DNA from: Desulfomonilia bacterium
GTDB lineage: Bacteria > Desulfobacterota > Desulfomonilia > UBA1062
Length of the DNA stretch: 64,000 bases
NCBI GenBank assembly: GCA_050014195.1
Contig: JBEKDT010000011.1
Coordinates: forward strand, 1 to 64,000
Direction of reading: 5' to 3'
The notes below the pieces were generated by a model. It ran no database searches, was not told the DNA's origin, and worked only from the letters and a program-made list of their open reading frames with translations. The translations under genes and the position numbers were made by a program. Position 1 is the first letter of the stretch. Every line of letters starts with the position of its first letter. This document shows positions 1 to 64,000 of this stretch, in pieces.

Positions 1-1000
1 TCAGGGTGCCGGTTTTATCGGAGCAGATCACGTTCATGCTGCCGAAGTTTTCAATCGAGGCGAGCCGTTTGACAATGACCTTTTTTTGAGCCATCCGTTT
101 GGCCCCATGGGCGAGGTTGATGCTGATGATCGCCGGTAACAATTGCGGGGTCAGCCCGACAGCGAGTGCCAGGGAAAAGAGAAAGGAGTCCAGGACCGGA
201 CGTACCAAGTAGACGTTGATGGCAAAGATGACCACCACCAGCACCAGCGTGACCTCCATGAGAAAATAGCCGAATCGCCGTATGCCGTGCTCAAATTCCG
301 TTTCAAGCGGCCTGAGTTTTAACCGCTCAGACACCTTGCCGAATTCGGTTTCCTTGCCTGTGCTTATAACAAGGGCCTGTGCACTGCCACTCACCACATG
401 GGTCCCCATCCAAAGCGCGTTTGTCCTCTGCCCAAGCGGTGTCTCGGCCGCCAATACAGTGGCGCTTTTTTCTACAGGGAACGTTTCACCGGTCAGCATT
501 GCTTCATCGACAAAAAGATCTTTGGATTCCAGAATCAGACAGTCACCGGGAACGATATCACCAGCGCCCAAGATGACAATATCTCCGGGAACAATCCCTT
601 CAACCGGGATTTCTTTGGGGCCTCCGTCACGAAGCACTGAAGCCTTGATTTGCACAATGGCCAGTAACTTCTCTACAGCGTTTGCCGCACCGCGTTCCTG
701 CCAGAACCCGAGTAAGCCGCTGACGAGAACAATGGTGAGAATAATAAAGGCATCGACAGGATCATGTAAAAAGAATGACAATCCCGTTGCAAAGAAAAGC
801 AGGAGAATAAGCGGACTCTTGAATTGAGCAAGGAGGAGTGTAAGTACATCTGTCCGCTTTGGCGGCTTCAGGAGATTGGAACCATGCTGCGCGAGCCGCT
901 GTCTCGCTTCATCACCGGTCAATCCTTTATTTGTTGTATTCAGTTGCTGGAGCATCTCCATCGTGGAGTGACTCCAAAAGGTCTGCGGGTTTTGGTTCAT
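1..1000 (-). CDS. mgtA: Mg2+-translocating P-type ATPase, 5' part (runs off window; absent from ORF track)
   Basis: Manual translation from ATG at 1000: MNQNPQTFWS...GLTGDEARQRL...DEAMLTGETFPVEK...GLTPQLLP...IENFGSMNVICSDKTGTL (phosphorylation motif DKTGT); GAAGGTGG RBS upstream. Confidence 0.85.
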   Translation of the reverse strand, partial: MNQNPQTFWSHSTMEMLQQLNTTNKGLTGDEARQRLAQHGSNLLKPPKRTDVLTLLLAQFKSPLILLLFFATGLSFFLHDPVDAFIILTIVLVSGLLGFWQERGAANAVEKLLAIVQIKASVLRDGGPKEIPVEGIVPGDIVILGAGDIVPGDCLILESKDLFVDEAMLTGETFPVEKSATVLAAETPLGQRTNALWMGTHVVSGSAQALVISTGKETEFGKVSERLKLRPLETEFEHGIRRFGYFLMEVTLVLVVVIFAINVYLVRPVLDSFLFSLALAVGLTPQLLPAIISINLAHGAKRMAQKKVIVKRLASIENFGSMNVICSDKTGTL

Positions 1001-1084
1001 ACGTTATCCACCTTCACCATGTTTCCGTGTGGCGGGTAAAGACACGCCAGTCAGTAATGTTATCAGTTCTCATGGAACCTCTCA

Positions 1085-3247
1085 CTAAACGTGCAGAGCT
1101 TTGTTTATCTTGGATAGGACCGCTTTCTGGTGATTTGACATGGATGTCCCTGATAAAATAATCTTTTTGGCAACCGTCAGAGCGGTTTTACGTTCCTTCG
1201 GAGTTGTGATTAACTTTGATAGTGACGTGAATGCCTTGTCTTCATCGGTCTGGAGTATGCGGGACTGTTCCTGTGCGATGTGAATAAAATTTTTTTTATT
1301 CAGTCTCTTGAACCTTGCGCTTGACTCCATGAGTCTTTCATCCTGGTACAAGGCATCCCGATCGATGGCATGGTCCGAATCCTCCAGTGCCATAACAATG
1401 CGGATAATGCCTTCCTCATAGCCGCCCTTTTCCATGGCGCCGTACCAGTGTTGCTTATCTTTTTGAATCTGCACATCTTCTTTCATTTTTTCTTTTTTTT
1501 GTTCTTTGCGCGGCTTCCTTTTCTGTGATGTTTCGGGGAATAGCAGCTTCATCCAGGGGTTTTCATAAATGGCGAAAAACAGGGTTTCATCGAGATGGTC
1601 TCGAATGTTCTGGTAGCTGTCAAGAATGGTCACAATGTTATCCGAGACATTCTTTTCAAGTGTCAGGAATGGGTTATCCGGGAAAACCATGCTGCGGTTC
1701 TTTTTCACAACAGGTGCTAGAGTCCTGAAAATCAGCATGAACGGGTTTATCTTGTCTGAAAAGATATATTTGTTCACCCGAAGCGGATGAAGCTGTTTCA
1801 TGATCTCGGCAGACGTTTCCGTGGAAAACATCTTCACCCAGGGGCTTAAGAAGGTGTTGTACATCAAGTCGTTCATCTCTGAAACAGCTGCAACCCGGCT
1901 GAAGTCAGCATCTTCCTCTTTCATCACCTCCTTGCCCTCGTTCAGGGCCATGAGATCCTTGATGTCGCGCTCTTCGAAGCGGACATCGTAATCGGACACA
2001 CCTTCTTTTTTCCCCTTATCGACTATGATCATTTCATAGAGGCCAGGCGGCAGTGCCTCGATGATATCGATGCTTTTAATGATCTCCATATGCTCCTTTT
2101 TTGCTGTCTTGCTCCCGACGAATATGCCCAGGTGACCGACATCCGGGTGAATCATATAGATGATCACCTTGCCCTGTTGCTTGATCTCCTTCACCGAAAC
2201 ATATTCCTTGATGATCCAGTCCAGGGCCTGCTGAGGTGGTGTGATGTTGTCTCCCTCGGATGCAAACAGGAGCATGGGCCTTTTTATGTCTTTTAGATTG
2301 AGGATCTTTTTTCTGTCCAGGGATAGCTTGCCCTTCTCCAGTTTGTCGCCCACAAAAAGGTTCTCCACTGTGGAATGCATCTCCTCTTTGGTCATTTCGG
2401 AGTACCCATCCCACCATTTCTCAAAGGTGAGGTATTTTTCTTCATCGGTATCCACATTGGAATAGAGATTATACTGCTTTGTCCAAAGAGTATTCCCGGG
2501 ATTAAGGCTTTCAAAGTTCTCCTCGAGCCATGCGCCGTCGAAATTCCCGTTGCCCAAGTCTGATAAGAGTGAGGTAAGCCAAATCCCACCAAGCAGTCCG
2601 CCCGCATATCGCATCGGGTTTTTTCCTTGAACCCCTGACCAGAACGCAAGGGGTGAGCCGTTAAGTACCAGAGGGCCGGTCAAGTCAGGCCGGTCGGCAC
2701 CAAGTAGTGCAACAGCCCAGCCTGCCTGGCAGTTGCCGATCACCGCTGGCTTTTCAGCCTTTGGATGAAGCCGGGTAACCTCTTCGATAAAGCGGATCTC
2801 TGCTTTTTCAACATCTCCCAGCGTCTGTCCCGGCACGGGCTCTGGATGGAAGAGGACGAAATAGACTGGGTGCCCTTGGGCCAGAGCATCGCCGATTTCG
2901 GAATCCTGTTTGGAGCCGCCGATGCCCGGGCCGTTTCCAGCCCTGGGGTCGATGACGATGATAGGCCGTTTTTCAGGGTCAATGATATCCGTTTTTCTCG
3001 GTAAGATACTGGCCAGGTCATAGTTCACCGGCCTGTTGAAGGTCCGGCCCTCCAAGATAACCTTATAGTCGAAGACAAGAACCGGTGGTTCTCCTTTTTT
3101 AATTGTTTCAAAATAATTATTCCCTCGTTTCCGAAGGATATCCATAAAAAGAATCCAACGCTGGCTTGAATCAAGCCAATATTCGTAAGCATCTTTCATC
3201 GCCTCGAATGCCATATTCGGGTTTTTAGAATTCTTATTTTCATTCAT
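1085..3247 (-). CDS. DUF3141 family alpha/beta-hydrolase (PHA synthase-like)
   Basis: IDPRAGNGPGIGG, GNCQAGW nucleophile box, DNITPPQQAL, VGHLGIFV motifs. Confidence 0.85.
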   Translation of the reverse strand: MNENKNSKNPNMAFEAMKDAYEYWLDSSQRWILFMDILRKRGNNYFETIKKGEPPVLVFDYKVILEGRTFNRPVNYDLASILPRKTDIIDPEKRPIIVIDPRAGNGPGIGGSKQDSEIGDALAQGHPVYFVLFHPEPVPGQTLGDVEKAEIRFIEEVTRLHPKAEKPAVIGNCQAGWAVALLGADRPDLTGPLVLNGSPLAFWSGVQGKNPMRYAGGLLGGIWLTSLLSDLGNGNFDGAWLEENFESLNPGNTLWTKQYNLYSNVDTDEEKYLTFEKWWDGYSEMTKEEMHSTVENLFVGDKLEKGKLSLDRKKILNLKDIKRPMLLFASEGDNITPPQQALDWIIKEYVSVKEIKQQGKVIIYMIHPDVGHLGIFVGSKTAKKEHMEIIKSIDIIEALPPGLYEMIIVDKGKKEGVSDYDVRFEERDIKDLMALNEGKEVMKEEDADFSRVAAVSEMNDLMYNTFLSPWVKMFSTETSAEIMKQLHPLRVNKYIFSDKINPFMLIFRTLAPVVKKNRSMVFPDNPFLTLEKNVSDNIVTILDSYQNIRDHLDETLFFAIYENPWMKLLFPETSQKRKPRKEQKKEKMKEDVQIQKDKQHWYGAMEKGGYEEGIIRIVMALEDSDHAIDRDALYQDERLMESSARFKRLNKKNFIHIAQEQSRILQTDEDKAFTSLSKLITTPKERKTALTVAKKIILSGTSMSNHQKAVLSKINKALHV

Positions 3248-3250
3248 AGC

Positions 3251-4159
3251 TTACTCCATTCGGTGGCTCACCAAGGCAGCGACTGCACATGAAATCAGTC
3301 GGGCCCTGGGTGGGTCGGACCGGGATGTGAGAATGATCGGCACCTTTGTGCCTACGACGAAACCAGCCATCTGTGCCCCGGCCAGATACTCAAGGTCCTT
3401 GCCCAGGATGTTGCCCGAAACCAGGTCCGGCACCACCAGGATGTCGACGTCGCCTGATACGGGGCTGTTGATCCCCTTGACCCTTGCCGACTCGGCTGAG
3501 ATGGCATTGTCAAAGGCGAGCGGTCCATCCACGATAGCCCCTTCTATCTGCCCCCTGTCTGCCATCTTTGCGAGACATGCCGCATCGATGGTGGAGGGGA
3601 TGGCCGGGTTGACAACCTCCACTGCCGATAAGGCCGCCACTTTTGGTTTTTCCACTCCCAGCAGACGGGCAATATCAACCGCATTCTGCACAATGTGCAT
3701 CTTGGTGGAGAGATCCGGACTGATGTTAATGGCGGCATCGGTGATGTACAGAAGTTTGGGATACGTCTTCAGGTCTGCCAGGAACACATGGGAGATTCGT
3801 TTTTTCCCCTGGAGATGATGGGCGAGGATGGGGTGAAGAAATTCGTCTGTATGGATATGACCTTTCATCAGGGCCTTGACCTCACCCTTTTCAAAGAGCT
3901 CTACGCCCTTCTCAGCCATTGCATCCTCTAATGGGGCATGGATAATACGAAATTGCTTTGTGCAGGTGATGGTCTTTAAGATATTTCGAATACTATTTTC
4001 ATCCCCGATTAAAATGGGATCGACATAACCGGCCTCGGCCGCCTCACAAGCGCCTTCCAGCACATGCTGCTCATCCGCATTTATGACGGCAATGGGCATG
4101 GCCCTCAGTCCTTTAACAGCCTTAAGCATGTCCTCAAATGTGGCAAATTCAACGCTCAT
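3251..4159 (-). CDS. Phosphate acetyl/butyryltransferase
   Basis: LMKGHIHT, TDAAINI, DGPLAFDNAIS, GNILGK, PIILTSRSD. Confidence 0.9.
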   Translation of the reverse strand: MSVEFATFEDMLKAVKGLRAMPIAVINADEQHVLEGACEAAEAGYVDPILIGDENSIRNILKTITCTKQFRIIHAPLEDAMAEKGVELFEKGEVKALMKGHIHTDEFLHPILAHHLQGKKRISHVFLADLKTYPKLLYITDAAINISPDLSTKMHIVQNAVDIARLLGVEKPKVAALSAVEVVNPAIPSTIDAACLAKMADRGQIEGAIVDGPLAFDNAISAESARVKGINSPVSGDVDILVVPDLVSGNILGKDLEYLAGAQMAGFVVGTKVPIILTSRSDPPRARLISCAVAALVSHRME

Positions 4160-5343
4160 GGTCTATCTCCTTGCCTGCCTTTTAAGAGCAGTGCCAGGGT
4201 ATGCCGGGCAATCATCAGGTCTTCGTTGGTGGGAATCACCCGCACGGTGCAGGGACTATTGTTCGTAGAGATGATTCCTGCATTGGCATCGTTATTCATA
4301 GGGTCAAGACGTATTCCAAGATGATCGAGACTGTGGCAGATCATCCATCTCACCGGTGCGGCCCTCTCACCAATACCACCGGTGAACACCAGGGTATCCA
4401 GGCCGCCAAGGACAGCCGATAGTGCCCCAATATACTTGCGTGCCGTATAGCAGAAAAGCTCTATTGCCTCTCCGGCATGCGGTTGTGTTGTGCGTTGATC
4501 CAGAAGAGTTTTCATATCGGAGCTGATCCCGGAGACCCCGATGAGCCCTGAACGCTGGTTGAGCAGCCTTTCGAGCTGACGGGCATCATAGCCTTTCTCG
4601 TCCATGAGGTAGAGCAGGATGCCCGGATCAAGATCACCGCATCTCGTGCCCATCATGAGCCCGCCCAGGGCAGAGAACCCCATGGTGGTGTCCTGGGGGT
4701 GTCCGTCTTTCAGGGCCGCCATGCTGGCACCGCTGCCCAGATGGGCAATGATGACCCGTCCTTTCGTGTCGCTGCCCAGGGCACTGACTATGTATTCATA
4801 GGAAAGACCATGGAACCCATAGCGATGTATCCCTTCATGCCAGAGGCTGCGTACGATCGGCAGCCACTGGGCCACCTCCGGTATCCGGCGGTGAAAGGCG
4901 GTATCAAAGCAGACTACCTGGCTGAGTTTCGGGTAGTGCTCGGCTACTGCATCAATGCCTTTGATCTCACTGGGCAGGTGCAAGGGGGCCAAGGGGATGA
5001 GGCTTCTCAGGGTGAGCATCAGTTCGGGTGTCACCACTTCAGGGGCCATGTGTTTCGGCCCTCCATGGACCAGTCGGTGCCCGACCGCATCCGGGGCTGG
5101 AAGATGCTGCTCCTCTATGGCCGTGGTGAACATCGCCTTGACTGCCTCTTTGTGGTCGGAAAAATCCGGGTGGCTGTCCACAAGTCGTTTCCCTTGGCCA
5201 TCCTTCAGCCAGAGCCAGCCGCCTGACAGACCGATCCGTTCCACCGCCCCTTCGGCTATGAGTTTCTCGGTTGTATCGATAAGGTACATGGCAAACTTCA
5301 TGGATGAAGAGCCGCTGTTGATACAGAGGATATGGTGTTTCAT
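4156..5343 (-). CDS. ackA: Acetate/propionate kinase
   Basis: INSGSSSMK, GHRLVHGG, FDTAFH, YGFHGLSY, MGTRCGDLDPG, FTGGIGE, TNED; 4-nt overlap with pta. Confidence 0.95.
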   Translation of the reverse strand: MKHHILCINSGSSSMKFAMYLIDTTEKLIAEGAVERIGLSGGWLWLKDGQGKRLVDSHPDFSDHKEAVKAMFTTAIEEQHLPAPDAVGHRLVHGGPKHMAPEVVTPELMLTLRSLIPLAPLHLPSEIKGIDAVAEHYPKLSQVVCFDTAFHRRIPEVAQWLPIVRSLWHEGIHRYGFHGLSYEYIVSALGSDTKGRVIIAHLGSGASMAALKDGHPQDTTMGFSALGGLMMGTRCGDLDPGILLYLMDEKGYDARQLERLLNQRSGLIGVSGISSDMKTLLDQRTTQPHAGEAIELFCYTARKYIGALSAVLGGLDTLVFTGGIGERAAPVRWMICHSLDHLGIRLDPMNNDANAGIISTNNSPCTVRVIPTNEDLMIARHTLALLLKGRQGDRP

Positions 5344-5665
5344 GTGAGGGTCCTTTAAAATATTCTGCTCATGTACAAAGTCTAAAATGATTGTGAAAAG
5401 GTTTACCTTTAACCCGATCTGGAAAAGATCGAAAGTAATACTTCCTCTTGAGCGTTAACTATCTTATGTCTTCAGCGTTAATAGCCCGAGAATCGACAAA
5501 GTCAAGAGATTGTTTAACTTCTCGATATATCCTTCTCGCAGCACAAGCCTCGGACTTTCATGCATGCCAGCGTATGTTTTTTCAGGATTCTTGGTGAGAT
5601 CATTGCCGGCCGGATCTTTCCCATTTGTATCGCAGAGTATATATAAGAGATATCCTTTGTTATCC

Positions 5666-6316
5666 TTATTTTTCCCCGGGCATGATTTTTTTGCCAAACC
5701 CTGATATTGCATCACCCATGCTTTTCAGGCCCTTGCCGACCTCTTCGGATACATATCCTGTGCCTTGGACAAGTTTGCCAGAGACCTCGCGTCCTAGGCT
5801 GATTGCTTTCGATGCGCCAGCATCTAGTTTATGGCCTGACCATTTTGCTGCCAGTTCTAAATGTTCTGCCGCAGAATTAAGCGCATGACCGGCCTCTTTT
5901 GTTTCTTTCTTGGCCCATGAATCAGATGCCTTTAGATAGTAATTATTGGCTAATGCATGCTCAGCCCTGGAAAATGCATCTTTTAGTTTCTTGTCTGATT
6001 TTACAGCCCCCTTTTCAACTTCATCTGCCATCTTGTCCAATTCCTGGTAAGAGGCCGTTAAGCCTTTTTTGCCTTCATCACTGGCAGATTCTGCCTCTTT
6101 CTTTAAATATTCCGCACCTTTTCGTATTTCAGCAGCAGATGCCTTGAACTCCTTTTTAAGAAAGAACTCATGGGCCTTTTGAAAGTCGACCTTTGGCCCT
6201 ACTGTCTTGCTTTGGGTCTCTATTGCAGTCTGAGAGTATGCTGCCGGGGCAACAGCCACTTGACTAAAGACAATAATTACAAACAACCCTGCCATCAAAA
6301 ATATTTTATGTGCCAT
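5666..6316 (-). CDS. Exported helical protein of unknown function (possibly YfdX-like)
   Basis: Signal peptide, AAGGAGG RBS, Ala/Lys/Glu-rich with two loosely repeated helical segments. Confidence 0.65.
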   Translation of the reverse strand: MAHKIFLMAGLFVIIVFSQVAVAPAAYSQTAIETQSKTVGPKVDFQKAHEFFLKKEFKASAAEIRKGAEYLKKEAESASDEGKKGLTASYQELDKMADEVEKGAVKSDKKLKDAFSRAEHALANNYYLKASDSWAKKETKEAGHALNSAAEHLELAAKWSGHKLDAGASKAISLGREVSGKLVQGTGYVSEEVGKGLKSMGDAISGFGKKIMPGEK

Positions 6317-6604
6317 TTTAAAACCTCCTTTTTATGAATATCTGAGATTTGTCTTTCCAGATAAATATTGAACTCCTGTTTCATAGTAAGTCTGCTCAAT
6401 CCTTAGTCAAGTCCTCCCATTTCTTTATAATAGCATTTCCAATACAAGCCCAATGCTGCTAAAAGACCCTTTGATGGATGTATTGTTGTAGAGATATCTA
6501 TGGATTACGTCCCAAAGGTCACGCTCTAAAATTGTGTGATTAGTTACGGAGGTTTCAACTAAGATTGTTGAAAAAACTTTAAATACAGGTTTTGATGTTT
6601 GTAA

Positions 6605-7696
6605 CTATTGAGTGGCGTACTTCTTTAAGAATGTAACCCTCTTCTGCGTAATCTTGTCTATCGCATCCGTCAGGGCCATGACATGGAAACCATTGTGAAC
6701 GAGATAGAGCTGTGCCCCTGGTATTGCATTGGCGGCCCGTGCAGCATCCGCCACAGAGACAACTGCATCGTCGGTCCCATGGATAATCAAGGTGGGCGCC
6801 TTGATTTTATCGAGAGGAAGATCTTTCACCTTCTTGAGCTGCTCCACATCGTTCTCCATGCCATCTCTGCGGAGATACCCAGGACTCATGCTGTTCGTAA
6901 GGTCCTTGAGCACCTTCACCCTTCGCGGATCATGCATGATATCATCCATCAGCTTCTGTGCTGCCGCTTTATCAAGAGTGCTTTCCATCTCGATGGTCGA
7001 CATGCCGATGAGCCGTGGTGCAATCCGCCCGGTGACCTCAGAGGTCCAGAGGAACGGATCATTGTACATCAGGTATCCGAAGTAGATCTTTTCCTCCAGG
7101 TTCTCGGAACTGACAACCCATTTCTGGGTCACTGCACATTCAAGGATCAGTGCCCTGATACGCTTCGGGTGCCGGGTAGCGAAATAGACAGCCACCGGTC
7201 CTCCGGCCGAATACCCGAGAACAGCGGCCTGTTTGATGCCCAACTCATCCATGAGGGCTGCTGCAATATCGGCCTGCTCCTGAAAAGACCTGCCATCCTG
7301 CACCGGAGTGCGCAGATAACCGGGACGGGACCAGCTGAGAATTCGCAACCCTTTTCCGAACATGTCGCTGAACAGGGCTGCAGTCTGGTCATAACCGCCC
7401 GGATCTCCGTGCATGATCATGAGATACGGCCCGCTGTGCCCATTGATGGTATATTCTACAGGTCCTTTCCTGGTGTATACAAGCGAGCTTCCATCGGTGA
7501 GCTCCCGTATTAGGGCCTCCTTCCATCGAGTATACGGCCCATATTCTTCCCTGGCCCTTGAAAGGATCCGCCATTTCGGCAGCTCCTTTTCACCAGTGGC
7601 TGATTTGTACATCTCCTGCTCTGTTATGCATGACCCTAAGAGCAGAGCCAGCGATATGAGGCATACATTAAAGAACCTGGAAGGCTTCATCTTCAT
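6605..7696 (-). CDS. Alpha/beta hydrolase lipoprotein
   Basis: Lipobox LLGSC; HGDPG oxyanion motif, GYSAGG nucleophile elbow, HGTDD, GFH. Confidence 0.85.
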   Translation of the reverse strand: MKMKPSRFFNVCLISLALLLGSCITEQEMYKSATGEKELPKWRILSRAREEYGPYTRWKEALIRELTDGSSLVYTRKGPVEYTINGHSGPYLMIMHGDPGGYDQTAALFSDMFGKGLRILSWSRPGYLRTPVQDGRSFQEQADIAAALMDELGIKQAAVLGYSAGGPVAVYFATRHPKRIRALILECAVTQKWVVSSENLEEKIYFGYLMYNDPFLWTSEVTGRIAPRLIGMSTIEMESTLDKAAAQKLMDDIMHDPRRVKVLKDLTNSMSPGYLRRDGMENDVEQLKKVKDLPLDKIKAPTLIIHGTDDAVVSVADAARAANAIPGAQLYLVHNGFHVMALTDAIDKITQKRVTFLKKYATQ

Positions 7697-7850
7697 TTCA
7701 ACCTTTATTCTTTGAAAAGGGAGCCAATTGCAAAACTCATAGTTAGCGATAATATTACATCAAGCAGGATAAGTATATGAAATAATGATAAGAATGCTCT
7801 ATCCTTTTATTCCGCGACAAACAAAAGGAAGGAGCTATTATGAGCACCTC

Positions 7851-8072
7851 CTCGCCAACGACATGGTGTGGGACAAGGTTGAAGACATCTCGGAGCTGCC
7901 GGATATTATTATCGAGCGCATGAAGCATTACTTTAGCACCAATAAGATAGCGCCCGGCAAAGAGGCTGAGGTCTGGATCGAAGAGCTATACGGCAGAGAG
8001 CGTTCCATCGAGGTGGTGAAAGCCTCCATGGAAGATTACGATGATCTTTTGATGACAATTCAAGATAGTTGA
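7851..8072 (+). pseudogene. C-terminal remnant of family I inorganic pyrophosphatase
   Basis: LANDMVWDKVEDISELPDIIIERMKHYFSTNK...VVKASMEDY resembles the PPase C-terminus; catalytic DxDPxD region absent. Confidence 0.6.
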
Positions 8073-8112
8073 TTTCTTCAAATATCATGTCGTGAACAGA
8101 ACTTAACTCAAT

Positions 8113-8169
8113 CTCATCATGCATCCTTGATTTGAACAATTTGATGATTATTAAAGGTAGGTTCCAATA
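8113..8169 (+). promoter_or_regulatory. Conserved upstream element, copy 1 (before gadB)
   Basis: 48 of 58 aligned columns identical to the reverse complement of 15478-15535. Confidence 0.65.
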
Positions 8170-8264
8170 TAGAAAACGTGGAAAAGCCTAGCTGATCACG
8201 GTCACTCAACGGGAAAACGTCGAGCAGTAACACCGTGGTCTCTTCAAAGTGAAGGGAGACTGAC

Positions 8265-9692
8265 ATGGCACTATATAAACGAGAAGATATTCGCGATCAA
8301 CTAGATACGGATATCTATGGGACGCGGGCGGCGGATGTACCGGTGCCCAAATATCGGATGCCAATGCATGAGCTACGGCCCGACGTTGCACATGCGCTCG
8401 TAAGTGACGAACTCATTCTGGACGGCAATGCCCGGCAAAACCTTGCTACTTTTTGCACGACCTATCTCGACGACGAGATCCACCCGCTGATGGATGCGTC
8501 TATCGACAAGAACATGATTGACAAGGATGAATACCCGGCCACGGCGGAATTGGAAAGCCGATGTGTCCACATTCTCGCTGATCTCTGGAATGTACCCAAG
8601 GCCGCTAGCGCAATCGGATGCTCTACGACCGGGTCAAGCGAAGCTTGTATGCTGGGCGGGTTGGCGCTGAAGTGGAAGTGGCGTGAGCGCATGCAAGCAG
8701 CGGGCAAACCGACAGACAAGCCCAATCTGATCACCGGACCAGTGCAAGTGTGTTGGCACAAGTTTGCTCGCTATTTCGACGTTGAACTGCGGGAGATTCC
8801 GCTGGAGCATGGTCGGCTGGGTATGACACCGGAAGAAGTTCTGAAACGGGTGGATGAGAATACCATCGGTGTGATGCCTACCTTCGGCGTAACATTCACA
8901 TGTCAATACGAGCCGGTAGCAGAAGTGGCCCAGGCGTTGGACCGGCTGGCGCACGAAAAGGGATTGGATGTTCCAATGCATGTGGATGCTGCCTCGGGAG
9001 GCTTCGTAGCACCATTCGTGGAGCCCGACCTGGTGTGGGACTTTCGGATTCCGCGCGTACGTTCCATTAACAGCTCTGGCCATAAATACGGGCTGGCCCC
9101 TCTTGGTGTGGGGTGGGTGGTCTGGCGCGAACAAAGCGATCTGCCGGAAGACTTAATCTTCTGGGTCAATTACCTTGGGGGGAACATGCCCACCTTCGCG
9201 CTGAATTTCTCGCGCCCTGGCGGCCAGATCGTCTCCCAGTATTATCTTTTTCTAAGGCTGGGACGCGAGGGCTACCGGCGCATCCAGCAGAATGCCTACG
9301 ACACCGCGCAATACATAGGGCAGGAGATACGAAAGCTTGGTCCGTTCGAGCTGTTCTTCGACGGCGACAGTAGTAAGGGCATTCCTGCCGTCTCTTGGGT
9401 TATCAAGGATGGCACCGATCCGGGCTACACGTTGTTTGATCTCTCCGATCGGTTACGCATGCGCGGCTGGCAGGCTGCGGCTTACACGATGCTGCCGAAT
9501 ATCACCAACGTGGTGGTGATGCGACTGCTGATCCGGCATGGCTTCAGCCGCGATATGGCGGACATGCTGTTAGAAGACTTTCGGCGTTCGATCAACCACA
9601 TGCAGAAACATCCATCGACCAAGCCGTTGACAGCGGCAGAAGGCACGACCTTCACTCATCACGCCTTGCCGAAGGAAAAGCTACCAACTTGA
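8265..9692 (+). CDS. gadB: Glutamate decarboxylase
   Basis: [50 protein letters not shown] (PLP Lys). Confidence 0.97.
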
Positions 9693-9803
9693 CAATAAGC
9701 CGGGCGCTCCATCTGGCGGCGTTCTAGCTCCCAGACCATGTCAAGTGTTCGTTAGCTGCGCCATTAACGATATCAAGTGCCAGCGAAGGAAGGAGACGGT
9801 ATA

Positions 9804-11261
9804 ATGGAACCGATTAGGGAACAAAAGAAAGCTCTGGGCGTCTTATCGATTGGATTAATGACAGCGGCTGCTGTGGTGACCAGTCTGCGTGGCTTGCCAC
9901 TACTCGCAAAGGAGGAGATGACGATGTTCGCCTATCTGGCGTTCACAGTTATTTTCTACCTTATTCCGGCGTCGCTGGTTTCGGCTGAACTCGGCGGCGC
10001 CTTTGCTGATAAAAAAGGCGGTATTTATGCCTGGGTCGGCCAAGCATTTGGCGTACACTGGGGATTCCTGGCAATCTGGCTCCAGTGGATTCAGAACGTC
10101 GTATGGTATCCGGTAGCGCTTACCTTTGGAGCGGCAGCGCTCGCCTATACGATTGGCCGTCCCGACCTGGCGAAGAACGGAATTTACGTCGGGCTTTTTT
10201 GCATTGTTGTCTATTGGCTGGCGACTGTCGTCGTTCTTCAAGGTGTGGAAGTCTTCGCCAAAGTTGCCAACTGGACGTTCATCATCGGGACGGTCCTTCC
10301 CGGAATTTGTCTCCTCCTGCTCTTTGGCTACTGGATTGCATCAGGGCACCCCATAGCATGGCAGCACCTCACCGATCCTGCATTATCACAAAATGGACAA
10401 GCACGTTTCTGGCCGGCAATCCATGGATTAGGAACGGTTGCGTTTCTCGCAGGGATCGTGCTGCTGTTTGCCGGCGTGGAGGTGCAGGCAGTGCACGTCA
10501 TGGAGATGAGAAATCCAAGTAGAGAATATCCGGCAGCTATAGGACTGGCTGCGATTATCTCGTTGCTTATCTTTGCCCTTGGAGCCGTTCCTGTTGCAGC
10601 AATTTTGCCGTATGAGAAGATTTCTCTACAATCCGGCGTCTTTGACACATTCAGTGCAGTGATCGGCGATATTTGGCATGCTGGGTGGCTCACATCTTTG
10701 CTTTCGCTGCTCGTGGGAATAGGGGCAATTAGCGGCGTATTTGCTTGGCTTGGCAGCCCAAGCCGCGGGTTGCTTGCGACCGCGCACGATGGAGAGTTGC
10801 CTCCAGTGCTACACGCGATGAACGGTCATGGCATGCCGACACACATCCTTATGATCCAGGGTGTCGTGGTAACAGTCATGTCCTGCCTGTATTTTGTGAT
10901 AAAAGACGTCTCCGTCGTGTTCTTTCTGGTTTCAGCGATGACGATCGCTCTCTACCTGATCGCCTACATGTTCATGTACGCAGCCGGTATCAGGCTTCGC
11001 TACACAAAGCCGGATCTTGCGAGGCCATTTAAAGTGCCCGTTGGTCTGGCTGGCATGTGGCTGGTCGCTGGTGTGGGCTTCGTGGGGGTGCTCTTCAGCT
11101 TCTTGGTGGCGTTCTTCCCTCCCGATCAATTGCCGGTGGGCTCACCCGTTGTCTATGTGATACTCGTGATCGTCGGCACGGTGGTGTTCTGCGGCATACC
11201 ACTCATCCTCCATGCGATACGCCGCCCAAACTGGGCCAAGGACGTACAGCCGGGAAAATAG
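9804..11261 (+). CDS. gadC: Glutamate/GABA antiporter (APC family)
   Basis: About 12 TM segments, SLRGLP, LVSAELG, FAGVEVQAVH; follows gadB; AGGAG RBS before ATG 9804. Confidence 0.85.
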   Translation: MEPIREQKKALGVLSIGLMTAAAVVTSLRGLPLLAKEEMTMFAYLAFTVIFYLIPASLVSAELGGAFADKKGGIYAWVGQAFGVHWGFLAIWLQWIQNVVWYPVALTFGAAALAYTIGRPDLAKNGIYVGLFCIVVYWLATVVVLQGVEVFAKVANWTFIIGTVLPGICLLLLFGYWIASGHPIAWQHLTDPALSQNGQARFWPAIHGLGTVAFLAGIVLLFAGVEVQAVHVMEMRNPSREYPAAIGLAAIISLLIFALGAVPVAAILPYEKISLQSGVFDTFSAVIGDIWHAGWLTSLLSLLVGIGAISGVFAWLGSPSRGLLATAHDGELPPVLHAMNGHGMPTHILMIQGVVVTVMSCLYFVIKDVSVVFFLVSAMTIALYLIAYMFMYAAGIRLRYTKPDLARPFKVPVGLAGMWLVAGVGFVGVLFSFLVAFFPPDQLPVGSPVVYVILVIVGTVVFCGIPLILHAIRRPNWAKDVQPGK

Positions 11262-11358
11262 TTCGGGTGTATTGGACATTAGGGGTCCGGCGGAAAGCGG
11301 AGATAGTACTCCTCGTGTGGCCATAGACGGGTAAGGAGATGACTTTGAGGATGAGTTC

Positions 11359-11862
11359 ATGATGTATTATCCGATTGTATACAATCATGCTGTTCGTGAA
11401 CTCATAGATCAGTTCAAACAGGTGCCTGCTCTCACTAAGGAGGAAGAATATAAACTCGCAGTCCATATGAGGGATCAGGGCGATCCTGATGCTGCAGACA
11501 GCCTCATAACCGCCAATTTGGAAAACGTGGTGTGGATCGCCATGGATTATGCCGGATATGGTCTGCCCCTGGAGGATACTGTTCAGGAAGGGATCATAGG
11601 GCTGATGATCGCAGTGAAGAAGTTCAATCCGCATAAAGGGTATCATCTCATGACCTATGCAATATAGTGGATTAAGGCAAAGATCCATGATTATATCTTA
11701 AGGTTCTTCTCCCAGGTCAAGCTGGGTACGACCAAGCTGCAGAAACGCCTGTTCTATGGACTCAACCGTATAACGGCTGAAGAGGAAGTCATGGATAACC
11801 ATAAGGCCCGGCCACGAGCATTGAAGATTATTTTTGAGAATCTGATTTTTCATAATAAGTAG
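11359..11862 (+). pseudogene. rpoH: RpoH (sigma32)-type sigma factor pseudogene
   Basis: Regions 1.2-2 (LTKEEEY, LITANL, QEGIIGLMIAVKKFNP); in-frame TAG at 11665 in TYAI*WIKAKIHDYIL; then RpoH-box-like TTKLQKRLFYGLNR; regions 3-4 missing. Confidence 0.8.
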
Positions 11863-11907
11863 CATCCTTGTATGACGCTGTGATCTTTATTAGGAAAGGA
11901 TACCATA

Positions 11908-12213
11908 ATGAAAATTTCAAAATGGTTGGATAAGAAGGTAAAAGAAGGCTTTGATGTATCTCAAATCGTATTGCCTGGTGACCTGTCTTATGACGATATC
12001 CCTGACGAAACCATCCTTTTTAAGGAGATCAGGCCTTGCAGTGTCCTCTGTACAGGCAATCATCCTTTCTCTACTGTCGAGCGTTTTGGACACTGGTATT
12101 ATTGTAGAGGTCAAGACAAGGAAGCCGGTATTCACTCATCCGGGATGAAATGGTGGTTATTTACAAAGGATAAAGATATCGCTCTCAAGACAGCTAAATC
12201 ACACATAGAATAA
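11908..12213 (+). CDS. Hypothetical protein
   Basis: 101-aa ORF with GGAAAGGA RBS and protein-like composition. Confidence 0.6.
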   Translation: MKISKWLDKKVKEGFDVSQIVLPGDLSYDDIPDETILFKEIRPCSVLCTGNHPFSTVERFGHWYYCRGQDKEAGIHSSGMKWWLFTKDKDIALKTAKSHIE

Positions 12214-12357
12214 TATGATCTGACTACATGCGATGATCTCTTCGGAGAGCTTCAGTTTTCAGACATTTCAAACCAAGGTGTTATCGCAGGAATCACCAGT
12301 ATGAGAAAATCGACCCTATTTATTCTCATCGGGGAATAAATAAGAGAGGCGGCTTGT

Positions 12358-12810
12358 ATGAGCTTTCGAATAAAATTATTGTGCATACTCATCCTGTCAT
12401 TGCCTGCTACCTCAATATATTCTCGAGAAGCACAACAGACTGGAGACCTTACCATAGTCCTGACCGGATTCGAGAACAACAATGGTCTTGTCTGGATCTC
12501 GGTGGTCAATTCTGAACAAGGATATGTTGATGAGCATAAGGCATTTTGCGGGATCAGGAGCAAGATTACCAATAAGAGAGTGGAGGTTATTCTCAAGGGT
12601 ATTCCCTATGGCGAATATGGCATCAGAACCTACCACGATGACGATGGGAGCGGGTCACTCAACAAGAATTTCTTAGGGATTCCAAAGGATGCCTATGGTT
12701 TTTCAAACAATGCCAGAGATTTGACCGGCACACCTTCCTATGACAAGGTGCGGTTCAAGTTAAATGCATCCGCCGTCACGGTAAACATAACGGTAAAAAA
12801 ATACCCTTAG
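12358..12810 (+). CDS. DUF2141 family exported protein
   Basis: Signal peptide; PYGEYGI..YHDDDGSGSLNKNFLGIPKDAYGFSNN. Confidence 0.85.
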   Translation: MSFRIKLLCILILSLPATSIYSREAQQTGDLTIVLTGFENNNGLVWISVVNSEQGYVDEHKAFCGIRSKITNKRVEVILKGIPYGEYGIRTYHDDDGSGSLNKNFLGIPKDAYGFSNNARDLTGTPSYDKVRFKLNASAVTVNITVKKYP

Positions 12811-12996
12811 TGCAGGATTAGGGGTTCAACATATGATAGTATGAATTGTTGATTGTTGAGACCACACTTTTCTTCATTGGGCCTTCCGGCTCGACTTCTC
12901 TCTAGAGTTCTATTCATCAGACTGAGAAATCACCGTCGTGTATGGCCCGATTATCACTTCTCCGGAGCAGGGTAGATCATCGGCTTGATCCTTGGT

Positions 12997-14388
12997 TTAC
13001 AGCAAGTGGTCAAATAAATGCGCAAACCACTCCCTCATCTTCGAGAACAAGGATCTTTTCTTCCACTCTTCCCATTTTATCTGATGGGACTCCAAAAGAT
13101 CCTTGGCAAATGTCTTCTCCATCTCAGCAGCGAACTCACGGCTCAGAACAACCGCATTCACTTCGTCCTCCCTCAAAAGGCTCCAGTAGTCCATGTTGGT
13201 AGAACCGACCGTCGACCAGACACCGTCAATGACCGCAGTCTTCGCATGCAATAAGGCGTTGCGGCGTTCGTATATCTTCACCCCCGATTCCAACAGCTCG
13301 GAATAATTATACCGCGCTGCATCTAAGGCCGGCAAGGAATCGGTGGTCTCGGGAAGAATAATCTTTACGTCAACACCTCTCCTGGCTGCATCCTCGAAGG
13401 CCTTCAGTATCTGGTCGTCGGGTATAAAATAGGCATTCGTCACATGAATAGAATGCTCTGCAAACGTGATGGCGGCGACATACACGATAAACGTGATCCT
13501 GTTGTCCGAGCCTGGTGTGCTGCCGACGACCCGCACCAGGGCATTCCCATCTTCTTTCATCCTCGGGTAGTAGTTCCGTTCGGTTAGTTTAGGCCCATGC
13601 TGCTTGGACCACGTTTCAAGAAAGAGCTTTTGGAATTCAGCCACAGCGGGACCTTCAATTTGAACGTCCGTGTCACGCCAGGGCAGTGGTGTTCCTTTGT
13701 TTTTATGCCATCCGGAAAGATTGCTCGAGTACACGCTACTGATGTTGACGCCGCCTGTAATAGCGATCTTGCCGTCGACAATCAAGATCTTGCGGTGATC
13801 CAGATGCCCGAGAAGCCAGTTCCCGTGAGCCTTAAACGGATTTATCGGATTGAATTCGACGACCTGAATTCCCCCGTCCCGCAAGCGCTGAAAAAAGGCA
13901 GCGGGATTAGTGTGACTGCCATAGCTGTCATAAATCAGATTGACCTGAACACCTTGGGCCTGTTTTTTCAACAACAGGTCAGAAAATTCGCGGCCCACGT
14001 TATCATCATCGATGATAAAGGTTTCAAGGTTGATATGGTCTCTGGCACTCTGCATGGCTTTGAACATTGCGGCATAGGCAGCTTTGCCATCGGCAAGGAG
14101 AGTGACTTTGTTTCCCTTCGTCAGCGGGCTTTCGGTGACCGATTCCACCACTGCAGTGTAGCGTTCCAGAATGTCCGTCGGGTTGACCGATCGCTTCAGC
14201 CGTTCCATGATGGCTTTACTCTGTTTTGGAGATAACAGTCCCTTGGCCGAAACGATTTGGCGCGGGTCTTGGGCAGTCGGCGCCGCGTCAATCTTTTCAG
14301 AGACATTCGGCAAGTTCACACATCCGCTGCTGATACCCAAGATGGATATCGACAGGAGGAACAAAAAGAGAGCTTTGATGAATGTCAT
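12997..14388 (-). CDS. cls: Cardiolipin synthase / PLD family
   Basis: Two HKD motifs (HRKILIVDG, HAKTAVIDG), WRDTD, GSTNMD. Confidence 0.9.
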   Translation of the reverse strand: MTFIKALFLFLLSISILGISSGCVNLPNVSEKIDAAPTAQDPRQIVSAKGLLSPKQSKAIMERLKRSVNPTDILERYTAVVESVTESPLTKGNKVTLLADGKAAYAAMFKAMQSARDHINLETFIIDDDNVGREFSDLLLKKQAQGVQVNLIYDSYGSHTNPAAFFQRLRDGGIQVVEFNPINPFKAHGNWLLGHLDHRKILIVDGKIAITGGVNISSVYSSNLSGWHKNKGTPLPWRDTDVQIEGPAVAEFQKLFLETWSKQHGPKLTERNYYPRMKEDGNALVRVVGSTPGSDNRITFIVYVAAITFAEHSIHVTNAYFIPDDQILKAFEDAARRGVDVKIILPETTDSLPALDAARYNYSELLESGVKIYERRNALLHAKTAVIDGVWSTVGSTNMDYWSLLREDEVNAVVLSREFAAEMEKTFAKDLLESHQIKWEEWKKRSLFSKMREWFAHLFDHLL

Positions 14389-14437
14389 GTTTTATCCGGA
14401 TGTAAGCTCCTTCATGTTGTCACAAGGATACTCTCAG

Positions 14438-14587
14438 CTACATGGGGCTTCGTCCCTGGATGATTCTGACCAGGACAATGACAATGGCAATGACCAGCAG
14501 AATGTGAATAAAATAGCCCATCGTATAGCCGGTCACCAGCCCCAGCAACCATAGAATTATGAGTATTACCGCAATCGTCCACAACAT
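14438..14587 (-). CDS. lmo0937-family small membrane protein (49 aa; absent from ORF track)
   Basis: MLWTIAVILIILWLLGLVTGYTMGYFIHILLVIAIVIVLVRIIQGRSPM; AAAGGAGG RBS. Confidence 0.85.
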   Translation of the reverse strand: MLWTIAVILIILWLLGLVTGYTMGYFIHILLVIAIVIVLVRIIQGRSPM

Positions 14588-14692
14588 TTGAACCTCCTTT
14601 CAAATAGATCCCCCGGCAAACCGGTAGAATCTATTTGGACTACTCGATGCCTGAGGCGCAAGGATACACCGACGCATGATACACCGCTCTCG

Positions 14693-14872
14693 CTACTTCC
14701 CCCAAACCTTCTTGATCTGACCGATCTTTTCCTGAACTTTGCCGGCTATCTTTTCACCGATACCTTCGGCTTCCAACTTTGGATTATCGCTGATTTTCCC
14801 AGCGATCTCCCTGATCTTACCCTTCATTTTGTGATATGTTCCTTCCGTTTGGTCTTTCGTACTGGATTTCAT
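14693..14872 (-). CDS. CsbD family stress protein (59 aa; absent from ORF track)
   Basis: MKSSTKDQTEGTYHKMKGKIREIAGKISDNPKLEAEGIGEKIAGKVQEKIGQIKKVWGK; AAGGAG RBS. Confidence 0.88.
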   Translation of the reverse strand: MKSSTKDQTEGTYHKMKGKIREIAGKISDNPKLEAEGIGEKIAGKVQEKIGQIKKVWGK

Positions 14873-14951
14873 GGTATTTCTCCTTTAGGATTTTGATTTG
14901 ACTACTGGGTTATTTTGATAATTGTCCGGCAAAAAAAGATTCGTAAGCCGG

Positions 14952-15087
14952 TCAGCGGAGCAACCAGAGAATGCCGATTATAATGAGATAGATGGCAACG
15001 ATATAACTCAATAGTCTGGGGGACAAGGAGAATCAATATCCCCGCGATGAGGGCAACCACTGGCTGTGGCGATATACCGATTAACAT
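14952..15087 (-). pseudogene. DUF3096 small membrane protein, +1 frameshift
   Basis: PVVALIAGILILLVP continues as RLLSYIVAIYLIIIGILWLLR* if one C is removed from the C5 run (15018-15022). Confidence 0.7.
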
Positions 15088-15106
15088 GGCATCTGCGGTG
15101 ATGCAC

Positions 15107-15421
15107 CTATTTTACAATCAGGTCGTTTTTCACCGATTTTACACCCTCAATGCCCTCGGCAATCTCTCCTGCCTTTTTCACACTCTGATCGGAATCAACA
15201 AAACCGCTTAATTGGACCACCCCTTGATACGTCTTAACATTGATCTCGAGCGATTTCAGCGTTGGTTCATTAAAGATTGCGGCCTTTACCTTGGTTGTTA
15301 TTACCGAGTCATCGACATACTGGCCGGTGCTTTCTTGTTTTTGTGTGGCGGCGCACCCTAGGAATGCGGTTATCAGCCCTATGCAGACCATAAATTTCAG
15401 AATACGATCCCGTTTTATCAT
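15107..15421 (-). CDS. BON domain (OsmY-like) lipoprotein
   Basis: Lipobox FLGC; DDSVITTKVKA, GVVQLSGFVDS, GVKSVKNDL. Confidence 0.92.
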   Translation of the reverse strand: MIKRDRILKFMVCIGLITAFLGCAATQKQESTGQYVDDSVITTKVKAAIFNEPTLKSLEINVKTYQGVVQLSGFVDSDQSVKKAGEIAEGIEGVKSVKNDLIVK

Positions 15422-15477
15422 AAAGGCATCTCCTTTCCCGTCCAGGGCTACACGAGGAATTCCATGGAGTCCTTTTT

Positions 15478-15535
15478 TATTAGAACCTTACGTATAGTAA
15501 TCATCAAATTGTTCCGGACAAGGGTGCATGATGAG
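15478..15535 (-). promoter_or_regulatory. Conserved upstream element, copy 2 (before BON operon)
   Basis: Near-identical to 8113-8169 and in the same orientation relative to the downstream gene. Confidence 0.65.
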
Positions 15536-15793
15536 GCTGGATGATGAGAATTTCATCCTCACCTTGACAAACAAAGGCCCGGTCTTATTTTAAGGCTTCT
15601 ATTGAAAGAGGTCCAAGAGATCATGGATTATAATGTTTTATCGAAAGCTATCGATCTGCCGGTCCTCAAGGGAACATGGATTATATGATAAGGAAGTCGG
15701 TCTTCTACTTGGCGATGATTTTTCACCAGTATCATGTGCCATACCTGAAAGGATACAGCTTTTCGCCTGAGGGAGGGCAAACACTCTAGTCAC

Positions 15794-17671
15794 ATGATTC
15801 TCAACTGGCACGACACATATAAAGAAAGGCTTACCGATGCGAGGACCGCGCTCTCCCGGATCAGGAGGGGTGCGCGGATATTCATCGGATCTGCCTGTGG
15901 TGAACCCCAGCTCCTTGTCAAGACCCTCATCGACGTAGCGTCGAACCTTGCAGACACCGAGATCATCCACTTCCTCGATCTCGGGATCGAGCCCTATACG
16001 GATGAGAAGTTCAACGAAAGTTTCCGCCACAATGCTCTTTTCATCGGGGCAGGCACCAGGTCAGCCATCAAGGAAGGCAGGGCGGATTATACACCCATCT
16101 TCCTCTCGGAGATCCCCCTGCTCATGGAAAGAGGGAGTATGCACATCGATGCTGCCCTCATCACCGTGTCCCCTCCCGACAACAGCGGGTATGTAAGCCT
16201 GGGGATCTCGGTTGATATAACCAAGACGGCAGCCGAGGTTGCCCAATATGTGGTAGCAGAAGTGAATCCGAACATGCCAAGGACTTTGGGGAACAGCTTC
16301 CTCCATGTGAGCGAGATCGATGCCTTTGTGGAGAACGATGTCCCCCTGCTGGAGTTCGTGCAGAAGGCACCCGGAGATATTGCCAAGGCAATTGGTGAAC
16401 TTATCGCTGATCTGATCGAAAACGAATCCACCATCCAGACAGGTGTGGGAAAAATTCCTAACTCGGTATTTCCCTACCTCATGAACAAGAGGGACTTGGG
16501 TATTCACACCGAGACATTCACCGAGGGTCTCATCGATCTCATCGAGGCGGGTGTTATCACCTGCAGGAAGAAGTCCTTGCATCCGGGAAAGATCGTCTCC
16601 GCCTTCTGTATGGGAACAAGACGGCTCTATGACTATGTGCACAACAACCCACTCTTCGAGTTCAGACCGTGCAAGTATGTCAACGATCCCTATGTGATCG
16701 CCCAAAATGACAGGATGGTATCCATCAATTCCGCGCTTACCGTGGATCTTACCGGGCAGGTATGCTCCGATTCTTTAGGCTTTGAATTTTATAGCGGCAT
16801 CGGCGGGCAGGTGGACTTTGTCCGGGGTTCTTCCCTGTCTAAGCGGGGCAAATCCATCATGGTGCTGCCATCCACCACGGATGATGGGAAAATGTCCAGG
16901 ATCGTACCATATCTCTCTGCCGGCAGTGGGGTGGTCGTCACCCGGGGTGACATCCATTATGTGGTCACGGAATATGGAATTGCCTACGTGCATGGGAAAT
17001 CCATACGGGATCGGGCCATGGTGTTGATCAATATAGCACATCCCGACTTCCGCGAGGAGTTGCTGGAGGCAGCCAAGACCCAAGGCTACATTTATAAGGA
17101 TCAGACCCTGCCGGTGGTGCTCTATCCGAAGGAATATGAGACCTACTGGACCGACAAGAAAGGAACCGAGATCTTCTTCCGCCCGGTAAAGGCCACCGAT
17201 GAACGGGCAATCCAGGATGAGATTTATGCCCTCCCGGAGCAGGACATTTATACCCGGTTCTTCCATAGCCTCAAGTCCTTTCACCACAAGGTTGCCATGC
17301 CCATGGCTGCAATTGACTACAATGACAAGATGGCCATTGCCGCAGTTACCGGGAAAGAGGAGCCCGAGAGCAGGGAGCAGATCGTAGCCGTTGGGCGATA
17401 CATCCGCGACCCTCATTCCAACTTTGCCGAGGTCGCCTTCACCACGCACCAGGATTGGCAGAACCGGGGCATCGGCACGTTCCTCCTCCAGTACCTGGTC
17501 CGCATAGCCAAAGAGAAGAACATAAAAGGATTCACGGCAGATGTCCTGGCCCGGAACACACCCATGATGAAGGTGTTTTCCAAGACCGGACACCCCCTCA
17601 AAGCCCACCTGGAATCCGGTGTCTATGAACTCGAGATCCCATTCAGTGGAGAGGAAAAGGAGAACGTATAG
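15794..17671 (+). CDS. Acetyl-CoA hydrolase/4-hydroxybutyrate CoA-transferase family fused to C-terminal GNAT
   Basis: EVNPNMPRT, LGIHTE, SGIGGQVDF, VVTEYG; GNAT motifs AEVAF..DWQNRGIGT, NTPMMKVF. Confidence 0.88.
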   Translation: MILNWHDTYKERLTDARTALSRIRRGARIFIGSACGEPQLLVKTLIDVASNLADTEIIHFLDLGIEPYTDEKFNESFRHNALFIGAGTRSAIKEGRADYTPIFLSEIPLLMERGSMHIDAALITVSPPDNSGYVSLGISVDITKTAAEVAQYVVAEVNPNMPRTLGNSFLHVSEIDAFVENDVPLLEFVQKAPGDIAKAIGELIADLIENESTIQTGVGKIPNSVFPYLMNKRDLGIHTETFTEGLIDLIEAGVITCRKKSLHPGKIVSAFCMGTRRLYDYVHNNPLFEFRPCKYVNDPYVIAQNDRMVSINSALTVDLTGQVCSDSLGFEFYSGIGGQVDFVRGSSLSKRGKSIMVLPSTTDDGKMSRIVPYLSAGSGVVVTRGDIHYVVTEYGIAYVHGKSIRDRAMVLINIAHPDFREELLEAAKTQGYIYKDQTLPVVLYPKEYETYWTDKKGTEIFFRPVKATDERAIQDEIYALPEQDIYTRFFHSLKSFHHKVAMPMAAIDYNDKMAIAAVTGKEEPESREQIVAVGRYIRDPHSNFAEVAFTTHQDWQNRGIGTFLLQYLVRIAKEKNIKGFTADVLARNTPMMKVFSKTGHPLKAHLESGVYELEIPFSGEEKENV

Positions 17672-18047
17672 AACCCCCCAGAATGGACAACTACGCTCCT
17701 GCGGGTTTAATGGGTGACAGTGCGGCCTTCACGCGATTTCCGGTAGGGGAAGTCAACAATGCAGAACCATTCCAATTGATAAGGTATACCATGTCTTCCT
17801 GAGATTATCCAGCTTAACATCAGATAATATAAAATAGTGATGTTATCCGTGGGCATAGAGCGTATACAAGAGATGAAGGCTAACTCTATCGACCTCATAT
17901 TCATGGTCTTCCCGAGAGATCAATTCAAAGAAACGATGAAACAGACCTATGTCCTTGATTCGTTCATCCTCAAAGCTAAAATAAATGAAGGGTTTCAGCG
18001 ATGCATGCAGCCATAAACATGAGGTAGGTCAGAAGGAGATCTCAAGA

Positions 18048-21000
18048 GTGAATTTTGCCAACACAACGATTCGCAAGTCCCTGCTTTCTATGAGGTCACT
18101 CCTCAAAGAAAATTTCGCAAAAAAGCACCCTCTTGACGAGCCACCGCTACGGGCGGAACTGCTCAGCCGTGACCAGATGAGGCAGCATGGAAGGGCGCTG
18201 GCGGACTCGCATAAGGTGACTGAGAAACGCGCTCCGGAACAGCTTCTGGCGAGATTGACCGAAAATGAAGGCGTCCTGGTTGAAACCTGCAACCTGCTGA
18301 CTTCAGCTGTAAAGGCAAATCGCCGGATTGCGCCGGCCGGGGAATGGCTGCTTGATAATTTCCACCTGATAAAAGAACAGATTCGCACAGCCAAAAAGCA
18401 CTTGCCTAAGGGTTACAGCCGGGAATTGCCGCGCTTATTGAGCGGCCCATCGGCCGGGCTTCCGCGCGTGTATGACATCGCCCTGGAGACGATCTCACAC
18501 GGCGATGGCCGGGTGGATCAGGGAAGCTTAAGCAGTTTCATTGCAGCCTATCAGCAGGTCACAGCGCTGAAGTTGGGCGAATTGTGGGCAATACCCATCA
18601 TGCTGCGCCTGGCACTGATCGAGAATCTCCGGCGCGTTGGGTCTCGGGTCGCAGCTGACAGGCTCGATCGGAACCTGGCCGACTCATGGGCGGACCAGAT
18701 GACGGCAATTGCCGCGAAGGACCCGAAAAGCCTGATCATGGTGATCGCGGACATGGCGCGTTCAAACCCGCCCCTGTCGAGCTCATTTGTTGCAGAACTT
18801 ACGCGCCGTCTGCAGGGACAGGGCCATGCTCTGGCGTTGCCGCTCACCTGGATCGAGCAGTGGCTCTTTGAGCCCGGTCTGACCATTGAGCAGCTGGTTC
18901 AGTCTGAGACCCAGCAACAGGCTGCCGACCAGGTCTCCATCAGCAACAGTATCGGCAGTCTCCGACTCCTAGGGGCGATTGACTGGCAGGAGTTCGTCGA
19001 GACGAGGAGCTTTGTCGAGCAGATACTGCGTGAGGATCCTTCCGGTGTCTATCCCAAGATGGATTTTGCCACCCGTGATCGATACCGTCACGTGGTTGAG
19101 AAGATAGCGAAGAACAGCCTGAATTCCGAAGAAGAGGTTGCAAAGCGTGCGATCCGGCTGGCACACGAAGGTGCTGGCAGCCACGGCGGCGACGATCGAT
19201 CGGCACATGTCGGGTTCTACCTGATCGACAAGGGTTTGCCGCAGCTCGAACGAATGGCTGAGATGCGCATATCCACGGCTGAGACGTTTCGAAGAACGAG
19301 CAGCCAATTCCCTTTGCTCCTCTATATAGGCGCGATCACGCTGATGACCGCGATCTTTACCGGGAGCCTTCTGGCAAAGGCTCATGCCGATGGGTTGCAT
19401 GGCTGGATTCTCATGCTGATCGGTATCCTGTTGGTTCTGTGCACCAGTCATCTGGCGGGGGCACTGGTGAACTGGCTTGCTACGTTGCTGGTGACGCCAC
19501 ATAGGCTACCTCGCATGGACTTCTCCGAAGGAATTCCGGTGGAATCACACACCCTGGTGGTGATCCCGACCATGCTTACGAGCGCCCAAAACATTGAGAA
19601 TCTGGTCGAAGCGCTCGAAGTCAGGTTCCTGGCAAATCGTGACGATAACCTGCACTTCGGCCTGCTGACGGACTTCACCGACGCCCGCGAAGAAACAATT
19701 CCCCAGGACGAGCCTCTGTTACAACTTGCCCGGAAGAGTATCGAAGAGTTGAATGGAAAGTATCGGGGTGCTCACGGCGATATGTTCTTCCTTTTCCATC
19801 GGCCGCGCCTCTGGAACCCGCAGGAGCGGATCTGGATGGGTTACGAGCGTAAGCGAGGGAAGCTTGCGGATTTGAATTCGCTTCTCCGCGGTGGTTCAAA
19901 GGATCACTTCTCGCTTCTGGTCGGGAAGACGGCTTTGTTATTGGACGTTAAGTACGTGATTACCCTGGACACGGACACAGGGCTCCCACGCGACTCGGCA
20001 CGGCAGTTTGTGGCAGCCATGGCTCATCCGCTGAACAGAGCGCTCTATGACAAAAAAATGCAGCGGGTCAGCGTTGGGTATGGCATCCTGCAGCCGCGCG
20101 TGGCCGTGAGCCTGCCGGGCACGAACCGATCGTGGTATGCCAGGTTGTATGGAAGTGATCCGGGCATTGATCCATATACCCGCGTCGTATCCGATATTTA
20201 TCAGGATGTATTCGGTGAAGGTTCGTTCATCGGCAAGGGAATCTATGATGTCGATGCGTTTGAGCTGGCCCTTCATGGGCGCTTTCCCGAGAACAAAATC
20301 CTCAGCCACGACCTTGTGGAAGGGTGCTATGTTCGCTCCGGGCTGCTCTCTGATGTACTGCTCTATGAGGAATATCCATCTCGCTACAGCGTGGACGTGA
20401 ATCGCCGGTATCGGTGGATCCGTGGCGATTGGCAGATTGCGCGCTGGCTGTTGTCCCGTGTTCCGGTTCAAGACGGGCATCGTGAGAAGAATCCGCTATC
20501 GGGGCTGTCCCAATGGAAGATCTTTGACAACCTGCGTCGCAGTCTCGTGCCTTTGGCATTGACCCTGCTGTTGCTGCTTTCCTGGACCGTCTTGTCACCC
20601 GCCTGGCTCTGGACAGTCTCGGTGATCGGGATCCTCCTGGTTCAGCCCGTGGTTGCATCGGTTCTTGGAATGTTCCGGAAGCCGCAAGATGTGCTGCTGG
20701 GCCAGCACCTTTCGGCCTCAGTACGCTCGGCCGGCGGGAACTTCGCCCAGGCGATATTCACGCTGACCTGCCTTCCCTATGAGGCATTCTTCAGTCTGGA
20801 TGCGATTATACGAACCACATGGCGGTTGCTGATCACCCGCAAACGACTGCTCGAATGGAATTCTTCGGGCAACCCGGATAGCCGCACAGACCTTATCGGC
20901 TCGTGCCGGACCATGTGGTTCGCCCCTTGCATTGCCTTTGCCGCAATTATCCAGCTCTCTCTTTCGTATCCGGTTTCATTGGTTTATGCTTGGCCCATAC

Positions 21001-24000
21001 TGGGCCTCTGGTTTGCCTCGCCGGCTGTCGCGTGGTGGATCAGCCGGCCGTTCGCTCGCCCGGAAGCACAGCTGAGCGCTGATCAGACCATCTTTCTGAG
21101 GAAGATCTCCCGAAAGACCTGGGCGTTTTTCGAAACATTCGTCGGCCCGGAGGATAATTGGCTGCCGCCTGACAGTTATCAGGAGAATCACCCTGCTCCG
21201 GTTGCACATCGCACATCGCCGACCAACATGGGCCTTTCACTTCTTGCGAACATTACTGCATACGACTTCGGCTATATCCCCGTCAGACAAGTCCTCGACC
21301 GCACAGCGAACGCAATCCGGACGATGGGAGCCTTGGAACGCTACCTTGGCCACTTCTACAACTGGTATGACACGCAGTCCTTGAAGCCGCTGATGCCTCT
21401 GTACATCTCGTCGGTGGACAGCGGGAACCTCGCCGCTCACCTGCTGACATTGCGCTCAGGTCTGCTCGCACTTCCCGGTCACAAAATAGTGAGCCCGCGG
21501 TTGTTTGAGGGGTTAAGCGACATACTCGGGGTCTTCATGGAGGCTGCAGGGCCAGACGCTTCAGCCACGCTCATAGGGTTCCAGAATGATCTGGCCTCCG
21601 CAACCCTCTCCCGGCCGACTACGCTTCAAACGGTACGGCTCTGCATCGAGAGGCTGACGACGTCCGCCGAGGATCTGGTCCGCCACCTCTCTGCCGGCCC
21701 TGCGAACGAAGCGAAGTGGTGGGGGAAAGCCATGGCCCGGCAATGCCGCAGCGCGTTGGAAGAGCTGACGTTTCTCGCCCCATGGACAACGCTTCCTGCC
21801 CCTCCCGAGCGGCTCAGTAATTTCAAGGTCATCGGAGAAATCCCAACGCTCTCCCAACTGGCAAGGCTCAATAAACAGCTACTGCCGGCAATCAGCCCTC
21901 CGCAAATGGCATCCGCAACGCCAGAGGAAACCCTTTGGCTTGATAAGTATCGGGATCTCATCAGTGAAGCAAGCCGGCGCGCCCATGAGAGAATAGCGGC
22001 GATCGACACCCTTGCCCGGCAATTAAACGAACTGGCACACATGGAGTATGGCTTCCTGTACGACAAGGCGCGTCATTTGCTCTCGATCGGGTACAACATC
22101 GGGGAGGACCGGCGGGATTCGAGTTTCTACGACCTGCTGGCTTCGGAGGCGCGATTGTCATGTTTCGTGGCGATTGCTCAGGGACAATTGCCTCAGGAAT
22201 CCTGGTTCGCCCTGGGACGCCTTCTCACAAATGTTGGTGGAGATCCGGTTCTTCTCTCTTGGGATGGCTCGATGTTCGAGTACCTCATGCCGCTGCTGGT
22301 AATGCCGACATACGAAAACACCCTGCTCGACCGGACCTACAAGGCAGCTGTAGAGAGACAGATCAAGTATGGGATGCACCGCGGGGTCCCGTGGGGTATT
22401 TCGGAATCCGGATACAACATGGTCGACGTTCATCTTAACTACCAGTACCGCGCATTCGGCATACCCAGCCTGGGGCTCAAACGTGGATTGGCCGAGGATC
22501 TTGTCATTGCACCGTATGCCTCGGCGCTGGCGCTGATGGTGGCGCCTGAGGCGGCGTGCCTGAATCTGCAGCGACTCGCCCAGCAGGGGTTTGCGGGAAG
22601 ATTCGGCCTTTTTGAAGCAATCGACTACACGCCTTCACGTCAGACGCGTGGGCAATCAAGCGCCGTGGTCCGGTCATTCATGGCACATCACCAGGGCATG
22701 AGCCTCCTGGCCCTGGCCTATATCCTCCTGGACCGTCCGATGCAGCAACGATTCGAGTCTGATCCGCTTTTCCGCTCGACAACACTTCTGCTTCAGGAGC
22801 GTGTTCCCAAGGACATGGCGTTCTATTCGCACACCACAGAGCTCTTAGATTTACGCACAACTCCCGTTGGCCTGGAGACTCCGGTACGTGTCTTGAGCAG
22901 CCCGGACACACTCTTTCCTGAAGTTCAGCTATTATCGAACCGCAGCTACCACGTTATGGTCACGAATTCGGGAGGCGGCTACAGCCGCTGGAAAGACATC
23001 GCCGTTACTAGGTGGCGCGAAGACACTACCAGCGATAACTGGGGAACATTCTGTTACTTCCGCGATGTGGAAAGCTCTGAGTTCTGGTCAAATACCTTTC
23101 AGCCGACGCTGAAACAACCTAAGCTCTATGAGGTGATTTTTTCAGAGGGTCGTGCAGAGTTCCGCCGCCGCGACAGTGATATCGACATGCATACCGACAT
23201 TGCTGTCTCTCCGGAGGATGATATCGAGTTGCGCCGAATCCGCATCACCAACCGTTCTCGCCGGCACAGAGAGATCGAGGTGACAAGTTACGCGGAAGTC
23301 GTTCTCGCATCGCCTGCCAGTGATGCGTTGCATCCGGCGTTCAGCAACCTCTTTGTCCAGACCGAGATCCTCCACCAACACCGGGCGATCCTCTGTACAC
23401 GCCGGCCCCGTTCCAAGGGTGAGCCCGTGCCATGGATGTTTCACCTCATGGCCGTGCACGGGGCGCCCACCGGAGAAGTTTCCTATGAGACCGACCGCAT
23501 GCGGTTCACCGGCCGCGGGAATACCCTTGTCTTTCCTCAAGCATTGAGGGGCTCCGCTGCGCTCTCGGGCAGCGATGGCTCTGTGCTCGATCCGATTGTC
23601 GCGATCCGGCACCGGATCATGCTCGATCCCGGAAAATCGGCGACGATCGATATGGTCTTGGGTGTCGGTGAAACAAGGGATACAGCGATGAGCCTTGTGG
23701 AAAAATACCAGGACCGGCGTCTCGCGGATCGCGTTTTCGATCTGGCGTGGACACACTCTCAGGTGATCCTGCAACAGCTCAATATCACGGAGGCCGATGC
23801 ACAACTCTATGGACGCCTTGCCGGCTCCGTAATCTATGCCAATTCTTCGCTGCGCGCCGACGCGAGCCTCCTCATCAAGAACAATCGCGGGCAATCCGGC
23901 CTCTGGGGCTACGCCATTTCGGGTGATTTGCCCATTGTGCTGCTACAGATCAAAGATCCATCAAATATTGAACTGGTGCGCCAACTCGTTCAGGCCCACG

Positions 24001-26762
24001 CATACTGGCGTTTAAAGGGACTGACCGTGGACCTGGTGATCTGGAATGAAGATCACGCCGGTTACCGGCAACTTCTGCACGACGAGATCATGGGGCTCAT
24101 TGCCGCAGGCATTGAAGTCAATGTGACTGATCGGCCGGGAGGCATCTTTGTAAGGATCGCTGAGCAGATATCAACTGAAGACCGCATTCTCTTCCAAACG
24201 GTCGCTCGCGCCATCATCACCGACAGCCGGGGGACCCTTGTGGAACAGCTCTACCGGCGAGGCGCCCTCGAAGCAGCCTTGCCGCATCTTAATCCGACCC
24301 GAACACATCGCCCCGAACCAAAGGCAGTAGGGGCGTTGCCTCGCCATGATCTGAACTTTTTCAACGGGATCGGAGGATTCACACCTGACGGGAAGGAGTA
24401 CGTAATAACGACAGCGCAAGATCAGGTGACACCGGCTCCGTGGGTGAATGTGCTGGCGAATCCGAACTTTGGGACCATCATCTCAGAGAGCGGGCTTGCT
24501 TACACTTGGGGCGAGAATGCCCACGAGTTCCGCCTCACTCCGTGGAACAACGATCCCGTGGGCGATTCAAGCGGAGAAGCGTTTTACCTTCGTGATGAAG
24601 AGCGCGGCCACTTCTGGTCGCCCATGCCGCTGCCCAGCCAAGGGGCCATGCCTTATGTCACCCGGCACGGGTTCGGCTACAGCGTCTTCGAGCATACGGA
24701 GCGCGGCATCCGCTCAGAGGTGTGGGTCTACGTGGCACTGGACGCACCGGTCAAGTTCACCGTACTCAAAGTGCGAAACGAGTCGGGTCGAAGCCGCCGG
24801 CTTTCTGTGACGGGTTACGTTGAGTGGGTGCTCGGAGACCTGCGGCCGAAATCGGCCATGCATGTGATTACTGAGATCGACCCGACCAGCGGCGCCCTGT
24901 TTGCGCGGAACTCTTACAGCACTGAGTTCTCCAGCCGTCACGCCTTCTTTGATGTGGATGATGTGACCCGGACCGTAAGCGGCGATCGAGCGGAGTTCAT
25001 CGGGCGGAACGGCACGCTCAAAAATCCGGCAGCCCTAAGGCGGACGAGGCTTTCCAACAAAGTAGGGCCTGCCCTCGATCCCTGCGCCGCCATCCAGGTT
25101 CCCTTCGAGCTTGCAGACGGCCAGGAGCGTGAGATCATCTTCAGGCTCGGCACAGGGCGAGATACCGATGACGCTGTTAACCTGGTTCATCGCTTCCGGG
25201 GTTCTTTAGCGGCACGCAGCGAGCTTGAAACCCTCTGGCAGTACTGGAACCACATACACGGGGCAATACAGGTGGAAACACCTGACATGGCGGTGAACAT
25301 CATGGCCAACGGCTGGCTTTTATACCAGACGCTTGCCTGCCGCCTCTGGGCACGGAGCGGCTATTACCAGTCCGGCGGCGCTTTCGGTTTCCGCGACCAG
25401 TTACAGGACGTGATGGCACTCATCCATACCCAGCCGCACCTCGTGCGCGAGCACCTCCTCCTTTGCGCGTCCCGCCAGTTCAAGGAGGGGGATGTTCAAC
25501 ATTGGTGGCATCCTCCGTTCGGCCGGGGTGTGCGCACACATTGTTCGGACGATTTTCTCTGGCTCGTTATGGCTACCTGCCGTTACGTTCTGAGCACCGG
25601 TGATACCGGTGTGCTGGATGAACCCATCGACTTCATAGAAGGCCGTCCGGTTAACACGGACGAGGACTCCTATTACGATCTGCCGTCACACTCCGAGGTC
25701 ACCCTCGGTCTGTACGGACACTGTGTCCGGGCCATAATCAAAGGCCTCAGTTTTGGTGAGCATGGTCTTCCGCTCATGGGTTCCGGTGACTGGAATGACG
25801 GTATGAATCTTGTGGGCGAACACGGCAAAGGTGAAAGTGTCTGGCTGGCCTTTTTCCTCTATGATGTGCTTATGCAGTTCAGTGAGGTTGCCCGGAGGAC
25901 TCTCGACCTGTCCTTTGCCGAACGCTGCCTTAATGAGGCAGAGGCGCTACGTGAAAACATCGAGCAGAACGGCTGGGACGGCGAGTGGTATCGCCGCGCA
26001 TACTTCGACGACGGGACACCGCTGGGATCGGCGAGCAACCCCGAATGCTCTATCGATTCCATTGCACAAAGCTGGTCCGTTCTTTCCAGGGCGGGAGATG
26101 CAAAGCGCTCTCGCCAGGCAATGGAAGCTCTTGATAAGCAGCTCGTTGACAGGGAGCATTCACTAATCCGGCTCCTGTACCCGCCGCTGGACAAGTCGGA
26201 GTTGAACCCTGGCTACATAAAAGGATACGTCCCGGGTGTGAGAGAGAATGGCGGGCAATACACTCATGGGGCAATCTGGGCGACCATGGCATTCGCCGCA
26301 TTAGGTGATCACCCCCGCGCTTGGGAACTGCTTGCCATGATCAATCCGATAAATCATGCCAGGTCCGCCGAGGAGGTCAGCACTTATAAAGTCGAACCGT
26401 ATGTTGTCGCTGCCGATGTCTATGCGCTTTCCCCGCATACCGGCCGCGGTGGCTGGACGTGGTACACGGGCTCGGCTGCCTGGATGTACCGGCTGATCGT
26501 GGAATCGCTCCTGGGCCTCAAACTTGACGTGGACAAACTGCGCTTTGCCCCGTGCCTCCCCGTGAAGGGTTGGGAGACATTGACGGTCCATTACCGGTAT
26601 CGGGAGACGGTCTATCACATCACCATCCGGCAAACACACGATATACTCAGCGATATGTGTGTTGAAGTAGATGGAATCGATCAACAGGACAAGGCGATCC
26701 CCCTTGTCGACGACCACCAGGAACACAAGGTCGAGGTGAGAATATCCGCTGCCCTCACCTGA
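18048..26762 (+). CDS. Cyclic beta-1,2-glucan synthase (Cgs/NdvB type: GT domain, glucoamylase-like domain, GH94 phosphorylase)
   Basis: EWLLDNF, WMGYERKRGKL, TLDTDT, LSHDL, RWIRGDWQ, YDLLASEARL, QSGGAFGFRDQLQD, GDWNDGMN, ENGGQYTH; probable GTG start after AAGGAG (ORF open from 17985). Confidence 0.93.
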   Translation: MNFANTTIRKSLLSMRSLLKENFAKKHPLDEPPLRAELLSRDQMRQHGRALADSHKVTEKRAPEQLLARLTENEGVLVETCNLLTSAVKANRRIAPAGEWLLDNFHLIKEQIRTAKKHLPKGYSRELPRLLSGPSAGLPRVYDIALETISHGDGRVDQGSLSSFIAAYQQVTALKLGELWAIPIMLRLALIENLRRVGSRVAADRLDRNLADSWADQMTAIAAKDPKSLIMVIADMARSNPPLSSSFVAELTRRLQGQGHALALPLTWIEQWLFEPGLTIEQLVQSETQQQAADQVSISNSIGSLRLLGAIDWQEFVETRSFVEQILREDPSGVYPKMDFATRDRYRHVVEKIAKNSLNSEEEVAKRAIRLAHEGAGSHGGDDRSAHVGFYLIDKGLPQLERMAEMRISTAETFRRTSSQFPLLLYIGAITLMTAIFTGSLLAKAHADGLHGWILMLIGILLVLCTSHLAGALVNWLATLLVTPHRLPRMDFSEGIPVESHTLVVIPTMLTSAQNIENLVEALEVRFLANRDDNLHFGLLTDFTDAREETIPQDEPLLQLARKSIEELNGKYRGAHGDMFFLFHRPRLWNPQERIWMGYERKRGKLADLNSLLRGGSKDHFSLLVGKTALLLDVKYVITLDTDTGLPRDSARQFVAAMAHPLNRALYDKKMQRVSVGYGILQPRVAVSLPGTNRSWYARLYGSDPGIDPYTRVVSDIYQDVFGEGSFIGKGIYDVDAFELALHGRFPENKILSHDLVEGCYVRSGLLSDVLLYEEYPSRYSVDVNRRYRWIRGDWQIARWLLSRVPVQDGHREKNPLSGLSQWKIFDNLRRSLVPLALTLLLLLSWTVLSPAWLWTVSVIGILLVQPVVASVLGMFRKPQDVLLGQHLSASVRSAGGNFAQAIFTLTCLPYEAFFSLDAIIRTTWRLLITRKRLLEWNSSGNPDSRTDLIGSCRTMWFAPCIAFAAIIQLSLSYPVSLVYAWPILGLWFASPAVAWWISRPFARPEAQLSADQTIFLRKISRKTWAFFETFVGPEDNWLPPDSYQENHPAPVAHRTSPTNMGLSLLANITAYDFGYIPVRQVLDRTANAIRTMGALERYLGHFYNWYDTQSLKPLMPLYISSVDSGNLAAHLLTLRSGLLALPGHKIVSPRLFEGLSDILGVFMEAAGPDASATLIGFQNDLASATLSRPTTLQTVRLCIERLTTSAEDLVRHLSAGPANEAKWWGKAMARQCRSALEELTFLAPWTTLPAPPERLSNFKVIGEIPTLSQLARLNKQLLPAISPPQMASATPEETLWLDKYRDLISEASRRAHERIAAIDTLARQLNELAHMEYGFLYDKARHLLSIGYNIGEDRRDSSFYDLLASEARLSCFVAIAQGQLPQESWFALGRLLTNVGGDPVLLSWDGSMFEYLMPLLVMPTYENTLLDRTYKAAVERQIKYGMHRGVPWGISESGYNMVDVHLNYQYRAFGIPSLGLKRGLAEDLVIAPYASALALMVAPEAACLNLQRLAQQGFAGRFGLFEAIDYTPSRQTRGQSSAVVRSFMAHHQGMSLLALAYILLDRPMQQRFESDPLFRSTTLLLQERVPKDMAFYSHTTELLDLRTTPVGLETPVRVLSSPDTLFPEVQLLSNRSYHVMVTNSGGGYSRWKDIAVTRWREDTTSDNWGTFCYFRDVESSEFWSNTFQPTLKQPKLYEVIFSEGRAEFRRRDSDIDMHTDIAVSPEDDIELRRIRITNRSRRHREIEVTSYAEVVLASPASDALHPAFSNLFVQTEILHQHRAILCTRRPRSKGEPVPWMFHLMAVHGAPTGEVSYETDRMRFTGRGNTLVFPQALRGSAALSGSDGSVLDPIVAIRHRIMLDPGKSATIDMVLGVGETRDTAMSLVEKYQDRRLADRVFDLAWTHSQVILQQLNITEADAQLYGRLAGSVIYANSSLRADASLLIKNNRGQSGLWGYAISGDLPIVLLQIKDPSNIELVRQLVQAHAYWRLKGLTVDLVIWNEDHAGYRQLLHDEIMGLIAAGIEVNVTDRPGGIFVRIAEQISTEDRILFQTVARAIITDSRGTLVEQLYRRGALEAALPHLNPTRTHRPEPKAVGALPRHDLNFFNGIGGFTPDGKEYVITTAQDQVTPAPWVNVLANPNFGTIISESGLAYTWGENAHEFRLTPWNNDPVGDSSGEAFYLRDEERGHFWSPMPLPSQGAMPYVTRHGFGYSVFEHTERGIRSEVWVYVALDAPVKFTVLKVRNESGRSRRLSVTGYVEWVLGDLRPKSAMHVITEIDPTSGALFARNSYSTEFSSRHAFFDVDDVTRTVSGDRAEFIGRNGTLKNPAALRRTRLSNKVGPALDPCAAIQVPFELADGQEREIIFRLGTGRDTDDAVNLVHRFRGSLAARSELETLWQYWNHIHGAIQVETPDMAVNIMANGWLLYQTLACRLWARSGYYQSGGAFGFRDQLQDVMALIHTQPHLVREHLLLCASRQFKEGDVQHWWHPPFGRGVRTHCSDDFLWLVMATCRYVLSTGDTGVLDEPIDFIEGRPVNTDEDSYYDLPSHSEVTLGLYGHCVRAIIKGLSFGEHGLPLMGSGDWNDGMNLVGEHGKGESVWLAFFLYDVLMQFSEVARRTLDLSFAERCLNEAEALRENIEQNGWDGEWYRRAYFDDGTPLGSASNPECSIDSIAQSWSVLSRAGDAKRSRQAMEALDKQLVDREHSLIRLLYPPLDKSELNPGYIKGYVPGVRENGGQYTHGAIWATMAFAALGDHPRAWELLAMINPINHARSAEEVSTYKVEPYVVAADVYALSPHTGRGGWTWYTGSAAWMYRLIVESLLGLKLDVDKLRFAPCLPVKGWETLTVHYRYRETVYHITIRQTHDILSDMCVEVDGIDQQDKAIPLVDDHQEHKVEVRISAALT

Positions 26763-26954
26763 GAGTCCTTTCCCTCACTTAAGAAATTGATTTCATCAAC
26801 TCTCTTCTGATTCATTGAAGTTACTTGAAGGGATTACAATCTTTACAGCCCGAATGATCTGTTCCCAAGGGCAACAACCTTCCGGATCAGGAAAAATGAG
26901 CTGAATTATTCTTTGTAAAAAAATGTATCCTCAACTCCTTGCGGATCTCTCGGA

Positions 26955-26983
26955 TTGACACCCGGTATCCTTACACGTAAAAT
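26955..26983 (+). promoter_or_regulatory. Sigma70-type promoter
   Basis: TTGACA-N17-TAAAAT. Confidence 0.6.
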
Positions 26984-27056
26984 TTCTTATCATTATGAAA
27001 GAACTCTTTCCACATCCTTTTAAACAATGGTAATGCAATGGAAATTAAGGAGACGC

Positions 27057-27728
27057 ATGGCGATTAAATCCAAGGATATTATCACATCAGAGGTATTCCT
27101 TTCTTTCCTCTATCGTTTTATCCGCACGTACAGCTCTACGTTTCATTATACCATCAACAATGAGAAAGAATGTACGGATTACCTGAAACAGGGCGGAAAG
27201 GTGCTTCTCAGCGTTTGGCACCAGCAGTTTTTTATACTAATACGATATTGTAAGATCTTTGAAGAATACCACCCGCCACTTATGATCTCCAAGAGTATGG
27301 ATGGGACGATCATAGCCGGTGTAGCGAGGCGGACCGGATGGATCCCTGTGCTTGGATCTTCTTCCCGGGGCGGGGCCGAGGCCTTGAAGGCAATGATCGA
27401 GGCCTGCAAGAAAACAAGCCTCTCAGCCCATATTGTAGACGGTCCACGCGGACCTGCCGGGAAAATAAAGGCAGGGATAATCCGCCTTGCCCATGCCTCT
27501 GATGCAGCCATTCTCCCCCTTTATTCCTCGTCAGAGAATGCCTGGTACTTCAACAGCTGGGACAATTTCATTTTTCCCAAACCATTCGCCCGGGTCAACA
27601 TTACTTACGGCAATTTGATAAAATTCAATCCAACAACTGATCCGGTCGAATTCGAGGCCCAGAGGCAGCAACTCGAACAGATCATGACACCTGGATTGAA
27701 GGGGAAACTGGCAATTCAACCAGTTTGA
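27057..27728 (+). CDS. DUF374 / lysophospholipid acyltransferase family
   Basis: VWH, MISKSMDG, GSSSRGG, VDGPRGP, SWD..FPKPF. Confidence 0.88.
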   Translation: MAIKSKDIITSEVFLSFLYRFIRTYSSTFHYTINNEKECTDYLKQGGKVLLSVWHQQFFILIRYCKIFEEYHPPLMISKSMDGTIIAGVARRTGWIPVLGSSSRGGAEALKAMIEACKKTSLSAHIVDGPRGPAGKIKAGIIRLAHASDAAILPLYSSSENAWYFNSWDNFIFPKPFARVNITYGNLIKFNPTTDPVEFEAQRQQLEQIMTPGLKGKLAIQPV

Positions 27729-27739
27729 AATATCACACT

Positions 27740-29002
27740 TTACTGTTTGGCCTGACTCGTATTCAAGGTATTTGCCTTTCTCTGTCGAGCCAGGTCATCC
27801 ATGGCCCTGTAAGCCTCATCGTAGTGGTTACCGGGACTCCACAACAGCCACCCCACCGACCCGGAATCCTCAGCCGCCTTGATTTGTGACTCGATATAGG
27901 CCGGATTGTAGCCGATGGTAATACGCAGGGGAAACGATTGGAGCCAGGGTCTGATGGTTACCCGGTCGCCTACGAGGGCCTTCATCCTGATGATCCCTCT
28001 GCTTACAAAGTAATACGGCTTGTCTGCAGGGTTCTTCTCACCGGAAAAGCCGATGGGGAAGTGAGATGGGTACAACATGGGCGAGATGATGTCGAAATGA
28101 TCCTTGAGCTTACGCACATCCTGTCCTAGGGTCCTGATATCCTCATCTTTCAGCCAGTTCACTATGCCGAACATATCCAGCGACAGGAGCACCCCGTTAG
28201 ATGATGTCAACTCATGAATACGAGCGGCATATTCCGTCAATACGTCGCTCCGCGACTTGCCCTCGATGCCGGTGTTGGCCTTCCCGTCTGTTGGATATCT
28301 GAAATAATCGATCTGGATCTCGTCGACACCGAAACCCATCAATTCGCGAATAATAGCGAGGTTGTATTCCTGCACGGTCTTATTGGCAGGGTTTACCCAA
28401 TCCTTGTCGAACCTCCATTTCTGATTGGCTGATGAGTTGTGAAGATCCTTGAACATGCAAACCCTTGAAACTACATGGATATTCTTCTTGTGAAGGTAGT
28501 CCACCAGCTTGGCTATATCTTTGATGGAGTAGTTATATGAAGAAAGGCCCGTATACTGCTGTTGTACCGCACTCTTATAGGTGGGGAGCCCCTGAACTTC
28601 CTTTGCATCGAACACCATGGTATTGGCTCCATATTTCTTGATTTGCTCAGAAATGCTAAGAACCTGGCGAGAGCCCGCTGTCCACTGGTTAGCATAGAGC
28701 CCCAACGCCTTAAAGGTTTTAGGTCTTTTTACACTCCGGGGTTTGACTGGCTCGGTTCTGACCACCGGGATAGTGAGAACCTGCCCGGGGGATAAGCCTT
28801 TGATGCCAATGTTATTGAGCTTCTTTATCTCATCAACAAATTCACCCTTGGTATATGATTCGGACAAAGGGAAATACTGCGCGGCAATCTTAGCAAGCGT
28901 GTCACCACTCTTTACTGTATAAGTCACATTTGCTTGTGCGCATAAGGGTATGATCATGATACAACAGGTAAAAGCTATCATCCACCGAGCACCCGCCCTC
29001 AT
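27740..29002 (-). CDS. Secreted LysM + putative glycoside hydrolase (DUF4015-like) protein
   Basis: YTVKSGDTLAKIA..GQVLTIP; GVDEIQIDYFRYP, ISPMLYPSHF, RPWLQSF. Confidence 0.82.
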   Translation of the reverse strand: MRAGARWMIAFTCCIMIIPLCAQANVTYTVKSGDTLAKIAAQYFPLSESYTKGEFVDEIKKLNNIGIKGLSPGQVLTIPVVRTEPVKPRSVKRPKTFKALGLYANQWTAGSRQVLSISEQIKKYGANTMVFDAKEVQGLPTYKSAVQQQYTGLSSYNYSIKDIAKLVDYLHKKNIHVVSRVCMFKDLHNSSANQKWRFDKDWVNPANKTVQEYNLAIIRELMGFGVDEIQIDYFRYPTDGKANTGIEGKSRSDVLTEYAARIHELTSSNGVLLSLDMFGIVNWLKDEDIRTLGQDVRKLKDHFDIISPMLYPSHFPIGFSGEKNPADKPYYFVSRGIIRMKALVGDRVTIRPWLQSFPLRITIGYNPAYIESQIKAAEDSGSVGWLLWSPGNHYDEAYRAMDDLARQRKANTLNTSQAKQ

Positions 29003-29066
29003 CAATACCTCCTAAATCAGTCTGGTCTTTACCCGTTCGTTGAATCATTATCATAGACCAGTGCCC

Positions 29067-29936
29067 TCATTTCTGTACGATACCCATGATCTGCCTCGCT
29101 TCTTCCGGCGACGCCGGCTCCCTGCCAAGGGACGAGGCGATCTTCACAGCCCACAGAACCTGCTCAAAGCTGCCTTTGGCAAGGCTGCTGTCAGGCAGCC
29201 TGATATTGTCTTCGAGTCCAACCCTCATGTGGCCGCCCATGAGACAGCTCATGGTAATGGCCGGAAACTGGTCCAATCCAACACCGCATGTGGTGAAGTT
29301 TGCCCCGTGGGGCAATGCATTAACCATAGTGATGAATGCCTCAGGCCTGAACCTCTGCCCCCCTGCAACACCCCAGACGAAATTGAAGTTCATGGGAGAG
29401 CTAAAGAACCCCTGCTTGGCTATCATCAAGGTATTATCAATCCCGCCGATATCATAGCACTCTATCTCGGGTTTTATGCCGTTTTCCTCCATGGCCTTGC
29501 CGAAATCCTGCAGCATGGTAAAGGTGTTCTCGAAGATTGCATCCATGATGATCTCTCCTGTGTTCCTGTCAATAATACTGAAGTTCATGGTGTTGGTGTT
29601 CAGAGATGCCATTGCAGGCTTGATTGCAAGTATCTGTGCTATCCTATCCTCAGGTTTCCTGCCGACGCCGACTGCAGAACTTAAGTTCACTATAAGCTCC
29701 GGGGTCTTCTCTTTGATGGCATCGTGGGTGGCCCTGATACGATCGATCTCATGGGTGGGGATGCCGGCATCATTCCGGGCATGCACATGGACCATTGCTG
29801 CACCGGCGGCATAACTCTTTGCTGCCTCATCGGCGAACTCTTTCGGGGTGTAGGGCACAGCAGGATTCTGGTGCTTCATGGTAAAGGGGCCGGCAAGGGC
29901 TGCACAGATGATTGCCTTGTTCTTCAAATCCTGCAT
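29067..29936 (-). CDS. Beta-keto acid cleavage enzyme (BKACE/Kce family)
   Basis: NPAVPYTP, AGAAMVHVHAR, KPEIECYD, GGHMRVGLEDN. Confidence 0.92.
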   Translation of the reverse strand: MQDLKNKAIICAALAGPFTMKHQNPAVPYTPKEFADEAAKSYAAGAAMVHVHARNDAGIPTHEIDRIRATHDAIKEKTPELIVNLSSAVGVGRKPEDRIAQILAIKPAMASLNTNTMNFSIIDRNTGEIIMDAIFENTFTMLQDFGKAMEENGIKPEIECYDIGGIDNTLMIAKQGFFSSPMNFNFVWGVAGGQRFRPEAFITMVNALPHGANFTTCGVGLDQFPAITMSCLMGGHMRVGLEDNIRLPDSSLAKGSFEQVLWAVKIASSLGREPASPEEARQIMGIVQK

Positions 29937-30008
29937 CCGATGCCTCCTTACCTGTGGTGAGATGCACCAGGGAACAGGGTAATCGTCATGAGGTTATCAT
30001 TCAGGCCT

Positions 30009-30605
30009 TCATGCCGCACGCTCCCGTGCCCCATCAATGAAGACTTTGAGGATGGCATTGGTAGCACGTTCTTGTCGTTTCTTAGTAAGGGGCTCCTTGC
30101 CAAGCACCATGACTGAAATAAATGTCTCGATGGCTCCATAGAAGATATAGGTAAGATGATGCGGGGGGATCTCTTTGCCCAAGAACCCACTCTCCTGACC
30201 CTGAGCCATAATCTGTTCGCACAGGCTGAAAAACTTCAGGAATTTCGAGAGACCTTCTTCGGTATGGTAAACCGAGCTTCTGCAAACCTCACTGACAAAG
30301 ATAGACATAAGATTGGGTTTCTGACCGTAGGTATTAAGGAAGAACTCGATGATGTTCACCAGCTTGTCCTGAATGTTTGCAGCAGATGAAATCTCTTTGT
30401 CCATCATGGCATAGAGGGCGTCCCACCAGGATTCCACGATGACTTCGAAGAGGACCTCCTTGCTCCCGAAATAATGATACACAAGCCCATAGGAGACCCG
30501 TGCCCTGCGTGCAATATCAGCCATCCGGGCATTGGCATAACCCCGTTCACGAAAGACCTCCAGGGCGGCATCGATAATCATCCCTTGCTTCCGGTTTTTC
30601 CCCAT
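30009..30605 (-). CDS. TetR/AcrR family regulator
   Basis: IIDAALEVFRERGY..MADIARRARVSYGLVYHYFGSKE. Confidence 0.93.
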   Translation of the reverse strand: MGKNRKQGMIIDAALEVFRERGYANARMADIARRARVSYGLVYHYFGSKEVLFEVIVESWWDALYAMMDKEISSAANIQDKLVNIIEFFLNTYGQKPNLMSIFVSEVCRSSVYHTEEGLSKFLKFFSLCEQIMAQGQESGFLGKEIPPHHLTYIFYGAIETFISVMVLGKEPLTKKRQERATNAILKVFIDGARERAA

Positions 30606-30765
30606 ACGTTAACCCTTTGAAAGATTAGATTGAATGTCATTTTGCCTCGGCGGTTATTTCTAGTCAAGCAATTAATCGATATGCGGATCAGAGGAGCAAA
30701 GTGCAATTTTGCTCAAAGCATGCTAAGATATTAACCCAATAATTCACATATATGCAGGAGCTTAC

Positions 30766-31227
30766 ATGGACCGTCAACTGAGGGATGTAACTGAAGGCTG
30801 CAGGATCAGGATCGATAAGGAAGGTAAGTGGTTCTATGAGGGCTGCGAGATCATCAACCCTCTCGTTCTGCGCGCCTTCTGCAATGCCCTTGAGACCGAT
30901 GAAGACGGCAGCCACCGGATCGTCATAGGCGATGAACTCTGTTATATCGAGGTGGAGGACACCCCCTTCGTTATCTCGGCCATTAGAGGCGATCCGGCCA
31001 TAGGGCTCTATGTCAGACTGAATACCCTTGAGACCTTTCCGCTTGACCCGACCAAGCTCTGCATAGGCCAGGACAATATACTCTATGCAACACTCGAAAA
31101 CGGTATGAAGGTGAGATTCAACCGGAGCTCTTATTACAGCCTCGCCCTCATGATGGAAGAAGACGAAAACGGCATGATTGTCCTGAAGATCAGGGATATC
31201 AAATATCCCATCTGTCCTGCAGAATGA
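30766..31227 (+). CDS. DUF1285-like protein
   Basis: IRIDKEGKWFYEG..I, IEVEDTPF, RLNT. Confidence 0.7.
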   Translation: MDRQLRDVTEGCRIRIDKEGKWFYEGCEIINPLVLRAFCNALETDEDGSHRIVIGDELCYIEVEDTPFVISAIRGDPAIGLYVRLNTLETFPLDPTKLCIGQDNILYATLENGMKVRFNRSSYYSLALMMEEDENGMIVLKIRDIKYPICPAE

Positions 31228-31387
31228 TCGACAAGGTTGCAACCATGGCAGGTCAGAAGGTGATTGTCTATGACACCCTGTTTGGAGTTTCGGAAGCTGA
31301 ATGCCTGTAGTCTGCAGGAAGAGATTTTGAAGGAGGATATCAGGCATTCGCCCGTTCTCCTCCTTTTCCCCTGTTTGATTAGATTTG

Positions 31388-34042
31388 TCAGCTACTGCTG
31401 GACAACGAACTAAGCTCGCTGGTCAGCCAGGACTGCTGGGCTTGAAGTTGGGAAAGCGCTGTCTCCATGGCAACGAATTTCTGAGTCATCGTATCTTGGT
31501 CCTGGGTAATGCGCTCTTCCATATCACTTATCTGCTTGTCTATGGATGTCATGTGGTTCTGGATACTCTGCTCATTTTGGGTGACAGAACCGTATATAGA
31601 ATTACTCATGTTATCGAGTATCTCACTCAGCGAATCACCGACTCCCTTTGAGAATGTGAAGTCGAAGGTCCCGGTGCTCGTGCCTGTGTATTGCACTACC
31701 AGGCCGTCGACGTCCTGGCCGGAATCACCGGTCAGGGCCTGTCCGGAGCCGGTCATGGTCATCCAGGTATTTGACCCGCTCTGACAGATGCTTCCCTGCA
31801 CATCTGTCCCTGTATAGGTAGCATCGGAGATCCCAAGATTTGCACCATTTGCAACAGTAAACCCGTAGGCAGATCCGTAGCTGTTCCTCGAGAGTACGAG
31901 CTGACCATCGGCATTCTCTGAGGCCGTTATGTCCATAGACTGATTCGCAAGCTCGGAGTTGATTGCATTGACAATATCCGACATGCTCGATCCGGATGCC
32001 AGGGATATTTGGGCCGTATTGCCTGAATTGTCCGTGAGGGTGAGGTTAGTGTCTCCGGACAGCGATCCGCCGAATCCAGTCCCTGTGGTAGCTGCCTTTG
32101 TAGCGGCCTGCGTGATCTGTACCTGATATGATCCCGTTGCGGTATTGTCTCCGGACCCTATGTAGGTAAGGTTGTTGTTTGTACTCGAACCTTGTGCGGC
32201 AAAGAGGTTTACCACATCATTGAAATTGGTTTGCAGATATCCCTCGAGCTTGGTGCTGTTGATAGAGAGCTGCCCGGTCTGGTCTAAGTTGATCCCCACA
32301 AGCCCCAGGGTGTTCAGCGTTGAATTGACACCGGTTACGCCCGATAGGATAGTATTCCGGATTGTCCACTTTATGGACTGCAATGTGGAATCGCCGAAGA
32401 GCGGCGGCGTGGTGGCCGTTGTAGTCGTACTGCTTGAACTGCTTGTACTTGGAGTATACGTGAATTGGTTGGTGATCTCGGTCATGAGAGCGTTATATTT
32501 CGATACGAAATCCGATATCTTCGACTCGATCCCCGAAGTATCCTGTGTGATGTTCAGGGTGATGGTCGAGTTCGGGTCTGCGCCAACGAGACTGATCGTC
32601 GTGCCGGCGATGACATCGCTGATCTGGTTCGTATTACGGGTGATGGTGTTGCCATCCAGAGTGATAGTGGCATCAGCGCCTGCGACGATCTGGCGGCTCC
32701 TGATTTTTGTCGGATCGCTGAACGTCCCCAAATTGAGACTCGAATTCGACGGCGTCAACGTAAGATCCAGATTCGATGAACCCGACGACCGGTTGTCCTC
32801 CACCACAATGGCACCGTTGCTGTTTACATAGGCCGAGACCTGATTTCCGTAGGCGCTGTCAATGGCGGACAGTAAATCACCTACTGTGGAGTTTGCCGTC
32901 ACGGTAAAGGTCGTGTTTACAGAAGCGTTAGGATCGCTGATTGCTATCGTGTCGGAACTTGTCCAGGTACTGTATCCATCGATGTTTTTCAGGAGGGTGC
33001 TATTGGTTATGGCCGACCCTCCGGTTGTATTCTGCGTGCTCCCTACTACTCCGTACACATCTGAGCTTGCTGAGTTGCCCTGTTCGAGAATACCAAGGGT
33101 CTGAAGGATGTTGCTCGCATCGGTAAAGGATTGGGTGCCGTTTATCTGGAGTGTGTAGGTCGTGTTTCCGGAGGAGTCTGTCTTTGAAACAATGGATGAG
33201 CTGATCCCGGCAGCATTGATTTTATCATTAATACTTTCCAATGAATCACTGGCCAGATTTATAGAGATGCTCTGACCGCCTATGGTAACCGTTCCCGATG
33301 CACCATTTGTGAGACCCAGGATGCTCTGGATGCTCTGTGTGGAACTGGAAAAGGCGGAAGATAATGCTCCACCCGTAAATGCATTACGTATTGAGGTGGT
33401 ACTGTCGGCAAAGCCAAGTTCACCCAGCACATTTGCTGCGGAGCCATTTGCCAGGACCATCCCGTTCTTGCCCGTATTCTGCGAGGTGAGGGTGAGTTGA
33501 TATTGGCCGGAGGCCACGGTAATTATGGACGCGATCACCCCTGAAGGGTTGGACCCGGAATTGAGGGCATTGATCTTGTTCTGAATAGAGGTGAGGCTGT
33601 CGGTAGTTGCAATGTTCACCGTGTGGCCGTTGATCACAAGGTCCCCTGATATGTTCAGGCCTGTCGAAAGGGAGTTGAAGTATTCCGAACCCAGTTTCTG
33701 TGCCTGTGCGAGGTTGTTTACAATCAGCGAATAACTCCCGGGGGATGCGTTTGACCCCACGGTAAAACTCGCTAGTTTACTGACATCAGTCGTTGTGCCG
33801 GTGGCACTTGCATTGGAGGTATAAAGATTGAAGTCGTCTAATGTGGAAAGAGCACTTGCGCTTGTCTGCAAAGCGGCAAGCTTGGTGTTGATTGTGGTCC
33901 ACTCGGTATATTGGCTTTGGAGCGTTGTCTTCTGATTCGTCAAGAGGGTTTCCGGCTGCCGCTCGACATCCATCATCTGGCTGATCAGACTCTGCCAATC
34001 CAACCCTGAAGACAAACCCACTATGGAATTCGTGCTTGACAT
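31388..34042 (-). CDS. fliD: Flagellar filament cap protein, large form (884 aa)
   Basis: GLSSGLDWQSLISQMMDVERQP N-terminus; VNNLAQAQK; ISDFVSKYN; KFVAMETALSQLQAQQSWL C-terminus. Confidence 0.93.
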   Translation of the reverse strand: MSSTNSIVGLSSGLDWQSLISQMMDVERQPETLLTNQKTTLQSQYTEWTTINTKLAALQTSASALSTLDDFNLYTSNASATGTTTDVSKLASFTVGSNASPGSYSLIVNNLAQAQKLGSEYFNSLSTGLNISGDLVINGHTVNIATTDSLTSIQNKINALNSGSNPSGVIASIITVASGQYQLTLTSQNTGKNGMVLANGSAANVLGELGFADSTTSIRNAFTGGALSSAFSSSTQSIQSILGLTNGASGTVTIGGQSISINLASDSLESINDKINAAGISSSIVSKTDSSGNTTYTLQINGTQSFTDASNILQTLGILEQGNSASSDVYGVVGSTQNTTGGSAITNSTLLKNIDGYSTWTSSDTIAISDPNASVNTTFTVTANSTVGDLLSAIDSAYGNQVSAYVNSNGAIVVEDNRSSGSSNLDLTLTPSNSSLNLGTFSDPTKIRSRQIVAGADATITLDGNTITRNTNQISDVIAGTTISLVGADPNSTITLNITQDTSGIESKISDFVSKYNALMTEITNQFTYTPSTSSSSSTTTTATTPPLFGDSTLQSIKWTIRNTILSGVTGVNSTLNTLGLVGINLDQTGQLSINSTKLEGYLQTNFNDVVNLFAAQGSSTNNNLTYIGSGDNTATGSYQVQITQAATKAATTGTGFGGSLSGDTNLTLTDNSGNTAQISLASGSSMSDIVNAINSELANQSMDITASENADGQLVLSRNSYGSAYGFTVANGANLGISDATYTGTDVQGSICQSGSNTWMTMTGSGQALTGDSGQDVDGLVVQYTGTSTGTFDFTFSKGVGDSLSEILDNMSNSIYGSVTQNEQSIQNHMTSIDKQISDMEERITQDQDTMTQKFVAMETALSQLQAQQSWLTSELSSLSSSS

Positions 34043-34073
34043 GACGCTCCCCTCTCTCCTCAGAATACGGTCC

Positions 34074-34097
34074 AGGCCCCGACCGGAATCGGGGCCT
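34074..34097 (-). other. Stem-loop between flaG and fliD
   Basis: AGGCCCCGA-N6-TCGGGGCCT. Confidence 0.5.
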
Positions 34098-34112
34098 AGG
34101 CTATTTTTACCT

Positions 34113-34484
34113 CTAGGCTTTCTCCTTCACAAGCAACCCGGACATCTCCTTGAGATGTTCCCTTATGCTGAGCACATCATCGGGTGGTATCTGCCTGATC
34201 ACTTTTCCCGTATCATCGTCCACTACCTTCACCACGATGTCATCCATCTTTCCATCGACAGTGAACTGGATGGAACTGTTATTGGACCTGAGTTGAGCGT
34301 TGATTGCATCCAGGTTCTGTTTGATCTCTTCGGCAGAAGGCTTATCTTTCTGAAGGACTTTTTGCGCTTGATCGCCACTCGTATCTTGAGATGCCTGGGC
34401 AATGGCCGGTGACCCCAAACCGATACCTACCATCCGGACAGGATCATTTGGTACGGTGCTTACCGAATCTATCTTCATGGCCAC
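34113..34484 (-). CDS. flaG: FlaG family protein
   Basis: IQFTVD..IVVKVVDDDTGKVIRQIPPDDVL..GLLV. Confidence 0.92.
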   Translation of the reverse strand: MAMKIDSVSTVPNDPVRMVGIGLGSPAIAQASQDTSGDQAQKVLQKDKPSAEEIKQNLDAINAQLRSNNSSIQFTVDGKMDDIVVKVVDDDTGKVIRQIPPDDVLSIREHLKEMSGLLVKEKA

Positions 34485-34501
34485 ACCCGCCTTTCTCCAG
34501 A

Positions 34502-34531
34502 GAGGATCACGGGGTCATCCCCGTGATCCTC
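34502..34531 (-). terminator. Strong hairpin downstream of fliC (terminator or mRNA stabiliser)
   Basis: Perfect 13-bp stem GAGGATCACGGGG-TCAT-CCCCGTGATCCTC; no U-tract. Confidence 0.6.
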
Positions 34532-34543
34532 AATGAAGGTTCA

Positions 34544-35320
34544 TTATTTAAACAGGGTCAGGATATTCTGTGAGCTTGAGTTGGCCTGGGCCAGCATTGC
34601 GGTACCCGCCTGCTCCAGGATCTGGTTCTTGGTGAAGTTTGTCATCTCAGAGGCCATGTCGACATCCCTGATGGCCGATTGCTGGGAAGACATGTTCGTG
34701 ATCTCCGTCTGGAGGTTGTTATAGGCGTAGGTGAGCCGGTTCTGGGCTGCACCTATGGCAGCCAGATTATTGTCCACCGTGCCGATAGCAGTTGAAACAG
34801 TATCGATGGCAGCCGTGGCGCCTCCACCTGTCAAGGCTATTGAGGTAAGACCAAGGGTGCCTAAATCCATACTAGTTACAGCGACAGTGATCTGGGATGC
34901 CGTGCCCGAGGTATCACCAACCTGGAAGGTGCCACCTCCCCCAGGTGTGCTTGCCACGATGCGGGTGATTTCGCTTTTCAGCTGTTGGAATTCCTGATCT
35001 TCTGCGGTTCCTCCGTCTTGTGCCCCCTGGGTGGCCAGTTCCTTCATCCTCTCAAGGATGGTTTCAACCTGGTTTGCTGCACCCTCTGCAATAGACAAGC
35101 CGGCATTGGCTTCGGTGGTGTTCTGGGACGCAACGGTAAGGGACCTGATGTTGGAGCGGAGCCCGTTGGCAATGGACAGACCTGCGGCGTCATCCGATGC
35201 GCTGTTGATGCGGTAGCCGCTGGAGAGCTTCTGCTCGCTTTTGGTCATTGCGGCATCAGTATTGACTAAGTTGTTATGGGCGTAAAGTGCTGCGACGTTG
35301 GTGTTAATGGTAAGTGACAT
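34544..35320 (-). CDS. fliC: Flagellin, minimal (258 aa)
   Basis: INTNVAAL, KLSSGYRINSASDDAAGL, IGAAQNRL, IRDVDMASEM..QILEQAGTAMLAQAN; AAGGAGG RBS. Confidence 0.96.
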   Translation of the reverse strand: MSLTINTNVAALYAHNNLVNTDAAMTKSEQKLSSGYRINSASDDAAGLSIANGLRSNIRSLTVASQNTTEANAGLSIAEGAANQVETILERMKELATQGAQDGGTAEDQEFQQLKSEITRIVASTPGGGGTFQVGDTSGTASQITVAVTSMDLGTLGLTSIALTGGGATAAIDTVSTAIGTVDNNLAAIGAAQNRLTYAYNNLQTEITNMSSQQSAIRDVDMASEMTNFTKNQILEQAGTAMLAQANSSSQNILTLFK

Positions 35321-35350
35321 AATTGGATCCTCCTTGATTTTTTTGGTTTT

Positions 35351-35405
35351 CCCGACCATCCGTGGCCGGGTTATTCATTTGTGATCAGCTTCCAGGTCCT
35401 GATCA
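35351..35405 (-). promoter_or_regulatory. Putative CsrA/RsmA binding hairpins in fliC leader
   Basis: CCCGGCC-ACGGAT-GGTCGGG hairpin; TGATCAG-GACCTGGAAG-CTGATCA hairpin containing GGA. Confidence 0.6.
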
Positions 35406-35458
35406 AACCTTGTGTTCCCCTCACCTCCTTCCAGTTTGTTATTAATCTGCTAAGACAG

Positions 35459-35485
35459 TTATCGGCAAATATTCATGACACTTTA
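35459..35485 (-). promoter_or_regulatory. Sigma28 (FliA) promoter of fliC
   Basis: TAAA-N15-GCCGATAA exact consensus. Confidence 0.88.
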
Positions 35486-35688
35486 AATATTTTTTCAAGA
35501 TCATCAAATTTCGCCCTCACTCAATGAGTGATCAGCTTTCACGGCGATCTTCAAATCATACTCTATTATATAAATGTCATATTGATACATATACTCAAAA
35601 ATATACCCTCCCCCGCTACTTAAAATTGCTAGAAAAAAACATACGCTGTTTCTGGTGCGTCAGAAAAACAATCCATAGTCACAGAGAA

Positions 35689-35702
35689 GTCAAAATATTG
35701 AC
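35689..35702. promoter_or_regulatory. Palindromic activator site (FleQ/FlrA-like)
   Basis: GTCAAAATATTGAC about 65 bp upstream of the -24/-12 element. Confidence 0.5.
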
Positions 35703-35767
35703 TCAAATTTCTTATTCTCCTTGCTCTGAGTGCTTGTTTCTATTGTATTTTTACTGCTAAGGTTTCA

Positions 35768-35783
35768 TGGCATGTTCCTTGCT
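35768..35783 (+). promoter_or_regulatory. Sigma54 promoter of glycosylation operon
   Basis: TGGCAT-N5-TTGCT with GG-N10-GC spacing. Confidence 0.75.
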
Positions 35784-35954
35784 GAAACCCTGTCGGATTA
35801 TGTCTTTTAACGGTTTTACAGGGCAGATGCTGATTCTGATCCTCGGCATGGGTATTCACCCCAAAGGGGCGGAGCCTACCTTATTGATGAAAAAGATAAA
35901 TGAAATGTCAGCTTCCCAACCGAACCGAAATCCTTAAAAAGGGGTAACAATTCA

Positions 35955-36983
35955 ATGAATACTATCCTAAAAGATAAGACAATCCTCCTTACTGGCGGCA
36001 CGGGCTCATTCGGCCGGGAATTCACGCGTATCATCTTAGAACAGCACAATCCCAAAGTCCTAAGGATTTTCTCACGGGATGAGCTCAAGCAGAGCCGCAT
36101 GCAATCGGCCTTAAACGATGAGCGGCTACGATTTTTTGTCGGCGATGTACGGGACCGCGAGCGCCTCTACCGCGCCATGACCGGCGTGGATATCGTTGTG
36201 CATGCAGCTGCATTGAAACAGGTCCCCTCATGCGAGTATAATCCCTTCGAGGCTGTGAAGACCAACATCCTCGGTGCACAAAATATCATTGATGCTGCTA
36301 TCGACAACAGGGTCCAGAAGGTGATCGCCCTGAGCACCGACAAGGCCGTTAATCCCATCAACCTTTACGGTGCTACTAAACTCTGTGCTGAGAAGATTTT
36401 TATTCACGGCAATTCATATTCCGGGGAGAAAGAAACCCGATTCAGCTGTGTCCGCTACGGCAATGTTTTAGGAAGCCGCGGGAGTGTCATCCCCATCTTC
36501 TTCGAGCAGAGAAAAACTGGCAAGATTACGATCACCGATGTGCGTATGACTCGTTTCTGGATAACCCTGACAAAGGCTGTTGCTCTCGTAGTCAAGGGCC
36601 TCAACTATATGAGGGGTGGTGAGATCTTCATTCCCAAGATTCCCAGCATGCGGATCACCGATCTTGCCGAGGCCGTTGCTCCCGAGTGTAAGATTGAGGT
36701 GATTGGACGGAGACCTGGGGAGAAACTCCATGAGATTCTTATTACGGAAGATGAAGGCATTCAGACCGTGTTTTTGGATGGGCTCTATGCCATCCTGCCA
36801 TCCAAAGGTTGGCTGAAGATGAAGCAGTATGATAATGGCACAAGGCTTCCGGAGGGTTTCACTTATATGAGCGATACGAATTGCGAATGGCTCTCCATAG
36901 ATGATCTCAGGGCCATGATTCAGAGCGATACCTTTAAAAACGAACCTGAGAATCGAAGACAAACAGGGACAGAACGTTTCTAG
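35955..36983 (+). CDS. pseB: UDP-GlcNAc 4,6-dehydratase (inverting)
   Basis: TGGTGSFG, FSRDELKQ, HAAALKQVP, STDKA.NPINLYGATK, RYGNV, RPGEKLHE. Confidence 0.93.
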   Translation: MNTILKDKTILLTGGTGSFGREFTRIILEQHNPKVLRIFSRDELKQSRMQSALNDERLRFFVGDVRDRERLYRAMTGVDIVVHAAALKQVPSCEYNPFEAVKTNILGAQNIIDAAIDNRVQKVIALSTDKAVNPINLYGATKLCAEKIFIHGNSYSGEKETRFSCVRYGNVLGSRGSVIPIFFEQRKTGKITITDVRMTRFWITLTKAVALVVKGLNYMRGGEIFIPKIPSMRITDLAEAVAPECKIEVIGRRPGEKLHEILITEDEGIQTVFLDGLYAILPSKGWLKMKQYDNGTRLPEGFTYMSDTNCEWLSIDDLRAMIQSDTFKNEPENRRQTGTERF

Positions 36984-36992
36984 GCAAGTGAA

Positions 36993-38141
36993 ATGGATAA
37001 GCCCATCCCCTATGGAAGACATAGCCTTGATGACGAGGATATCTCCGCCGTTGTCCAGGTGCTCCGGTCCGACTGGCTGACCACCGGACCGAAGGTGGCC
37101 GAGTTCGAAGCTGCTATCGCCACCTATACGGGCGCCCAGCACGCCGTGGCGGTGAACAGCGGGACAGCGGCGCTCCACTCCGCTCTTAACGCCTTAGACA
37201 TCAGGTGCGGAGACGAGGTTATTGTACCTGCCATCACCTTCCTGGCCACGGCCAATGCCGTGGTGTACCAAGGCGGGACACCTGTTTTCGCGGATATCTT
37301 GCCCGATACCCTGACCATTAATCCCGACAGTGTTGCAGAGCGAATATCTCCACGAACAAGGGCCGTCATCGCCGTCGATTATGCGGGACAGCCCTGCGCC
37401 TATGACGAACTCCAGGCACTCTGCGACAGGAAGGGCATCAAACTTGTCGCGGACGCCTGCCATTCGCTGGGCGCCGAATATAAGGGAAGAAAGTCCGGCA
37501 CGCTGGGGGTCCTCAACTGCCTGAGCTTTCATCCCGTCAAGCACATCACTACCGGCGAAGGCGGCATGATCCTTACGAATGAGGCGGCCTTTGCCGATAA
37601 AATGCGGCGCTTCAGGAACCATGGGATCACCCTCGATGCGCAAAAACGGCGCACGAAGGGAACATGGTACTATGAAATGAATGAACCGGGATACAATTAC
37701 AGGATTACGGACATCCAGTGCGCCCTTGGAATCAGCCAGCTTCGAAAACTCCCCGAATGGCTCGATAGGCGGCGTTCAATTGCCTCCCGGTATGATGAGG
37801 CTATCCGCGTTATCCCCGGCATGACCCCTCTGAGCGTACATAATCATGTCCGGCATGCATACCATCTCTATGTGATTCGACTCGATCAAACAATATACAA
37901 CCGTGCCGAGGTGTTCAAGGGCCTCCATGAGCTAGGTATCCTGGTAAATGTCCATTATATTCCCATCCATCTCCAGCCCTTTTACCGCATACATTACGGC
38001 ACATGCGAGGGCTTATGCCCTGTGGCCGAGCAGGCATATGAGGAAATCATCTCGCTACCTTTGTTCCCAACTATGCACGATGAAGATGTACAACGCATTA
38101 TTAAGGATATAAACCGGATATGCAGGCGGTTCGTTAAATGA
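36993..38141 (+). CDS. pseC: UDP-4-keto-6-deoxy-HexNAc aminotransferase (DegT family)
   Basis: IPYGRH, WLTTGP, DACHSLG, SFHPVKHITTGEGG, GYNYRITD. Confidence 0.88.
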   Translation: MDKPIPYGRHSLDDEDISAVVQVLRSDWLTTGPKVAEFEAAIATYTGAQHAVAVNSGTAALHSALNALDIRCGDEVIVPAITFLATANAVVYQGGTPVFADILPDTLTINPDSVAERISPRTRAVIAVDYAGQPCAYDELQALCDRKGIKLVADACHSLGAEYKGRKSGTLGVLNCLSFHPVKHITTGEGGMILTNEAAFADKMRRFRNHGITLDAQKRRTKGTWYYEMNEPGYNYRITDIQCALGISQLRKLPEWLDRRRSIASRYDEAIRVIPGMTPLSVHNHVRHAYHLYVIRLDQTIYNRAEVFKGLHELGILVNVHYIPIHLQPFYRIHYGTCEGLCPVAEQAYEEIISLPLFPTMHDEDVQRIIKDINRICRRFVK

Positions 38142-39859
38142 AAATTGAATTCATAGCAGAAGTGTCAAGTAATCATAACCGCGATTTAGACCGTTGCCTT
38201 GCATTCATTGATAGGGCTGCTTCTGTTGGCTGCGCAGGCGTAAAGTTTCAACTCTTCAAGATACAGGAATTGTTCGCCCAGGAGATCTTAATTAAGAGCA
38301 AAAAGCACCGTCAACGTGAGGCATGGGAACTGCCAGTAGAATTCCTGCCAGAACTGTCTCAAAGGTGCCGTGAGCAGAAGATTAAATTCGGTTGTACACC
38401 TTTCTACCTCAAAGCCGTCAATGAACTCTATCCTTACGTGGATTTTTACAAGATTGCTTCCTACGAAATTCTTTGGAAGGAACTCTTAAAGTATTGCGCT
38501 TCAACAGGTAAGCCGGTGGTGCTTTCAACAGGCATGGCTGTTCTCGAAGAAGTACTCGCCGCTGTGGAGATACTTAAGGATGCTGGCTGCCGAGATCTTA
38601 CTTTGCTGCACTGTGTTTCGGGTTACCCGACTCCTCCCCAGGAATGTAATCTGGCAGCTATAGAGACACTTCGCCAGTCTACACAACTTCCGGTTGGCTG
38701 GTCAGATCATAGTGCCAATCCTGCTGTCATCACCCGCGCAGTGCACCGCTGGGGAGCAACTATGATCGAGCTCCATCTCGACATTGATGGGACCGGTGAA
38801 GAGTTTGCCATGGGCCATTGCTGGCTACCACATCAGATATCGCATGCCATAACAATGATTAGTGATGGCTATATTTCAGACGGAACGCGCGATAAGGGTC
38901 CAACGCCAATTGAAGTTGCAGACAGAGAATGGCGGGCTGATCCATGTGATGGATTACGTCCAATGAAAAGTATACGAAAGGACTACCAAGGTGATGAAAA
39001 GGTCTTTGATCAACCAATATTGCCCTCCCTTTCCGCAATTGAGGCGATGACTCGCAATTTACCGGAAGTGGATTTCAATTCGCATTTTTCACAAAATAAT
39101 GTATGGACTTCGCGAATTTTAGGTCTTGAACCCTTTCAACAAAAGCGAGATGAAGACTTGGTCACGCGGGAATATGAGAAAGATTCTTATAGTAAAATTC
39201 TTGATACCTACCGAGATAATCCTCAAATCCTGCGTCAATTAATAATCAAACCAGACCAAACACTCAGTGTAGTATCGTTGGGCGAACGTCTCTTATTGTC
39301 CCCATTAAATGTCTATTATACTATTGCTAGATACCACATGTGGAAAACTCTTCAATCTGAGCATAGCCCCTTTATATGCGAATTGGGGGCTGGATATGGC
39401 CCAAATCTGCTTTGGTATAAGGCCTATGGAGGACAAAGGCAAATCTATGCTGGTGAATATTCCGAAAGTGCCAGGATTTTAGGAGGCCTACTCGGACTCG
39501 AAATTCATTCATTCAATTTTTATCTTCCAGAAACTTACCGTTTCATTAAGGAACATTCTCTGCTGTTCACATCTCATGCAATTGAACAAATTCCAGACGC
39601 GAATGTCTTTATTGCAGCCCTCAAAGGTATCCGTGACCGAGTCAAGAGAGTCATTCATTTTGAACCTGTTTACCGGGAAGATAGGCGGACATTAATCGGA
39701 CTAATGCGGAACCGATATGCAAAAATCAATGATTACAATACAAATCTTATGGAATGCCTCAAGAATGATCCGGAAATCAATATTCTATCGTTTGAGCCTG
39801 ACCTGTATGGCATCAATCCTCTTAATCCCTCAAGTATCCTTGTCTGGGAGTTCCGTTAA
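38138..39859 (+). CDS. NeuB/PseI-type nonulosonate synthase fused to class I SAM methyltransferase-like domain
   Basis: IAEVSSNHN, VKFQ, KIASYE, LSTGMA, LLHCVSGYP, GWSDHS; C-terminal ELGAGYG, FTSHAIEQ, IHFEP. Confidence 0.82.
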   Translation: MKIEFIAEVSSNHNRDLDRCLAFIDRAASVGCAGVKFQLFKIQELFAQEILIKSKKHRQREAWELPVEFLPELSQRCREQKIKFGCTPFYLKAVNELYPYVDFYKIASYEILWKELLKYCASTGKPVVLSTGMAVLEEVLAAVEILKDAGCRDLTLLHCVSGYPTPPQECNLAAIETLRQSTQLPVGWSDHSANPAVITRAVHRWGATMIELHLDIDGTGEEFAMGHCWLPHQISHAITMISDGYISDGTRDKGPTPIEVADREWRADPCDGLRPMKSIRKDYQGDEKVFDQPILPSLSAIEAMTRNLPEVDFNSHFSQNNVWTSRILGLEPFQQKRDEDLVTREYEKDSYSKILDTYRDNPQILRQLIIKPDQTLSVVSLGERLLLSPLNVYYTIARYHMWKTLQSEHSPFICELGAGYGPNLLWYKAYGGQRQIYAGEYSESARILGGLLGLEIHSFNFYLPETYRFIKEHSLLFTSHAIEQIPDANVFIAALKGIRDRVKRVIHFEPVYREDRRTLIGLMRNRYAKINDYNTNLMECLKNDPEINILSFEPDLYGINPLNPSSILVWEFR

Positions 39860-39978
39860 GAAAGTTTAAGGTATGCACGGCCTCATCATCTCTGCCAGCA
39901 TGGATCCTGATTGGTGCACTAACTCACTAGACAGTATCTAACTTTTGATAATCTTCAGACAAGAATCGGAGGCTCTTG

Positions 39979-40764
39979 ATGAATACAGCTATAGCGATCA
40001 TTCAGGCGCGTATGGGCTCCACGCGGCTACCCGGGAAGGTACTCAAGGAATTGAGAGGACATGCCATGCTCTGGCATATCGCACGACGCCTGCGGTCCGT
40101 GGCAGGACTTACCCGGATAGTGATTGCCACATCTGATGTCCCTGGCGACACTCCCCTACGAGATTTCGCAGCAGGCGAAGGTATTGATTGCTATGCGGGC
40201 AGTGAAAATGATGTCCTCGATCGATTCTACCAAGCCGCAGTCCAGTTTCAGGCCGATCCTATCGTACGGGTGACGGGTGACTGTCCCTTTGTGGACCCCG
40301 ACGTGATTGCTCGGCTGTTGGATCTCTATCGGACCGGTGGCTTCGATCATGTAGGCGTAGCCACGGGGGCGGGGGCTGTTTTTATGGACGGTGGCCGGTT
40401 TCCCGACGGACTGGATGCGGAGTGCTTCAGTTTTCAAGCCTTGCAACGGGCTTGGCGGGAGGCACGGGAGGCCAGCGACCGCGAGCATGTCACTCCCTAT
40501 CTCTGGCGTGTACCGGGCCGTTTCCGGAACGGCACGCTAAAGGCGGAAAAAGATTATGCAGATATGCGCTGGACCGTGGATAATGCAGACGACTTCACTG
40601 TGGTGCGCGCTGTCTATAATGCCCTTTACCGAGACGATCGCCCCTTCCTTATGCACGACATTATTGCATTTCTCGAACAGCATCCCGAGATCGCCCGGAT
40701 GAACCAAGCCTTTATCGGCAAAGAAGGCTATCGTGATGTATGGTCGCCGAATACGCAGGAGTAA
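39979..40764 (+). CDS. SpsF/PseF-like cytidylyltransferase
   Basis: IIQARMGSTRLPGKVL, GSENDVLDRF, RVTGDCP, REHVT, RWTVD. Confidence 0.88.
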   Translation: MNTAIAIIQARMGSTRLPGKVLKELRGHAMLWHIARRLRSVAGLTRIVIATSDVPGDTPLRDFAAGEGIDCYAGSENDVLDRFYQAAVQFQADPIVRVTGDCPFVDPDVIARLLDLYRTGGFDHVGVATGAGAVFMDGGRFPDGLDAECFSFQALQRAWREAREASDREHVTPYLWRVPGRFRNGTLKAEKDYADMRWTVDNADDFTVVRAVYNALYRDDRPFLMHDIIAFLEQHPEIARMNQAFIGKEGYRDVWSPNTQE

Positions 40765-40766
40765 TC

Positions 40767-42080
40767 ATGAAAGGCCAGGAACTCTATCGTAAAGCCAAAC
40801 GGGTCATCCCCGGCGGCACTCAGTTGCTTTCCAAGCGTCCGGAACTTTTTTTACCTGAACAATGGCCAGCCTACTATACCAAGGCACGAGGGGTCGAGAT
40901 CACCGACCTTGACGGACATACCTATACGGACATGAGCATCATGGGTGTAGGAGCATGTATCCTCGGCTACGCCGATCCAGAGGTGGATGCGGCCGTCGCC
41001 GGCGCCATCGCAGCGGGGGTTCAATCCACTCTCAATGCCCCGGAAGAGGTCGAGCTGGCGGAGATCCTCCTTGATTTGCATCCCTGGGCGCAGATGGTCC
41101 GCTACTGCCGTGCGGGAGGTGAAGCAATGAGCATGGCAGTACGCATAGCACGTGCTGCCACACGAAGAGACAAGATCGCCTTCTGTGGATATCACGGCTG
41201 GACCGATTGGTATCTGGCCGCTAACCTCGCCGAGGACGATCCCCTGGACGGGCATCTTATGCCCGGCCTGGAACCGCGTGGGGTGCCCCGGGCCTTGACG
41301 GGTACGGCGCTGGCATTCCATTACAACCGGATCGATGAGCTCAGGGCCATCGTTGATACACACCACCAGGCACTGGCCGCCATCGTGATGGAACCGCAGC
41401 GCGGTGAGCCGCCAGAGCCGGGATTCCTTGAGGCCGTGCGAGCTATCGCAGATGATATTGGCGCAGTACTCATATTCGACGAGATCACCACGGGATTTCG
41501 TATGACTGCGGGTGGCATCCACCGGCTTCTTAGCATCGTTCCCGATATGGCGATATTCGCCAAGGCCATGGCCAACGGTTATGCCATGGGGGCCGTGATC
41601 GGAAAGGCTGCGGTCATGGAGGCTGCCCAATCGACCTTTATCAGCTCCACGAACTGGACCGAACGGATCGGACCAACGGCGGCGATGGCCACCATTCGCA
41701 AGTTCATCAGCGCCCAAGTCGCTCCGCACATCATCAAAATCGGTGCTTCCGTGCAACAGGGATGGAAAGATGTTGCTGCCGAGACCGGCTTGAACATTCA
41801 TGTCGACGGACTGCCGACACTTGCGCATTTCAGCATTTTACATCCAGATGAACTCGCCCTGACCACCCTCTTCACCCAGTGGATGCTCGAGCACGGATAT
41901 CTGGCATATAATCAGTTCAAGCCTTCCTTCGCCCATCAGCCTCACCATGTTGAGGACTATCTGGTGCAGGTTAGAACTGCGTTTACCTTTCTGGCCGAGG
42001 CGATCGGTATAGGCAATCCCTCAAGGTTCCTCAAGGGGCCACAAGCGCGCCGTGGTTTCTACCGGCTGACTGAAAGGTGA
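40767..42080 (+). CDS. Class III aminotransferase (GSA aminomutase-like)
   Basis: IPGGTQLLSKRPE, CGYHGW, FDEITTGFR, FAKAMANG. Confidence 0.88.
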   Translation: MKGQELYRKAKRVIPGGTQLLSKRPELFLPEQWPAYYTKARGVEITDLDGHTYTDMSIMGVGACILGYADPEVDAAVAGAIAAGVQSTLNAPEEVELAEILLDLHPWAQMVRYCRAGGEAMSMAVRIARAATRRDKIAFCGYHGWTDWYLAANLAEDDPLDGHLMPGLEPRGVPRALTGTALAFHYNRIDELRAIVDTHHQALAAIVMEPQRGEPPEPGFLEAVRAIADDIGAVLIFDEITTGFRMTAGGIHRLLSIVPDMAIFAKAMANGYAMGAVIGKAAVMEAAQSTFISSTNWTERIGPTAAMATIRKFISAQVAPHIIKIGASVQQGWKDVAAETGLNIHVDGLPTLAHFSILHPDELALTTLFTQWMLEHGYLAYNQFKPSFAHQPHHVEDYLVQVRTAFTFLAEAIGIGNPSRFLKGPQARRGFYRLTER

Positions 42081-42145
42081 TCTTTGTCTACTTCTTTGAA
42101 GAAGGACGGTTTCAACCTGTCTTTTCTGGTAGGTACGCAGGATAA

Positions 42146-43099
42146 ATGCACCTACCGGTAGGTCATAGGAGCCTCGGGAGAACCGGACTGACGGTCTCCG
42201 CTATTGCGCTTGGGACGGTCGAGCTCGGCCTTGACTACGGTATTGAGGCGCCGGGCGGCTATGGTAAACCATCCCAACAGGAGGCCAAGGCCATTGTACG
42301 AATGGCCTTGGAGAACGGGATCAACCTTTTCGATACCGCCCCGGCCTATGGGGAAAGCGAGGCCTTGCTTGGTCAGGTCCTCGATAAGAGTGATGCTATC
42401 ATCGCCACCAAGGTGAACATACCCCGGGACGAACAGGGGCATGTTCTGACCGGCAAGAATCTTAGGCGCAAACTAGAAGCATCCCTTGCCACGAGCATCG
42501 AAAGACTGAAGCGAGACCATCTTGATATCGTCCAGATTCATAACGTGACCACTGTAGTCTTAGAACAAGGCGAAATCACGGAATATCTTCTGCAGGCAAA
42601 ACAACAAGGCATGCTCCGTCACCTCGGCGCATCGGTTTATACCGTTGACGAGGCGCTGGCGGTCATCGCCTCCGGCCATTTTGATGTACTCCAGGTAGCC
42701 TACAATCTCCTTGATTGCCGTATGTCTATAAATGTTTTTCCCTCTGCCCAGGCGGCAGGGATTGGCATCATATCGCGTTCCGCCTTCCTCAAGGGGGTGC
42801 TTACCGACAAGTGGCAATATCTCCCGCCGGCATTGGCCGGACTTAAGGAGACGGTCCTACAAGTGCGGAATAGGCTGGATGGATCTTGTATGGAGCTCCG
42901 CGAAGCGGCATTACGTTTCTGTCTCAGCCATGAGGCAATCGCAACAGTCTTGGTGGGTGTGCGGACTGCCTCTGAACTTGAACAGGCCCTAGTAACCGCA
43001 CGTCAAGGAGCATTGACGCACGAACTGCGAGAAAAGATGGCATGCGTGAGAGTCAATGACGAGTGGCTCCTCAATCCCGCAAACTGGCCGGTGACATGA
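42146..43099 (+). CDS. Aldo/keto reductase
   Basis: LGRTGLTVSAIALGT, FDTAPAYG, IATK, QIHN, QVAYNLLD. Confidence 0.9.
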   Translation: MHLPVGHRSLGRTGLTVSAIALGTVELGLDYGIEAPGGYGKPSQQEAKAIVRMALENGINLFDTAPAYGESEALLGQVLDKSDAIIATKVNIPRDEQGHVLTGKNLRRKLEASLATSIERLKRDHLDIVQIHNVTTVVLEQGEITEYLLQAKQQGMLRHLGASVYTVDEALAVIASGHFDVLQVAYNLLDCRMSINVFPSAQAAGIGIISRSAFLKGVLTDKWQYLPPALAGLKETVLQVRNRLDGSCMELREAALRFCLSHEAIATVLVGVRTASELEQALVTARQGALTHELREKMACVRVNDEWLLNPANWPVT

Positions 43100-44130
43100 A
43101 GCGATCATTCTCCATTATCATGCGCTGTGATGGCGACAAGGAAATTGGATTGGGGCATGTATACCGTTGCCTCGTCCTTGCCCGTGAACTGCGAGATCAC
43201 TATTCGTGGGTTGTTCTGTTCGCCATGTCCTCAGGCATGGCTGGAATCTCAAAGGTACGAGACGAATTCTTCCCGGTAAATGTTAAGCCAGAGGGGATAC
43301 CTGAAGAGGTTTGGCTGGAATTGTTAGTCAATGAATTACATCCTGACGCTTTATTTTTTGATATCCGTACTGATTTGAAAAGGGAAGCAATTGAGCGATT
43401 GAAAATGAATTCTTCTTTAGTCGTTACGTTCGATGATGCGAGTGATCGACGGTTAGCTTCGGATCTGGCATTTTATCCTCCTGTCCCTCAGGCTCGGCGT
43501 CTCCGATGGCCGCACTATAAAGGTCAAGCGCTGATCGGTTGGGAATGGCTATTGGTTCAGGAAGAATATTATCGTCCGCGTTCGACGCATCAAAACGCAG
43601 TGCCGCGCATTTTGGTGACGATGGGCGGCAGTGATCCCGCGAATCTTACCTTACTGGCCATAAAGGCATTGGAAATGGTCGACGAAAAGATTACAGCCGT
43701 GTTGGTATTGGGCCCGGCATTCTCGCACGATGAGGAAATCTCGGACGCGTTGAGCAAAGCAAAGCGATCATACGAAATACATCGTAATCTGCCGGATCTC
43801 GTCGAGCAAGGATTGCACACTGACTTCGCTGTTGCGGCTTTTGGTGGAACTGCGTATGAAATGGCGGCAATGGGTGTGCCGACTGTTTTGCTTGGGCTTA
43901 CCGCAGACCATGCTGCATCAGCTCAATGCCTGGCTGATATTGGTTTGTCACTGAACTTAGGAGAAACGAGCGCAGTTACTCCCAGAAAGTTGGCCAAAGC
44001 TATTTCTGAAATCTTACAACGCCCCGCTTGGGTTGTTGCAGTTCCGGAAAAGGCACGAAAACTGTTTCGTACTCCTGGCGCACAAACTATGGCGAAAAAA
44101 ATTATGCAGGCTGTTGAGAGAATATTTTAG
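43096..44130 (+). CDS. pseG: PseG/SpsG-type UDP-sugar hydrolase (GT28-like)
   Basis: RCDG..IGLGHVYRCL, LVTMGGSD, FGGTAYE. Confidence 0.75.
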   Translation: MKRSFSIIMRCDGDKEIGLGHVYRCLVLARELRDHYSWVVLFAMSSGMAGISKVRDEFFPVNVKPEGIPEEVWLELLVNELHPDALFFDIRTDLKREAIERLKMNSSLVVTFDDASDRRLASDLAFYPPVPQARRLRWPHYKGQALIGWEWLLVQEEYYRPRSTHQNAVPRILVTMGGSDPANLTLLAIKALEMVDEKITAVLVLGPAFSHDEEISDALSKAKRSYEIHRNLPDLVEQGLHTDFAVAAFGGTAYEMAAMGVPTVLLGLTADHAASAQCLADIGLSLNLGETSAVTPRKLAKAISEILQRPAWVVAVPEKARKLFRTPGAQTMAKKIMQAVERIF

Positions 44131-44142
44131 GGAGAATGAAGC

Positions 44143-45324
44143 ATGGCAAACGCTTCAGTTACCATTATTGTGCCTATCTTCAATTCTGATAAATTTCTGG
44201 AAGAGACACTTCAGAGTATCCAGAATCAGTCCTATAAAAATATTCAAGTTCTCCTTATAGACGATGCCTCTTCAGATAGCTCACCGAAAATAATCAAAAA
44301 ATACATCGATTCAGATCCTCGGTTTCAAGCGTTTAAAAATGATTTCAATAGAGGTGTGTCTTACTCAACCAACGTGGGTTTGTCTAACGCTAATGGAGAA
44401 TACATAACATTTCACGATCATGATGATATAATGTTTCCCACTAAGATAGCTACTTGTGTCGATATCCTTGAAAAGCACACGAGTTTCGATGGTGTCATTT
44501 CAGTTGCTGAATATATTTCAGAGAACGGAGAATCTTTAGGAATAACAAGTTTATTGCCTGATTATATAACAACTAATCCGTATTTTGTAAGGGCCTTTGA
44601 AAGAAGCTATATCCCGACATGGGCGATGTTTTTAAGAAGTGAACTATTGAAAGATTTGCGTTTCGACAATGAAAATAAAATTGGCAATCAAGATGCAGAT
44701 TTGTTTCTCAGGCTATTGTATTTAAGGCCTCGTTTTTTTTATTTATCGTCACCTCAAAATAAATTCAGACAAGTTTCGGGGTCTCTATCAAAGAAATCAT
44801 CATCAAGTGTCGAAATATACAGAAAGCATAAAGATATTGATATTCGTGAACTTTATAAAGAGGCAGGTTATTGTGAAAGCATTATTAATTATGCGTTAGC
44901 AAGAGTCAACTTATGGCGTGAGGACAGTGCCTTAGCGCTTGATTACATACAGGCAGCACATCAAGGCATAGACGAAATCCCCCTTGAAGAACAAGATGGC
45001 GTTATTTTTATTCATGCAACATGCCTTTATCTGAATAAGTTATATGTACCTTGCCTTGAAGTTTTAAGCAATCTAAAAAATGGATCATATCAGGCTGAAG
45101 TTTTAAACAATCAGGGAGTTTGTTGGGCGCTGGTTGGAAATCTTTCCAAGGCTAAGAATTCCTTTGAAGGAGCTCTTTCTATTATGTCTGAGTATAAAGA
45201 TCCCAAAAATAATTTGAAAAATTTTATTTCGCCTCAATCAGAAACTGTTTGGCAGTACACAAGATTTCCACTCAGGAATTTATATAAAATCTTAAACATC
45301 TGCCCCCAATGGAGTTGCAAATGA
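44143..45324 (+). CDS. GT2 glycosyltransferase with C-terminal TPR
   Basis: IIVPIFN, IDDASSD, FHDHDD; AEVLNNQGV TPR. Confidence 0.85.
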   Translation: MANASVTIIVPIFNSDKFLEETLQSIQNQSYKNIQVLLIDDASSDSSPKIIKKYIDSDPRFQAFKNDFNRGVSYSTNVGLSNANGEYITFHDHDDIMFPTKIATCVDILEKHTSFDGVISVAEYISENGESLGITSLLPDYITTNPYFVRAFERSYIPTWAMFLRSELLKDLRFDNENKIGNQDADLFLRLLYLRPRFFYLSSPQNKFRQVSGSLSKKSSSSVEIYRKHKDIDIRELYKEAGYCESIINYALARVNLWREDSALALDYIQAAHQGIDEIPLEEQDGVIFIHATCLYLNKLYVPCLEVLSNLKNGSYQAEVLNNQGVCWALVGNLSKAKNSFEGALSIMSEYKDPKNNLKNFISPQSETVWQYTRFPLRNLYKILNICPQWSCK

Positions 45325-46664
45325 ACATTACAGAATTCTCTCCCAAATGGGGGAATTGGTTTTTACGGAATTTGGATAAAGTGGATTATGAGTGCGTATT
45401 TGAGCTTACCACGTCTTGCAATTATCACTGCGAATATTGTTCAAACGGAAGAGGTCGAGAAAATGAGGATGTTTCAAGGCGCGGTCAGACTCAAGAAGAT
45501 ATTCAGAAAATCATAAATTTTTTTGACTCAAACCAAACATGGCACATTGTCATTGGCGGTGGTGAGCCATCAATTCATCCAATGTTTTATGATCTAGTAG
45601 GCAAACTTTCAAAAAAACATTATATCAGTATTTATACTAATTTGTCCCTTGATTTGGAACGTTTGCTTGATTGCGTTCCACACGAAAAAATTGTGTCAGT
45701 GCGCTGCACTCTTCATAATCTAAAAAGCGAAAACATTTTTTTTCAAAAAATTGAAAGACTTAAAAAAGCAAACTTTAATCCTGCCATGGTGTTTGTAGCA
45801 ACACCAGAAAGAATAAATGAGATAGATCGCATTGCATCCAGGTGCAATCTTTTGGGAATCCCCTTATCTATTTTCCCTTTGGCAGGGCCCTATCGCAGCA
45901 AGATTTATCCTCATGACTACGATCAGAAAACAAAGGATTTTTTGCTCGAGCGTCCTTCCCTTGTTTTGTATCCAGGTCATCTTATCAGACTCCTTTCGAA
46001 TAAAGAGGGTCTTGTCACGGCTGGGTTTCAATGCACTGCCGGGTCTAGATTTTTTTCAATTCATGCCGAATCGGGTGCGATTGATCGATGTGAAGGTGTT
46101 CGTACCAAAATCGGGAATATTTATACAGGAGAATTCCTGCCAATGCATGGCGCTACGGAGTGTCCTTCTTCGTGCTGCATTGATTACTGTTTTGCTGATG
46201 ATCTTACCGACCAATATTATCAAAAATTCTTTTCAAGCCAAGTCAATGAAAAGGAAATGGTAGACAAAGCGATCCTTTTTGCCAAGGAATCTATGGAAAG
46301 ACTGGACGTCATGAGGAAAATCATGACCGAAAAGGCACATCAGCTAATTAAAGGCAAGAAGACTTTGCTATGGGGCAGCGGCATGGCAGGCAGTTTTTTT
46401 CTTCAGGCATATTCGGATCTCTTCGACGTTGATCATATAATAGGTTTTGTTGATACGAATGATGAAAAATGGGGCCATACAATTTATGGCAAAGAAATAT
46501 TTCCACCGCGAGCAATCGCAACAATTAAGCCTGATGTTGTATTGATCTGTGCGCCTGCTTTTGAAAATGAAATTTTCGAAATGGCTCATAAATGGGTTGA
46601 TTCCGGTGTACAAGTGTTAGGTCTTGAGAAAGATGTTACTAGGTCTTTATCTTATGGATTTTAG
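45321..46664 (+). CDS. Radical SAM protein with Cys-rich auxiliary region and C-terminal Rossmann-like domain
   Basis: CNYHCEYC, GGGEP, CTAG...C...CPSSCC..YC; LWGSGMAG..GFVD. Confidence 0.85.
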   Translation: MNITEFSPKWGNWFLRNLDKVDYECVFELTTSCNYHCEYCSNGRGRENEDVSRRGQTQEDIQKIINFFDSNQTWHIVIGGGEPSIHPMFYDLVGKLSKKHYISIYTNLSLDLERLLDCVPHEKIVSVRCTLHNLKSENIFFQKIERLKKANFNPAMVFVATPERINEIDRIASRCNLLGIPLSIFPLAGPYRSKIYPHDYDQKTKDFLLERPSLVLYPGHLIRLLSNKEGLVTAGFQCTAGSRFFSIHAESGAIDRCEGVRTKIGNIYTGEFLPMHGATECPSSCCIDYCFADDLTDQYYQKFFSSQVNEKEMVDKAILFAKESMERLDVMRKIMTEKAHQLIKGKKTLLWGSGMAGSFFLQAYSDLFDVDHIIGFVDTNDEKWGHTIYGKEIFPPRAIATIKPDVVLICAPAFENEIFEMAHKWVDSGVQVLGLEKDVTRSLSYGF

Positions 46665-46681
46665 AAAGTTGAGGTTGCATA

Positions 46682-47800
46682 ATGTTTAATGATATTTTGA
46701 GATCTCTTGGCAAGAAGGTTCTTTCCTATAGCGATGCCCTTAATTCTTTCAACCGTGCCGTCATATTTGGTGCTGGTGGTTCTGGAGAACACGCATACCA
46801 TTATTTGCGAGATAAAGGTAAAGAGGTCTTATTTTTTTGCGATAACAACAACTCCAAGCATGGAACATTCGTCGAGAGCATACAAATTTTATCACCGGAA
46901 ATTCTTCGGAAGCAGAAAGATCATGCCGTTATTATTGCTTCAGGTTGGGCGAAAGAAATAGCACTTCAACTGAAGTCTCTTGGTGTAAGTCAATATTATG
47001 ATTTTACTGATATTGTCTATATGTATCAACCAACTAAAAATTCTGAAGGTTTATGGGAAAAGCATTTCAATCCAATTATTTTTCAAGACCATGCAGCGGA
47101 AATTGACCGAATTTACGACGGCTTCAAGGATGAAGGGTCCCAGTGCGCCTTCCTTGGTGTTGTAAAATATAGAATGACCATGGACCCTTCCTATCTATGT
47201 ATTGCTGAATATCAACAATATTATCATCCTATTGTTAAGCCTTCAGCTAATCATGTTATTGTAGATGCCGGCGCGTGGAAGGGTGATATCTCTATAAGTT
47301 TTGCCAAACACCTCCATAAGCAGTGCAAAATTTATTCTTTTGAACCTTCCGAGCGCAATATAATAGATTTAAAAAATGAAATACTTAAGGAGCAAATGGA
47401 AGGAGTAATCGTACCTGTTCCAATGGGGGTCTGGGAAAAAGATGAAAAATATAAATTAAATATTACCGCAGATTATGATCAAGGATATTATCTTGATAAA
47501 GATGGCGAAGAGAGCATACTTCTGACTAGTTTGGACAGCTTTTCACAAAAAAATAATCTAAGTTATGATTTTATTAAGATGGATATTGAAGGAGCAGAAA
47601 CCTCTGCATTGAAGGGTGCAGAAAAATCACTCAAAAAATTTCATCCCGCACTGCAGATTTGTGTTTATCACAAACCGGAAGACTTATGGGAAATTCCGAG
47701 CATAATTGAACGATATTATGATAAGTGTGAATTCTATTTCGGCCATCATGGACAACACCTGCATGAGAGCGTTCTCTATGTCAATCCGTCTTCTGTATAA
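46682..47800 (+). CDS. FkbM family methyltransferase
   Basis: VDAGAWKG, YSFEP, FIKMDIEGAE, ICVYH. Confidence 0.9.
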   Translation: MFNDILRSLGKKVLSYSDALNSFNRAVIFGAGGSGEHAYHYLRDKGKEVLFFCDNNNSKHGTFVESIQILSPEILRKQKDHAVIIASGWAKEIALQLKSLGVSQYYDFTDIVYMYQPTKNSEGLWEKHFNPIIFQDHAAEIDRIYDGFKDEGSQCAFLGVVKYRMTMDPSYLCIAEYQQYYHPIVKPSANHVIVDAGAWKGDISISFAKHLHKQCKIYSFEPSERNIIDLKNEILKEQMEGVIVPVPMGVWEKDEKYKLNITADYDQGYYLDKDGEESILLTSLDSFSQKNNLSYDFIKMDIEGAETSALKGAEKSLKKFHPALQICVYHKPEDLWEIPSIIERYYDKCEFYFGHHGQHLHESVLYVNPSSV

Positions 47801-47881
47801 AATTCGAACATATGAGCAAGACATCGAGAAAGATTTCTTTCTTTGCTCGTTATATAACATTGAATTTATTATATATACTTT

Positions 47882-48649
47882 ATGAATATAAGATCTGACT
47901 TATGTTTAAAAAATAAAGTGGTGCTCGTTACCGGATCAAGCCGTGGCATCGGGCAAGCTATTGCCCTTGAGGCTGCTCGATCAGGCGCCGACATTGTTGT
48001 AACCTATCGTAAACAAGCTCACAGCGCCGAAAGCGTAGCTTCCGAGATACGCAAGCTTGAGAGAAAGGCGTTAGCTCTCCAGGTAGACGTCTCTTCCCGG
48101 GCAAGCATTAAAAAAATGTTTAGTCAAGTGCTTGAAACCTTTTCACGGATAGATGTGCTCGTGAATAATGCCGGGATTCTGCAGCAAAAACCTTTTATGA
48201 AACTATCCGAGGCGGACTGGGACCGCATAATGGATGTCAATCTGAAAGGCTCCTTCCTGTGCAGCCAGGCGGTCTTCCCCATCATGCAACGACAGGGGGG
48301 CGGGAGGATCATCAACATCTCATCCTCGGGAGGTCAGCTGGGCGGCACCCTGGCCGTCCACTATGCCGCCAGCAAGGCCGGGGTGATCTGCCTGACCAAG
48401 TCACTGGCGCGCATTGGAGCGCCGCATGGTATCCTGGTCAATTGTATCGCCCCAGGGCTCATTGAAACCGAGATGACGCGGCAAGAAATAGATTCGACCG
48501 AAGGACAGGAAAAAATCCGCCAGATCCCCCTTAAACGAACCGGGACTCCGGAAGAAATCGCCCAGAGCGTGATCTTCCTTGCTTCTGAAAATGCAAGCTA
48601 CATAACCGGCCAGACAATCAACATCAATGGCGGACTCTATATGGGGTGA
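47882..48649 (+). CDS. SDR oxidoreductase (FabG-like)
   Basis: TGSSRGIG, NNAG, YAASK, IAPG, YITGQ. Confidence 0.92.
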   Translation: MNIRSDLCLKNKVVLVTGSSRGIGQAIALEAARSGADIVVTYRKQAHSAESVASEIRKLERKALALQVDVSSRASIKKMFSQVLETFSRIDVLVNNAGILQQKPFMKLSEADWDRIMDVNLKGSFLCSQAVFPIMQRQGGGRIINISSSGGQLGGTLAVHYAASKAGVICLTKSLARIGAPHGILVNCIAPGLIETEMTRQEIDSTEGQEKIRQIPLKRTGTPEEIAQSVIFLASENASYITGQTININGGLYMG

Positions 48650-48664
48650 TCAGGGAAGACAAGG

Positions 48665-50374
48665 ATGGTTATGGGCATACTCGGTGCTGATGTGATTGTG
48701 GAAAGTTTTCTGGAGCATGGTCTGTGCAGGGTCTTCACCTACCCCGGCGGAACCCTGGCCCCTATTTTTGAAGCCTGCATAAAGCACAACATCGACATTT
48801 TCTGTGCACGGCACGAACAGGGATCGGGCTACGCCGCGTTGGCTATAGCACGCTTGACGAGGATACCTCAGGTGGTCATGGTGACTTCTGGGCCCGGCGT
48901 CACCAATCTGATCACCTGTATAGCAGACGCCTTCTTTGATTCTGTTCCACTCGTTGTTATCACAGGCCAGGTCGGGACGGCTGATCTCACCTGCGGCCGC
49001 AAGGTGAGACAATGCGGTTTCCAGCAGGTGGATACCATCGCTATCACCAAATCCATCACGAAAGGAGTCTTTCAGCCCCTAAGTTCTGGAGAACTGAGAT
49101 CTGTGATGAGCGATGCCTTTGCCCTCGCGTCGGATGGCAGGCCCGGACCTGTCGTAGTGGATATGCCCATGGATGTTCAGAGGGCTCAGCAGGACACAAC
49201 CATGGTGCCTGCCAGGAAACCCGCCGCGGTTCCGGAGCGCCCGCCATCCGGTTCCATAGAAAAAGCATCCCAGTGGCTGCTTGAGGCCAAGCGCCCGGTT
49301 ATCCTCGCCGGCCAAGGCGTACTGATGGCGGATGCATGCAAGGAACTGCGGGATTTGGCGCTGAGCATGGGCATACCCGTGGTCATGAGCCTGCTGGGAT
49401 TAGGGTCATTCCCCTCGAACGAACCGCTGGCCCTGGGATTTGTCGGGCATACGGGTAACCTTTATGCGGCGAATGCGCTCCAGCATGCGGATTATGTCTT
49501 AATCGTCGGCGCCCGCTTGGATTTGCGGCAGACCGGAACGCTCACCGACCAATTCGTTCCAAAAGGGAGAAAAGTTCGAATCGATATCGATCCCGATGAA
49601 CTGCTCTACCCCAGGATACAGGTCGACTTGAGCATTAACGCGGATGCCAAACAGACCCTCCGGGATATCCGCGAAGCCCTGCCTGCCAATGCAGAATTAG
49701 ACATAGAACCGTGGCGCAGACAGGTTGGGGAATGGAAATCTCAATACCGGCTGTCTTATGAGCGTAACAGATCGACGATCAAGCCCCAGCACATCATCGA
49801 GGCCACGAACGAACTGACCAAAGACCGCAGCACGGTTGTCGTTTCCGGCGTGGGGTCCCATCAACAATGGACAGCGCGTCACTTTTCCTTTGATTACCCG
49901 AACCGGGCCTGGTTGACTTCCGGTGGTCACGGCGCCATGGGCTTCGACCTGCCCACGGCCATCGGGGCGCATCTCGCGCGGCCCAATGATCTTATCCTGT
50001 GCCTGGTGGGCGACGGATCGCTCCAGATGAATATCCAGGAGCTTAAGACCGTGGAAGAAACCGGCGGGGCGATAAAGATCGTTGTCCTGGACAATAGCCG
50101 TCTTGCCATGGTCTCCCAGTTTCAACTCCTCACTTGGAAGTCCGATCCAGTAACCGGGTCCAAGAAGAACCCGGACTTTGCCGCCATTGCTAGGGCCTAT
50201 GGCATACGGGCCTGGACGCTGAAAGATACGCAAGCGATTCATTCCACCATCCAGGCGGCCCTCGATCATAAAGGTCCGGCCCTTGTGCATTGTCTCGTGG
50301 ATCATGGAGAGGATGTCGTGCCTATGCTTCTGGCGGGACAGGCCCTTGATAGGATGTGGCCGAATGAAGGATAA
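48665..50374 (+). CDS. TPP-dependent acetolactate-synthase-like enzyme
   Basis: YPGG, RHEQG, TSGPG.TN, GVGSHQ, SGGHGAMGF, GDGSLQMN..N. Confidence 0.9.
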   Translation: MVMGILGADVIVESFLEHGLCRVFTYPGGTLAPIFEACIKHNIDIFCARHEQGSGYAALAIARLTRIPQVVMVTSGPGVTNLITCIADAFFDSVPLVVITGQVGTADLTCGRKVRQCGFQQVDTIAITKSITKGVFQPLSSGELRSVMSDAFALASDGRPGPVVVDMPMDVQRAQQDTTMVPARKPAAVPERPPSGSIEKASQWLLEAKRPVILAGQGVLMADACKELRDLALSMGIPVVMSLLGLGSFPSNEPLALGFVGHTGNLYAANALQHADYVLIVGARLDLRQTGTLTDQFVPKGRKVRIDIDPDELLYPRIQVDLSINADAKQTLRDIREALPANAELDIEPWRRQVGEWKSQYRLSYERNRSTIKPQHIIEATNELTKDRSTVVVSGVGSHQQWTARHFSFDYPNRAWLTSGGHGAMGFDLPTAIGAHLARPNDLILCLVGDGSLQMNIQELKTVEETGGAIKIVVLDNSRLAMVSQFQLLTWKSDPVTGSKKNPDFAAIARAYGIRAWTLKDTQAIHSTIQAALDHKGPALVHCLVDHGEDVVPMLLAGQALDRMWPNEG

Positions 50375-51590
50375 AACACTTCTGGTTATTAGCGGTGGGT
50401 TCGAAGCCGTCCCGGGTATCCGGCATGCGCGGGACATGGGATGCCATGTGGTCGTCACGGACCAGAACCCTGCAGCGCCTGGGTTTCTTGAAGCCCATGA
50501 CCACCTGATCGCCAGCACGTACGATATCGAAGCCACCGTTCAGGCCGCCAAACAGTATGCGAAGAAAGTCCGTCCCATCGATGGGGTACTATCGATTGCC
50601 TCGGATGTCCCAATGACGGTAGCGAGTGTGGCCGCATCGCTGGGTCTGCCTGGCATCCCCATCGAAAGCGCCAGGATAGCATCAGACAAGTTGGTCATGA
50701 AACGATGCTTCCAGGAGAAAGGAATACCCATCCCATGGTTTTCCGAAATATCATCGCTGGATCATCTCAAAGATGTCGTCACCAGTCAAGCTCAACCACT
50801 GGTTCTTAAGCCGGTTGATAGTCGCGGTGCCCGAGGGGTGTTGCGACTGATCGGTGCCCTTGATCTCGCATGGGCCTATCAGCATACCCTGGCATGCTCG
50901 CCCTCGGGCCGTGTCATGGTCGAAGAGTACCTGGATGGGCCGCAGATCAGCACCGAATCTATCCTTATAGACAATCAGGGTTACACACCGGGATTCGTAG
51001 ACAGGAACTATGAGCTCCTTGAGCGCTTTGCCCCCCATATCATCGAAAACGGCGGGCACCAGCCATCGATCCTCTCCGATGAGGCACGGGCTGCAGTCTC
51101 GGAAATGGCTGTTGATGCCGGGCGGGCGATAGGCGTAACAACGGGGATCGTCAAGGGTGATATGGTATATACCTCCGATGGACCCAAAGTCATCGAGATC
51201 GCTCCTAGGCTCTCTGGCGGATGGCTATGTACGGACCAGATCCCGCTTGCCACGGGGATTGATTTTGTAGGAGCGGCCATCCGGCTGGCCCTGGGAGAGA
51301 ATGTGGATGCAGGGGATCTATCACCCTCTCACCAACGCGGTGTGGCAATTCGTTACTTTTTCCCTGCACCAGGACGCGTAGCGGAGATATTGAATACCCA
51401 GAAGTTTCTGGGCTCCGATTGGCTTCATAAGCTGATCTTCTTCGTCCAGCCCGGAGACTTTCTGGAACCGTACACGAATCATACGAGACGTGCCGGGTGT
51501 GTCATCACCACCGGAGAAACGCGTGAAGATGCCATAGCCCGCGCCCGGGAAGTAACCACAACCATCCGGTTCGTAACCACGAGGGAGTGA
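50364..51590 (+). CDS. ATP-grasp ligase
   Basis: DKLVMK, VLKPVDSRGARGV, VEEYLDG, VIEIAPRLSG. Confidence 0.88.
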   Translation: MKDKTLLVISGGFEAVPGIRHARDMGCHVVVTDQNPAAPGFLEAHDHLIASTYDIEATVQAAKQYAKKVRPIDGVLSIASDVPMTVASVAASLGLPGIPIESARIASDKLVMKRCFQEKGIPIPWFSEISSLDHLKDVVTSQAQPLVLKPVDSRGARGVLRLIGALDLAWAYQHTLACSPSGRVMVEEYLDGPQISTESILIDNQGYTPGFVDRNYELLERFAPHIIENGGHQPSILSDEARAAVSEMAVDAGRAIGVTTGIVKGDMVYTSDGPKVIEIAPRLSGGWLCTDQIPLATGIDFVGAAIRLALGENVDAGDLSPSHQRGVAIRYFFPAPGRVAEILNTQKFLGSDWLHKLIFFVQPGDFLEPYTNHTRRAGCVITTGETREDAIARAREVTTTIRFVTTRE

Positions 51591-53549
51591 ATGTCCCGTC
51601 TAAAACTCTATGCAATTTTTCACCTCAACCTGGCCTACTCCTCCATTGAAGAAGACCTGCGGACTGAAGTGATTCGTAGCTGCTACTGGCCGTTGTTGAA
51701 CCTAATAAAAGAGTATCAGGTCCCATTTGCTATTGAGGCCTCTGGTTTTACCCTGGAAACCATTGCGAGTTTGGATCCTAATTGGATTTCAACCTTCAAA
51801 GAACTGAACAAGCCGGATCTCTTCGTGGGAAGCGGCTATGCCCAGTGTATCGGCCCACTGCTTCCGGCTGAAGTCAACTACTGGAACCAGGACCTAGGCA
51901 TGCAGGTGTATAAGGATCTTCTCGGATTTCATCCCGAGATCGCCCTAGTAGGCGAGATGGCCTATTCGGCCGGGATTGTCGACGAGTATGTGCAGTCCGG
52001 CTACAAGGCCATTGTTATGGAGTGGAACAACCCCAAGAAATTTCACCCCGCTTGGCCGACGGAGCTCAAGTATCATCCGCAGCTGGCTCTCAGCGCCTCG
52101 GGTGCCGGGATACCTCTCATCTGGGCCGACTCGATCGCCTTTCAGAAATTCCAACGCTATGTGCACGGCGAACTCGACCTGGAAGAATACCTCACTTACA
52201 TCGCCGGGCATGACAACGGCACCCACAGGTACTTTCCCCTGTATGCCAATGACGCCGAGATCTTCGATTTCCGTCCCGGCCGGTATAAAACCGAAGGGCA
52301 GCGCCAAGGACGCGAATGGGAGCGCATCCGAAACTTATTCAATACCCTGAAGCAGCTATATACCATCGTGCCGCCGGCCGCGGTGCTGGGCGGTCTCGCT
52401 GATGATCTCTCCGGACAAAAGTTGCACCTGGAAGCACCCGGCCAACCCATCCCGGTCAAGAAGCAGGAGAAATATAATATCAATCGTTGGGCTCTGACTG
52501 GCCGTGACGACCTCGGCTGCAACACGGTCTGCTACCAGATCTATCAGGGCATGCGCTCGGCAAACCCCACCAGGGACGATTGGAAGGAGCTCTGCTATCT
52601 CTGGTCCAGCGATTTCAGGACCCACATCACCACCGCAAGGTGGGCGGCATACCAAAAACGCCTGCAGGATGCTTGCCAAAGGTGGCGAAGCAAGGAAATT
52701 CTTGAACGGAAAGACAGTCTCCCGATCCATACACCATTCAAAACGGACGGGCTTTGCATTACTGAAGACGCCCGCTACCTTGCCATCGAAACCGACAAGC
52801 TGGCCTGCACCCTTGATAAGGCCAAGGGTTTGGTGTTCAAATCCTTGGTTTTCAAGGATGTCTGTGCCGCCCCTTTGATTGGAACGCTACCGCACGGGTA
52901 TTATGAAGACATCTCCTGGGCGGTGGATTTCTTTTCCGGACATACGATTATCGAGACACCCGGGGAACACAAGATCACGGATCTGGGCCGCTGCGAAGTT
53001 GAAATGGAGCTCTGCGAGAGCTCGCTCCTGTTGGCTACCGTTCTGGAATCCAATGAGATCCGTTTCATGAAAACCATCGAAATAGATCTTGTGGACGGTT
53101 ATATCGCTCTGGGTCTCGACATCCACATACCTTCCCGGATGCTCGCAACCATCCATGTTCTCAACATGACCTTGATCCCGACTTCATTCGACCAGAAATC
53201 GGTGTTCTTTGCCACGCATTTGGGTGGCAAGGCTATCGAAACCTTCCACATAGGTTCAAGGGAGATCCACCATGCGCGCGGCCTTTCGGCCCTGGTGTCC
53301 GCGCAGCATGGCCTTGGAACGACGGAAGGAGAGATTATTATCGGCGATGCGGACAAAAGCTTGATCTTCCGTCACGACCAGTCATATTCAGCTTTAATCG
53401 CGCATGTCCATTTCTCGCCGATGCAGGATGAACAGTATTTCCTGCGACTGGAATATTCCGCCCAGGAAATGGACGAGACCTTCCGTGAAGCGCCGGAACC
53501 CTACCGCATCCGGGCGCGGGTTAAGATAGAAGCGAGAAGTCGTGGATAA
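51591..53549 (+). CDS. GH57-like (glycoside hydrolase/deacetylase barrel) protein
   Basis: FHLNLAYSSI, CYWPLL, SGFTLE, EMAYS, NDAEIFD, LWSSDFRTH. Confidence 0.65.
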   Translation: MSRLKLYAIFHLNLAYSSIEEDLRTEVIRSCYWPLLNLIKEYQVPFAIEASGFTLETIASLDPNWISTFKELNKPDLFVGSGYAQCIGPLLPAEVNYWNQDLGMQVYKDLLGFHPEIALVGEMAYSAGIVDEYVQSGYKAIVMEWNNPKKFHPAWPTELKYHPQLALSASGAGIPLIWADSIAFQKFQRYVHGELDLEEYLTYIAGHDNGTHRYFPLYANDAEIFDFRPGRYKTEGQRQGREWERIRNLFNTLKQLYTIVPPAAVLGGLADDLSGQKLHLEAPGQPIPVKKQEKYNINRWALTGRDDLGCNTVCYQIYQGMRSANPTRDDWKELCYLWSSDFRTHITTARWAAYQKRLQDACQRWRSKEILERKDSLPIHTPFKTDGLCITEDARYLAIETDKLACTLDKAKGLVFKSLVFKDVCAAPLIGTLPHGYYEDISWAVDFFSGHTIIETPGEHKITDLGRCEVEMELCESSLLLATVLESNEIRFMKTIEIDLVDGYIALGLDIHIPSRMLATIHVLNMTLIPTSFDQKSVFFATHLGGKAIETFHIGSREIHHARGLSALVSAQHGLGTTEGEIIIGDADKSLIFRHDQSYSALIAHVHFSPMQDEQYFLRLEYSAQEMDETFREAPEPYRIRARVKIEARSRG

Positions 53550-53627
53550 ATCGCCGAATCAGTGCTTTCGCATATTCCCTGAATTTGCTGTACTGATAAG
53601 GTGAGTTTGCTAAAAAGGAGATTTTTG

Positions 53628-56600
53628 ATGCGCGTACTCTTTTCACTCGAACCGCTTTATGAACTCAATGAGCCTGGCGTGATGGATACCTGGCTGCAAT
53701 GGTTTGCGCATATGCACGCACAGCTGGGTGCCATTATCCCCGGATATCAGGGAAAACTGCTTGCTTTCGACGGTATCACCTATAGGAACAACAAGGATTT
53801 TTTGGGTGATCGCATCCTCCTCTCACAAGCGGAAATACGTGGAAACTGGAAGTTCAGAGGCAATATCCTCAGCAAGATCGAATACGGTGACATCGATACC
53901 GAGATCGAAAATTACATTTGTCAAACCGTACGGGAAAAACTGGAAGGTTTCACGCCGGAGGTGGTAATCCTACTAAATACATCACCATGGCTGCGCAAGG
54001 TCTGCGCTGAGGCTACCTTCCTGTATACCGAAGTTTCCTGGCTCCATCGCCCTCCCTATCCGAACCATTGGCAGATCAATCCATTAGGGCTGGGAAAAGG
54101 CAAGGTACTAGAAGCCTATCATGACGAAATCTTGGGTCAAATCGAGTACACAGATGCCCAGCAGTACTTCACTTCGACGTTCAAGAAAATAGCCCAATCG
54201 AAGATTGTTAACAATCGTGATGCCGGCGATCTAGTCACATCACTTCGAAAGCTGTTCTCAAAAGTCATATTATTACCCCTAGCGGGCCGTTTCCCTTTTG
54301 ACAGGGACACACCAATCTTTGCATGGATAGACCATTTCATGCAAAATGCCCCATCGGATACCTGCTATCTCATTACGGATCACCCTCTTACACTTTCACT
54401 TCAAGCAGGTGAAGCAACCTATCTCAAATCGAAATACGGCAATGTATTCTTTGATGGAAAAATGCAGAAACCTATCGGCACCCAGTTTTTGATACCTCAT
54501 GTGGATGCCGTATATGGTGATTTCAGCAGTGTGGCGAATCAGGCCTTGTTTTTTGATGTCGATGTACTCTCATTTGCACAGGACATCGCCTTGAACATAC
54601 CCAGAAATACGTCTTCAAATCCGCTCAGCAATTTAACTTCCATGGCATCACCGGACCTCAGAGACAAAATCCTCTATTGGCTGTTGACCCATAGTAGCGT
54701 GCCAGCCCACAAATTGTTCGACGGCAAGTGGCTGCTGGACTTCATTACGACCGCGCGCACATGTGGCGCGGCTCAACAACCTTGGTTACAGTTCACTAAG
54801 CCGCTCTATGCAATGGACGAGTGGCAGCGGGATGAATGGTGCCAGGATTTCACGTTGCTCAGCCCCAACAACAAGACTACACAGGTAACACCCAGAATCG
54901 CCCCGACAACAGGGACTGACATCCAGCCCCCCCTTCAATCTTCGATACCGCCTTTGGTACGAAACTCCTCAAACGCCCCCACCATGAAGGGCCACACTAG
55001 CGAACAGATCGTGCAAGCCATTGCATTTTATCTACCCCAGTATCACCCCATCCCGGAAAATGATGAGTGGTGGGGGAAAGGGTTCACCGAGTGGACGAAT
55101 GTTGCCAAGGCAAGACCGCTCTTCCCCGGACATTATCAACCCCATATACCCGCTGACCTTGGTTTCTATGACCTCCGACTTCCTGCAACACGTGAGGCTC
55201 AAGCCGAATTGGCAAAACAATATGGAATTTCAGGGTTCTGCTACTACCACTACTGGTTCAACGGCAAACGGCTCCTGCATCAAATCTTTGATGAAGTCAT
55301 TGCGACGGGCAAACCGGATTTCCCCTTCTGCCTGTGCTGGGCCAACGAGAACTGGACAAGGGCCTGGGATGGCCGCCATGGAGACATACTTATTGAACAG
55401 AACTACTGCGAAGAAGATGATAGAAATCACATACGGTGGCTTCTGAGGGTCTTTAAGGACAAACGCTATATACGAATAGACAACAAACCCCTCATGCTCA
55501 TCTATCTCTCGAAAAGTCTTCCCAATGCTGGCAGGACTGTGGACATATGGCGCGAAGAGGCAAAAAAGAACGGCGAGGGGCTTTACTTGTGCAAAGTTGA
55601 GAGCGCTCCCTGGGAGTATGGAGATCCTCGTTTGAATGGTTTCGATGCTTGTGTCGAATTTCAACCTGACTGGGGCAATTTGGGGCCTGTCAAGAGGCAA
55701 TTGCCGAACGGACATGTTCTATATGACTATCCTACGATCGTCGAAAGAATGCTTAATAAGCCTATTCCTCCGTACAAACGCTTCCCATGCGTTACGCCGA
55801 TGTGGGACAATTCTCCCCGTAAGAAACAGGCCGCGTTGGTCATCAATAATTCCACACCAGATCAATATGAAAGGTGGCTGAGATCCGTTATCGGTAAACT
55901 AGAGGCTCTCAACCTAGACGACAATATCGTTTTTATCAATGCTTGGAATGAATGGGGTGAGGGTAATCACCTTGAGCCCGACGCAAAGAATGGGAAAGCA
56001 TATCTTGAGGCAACTAAAAAAGCGTTATCGATAACACCGCATCAGTTAAAAACCGTTACCAAAGAACTTGTCTCCATCGTGATTCTCACCTTCAATCAGC
56101 TTGAATACACAATAAAGTGCGTTGAAAGCATTGAAAAGCATACACCAGAGCCGTATGAGATCATCTTTGTGGATAATGGATCTTCTGATGGCACTCGGGA
56201 CTACCTAAAGGGGTATGCCAAAAACCATGATAACGTCGTACTTATTCTGAATGACGAGAACAAGGGTTTTGCGGGAGGCAATAACCAAGGCATCGCTCAG
56301 GCCAAGGGCAACTATATAGTATTGCTGAATAACGATGTGGTGGTTACCGATCATTGGCTCGAACGCCTCATCGCCCATTTGGAAATACATCCGGATATCG
56401 GTATGGTCGGCCCCATGAGTAATGCAGTGTCGGGCCCCCAGCTGGTTCCGAATGTCTCCTACGGAGACAACATGAAGGCCATGCAGAGATTCGCCCGAGA
56501 TTTCACTGCCGGATACGCGGGCAAATCGGCAGAGATTATGAGGCTCGTGGGTTTCTGCCTCCTCATTAAAAAGGAGGTGATCGATGTCATCGGGGGCTTG

Positions 56601-57212
56601 GACGAGAACTACGTTAGCGGTAATTACGAGGACGATGACCTCTGCCTGAGGGCCTTAATTGCAGGCTATAAAAACATTATCGCCCATGATGTTTTCATCC
56701 ACCATTACTGCAGCATGACATTTAAGGGCAATGCCATCGATCACCAGGCCACCATGAAAGATAATCACCAGTACTTCGCCAATAAATGGAAGGACCTCGT
56801 CGAAGTCAGAGGAAACGGGTACAGGGTCAGATTTACAAAGGAACAGCAGTTGAAGAAACTCATCGAATGGGGGGAAGAGAGGTTCTCCCAGGGGGATGTC
56901 CGGTCTGCGTTGAAAATCTTCGAGAGAACACTCCACCTCGACAGAACAAACCCCCAGGCACTGAATAACATCGGCGTCATCCAGTGGCAGCTGGGCGACA
57001 CGATCTCGGCCATGAATACCTTCCAGATCTCCCTGAGCATCAATCCCAAAGACCCTGACGCCCTGGGAAACCTCGTGCAGGCAGCCACCAAGACGGAAAG
57101 ATTCGATCTGCTGAAGCAGAATCTGCTGGATATCCTGAAACAGGAACAACCGGATAACCCTGATGTCGTGAAGCTCATCAATGCACAACAGAGCTCAGTG
57201 AGCACGATATGA
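53628..57212 (+). CDS. Multidomain protein: unknown N-terminal domain + WbsX/GH99-like + GT2 + TPR
   Basis: IAFYLPQYH..NDEWWGKGFTEW, NAWNEWGEG; VDNGSSDGT, LLNND, EDDD; ALNNIGV TPR; AAGGAG RBS. Confidence 0.85.
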   Translation: MRVLFSLEPLYELNEPGVMDTWLQWFAHMHAQLGAIIPGYQGKLLAFDGITYRNNKDFLGDRILLSQAEIRGNWKFRGNILSKIEYGDIDTEIENYICQTVREKLEGFTPEVVILLNTSPWLRKVCAEATFLYTEVSWLHRPPYPNHWQINPLGLGKGKVLEAYHDEILGQIEYTDAQQYFTSTFKKIAQSKIVNNRDAGDLVTSLRKLFSKVILLPLAGRFPFDRDTPIFAWIDHFMQNAPSDTCYLITDHPLTLSLQAGEATYLKSKYGNVFFDGKMQKPIGTQFLIPHVDAVYGDFSSVANQALFFDVDVLSFAQDIALNIPRNTSSNPLSNLTSMASPDLRDKILYWLLTHSSVPAHKLFDGKWLLDFITTARTCGAAQQPWLQFTKPLYAMDEWQRDEWCQDFTLLSPNNKTTQVTPRIAPTTGTDIQPPLQSSIPPLVRNSSNAPTMKGHTSEQIVQAIAFYLPQYHPIPENDEWWGKGFTEWTNVAKARPLFPGHYQPHIPADLGFYDLRLPATREAQAELAKQYGISGFCYYHYWFNGKRLLHQIFDEVIATGKPDFPFCLCWANENWTRAWDGRHGDILIEQNYCEEDDRNHIRWLLRVFKDKRYIRIDNKPLMLIYLSKSLPNAGRTVDIWREEAKKNGEGLYLCKVESAPWEYGDPRLNGFDACVEFQPDWGNLGPVKRQLPNGHVLYDYPTIVERMLNKPIPPYKRFPCVTPMWDNSPRKKQAALVINNSTPDQYERWLRSVIGKLEALNLDDNIVFINAWNEWGEGNHLEPDAKNGKAYLEATKKALSITPHQLKTVTKELVSIVILTFNQLEYTIKCVESIEKHTPEPYEIIFVDNGSSDGTRDYLKGYAKNHDNVVLILNDENKGFAGGNNQGIAQAKGNYIVLLNNDVVVTDHWLERLIAHLEIHPDIGMVGPMSNAVSGPQLVPNVSYGDNMKAMQRFARDFTAGYAGKSAEIMRLVGFCLLIKKEVIDVIGGLDENYVSGNYEDDDLCLRALIAGYKNIIAHDVFIHHYCSMTFKGNAIDHQATMKDNHQYFANKWKDLVEVRGNGYRVRFTKEQQLKKLIEWGEERFSQGDVRSALKIFERTLHLDRTNPQALNNIGVIQWQLGDTISAMNTFQISLSINPKDPDALGNLVQAATKTERFDLLKQNLLDILKQEQPDNPDVVKLINAQQSSVSTI

Positions 57213-57293
57213 CGGGCATGAAGGCCATCTCACAGACCACAACCTTTACCACAGTCGGACGTGGCAAGAGACCGGGCATGACGGTGTGACAGC

Positions 57294-58928
57294 ATGAAGA
57301 AACCGACCCTCGGTGCGATCATGATCGTGAAGAACGAGGAGAAGAATCTCGGTGGGATCCTCTCTGATATCAGTGGTGTCGTGGATGAGATCTGTATCGT
57401 GGATACCGGATCCTCAGACGGAACGATCCCGGTGGCCGAGTCCTTCGGGGCCAAGATCGGGCATTTTCCATGGATCGACGACTTCTCGGCCGCACGGAAT
57501 CATTCCATTGAACTCGCCAGCTCTGATTACCTGCTCTGGCTTGATGCGGATGACCGGGTGGACGAAGAGGACCGGAAGGCACTCGGTGCACTCAAAATCC
57601 GTTTGAGCCGCGAAAAGGACAAGGCCTACGAGCTGAAGATCCTCAGTAGCTCTAAGAACATGCCGAACATGGTCTGCTACCAGCCCAGGATCATCCCCAA
57701 CAGGAGGGGTGTGCGCTTTACCGGCCGAGTGCATGAACAGATCCTCCCTGCTTTGGAACAGAATGGTGTCATTATAGAGCCGGTCAATATCGTCATCCGG
57801 CACACCGGCTATCAAAACCCGGATGCCCGTCCTGCAAAGGCCCGGCGGAACTTGGGCATTCTCATGAAAGAGCTCCATGAGGGGAAGGACACAGCCACCC
57901 AGTGCTTCTTCATCGCCATGACCTCCATGGTCTTGGAGAAGTATGAACAGTGCCTCAGATACCTCACCATGGCCCGGCAAAAACGCACAGACGAGGACTG
58001 GTATCACATCAGCTTTACCATATCGACGGAATGCCTGCTCAGGCTGAAGCGTGTGGAAGACGCCCGGCAAGAGATCGCCCGGGGTATAGCCATCTTCAAG
58101 GAGAGCCCACTGCTGCACTATTATCACGGGTTCGTTTGCATGCAGGCCGGGCTGTTCACCGAAGCAGCCGGGGCACTCAAGAAGGCCGCCACCCTGCCGC
58201 CCGGGATAGATGCATACCCTACCCCGCCTGATCTGGACACGATTATCCTCCTCGAGTATGGCAAGGCCCTGGAAAAATTGGGGAGAATGAAGGAAGCCAT
58301 TGAAACTTACACGCGTGCCCTGAAGGCGGGAACCCGGCAGAAAGAGTTGCACTATGCTCTAGGCACGGCCTTGGCCTCAATTGGCGACATCGACACAGCC
58401 ATAACGTACCTTAAAGAAGCAAAGAACCTTGCTCCCACCACCGACACATCGCTTTTCCTTAGCCTGGCAAGGCTTCTACGATACAAAAAAATGTATACCG
58501 AGGCGCATCAAATCTATCTTGAGGCACTCGCTTATGAACCACATGACCTCAAGGCCTTGACGGGTCTGGTTCTCACAAGCGTGGCAACGAATGACATAGA
58601 GCATGTGACCTTGTCCCTTGAGACCCTGATGCACCAATCCGGCATGGACCCCAACCGTGAGGTACAGAACATTGAGGATCTTGCTAATCTTTGCGTTGAT
58701 GTGGGAAAAGCAGTCCTCAATCGTGGAAACCCCAGCGATGCAGCGACATTAGCCGAAGCAGCCTGGATGCTTGACAACAACTGCTGGATCGCGCAACTCC
58801 TTGTGGCGGACATAGCTTACCTTGAAAACAACATCCAACGCGCCATCTCCTCTCTCGAAATCGCGCTGTGTGCAGGGGCACCTTGCATGGAGGTAGAGCA
58901 GAGAATGACGCTCATTCAAAATTTATGA
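57294..58928 (+). CDS. GT2-TPR glycosyltransferase (candidate flagellin transferase)
   Basis: MIVKNEE, VDTGSSD, DDFSAARN, WLDADD, VHEQ, IRHTGY; TPRs. Confidence 0.88.
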   Translation: MKKPTLGAIMIVKNEEKNLGGILSDISGVVDEICIVDTGSSDGTIPVAESFGAKIGHFPWIDDFSAARNHSIELASSDYLLWLDADDRVDEEDRKALGALKIRLSREKDKAYELKILSSSKNMPNMVCYQPRIIPNRRGVRFTGRVHEQILPALEQNGVIIEPVNIVIRHTGYQNPDARPAKARRNLGILMKELHEGKDTATQCFFIAMTSMVLEKYEQCLRYLTMARQKRTDEDWYHISFTISTECLLRLKRVEDARQEIARGIAIFKESPLLHYYHGFVCMQAGLFTEAAGALKKAATLPPGIDAYPTPPDLDTIILLEYGKALEKLGRMKEAIETYTRALKAGTRQKELHYALGTALASIGDIDTAITYLKEAKNLAPTTDTSLFLSLARLLRYKKMYTEAHQIYLEALAYEPHDLKALTGLVLTSVATNDIEHVTLSLETLMHQSGMDPNREVQNIEDLANLCVDVGKAVLNRGNPSDAATLAEAAWMLDNNCWIAQLLVADIAYLENNIQRAISSLEIALCAGAPCMEVEQRMTLIQNL

Positions 58929-60628
58929 ATAACCTCAAGAAACTGGAAAAAAACCGCAAGAAGCTGCTCAGGACCGTTCAACAACCAACCCTTGGCGTAA
59001 TCATGATCGTGAAGAACGAGGAAGCCAGGCTGGGGAACATCCTGTCGGATATTAAAGAGGTGGTGGATGAAATTGTGGTAGTTGATACAGGTTCGTCTGA
59101 TGCCACGGTATCGATCGCCCAGGAGCATGGTGCCAAGGTAGGGTATTTCACGTGGTGTAATGATTTTTCAGCTGCGCGTAATGCTTCGATATCCCTGGCA
59201 ACAGCTGATTACTTATTATGGCTCGACGCCGATGACCGGCTCGACCTCAGTGAAGGCAAGAAACTCTCCACACTCAAGAAGTACCTGCGTTCTGCAAAGG
59301 ACCGTGCTTATATGCTCAAGGTCAACAGCGAGACAAAACAAACCGGTGATAGAGTATGCTTCCAGGTCCGTATCTTTCCCAACCTGCCGGGTCTGCGCTT
59401 TGAAAACAGAATCCATGAGCAGGTCGCTCCCTCAATCGAGCGTGCCGGCATTGTAATAGAGAGTGTCGATATCCTCATCCGTCATACAGGATACCATAAA
59501 ACAGACGACTGTCTGGCCAAATTGAGGCGTAATCTTTCCATCCTCCTTGAGGAGTTAGCAGCGGGCAACGTTACGTCATCACATCGCTTCTTCATTGCCG
59601 CGACCTACTTCGGATTGGGTGAATACGAACAGTGCATTGATCATATTAAGGCCGCCCGAGCGCTGGGTGATTCCCGAAGCTGGCTTAAAGATAGCTATTA
59701 TCTCACATCAGACAGCTACCTTAAACTCGATAGGATCGAAGATGCCCTGGCTGAGCTTGAGCAGGGGGTCGCTGCCTTTCCAGACAGGGGCCTCATGCAT
59801 TACTTGTTGGGCGTTGCATGCCTCAAGGCCGATAAGATCGAAGCCGCCGTTGCCGCCCTAGGAAGGGCGATGCATCTGGGTATCCAGGTGGAGACCTTTT
59901 CCACCCCGGCTTATGTCTACGAACAGCTCCCGTACTATTATGGTGTGGCTCTGCAAAAGGCCGGCCGGTTGCAAGAGGCCGCCGAGGCGTATAAGGCATC
60001 ACTTGCAGTAGAACCAGAGGGTTTGCATGTGATCATGGCGCTGGGCATGGTCCTACTCCAGGCAGGGAAGATTGATGAAGCCCTGTCCCATCTAACTATG
60101 GCCAAGGATATGTCCGCCACTGTCAATGTACCCCTGTGGTTGAGTCTTGCAAAGATCCACCGCAATAGGAAAAGTCCGGAAAAAGCTCATGCACTCTATC
60201 TCGACATCCTCACTGAAACACCTTCAAATCTCCAATGCCTTACCGGTCTCCTCGATACCAGCATCGAGCTGGATAATATCGAGACCTTCCTCAGTGCTCT
60301 CGAACAGCTCCTGCGCACCCTTGACATACCCATACCGGAAGCAGCCATTGACTCGCTTGCCGGATGTGCCGACCTGTGCATGAAAACAGCGTTCCGGCTC
60401 AAGGAGACCGGGGACTATGCCCTGGCCCAGAATCTCGCCGAAATCGCAGTCCGCTTGGATGCATCAAGTCTCGGTGCCCATCTTTTCCTGGCCGATCTGT
60501 TCGCTGAGAAGGGAGACACTCCCCGGATGATTGCGAGTCTCGAGACGGCGCTGAAAAACGGGGCTGATCATGATGAGGTGCTCCGGAGAATCGAACCGGC
60601 CCAACACAACAGCAAGGCGGCATCATGA
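58925..60628 (+). CDS. GT2-TPR glycosyltransferase (paralog)
   Basis: MIVKNEE, VDTGSSD, NDFSAARN, WLDADD, IHEQ, IRHTGY; TPRs; ATGA overlap. Confidence 0.88.
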   Translation: MNNLKKLEKNRKKLLRTVQQPTLGVIMIVKNEEARLGNILSDIKEVVDEIVVVDTGSSDATVSIAQEHGAKVGYFTWCNDFSAARNASISLATADYLLWLDADDRLDLSEGKKLSTLKKYLRSAKDRAYMLKVNSETKQTGDRVCFQVRIFPNLPGLRFENRIHEQVAPSIERAGIVIESVDILIRHTGYHKTDDCLAKLRRNLSILLEELAAGNVTSSHRFFIAATYFGLGEYEQCIDHIKAARALGDSRSWLKDSYYLTSDSYLKLDRIEDALAELEQGVAAFPDRGLMHYLLGVACLKADKIEAAVAALGRAMHLGIQVETFSTPAYVYEQLPYYYGVALQKAGRLQEAAEAYKASLAVEPEGLHVIMALGMVLLQAGKIDEALSHLTMAKDMSATVNVPLWLSLAKIHRNRKSPEKAHALYLDILTETPSNLQCLTGLLDTSIELDNIETFLSALEQLLRTLDIPIPEAAIDSLAGCADLCMKTAFRLKETGDYALAQNLAEIAVRLDASSLGAHLFLADLFAEKGDTPRMIASLETALKNGADHDEVLRRIEPAQHNSKAAS

Positions 60629-60727
60629 TCAATGTCTCTTCCAGGCCGAAATCCGTTAGCAAGAAAGATTTAATAAAAGCTCAGCAACATCCTTCCCGAT
60701 ATCTTCATCACCAATCATCGTAAGCAG

Positions 60728-61195
60728 TCATCTCTTAGCATTCCAGTCCATCAACAGCTTCTTCGCCTCAGCAATCTGTTCCTTTGTCATCTTACCGGTT
60801 ACACTTCTTTTCAATTTCACCGCCTGCGTACTTCCCTGTCGTGAGGCCAGGTAAAGCCACATGTAGGCCAGGACGTAGTTCTGTGGAACACCCTTGCCGA
60901 GCCGGTACATATTCCCAAGCTGCGTCCGGGCCACTGCATTGCCCTGTTGTGCTGCCCTGCTGTACCACTCGGCTGCTTTTGTATAGTTCTGGTTTACGCC
61001 CTGCCCTGTTTCATAGAGATAGGCCACAAATACTTGTGCCTTGGCATCTCCCTGTTCGGCGGGCATAAGATTTTCACGAAATTCCGTGCTGGATGAACTA
61101 TCATCAGGAGTGTAAGCACGTAGGGGTAATGAATGGAAAACAATACAAGCACTGTGGAGGACCACAACCGATACTATGAAAATAATCCTCCTCAT
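60728..61195 (-). CDS. Sel1-like repeat exported protein
   Basis: AEQGDAKAQ..YETGQGV.QNY.KAAEWY..AAQQG; LGNMYRLGKGVPQNY. Confidence 0.9.
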   Translation of the reverse strand: MRRIIFIVSVVVLHSACIVFHSLPLRAYTPDDSSSSTEFRENLMPAEQGDAKAQVFVAYLYETGQGVNQNYTKAAEWYSRAAQQGNAVARTQLGNMYRLGKGVPQNYVLAYMWLYLASRQGSTQAVKLKRSVTGKMTKEQIAEAKKLLMDWNAKR

Positions 61196-61394
61196 CCACT
61201 TACCTCACCAGGAACACCAACAGATAACATTCTTGAAATCTGAGACTCACAATACGGTCAATCCTGTAGCAAGTCAACAGGGTTGAAAGATGATAAGAAT
61301 AACTTATTCATACTACGTTTCACAATGGCTTTATGATAAGGAGTATTTAAAAAGTTGTATTGATTAAGTGTGCGAATTGAATGGGAGGTGAATA

Positions 61395-62879
61395 ATGAAA
61401 ATCTTACGCATAATCTCCATATTTACCATGTACCTGCTTCTCCAAGTCGGGATCTGCCAGGGTATGGAGATTAAAAAAGTCATTCTCTATGACGACCAGG
61501 CATTTGTATGTTTTGGCCGGGAGGTAAGCGGCCATCTCTCCATTGACGCCTCTTCTGAGATTGTGCCGGATTCTTTGATTGTGATACCCGTTGGAGGCGG
61601 TTCTGTACGGTCGGTAAGTGTTGAGCCCTTGCGGACTGTGTCTGGAAAAGTGAAAGACCTCCAGGACTCCCTTGCTAAAAAACTCTTAACCCTTGCCGTG
61701 CTAAAAAGGGATCAGGGAATGTTGGAAAAACAGATAGACATCATCTACGATGCAGCCAGTTCAAAAGGTAAGGCTACCTCTTTTGAAAAGACACGACTGG
61801 CGGATGCGTTAGGATTCATCGAGAGCCGGGTCACTGGTCTGAATAACCGCATCGTGGAACTTACCAGAAAAGAGGAGAAGCTCGAAATCGAGATCAAGGA
61901 CCTGCAGAACCAGCTGACCAAGGTGAGCCGGAACCCGGGATACCAGATAGACATAACAGGAAACGGTCAGGTTGAGATTTCCTATGTCATCAAGGCTGCA
62001 TCTTGGAGGCCCGAGTATAGAGTGTATGCATCACCCGGGGCTTCACAGCTTGTTCTTGAAACCTCCGTGATGGCCAGGCAGATAAGCGGCATGGACTGGG
62101 ACATCAAGGAAATGATCGTATCAACCGGAAGGCCGAGCTTCGGCATCCAGGCCCCTGAACTCCAACCCTGGTATCTCTACAAGACAAAAAGACGCGGGGC
62201 CAAGCTCAAGGCTGAATCCAATGATATGGCACCCTTGGCAAGTGCTGCTCCCCTGCAGGAGGAAGAGACAAAGGTGGAGACCACAGCCACCTCTTACCTC
62301 ATCGGAGCTGCGAAGAACATACATCTGCCCGGCGACGGCACCCCTGCTACGGTCAAGATTGCCAAACTCTCACTCAATGCCGATTTCTCCTTGGTAAGCA
62401 TGCCCAAATACTGTCAGTCAGCTTTTCTTCGGGCCGACTGCACACTCAAGGGGGATGCACCCCTGGCACCTGGAACATATACCTCTTTTGTGGATAATGC
62501 GTTCTCCGGAAGGGGAGAAATGAAGCGCTTTGATCCGGGACAGAAGATCTCTTTAGACCTGGGGGTGGATGAGGGCATGAAGATCGAACGGAAAGAAACC
62601 CAGGCCTTCCATGATAAAACCCTTGGCAATAAGGACAGGGTTACGTATTCCTATGAGATCACCATCGAGAATACCCGCAACCAGAAGGCCTTAGTTACTA
62701 TCAAAGACCAGATCCCTCTCTCACAAGATAAGACCATCAATGTAGACCTCATCAAGACAAACCCTGAAGTGAAACCCGATCAGGACGGCACCCTCACCTG
62801 GGCCTTTGACCTGGAGCCGCATCAAAAAAATAAGGCTGTGTTCTCATTTTCGATCATCGGCAATCACTATAGTCAATAA
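61395..62879 (+). CDS. DUF4140/DUF4139 (MuiA-like) exported protein
   Basis: Signal peptide, coiled coil, ASWRPEY, QISGMDW, STGRP, LGVD, DQIPLS. Confidence 0.82.
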   Translation: MKILRIISIFTMYLLLQVGICQGMEIKKVILYDDQAFVCFGREVSGHLSIDASSEIVPDSLIVIPVGGGSVRSVSVEPLRTVSGKVKDLQDSLAKKLLTLAVLKRDQGMLEKQIDIIYDAASSKGKATSFEKTRLADALGFIESRVTGLNNRIVELTRKEEKLEIEIKDLQNQLTKVSRNPGYQIDITGNGQVEISYVIKAASWRPEYRVYASPGASQLVLETSVMARQISGMDWDIKEMIVSTGRPSFGIQAPELQPWYLYKTKRRGAKLKAESNDMAPLASAAPLQEEETKVETTATSYLIGAAKNIHLPGDGTPATVKIAKLSLNADFSLVSMPKYCQSAFLRADCTLKGDAPLAPGTYTSFVDNAFSGRGEMKRFDPGQKISLDLGVDEGMKIERKETQAFHDKTLGNKDRVTYSYEITIENTRNQKALVTIKDQIPLSQDKTINVDLIKTNPEVKPDQDGTLTWAFDLEPHQKNKAVFSFSIIGNHYSQ

Positions 62880-62937
62880 AGATGTAAGCAGATCTTCCCT
62901 ATAAGTATTGATCTGATAGGGTAGGAATGTTTTGAAT

Positions 62938-63014
62938 TGGTCGGGACGAGAGGATTTGAACCTCCGACCCCCTGAACCCCATTCAGGTGCGCTACCAGAC
63001 TGCGCTACGTCCCG
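62938..63014 (-). tRNA. tRNA-Pro(GGG)
   Basis: CGGGACGTAGCGCAGTCTGGTAGCGCACCTGAATGGGGTTCAGGGGGTCGGAGGTTCAAATCCTCTCGTCCCGACCA; anticodon GGG, T-loop GTTCAAAT, encoded CCA. Confidence 0.96.
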
Positions 63015-63119
63015 AAACCGCCATACTTGCTAGCACAGCCGTATTTGGAGTGTCAAGGACAAGGCGCTTGTTTACGACCAAAACACAACAGGGGAATGGC
63101 ATATATAGAATCTATGATT

Positions 63120-64000
63120 TTAGTTTCTCAGGGCTACATTGTTAACGGACTTGGCAAAGTAGTGTCTCATGACCAATCGGGCGAGCGTATCGGCCTCTAT
63201 CCAGAAATATCTGTCACGAATGAGCAGGCATCCGATGGTGATGGCCTCACCGTTTGTACGGTTCTGCGCATATCCCGCAAACCAGTTACGACGGCCCTGT
63301 GGCTCGTCTCCGTCTATGCTACCGCTCTTGCCCCCGATGGTGAGGTCTCTCAGGACCCGGTCGGATCCGATGTGTCTGAAGGCCTTGGCGACTGTACCGC
63401 ATCGAACCGTACGCTCCATCATATAGGTGAGGTGATGGGCTGCTTCTTCGCTCATGACCTGGGTATGCTCCACGTCTTCAGACCGGATAAGACGGGGAGT
63501 AATCATATTACCGTTGTTTACAGCCGCGCTCACCATCTGTGCCGCATGCACCGGGGAAATCTTGGTCTGCCTGTTAAACCCGCAGGCAAGCTCAGCAAGG
63601 TTGTATTCGTTCTGAGGAAAGAAAATAGTGCTTGGTGTGCATTCTACCTCCTTGAGTGGAGACTTCCAGAACCCCATCTTCATAGCTGTCAGGTATATGG
63701 GTGTCTCGCCGAGGTGGAGCGTTCCGAGCTTGGCAAAGACCACATTGTTAGAGTGTGCAAATGCATCAGCCAGTGTTATGTCTGCAGTCCACCGGTCTTT
63801 CCTGTCGATAAGCTGCTTCTTGTAGAGGGTATGGGCATTACCGGTATAAGAAAAAACGCTCCCGCTGGTGTAGCCACCCTGGTCCATGGCGGCCACGACA
63901 GTAACGAGCTTGAAGATACTCGCTGCATGGTTGGTATCCAGGCAAATACTGCAATCCTGGCCGGTAGACTTCCGGCCGTACATGGCAAGGATATCCCCTG
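63120..64000 (-). CDS. Penicillin-binding protein transpeptidase domain (5' end outside window)
   Basis: Frame open to window edge (GDILAM); SIFK (SxxK), SNN (SxN), KSG. Confidence 0.88.
   Translation of the reverse strand, partial: GDILAMYGRKSTGQDCSICLDTNHAASIFKLVTVVAAMDQGGYTSGSVFSYTGNAHTLYKKQLIDRKDRWTADITLADAFAHSNNVVFAKLGTLHLGETPIYLTAMKMGFWKSPLKEVECTPSTIFFPQNEYNLAELACGFNRQTKISPVHAAQMVSAAVNNGNMITPRLIRSEDVEHTQVMSEEAAHHLTYMMERTVRCGTVAKAFRHIGSDRVLRDLTIGGKSGSIDGDEPQGRRNWFAGYAQNRTNGEAITIGCLLIRDRYFWIEADTLARLVMRHYFAKSVNNVALRN

Follow-up and report, generated by a model that had tools for sequence, protein, structure and literature searches.

The four adjoining genes at 47882 to 53549 of the window (the whole stretch of 64,000 nucleotides analysed, contig JBEKDT010000011.1 of the Desulfomonilia bacterium assembly GCA_050014195.1) raise the question of what an SDR, a ThDP enzyme, an ATP-grasp ligase and a GH57-like protein make together, and for which pathway. 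An initial annotation, made from the sequence alone, had read them as a candidate new route for building and installing a sugar substituent: either an acetolactate-type acid ligated to a sugar amine in place of PseH, with the GH57-like protein as de-N-acylase, or a C-branched sugar.

The cassette and its island

The cassette consists of the following genes.

47882..48649, + strand, SDR of 255 aa (P0001), FabG-like (adh_short_C2, 1.7e-70)
48665..50374, + strand, AHAS-like ThDP enzyme of 569 aa (P0002; TPP_enzyme_N/M/C)
50364..51590, + strand, ATP-grasp carboxylate-amine ligase of 408 aa, L-amino-acid-ligase type (LAL_C2, ATP-grasp_3, ATPgrasp_N)
51591..53549, + strand, GH57-like protein of 652 aa (P0004; Pfam Glyco_hydro_57)

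The tight packing described in the initial annotation (15-nt gap, 11-nt overlap, 0-nt gap) agrees with the junction sequences. The SDR stop codon (TGA, 48647-48649) is followed by 15 nt with a GGGAAG/AAGG motif and then by the ThDP start codon (ATG, 48665); the ThDP gene ends with a TAA at 50374, beyond the ATP-grasp ATG at 50364; and the ATP-grasp TGA (51588-51590) is followed directly by the GH57-like ATG at 51591, with GAGGGAG upstream of it. The listed ATP-grasp ORF begins further upstream, with TTG at 50283; ATG 50364 was used as the start, in agreement with the N-terminus in 25 aligned homologues (alignment A2, 26 sequences). As had been noted for ilvN and ilvC, none of ilvN, ilvC and alsD was found adjoining the cassette among the ORFs and domain calls at the locus, and the flanking genes are those of an FkbM methyltransferase and a WbsX/GT2/TPR protein.

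Neighbourhoods were counted in those 56 related loci for which the upstream flank measured 9 kb or more. In 38 of them the GH57-like gene is preceded by an ATP-grasp gene that ends no more than 400 nt away, and in 51 such a gene lies within 5 kb; 40 have an SDR gene in the 5 kb upstream, and 47 have a pseudaminic-acid (Pse) gene within the locus. Given this recurrence, the four-gene arrangement is beyond chance, the ATP-grasp enzyme has its constant partner in the GH57-like protein, and the earlier reading of the four genes as one module within a sugar-tailoring route is supported. The wider set of 80 related loci (the ATP-grasp/GH57-like pair, usually with the SDR) covers more than 15 phyla by record titles, including archaea and CPR bacteria. 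The GH57-like family is present in 13 of 301 genomes from the phylum to which the window belongs; PseC above its cut-off is found in 11 of these 13 versus 33 of the 288 others. The four genes are a widespread supplement to the biosynthesis of a flagellar sugar resembling sialic acid.

Around the cassette, the island is composed as follows (CMP-transferase, class-III aminotransferase and aldo/keto reductase from domain/NCBIfam calls).

31388-34042, - strand, FliD (FliD_N/C)
34544-35359, - strand, flagellin (Flagellin_N/C)
35955-36983, + strand, PseB-like dehydratase (Polysacc_synt_2, 1.5e-102)
36993-38141, + strand, PseC aminotransferase (TIGR03588, 463 bits, above the 423.5 cut-off)
38138..39859, + strand, NeuB fusion of 573 aa, a SAF-less NeuB domain plus a 318-aa C-terminal domain (NeuB, 8.7e-57, residues 24-241)
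39976-40764, + strand, CMP-transferase
40740-42080, + strand, class-III aminotransferase
42146-43099, + strand, aldo/keto reductase
43063-44130, + strand, PseG-like protein (TIGR03590, 134 bits, under the 153.55 cut-off)
44143..47800, + strand, low-GC insert (37-38%): GT2, radical-SAM protein with Methyltransf_14, FkbM methyltransferase with a Methyltransf_14-like N-terminus
53601..60628, + strand, three TPR-repeat glycosyltransferases: WbsX+GT2+TPR (1203 aa) and two of GT2+TPR (544 aa and 586 aa)

FliD and flagellin, divergent from the Pse operon, are the likely glycosylation target; the TPR-bearing glycosyltransferases are the island's candidate transferases, and Maf (PF01973) was not found in the genome. 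The NeuB fusion is the only NeuB match above 60 bits in a genome-wide profile search and scores under the NeuB equivalog cut-off; its 318-aa C-terminal part gave no Pfam match, and Atlas suggests, as a lead only, a class I SAM methyltransferase (score 0.93). The co-occurrence with a short NeuB that had been anticipated was seen in the related loci, with a SAF-less NeuB and 33 of 48 NeuB ORFs of 320 aa or shorter, but not in the window itself, with its fused protein. The block from the CMP-transferase to the PseG-like protein was found again in 15-17 of the 56 loci, and the low-GC insert occupies the place of a methyltransferase of about 390 aa (Methyltransf_23 and Methyltransf_14) present in 39 loci.

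The initial annotation had the acid ligated in place of PseH; no PseH was detected at E≤0.001 in the 100% complete genome, and a home-made PseH profile (five PseH-like sequences) gave one weak match (20 bits) across the 80 related loci. PseH above its cut-off is rare across the phylum anyway (4 of 301 genomes), which weakens the contrast.

Properties of the four proteins

The possibility that P0002 is the housekeeping AHAS was rejected, since the genome's own ilvB (868 bits), with ilvN directly downstream, is located elsewhere on the contig and its product is 38% identical to P0002. P0002 is a cassette-type paralogue without a regulatory subunit, distinct from the housekeeping AHAS. It resembles biosynthetic AHAS (IlvB/IlvN) in the three-domain ThDP fold, the RHEQG catalytic Glu motif and the GDGS...N ThDP motif, and AHAS are its nearest solved structures (E about 1e-101); it differs in having no small subunit, in scoring 509 bits against TIGR00118 (under the 538 cut-off), and in a 6-residue insertion and Phe for Trp in the QWQ motif. 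The signature common to the cassette ThDP copies comprises this insertion, placed after GQVGT, together with RLDxRQTG and VSQFQ replacing VRQWQ. Among 79 loci the ThDP enzyme is AHAS-like in 10 and a split transketolase in 23, and in 46 it is missing from the interval of -8/+5 kb; in the other 300 sampled genomes of the phylum the AHAS-like type gave no match (E≤1e-140). C2-unit transfer is common to both families. The ThDP step is thus kept in function, not in family, and from its distribution it is accessory rather than core.

The best NCBIfam matches of P0001 are FabG-type models; it passes one broad subfamily model (NF009466, 262 bits, cut-off 222) and none of the equivalog models, and its translation shows the TGxxxGIG, NNAG and YxxxK motifs. 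It is proposed as the ketoreductase for the acid branch. The ATP-grasp enzyme (LAL_C2, 60.2 bits), whose nearest solved relative is the L-amino acid ligase BL00235 (3vot, E 3.3e-19), is proposed as the N-acylating enzyme.

P0004 matches Pfam GH57 with 39.7 bits over residues 27-144 only (118 residues) and matched no NCBIfam family; the family itself comprises 686 clusters (50% identity) at E≤1e-30. The AF2 model (pLDDT 85.8) predicts a (beta/alpha)7 barrel, a helical linker and a beta-sandwich. In Foldseek the GH57 4-alpha-glucanotransferase 1k1x ranked first (E 1.6e-22), followed by GH38, and the matches listed (to rank 50) are GH57 or GH38 throughout, except the last, a beta-galactosidase. 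P0004 shares barrel and beta-sandwich with the T. litoralis GH57 4-alpha-glucanotransferase (1k1w/1k1x) and GH38 alpha-mannosidases, at only about 12% identity to the former; an invariant basic loop (PIPVKKQEKYNINRW) and a WSSDFRTH motif of P0004 were not seen in the aligned glucanotransferase, and its genomic context is nonulosonic-acid tailoring, in contrast to alpha-glucan metabolism. Residues E122, D221 and E223 align with E123, D214 and E216 of 1k1w, the catalytic residues of the T. litoralis enzyme (Glu as nucleophile, Asp as acid/base); E122 and D221 are invariant. In the model they are located where barrel strands 117-119 and 213-221 end. The choice between metal ligands and a Glu/Asp pair, raised in the initial annotation, thus fell to the pair. 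With such a glycosidase-type site, the GH57-like protein most probably acts, by cleavage or transfer, on a glycosidic or sugar-nucleotide bond in some intermediate of the cytoplasm. PseG-like genes accompany the family in 8 of 10 positive genomes; of the 2 without a PseG match, one was looked at more closely and encodes a CMP-transferase to which a highly diverged PseG-like domain is fused. Simple replacement of PseG therefore does not account for the GH57-like protein.

Proposed route and alternatives

With moderate confidence, we favour the reading that the four genes form a tailoring cassette of an sfm-type flagellin Pse glycosylation island, in which the ThDP enzyme and SDR would produce a hydroxy-acid and the ATP-grasp enzyme would ligate it to the amine normally acetylated by PseH. 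We infer every chemical step. Briefly, PseB and PseC would yield UDP-4-amino-4,6-dideoxy-AltNAc, the amine being left unacetylated without PseH; the AHAS-like enzyme would transfer a C2 unit from pyruvate to an acceptor 2-oxo acid; and reduction of the new keto group by the FabG-like SDR would give a hydroxylated acid, which the island methyltransferases may methylate. The ATP-grasp enzyme would activate the acid as acyl phosphate and form an amide with the free amine, the later N7 of Pse; N7 is also the position of the T. denticola acyl group. The divergent PseG-like protein, the SAF-less NeuB and the CMP-transferase would complete the nucleotide-activated sugar, and the TPR-bearing glycosyltransferases would place it on flagellin. 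The corresponding half of the first proposal in the initial annotation fits both the PseH absence and the sfmABCDE gene set as published (PMC3765264). The role of the GH57-like protein is left unexplained by the hydroxy-acid/amide model, which counts against it.

An unlikely alternative is a C-branched or C2-extended sugar, for which the ThDP enzyme would move the pyruvate C2 unit onto a keto- or aldehyde-sugar in a YerE-like manner and the SDR would reduce the acetyl group, giving a neutral branched sugar on Pse or the flagellin glycan, with the ATP-grasp enzyme otherwise employed. AHAS-like and split-transketolase enzymes, both C2 donors to carbonyl acceptors, do interchange in the cassette; the methyltransferase of 39 loci has a 'C-methyltransferase C-terminal domain', typical of NDP-sugar C-methyltransferases; and the 236-Da C9H16O7 moiety described for S. 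oneidensis suits a neutral C9 sugar no less than an acid, the 274-Da unit there being released as an oxonium ion (PMC3765264). Yet this would leave the most conserved member, the ATP-grasp enzyme, without a role and the PseH absence unaccounted for; PseC is present and would use up the 4-keto group required by a YerE-type reaction, and the precedents described for T. denticola (PMC13439194) and T. forsythia (PMC5378307) are N-acyl groups. That the cassette is a mere neighbour of the Pse genes, serving another island glycan such as a sugar that the WbsX/GT2/TPR transferases encoded downstream would attach, seems quite unlikely. Three large glycosyltransferases do lie directly 3' of the cassette, the low-GC insert separates it from PseG, and sugar-type ThDP enzymes occur in 33 of 79 loci; against this stand the Pse-gene link at locus and genome level and the distribution of the transferases: none of the 80 loci gave a match to the WbsX domain or to one of the two GT2-TPR proteins, and the remaining GT2 pieces occur in only 1 to 7.

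It is very unlikely that the GH57-like protein is a metal-dependent de-N-acetylase freeing N5 for re-acylation by the ATP-grasp enzyme, as the second half of that first proposal had it. GH57 and the carbohydrate esterase/deacetylase families do belong to one (beta/alpha)7 barrel clan, and an N5 acyl swap would require a deacetylase; however, the Glu/Asp pair is kept, no CE4 or other deacetylase appears among the Foldseek matches listed (to rank 50), and, with PseH absent and the free amine already there, deacetylation is unneeded. Ordinary metabolism, that is, branched-chain amino-acid, acetoin or butanediol synthesis plus an amylase, is scarcely credible: the top families are indeed AHAS, a FabG/BudC-like SDR and GH57, but the setting is a flagellin glycosylation island, ilvB-ilvN is located elsewhere, the ThDP enzyme falls under the AHAS cut-off, ilvC, ilvN and alsD are not adjacent, and the GH57 match of P0004 is short and outside any NCBIfam family.

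Comparison with known systems

By published sizes and domain names, the closest described system appears to be sfmABCDE of Shewanella oneidensis MR-1 (Bubendorfer et al. 2013), encoding a 290-aa NeuB, a 581-aa IlvB-like TPP enzyme, a 255-aa FabG-like SDR, a 395-aa methyltransferase and a 412-aa ATP-grasp protein (PMC3765264). In that account the genes are genetically needed for a mono-N-acetyl Pse (274 Da, seen as a free oxonium ion by MS) bearing a further moiety of 236 Da (C9H16O7, 0-2 O-methyl groups), and the species has no clear orthologues of PseH, PseG, PseI and PseF (PMC3765264). Since C9H16O7 exceeds what a plain acid derived from acetolactate could account for, the acetolactate-type acid first named as product probably gives only part of the answer. 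The free 274-Da ion in the published spectra would be accounted for more readily by a glycosidic than by an amide link to the 236-Da moiety, which counts against the hydroxy-acid reading. 'New route' also needs qualifying, because a similar gene set, its chemistry unsolved, is already known genetically in Shewanella (PMC3765264); the product structure was given as still undefined in 2023 (bioRxiv 10.1101/2023.12.03.569772).

According to the published description (PMC3765264), sfmABCDE and the present cassette agree closely in the sizes of the TPP enzyme (581 versus 569 aa), SDR (255 aa in both) and ATP-grasp protein (412 versus 408 aa), and both islands have a SAF-less NeuB, a SAM methyltransferase, adjoining pseB/pseC and flagellin genes and no clear PseH. 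They differ in gene order (TPP-SDR there, SDR-TPP here), in the GH57-like gene, part of the cassette here and not described in sfmABCDE, in the NeuB, fused here to a 318-aa domain, and in transfer, which is by Maf proteins in S. oneidensis (PMC3765264). The canonical PseB-PseC-PseH-PseG-PseI-PseF pathway, as described for T. forsythia (PMC5378307), shares with the island PseB, PseC (here over its cut-off), a PseG-like protein, a NeuB-family synthase and a CMP-transferase; the island differs in having no PseH, PseG and NeuB under the equivalog cut-offs, a SAF-less NeuB and four extra tailoring genes. Acylated Pse has published precedents: C. jejuni PseI is reported to tolerate varied C7 amides (PMC13576459), T. 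forsythia to make Pse5Am7Gra (PMC5378307), and the T. denticola flagellin glycan to be 2-methoxy-4,5,6-trihydroxy-hexanoyl-Pse, a Pse with a long O-methylated polyhydroxy-acyl group of the kind that would be expected from the cassette (Kurniyati et al. 2017, as cited in PMC13439194).

Organization of the cassette and the surrounding island

The four-gene cassette makes up the distal portion of an island for flagellin glycosylation. FliD and flagellin (31.4-35.4 kb) are transcribed divergently from the pseudaminic acid (Pse) genes, which lie on the + strand in the order PseB-like dehydratase, PseC, a 573-aa NeuB without SAF domain, CMP-transferase, class-III aminotransferase, aldo/keto reductase, PseG-like protein, a low-GC insert, the four cassette genes, and three TPR-bearing glycosyltransferases. 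The cassette genes were assigned as follows (models in parentheses).

47882-48649, + strand: FabG-like SDR, 255 aa (Pfam and NCBIfam)
48665-50374, + strand: three-domain ThDP enzyme, closest to AHAS, 569 aa (Pfam and NCBIfam)
50364-51590, + strand: ATP-grasp protein with an L-amino-acid-ligase C-terminal domain, 408 aa (Pfam)
51591-53549, + strand: GH57-like protein, 652 aa (Pfam GH57, residues 27-144 only)

The tight coupling of the four genes described in the initial annotation was confirmed at the junction sequences: a 15-nt gap with a purine-rich motif separates the SDR and ThDP genes, the ThDP and ATP-grasp genes overlap by 11 nt (ATG at 50364, TAA ending at 50374), and the TGA of the ATP-grasp gene directly abuts the next ATG (0-nt gap). 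The ATP-grasp start at 50364, and not the upstream TTG at 50283, fits the N-termini of 25 homologues.

With NCBIfam models, PseC scored over its equivalog cut-off and the PseG-like protein below its own. A genome-wide profile search returned a single strong NeuB, and no Maf was found in the genome. PseH, the usual N-acetyltransferase, gave no match to TIGR03585 at E ≤ 0.001 in this genome, which is 100% complete by tool estimate. A home-made PseH profile returned a single weak match in the window (18.9 bits), to the GNAT domain at 15794-17671, where a 625-aa acetyl-CoA hydrolase/transferase is fused to this C-terminal domain. Downstream of the cassette, 53601-60628 encodes a 1203-aa protein (a 470-aa N-terminus without assignment, WbsX, GT2, and TPR) followed by two GT2-TPR proteins; no Maf was found in the genome, which makes these proteins candidates for a non-Maf type of flagellin glycosyltransferase. 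Elsewhere in the window, 17985-26762 encodes a protein of 2925 aa that combines GT2, glucoamylase-like, and GH94 domains and resembles cyclic beta-1,2-glucan synthase.

Properties of the cassette enzymes

The initial annotation would have been refuted if the ThDP enzyme were the housekeeping AHAS. It proved to be a separate protein, as judged from an independent ilvB-ilvN pair, 38% identity to the housekeeping IlvB, and a signature of its own. Against TIGR00118 (cut-off, 538.35 bits) the cassette enzyme scored 509 bits and the housekeeping IlvB 868 bits; the latter is encoded on the same contig outside the window, with the sole ilvN of the genome directly downstream, and no gene for an IlvN regulatory small subunit adjoins the cassette ThDP gene. 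Cassette-type ThDP enzymes of other phyla shared three features absent from the housekeeping copy, namely six inserted residues after GQVGT, RLDxRQTG where the housekeeping copy reads RFDDRVTG, and VSQFQ where it reads VRQWQ. No YerE-named entry was among the best 60 of 122 PDB matches of the cassette enzyme.

The ATP-grasp protein is classed as an L-amino-acid-ligase type by its fold and its LAL_C2 domain (60.2 bits; cut-off, 29.4), with ATP-grasp_3 at 37.7 bits and 3vot as the best solved match listed (E 3.3e-19). A complex prediction with alignments for residues 1-372 of the GH57-like protein and the ATP-grasp protein gave a score of 0.00, which is no answer and speaks neither for nor against binding.

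The GH57-like protein matched Pfam GH57 with 39.7 bits (gathering threshold, 21.2) over residues 27-144 only, and none of the NCBIfam models. Its AF2 model (pLDDT 85.8, pTM 0.88) has a barrel at the N-terminus that a helical linker connects to a beta-sandwich at the C-terminus. The Foldseek list is headed by the GH57 4-alpha-glucanotransferase of T. litoralis (E 1.6e-22), with GH38 mannosidases next. By profile alignment to the T. litoralis structure 1k1w, E122, D221, and E223 correspond to Glu123, Asp214, and Glu216; the three residues do not vary among 22 family sequences, and in the AF2 model they lie where strands 117-119 and 213-221 end. In this reference enzyme Glu123 is the nucleophile and Asp214 the acid/base, the catalytic residues of GH57 conserved regions III and IV. 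Further family features are a basic loop, PIPVKKQEKYNINRW, which is invariant, and the motif WSSDFRTH. The translation starts directly in the first barrel strand, and no N-terminal export signal was seen by eye.

The Glu/Asp pair, the fold, the basic loop, and the lack of a visible export signal together point to a cytoplasmic glycosidase-type enzyme with a putative anionic substrate, and away from both a de-N-acylase and an amylase. The initial annotation had cast the protein as a de-N-acylase and had asked whether its active site carries metal ligands or a Glu/Asp pair. The aligned residues indicate that the glycosidase pair is kept at E122/D221; no deacetylase was among the Foldseek matches listed (to rank 50). 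A CE4-like deacetylase would be expected to have deacetylases as fold neighbours and a His/Asp metal site instead of the glycosidase pair, and the de-N-acylase role was not borne out. Fold, residues, and loop likewise point away from an amylase, the case by which the initial annotation would have been refuted, and the genomic context argues against alpha-glucan activity.

Two other tasks were examined and gained no support. Substitution for PseG was rejected on account of a PseG-like gene in 8/10 GH57-like-positive genomes. A UDP-glucuronate hydrolase feeding an acid branch had no backing from the gene context, an NDP-sugar dehydrogenase occurring within 10 kb in only 1/80 of the related loci. 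The PseG-like matches fall below the family cut-off in 8/8 GH57-like-positive genomes, and the positive genomes without a PseG match are G300 and G272. In G300, locus L096 (5974-7770) encodes a 598-aa CMP-transferase whose C-terminal 336 aa form a very divergent PseG-like domain, keeping only the N-terminal GxGH-type PseG motif (18 bits).

Among proteins of at least 1142 aa no fused GH57-like form was found, which is weak evidence; a 1199-aa frame in genome G143 overlaps a distinct ORF for an ATP-grasp protein and was rejected as an artefact of high GC content. The 957-aa metagenome protein P0266, a single sequence seen on two contigs, joins a GH57-like part to Antibiotic_NAT (aminoglycoside 3-N-acetyltransferase) at residues 720-936. 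By its domain composition this fusion may again place the family beside an amine-acylating enzyme, and it is a lead only, since Antibiotic_NAT is absent from the 80 loci and the window.

Conservation across loci and genomes

Full-length relatives of the GH57-like protein number in the thousands, mostly without names; when 1.84 billion representatives were searched with a profile built from 22 of them, 686 clusters at 50% identity matched with E ≤ 1e-30. The 80 loci come from a scan in which each species was represented by a single genome. Their record titles name more than 15 phyla, including one archaeon and several CPR bacteria; Syntrophorhabdus aromaticivorans UI and Desulfuromonas sp. CSMB_57 are among the titles. 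Locus counts were made on the 56 loci with an upstream flank of at least 9 kb.

Gene content of the 56 loci around the GH57-like gene
ATP-grasp ending ≤400 nt upstream: 38/56
ATP-grasp within 5 kb: 51/56
SDR within 5 kb: 40/56
AHAS-like ThDP enzyme within 5 kb: 9/56
At least one Pse gene in the locus: 47/56
Flagellin in the locus: 7/56

Clustering of the ORFs around the GH57-like gene gave a split transketolase in 23/79 loci, an AHAS-like enzyme in 10/79, and neither in 46/79. In a sample of 301 genomes from the window's phylum, 13 carried the GH57-like family (0/3 for the other genomes of the window's family), and PseC over its cut-off was found in 11/13 of these against 33/288 of the others. 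The AHAS-like cassette enzyme was confined to the window's genome among the 301 (E ≤ 1e-140). From the locus and genome counts, the ATP-grasp/GH57-like pair is the core, the SDR is a frequent member, and the ThDP enzyme is a replaceable accessory of which the AHAS-like form in the window is the rarer.

The initial annotation expected the four genes to accompany a short NeuB and to occur without pseH, and the first part of this stood. The NeuB ORFs of the loci (n = 48) were mostly of the window's subtype and short (33 of ≤320 aa, 5 fused and >400 aa, and 10 of canonical length, the last with only 28-36% identity). The cross-tabulation with PseH is uninformative because PseH over its cut-off is rare (4/301 genomes; 0/13 of the GH57-like-positive ones).

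The window NeuB (38138-39859) is itself a fusion. Its 318-aa C-terminal part matched nothing in Pfam and lacks homologues in the 80 loci, and a language-model Atlas placed it near class I SAM methyltransferases (score 0.93; a lead only); NeuB fusions of 535-638 aa with other extensions occur in five further loci. At 39976-44130 lies a block (CMP-transferase, class-III GSA-like aminotransferase, aldo/keto reductase, and PseG-like protein) that is also present in 15-17/56 loci, mainly Acidobacteriota by record title.

An approximately 390-aa methyltransferase with a C-methyltransferase-type C-terminal domain was found by ORF clustering in 39 loci. The low-GC block of the window (44143-47800; 37-38% GC against about 55% on both flanks) occupies the place of this Methyltransf_23+Methyltransf_14 enzyme and looks like a separately acquired replacement. 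It encodes a GT2, a radical-SAM protein with C-terminal Methyltransf_14, and an FkbM methyltransferase with a Methyltransf_14-like N-terminus. In locus L073 (a Rhizomicrobium MAG by record title), 4091-7993 encodes a sulfotransferase, methyltransferase, split transketolase, SDR, ATP-grasp, and GH57-like protein, followed by PseB, PseC, and flagellin; this sulfotransferase-bearing cassette points to a putative sulfated form of the flagellin decoration.

Proposed route and comparison with known systems

We infer every chemical step of the following model. PseB and PseC would produce the 4-amino sugar, with no PseH to acetylate its amine. The ThDP enzyme would transfer a C2 unit from pyruvate to a 2-oxo-acid acceptor, the SDR would complete the hydroxy-acid, which the island methyltransferases may methylate, and the ATP-grasp protein would ligate it to the amine. 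Completion of the activated sugar would fall to the PseG-like protein, NeuB, and CMP-transferase, and its transfer to the TPR glycosyltransferases. This amide-linked hydroxy-acid at the position where PseH would acetylate, which retains the ligation step of the initial annotation, is the best supported of the readings, and we consider it somewhat probable. Its weak points are the size and fragmentation behaviour of the moiety on Shewanella flagellin, the optional ThDP step, and the GH57-like partner that it does not explain.

A C-branched or C2-extended neutral sugar, the second route named in the initial annotation, seems distinctly improbable. Also unlikely, if a little less so, is a new activity in the GH57/GH38 clan. 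The GH57-like family would then be a cytoplasmic retaining glycosidase or transglycosidase whose substrate is a nucleotide-sugar or sugar-acid intermediate and whose action is obligatorily tied to N-acylation of the amine. AHAS-like carboligation on a sugar-derived 2-oxo acid would give a sugar acid, branched and methylated, in amide linkage to N7 of Pse. If this were true, the cassette would encode flagellin decorations of the unsolved 236-Da kind, and bacteria and archaea would share a general means, dependent on ATP, of diversifying nonulosonic acids.

Nonulosonic acids decorate flagella, S-layers, and capsules, where they influence motility, the assembly of filaments, and recognition by phages and hosts; their N-acyl diversity is large. 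In more than 15 phyla, the cassette couples the ATP-grasp/GH57-like pair, which is constant, with acid-making enzymes that vary. To our knowledge, the GH57/GH38 clan is known for alpha-glucan and mannoside chemistry only, and the GH57-like family would bring a non-glucan function to it. In the literature searched for links of either GH57 or ATP-grasp to flagellin, pseudaminic acid, or nonulosonic acid, no paper on a GH57-like partner or an ATP-grasp N-acylase of these sugars was found, nor was a characterised ATP-dependent enzyme installing non-acetyl-type groups on nonulosonic acids. Long or hydroxylated N-acyl substituents of Pse have precedents: the T. denticola flagellin glycan is 2-methoxy-4,5,6-trihydroxy-hexanoyl-Pse (PMC13439194), and Pse5Am7Gra occurs in T. 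forsythia (PMC5378307).

The cassette is a variant of a type of system that is known genetically, with its chemistry unsolved, and its constant member is an undescribed, very widespread enzyme family. The closest system described is the S. oneidensis operon sfmABCDE (PMC3765264), which is required for flagellin modification and encodes NeuB (290 aa), an IlvB-like TPP enzyme (581 aa), a FabG-like reductase (255 aa), a methyltransferase (395 aa), and an ATP-grasp protein (412 aa). The glycan is described there as a mono-N-acetyl Pse of 274 Da that carries a moiety of 236 Da, C9H16O7, O-methylated at most twice, in an organism without clear orthologues of PseH, PseG, PseI, and PseF. In a 2023 preprint (bioRxiv 10.1101/2023.12.03.569772), this moiety had yet to be defined, and So3261 was taken to be PseI. 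The cassette offers a route to the structure and biosynthesis of this undefined Shewanella flagellin glycan. Compared by published sizes and domains only, the window contains the whole sfm gene set, that is, a SAF-less NeuB, an IlvB-like TPP enzyme, a FabG-like SDR, methyltransferase, and ATP-grasp. Its NeuB is fused, unlike the short sfm NeuB, and its methyltransferases differ from that of sfm in belonging to the FkbM and rSAM-Methyltransf_14 families; like sfm, the window cassette sits, in a genome without PseH, with pseB and pseC beside the flagellin genes.
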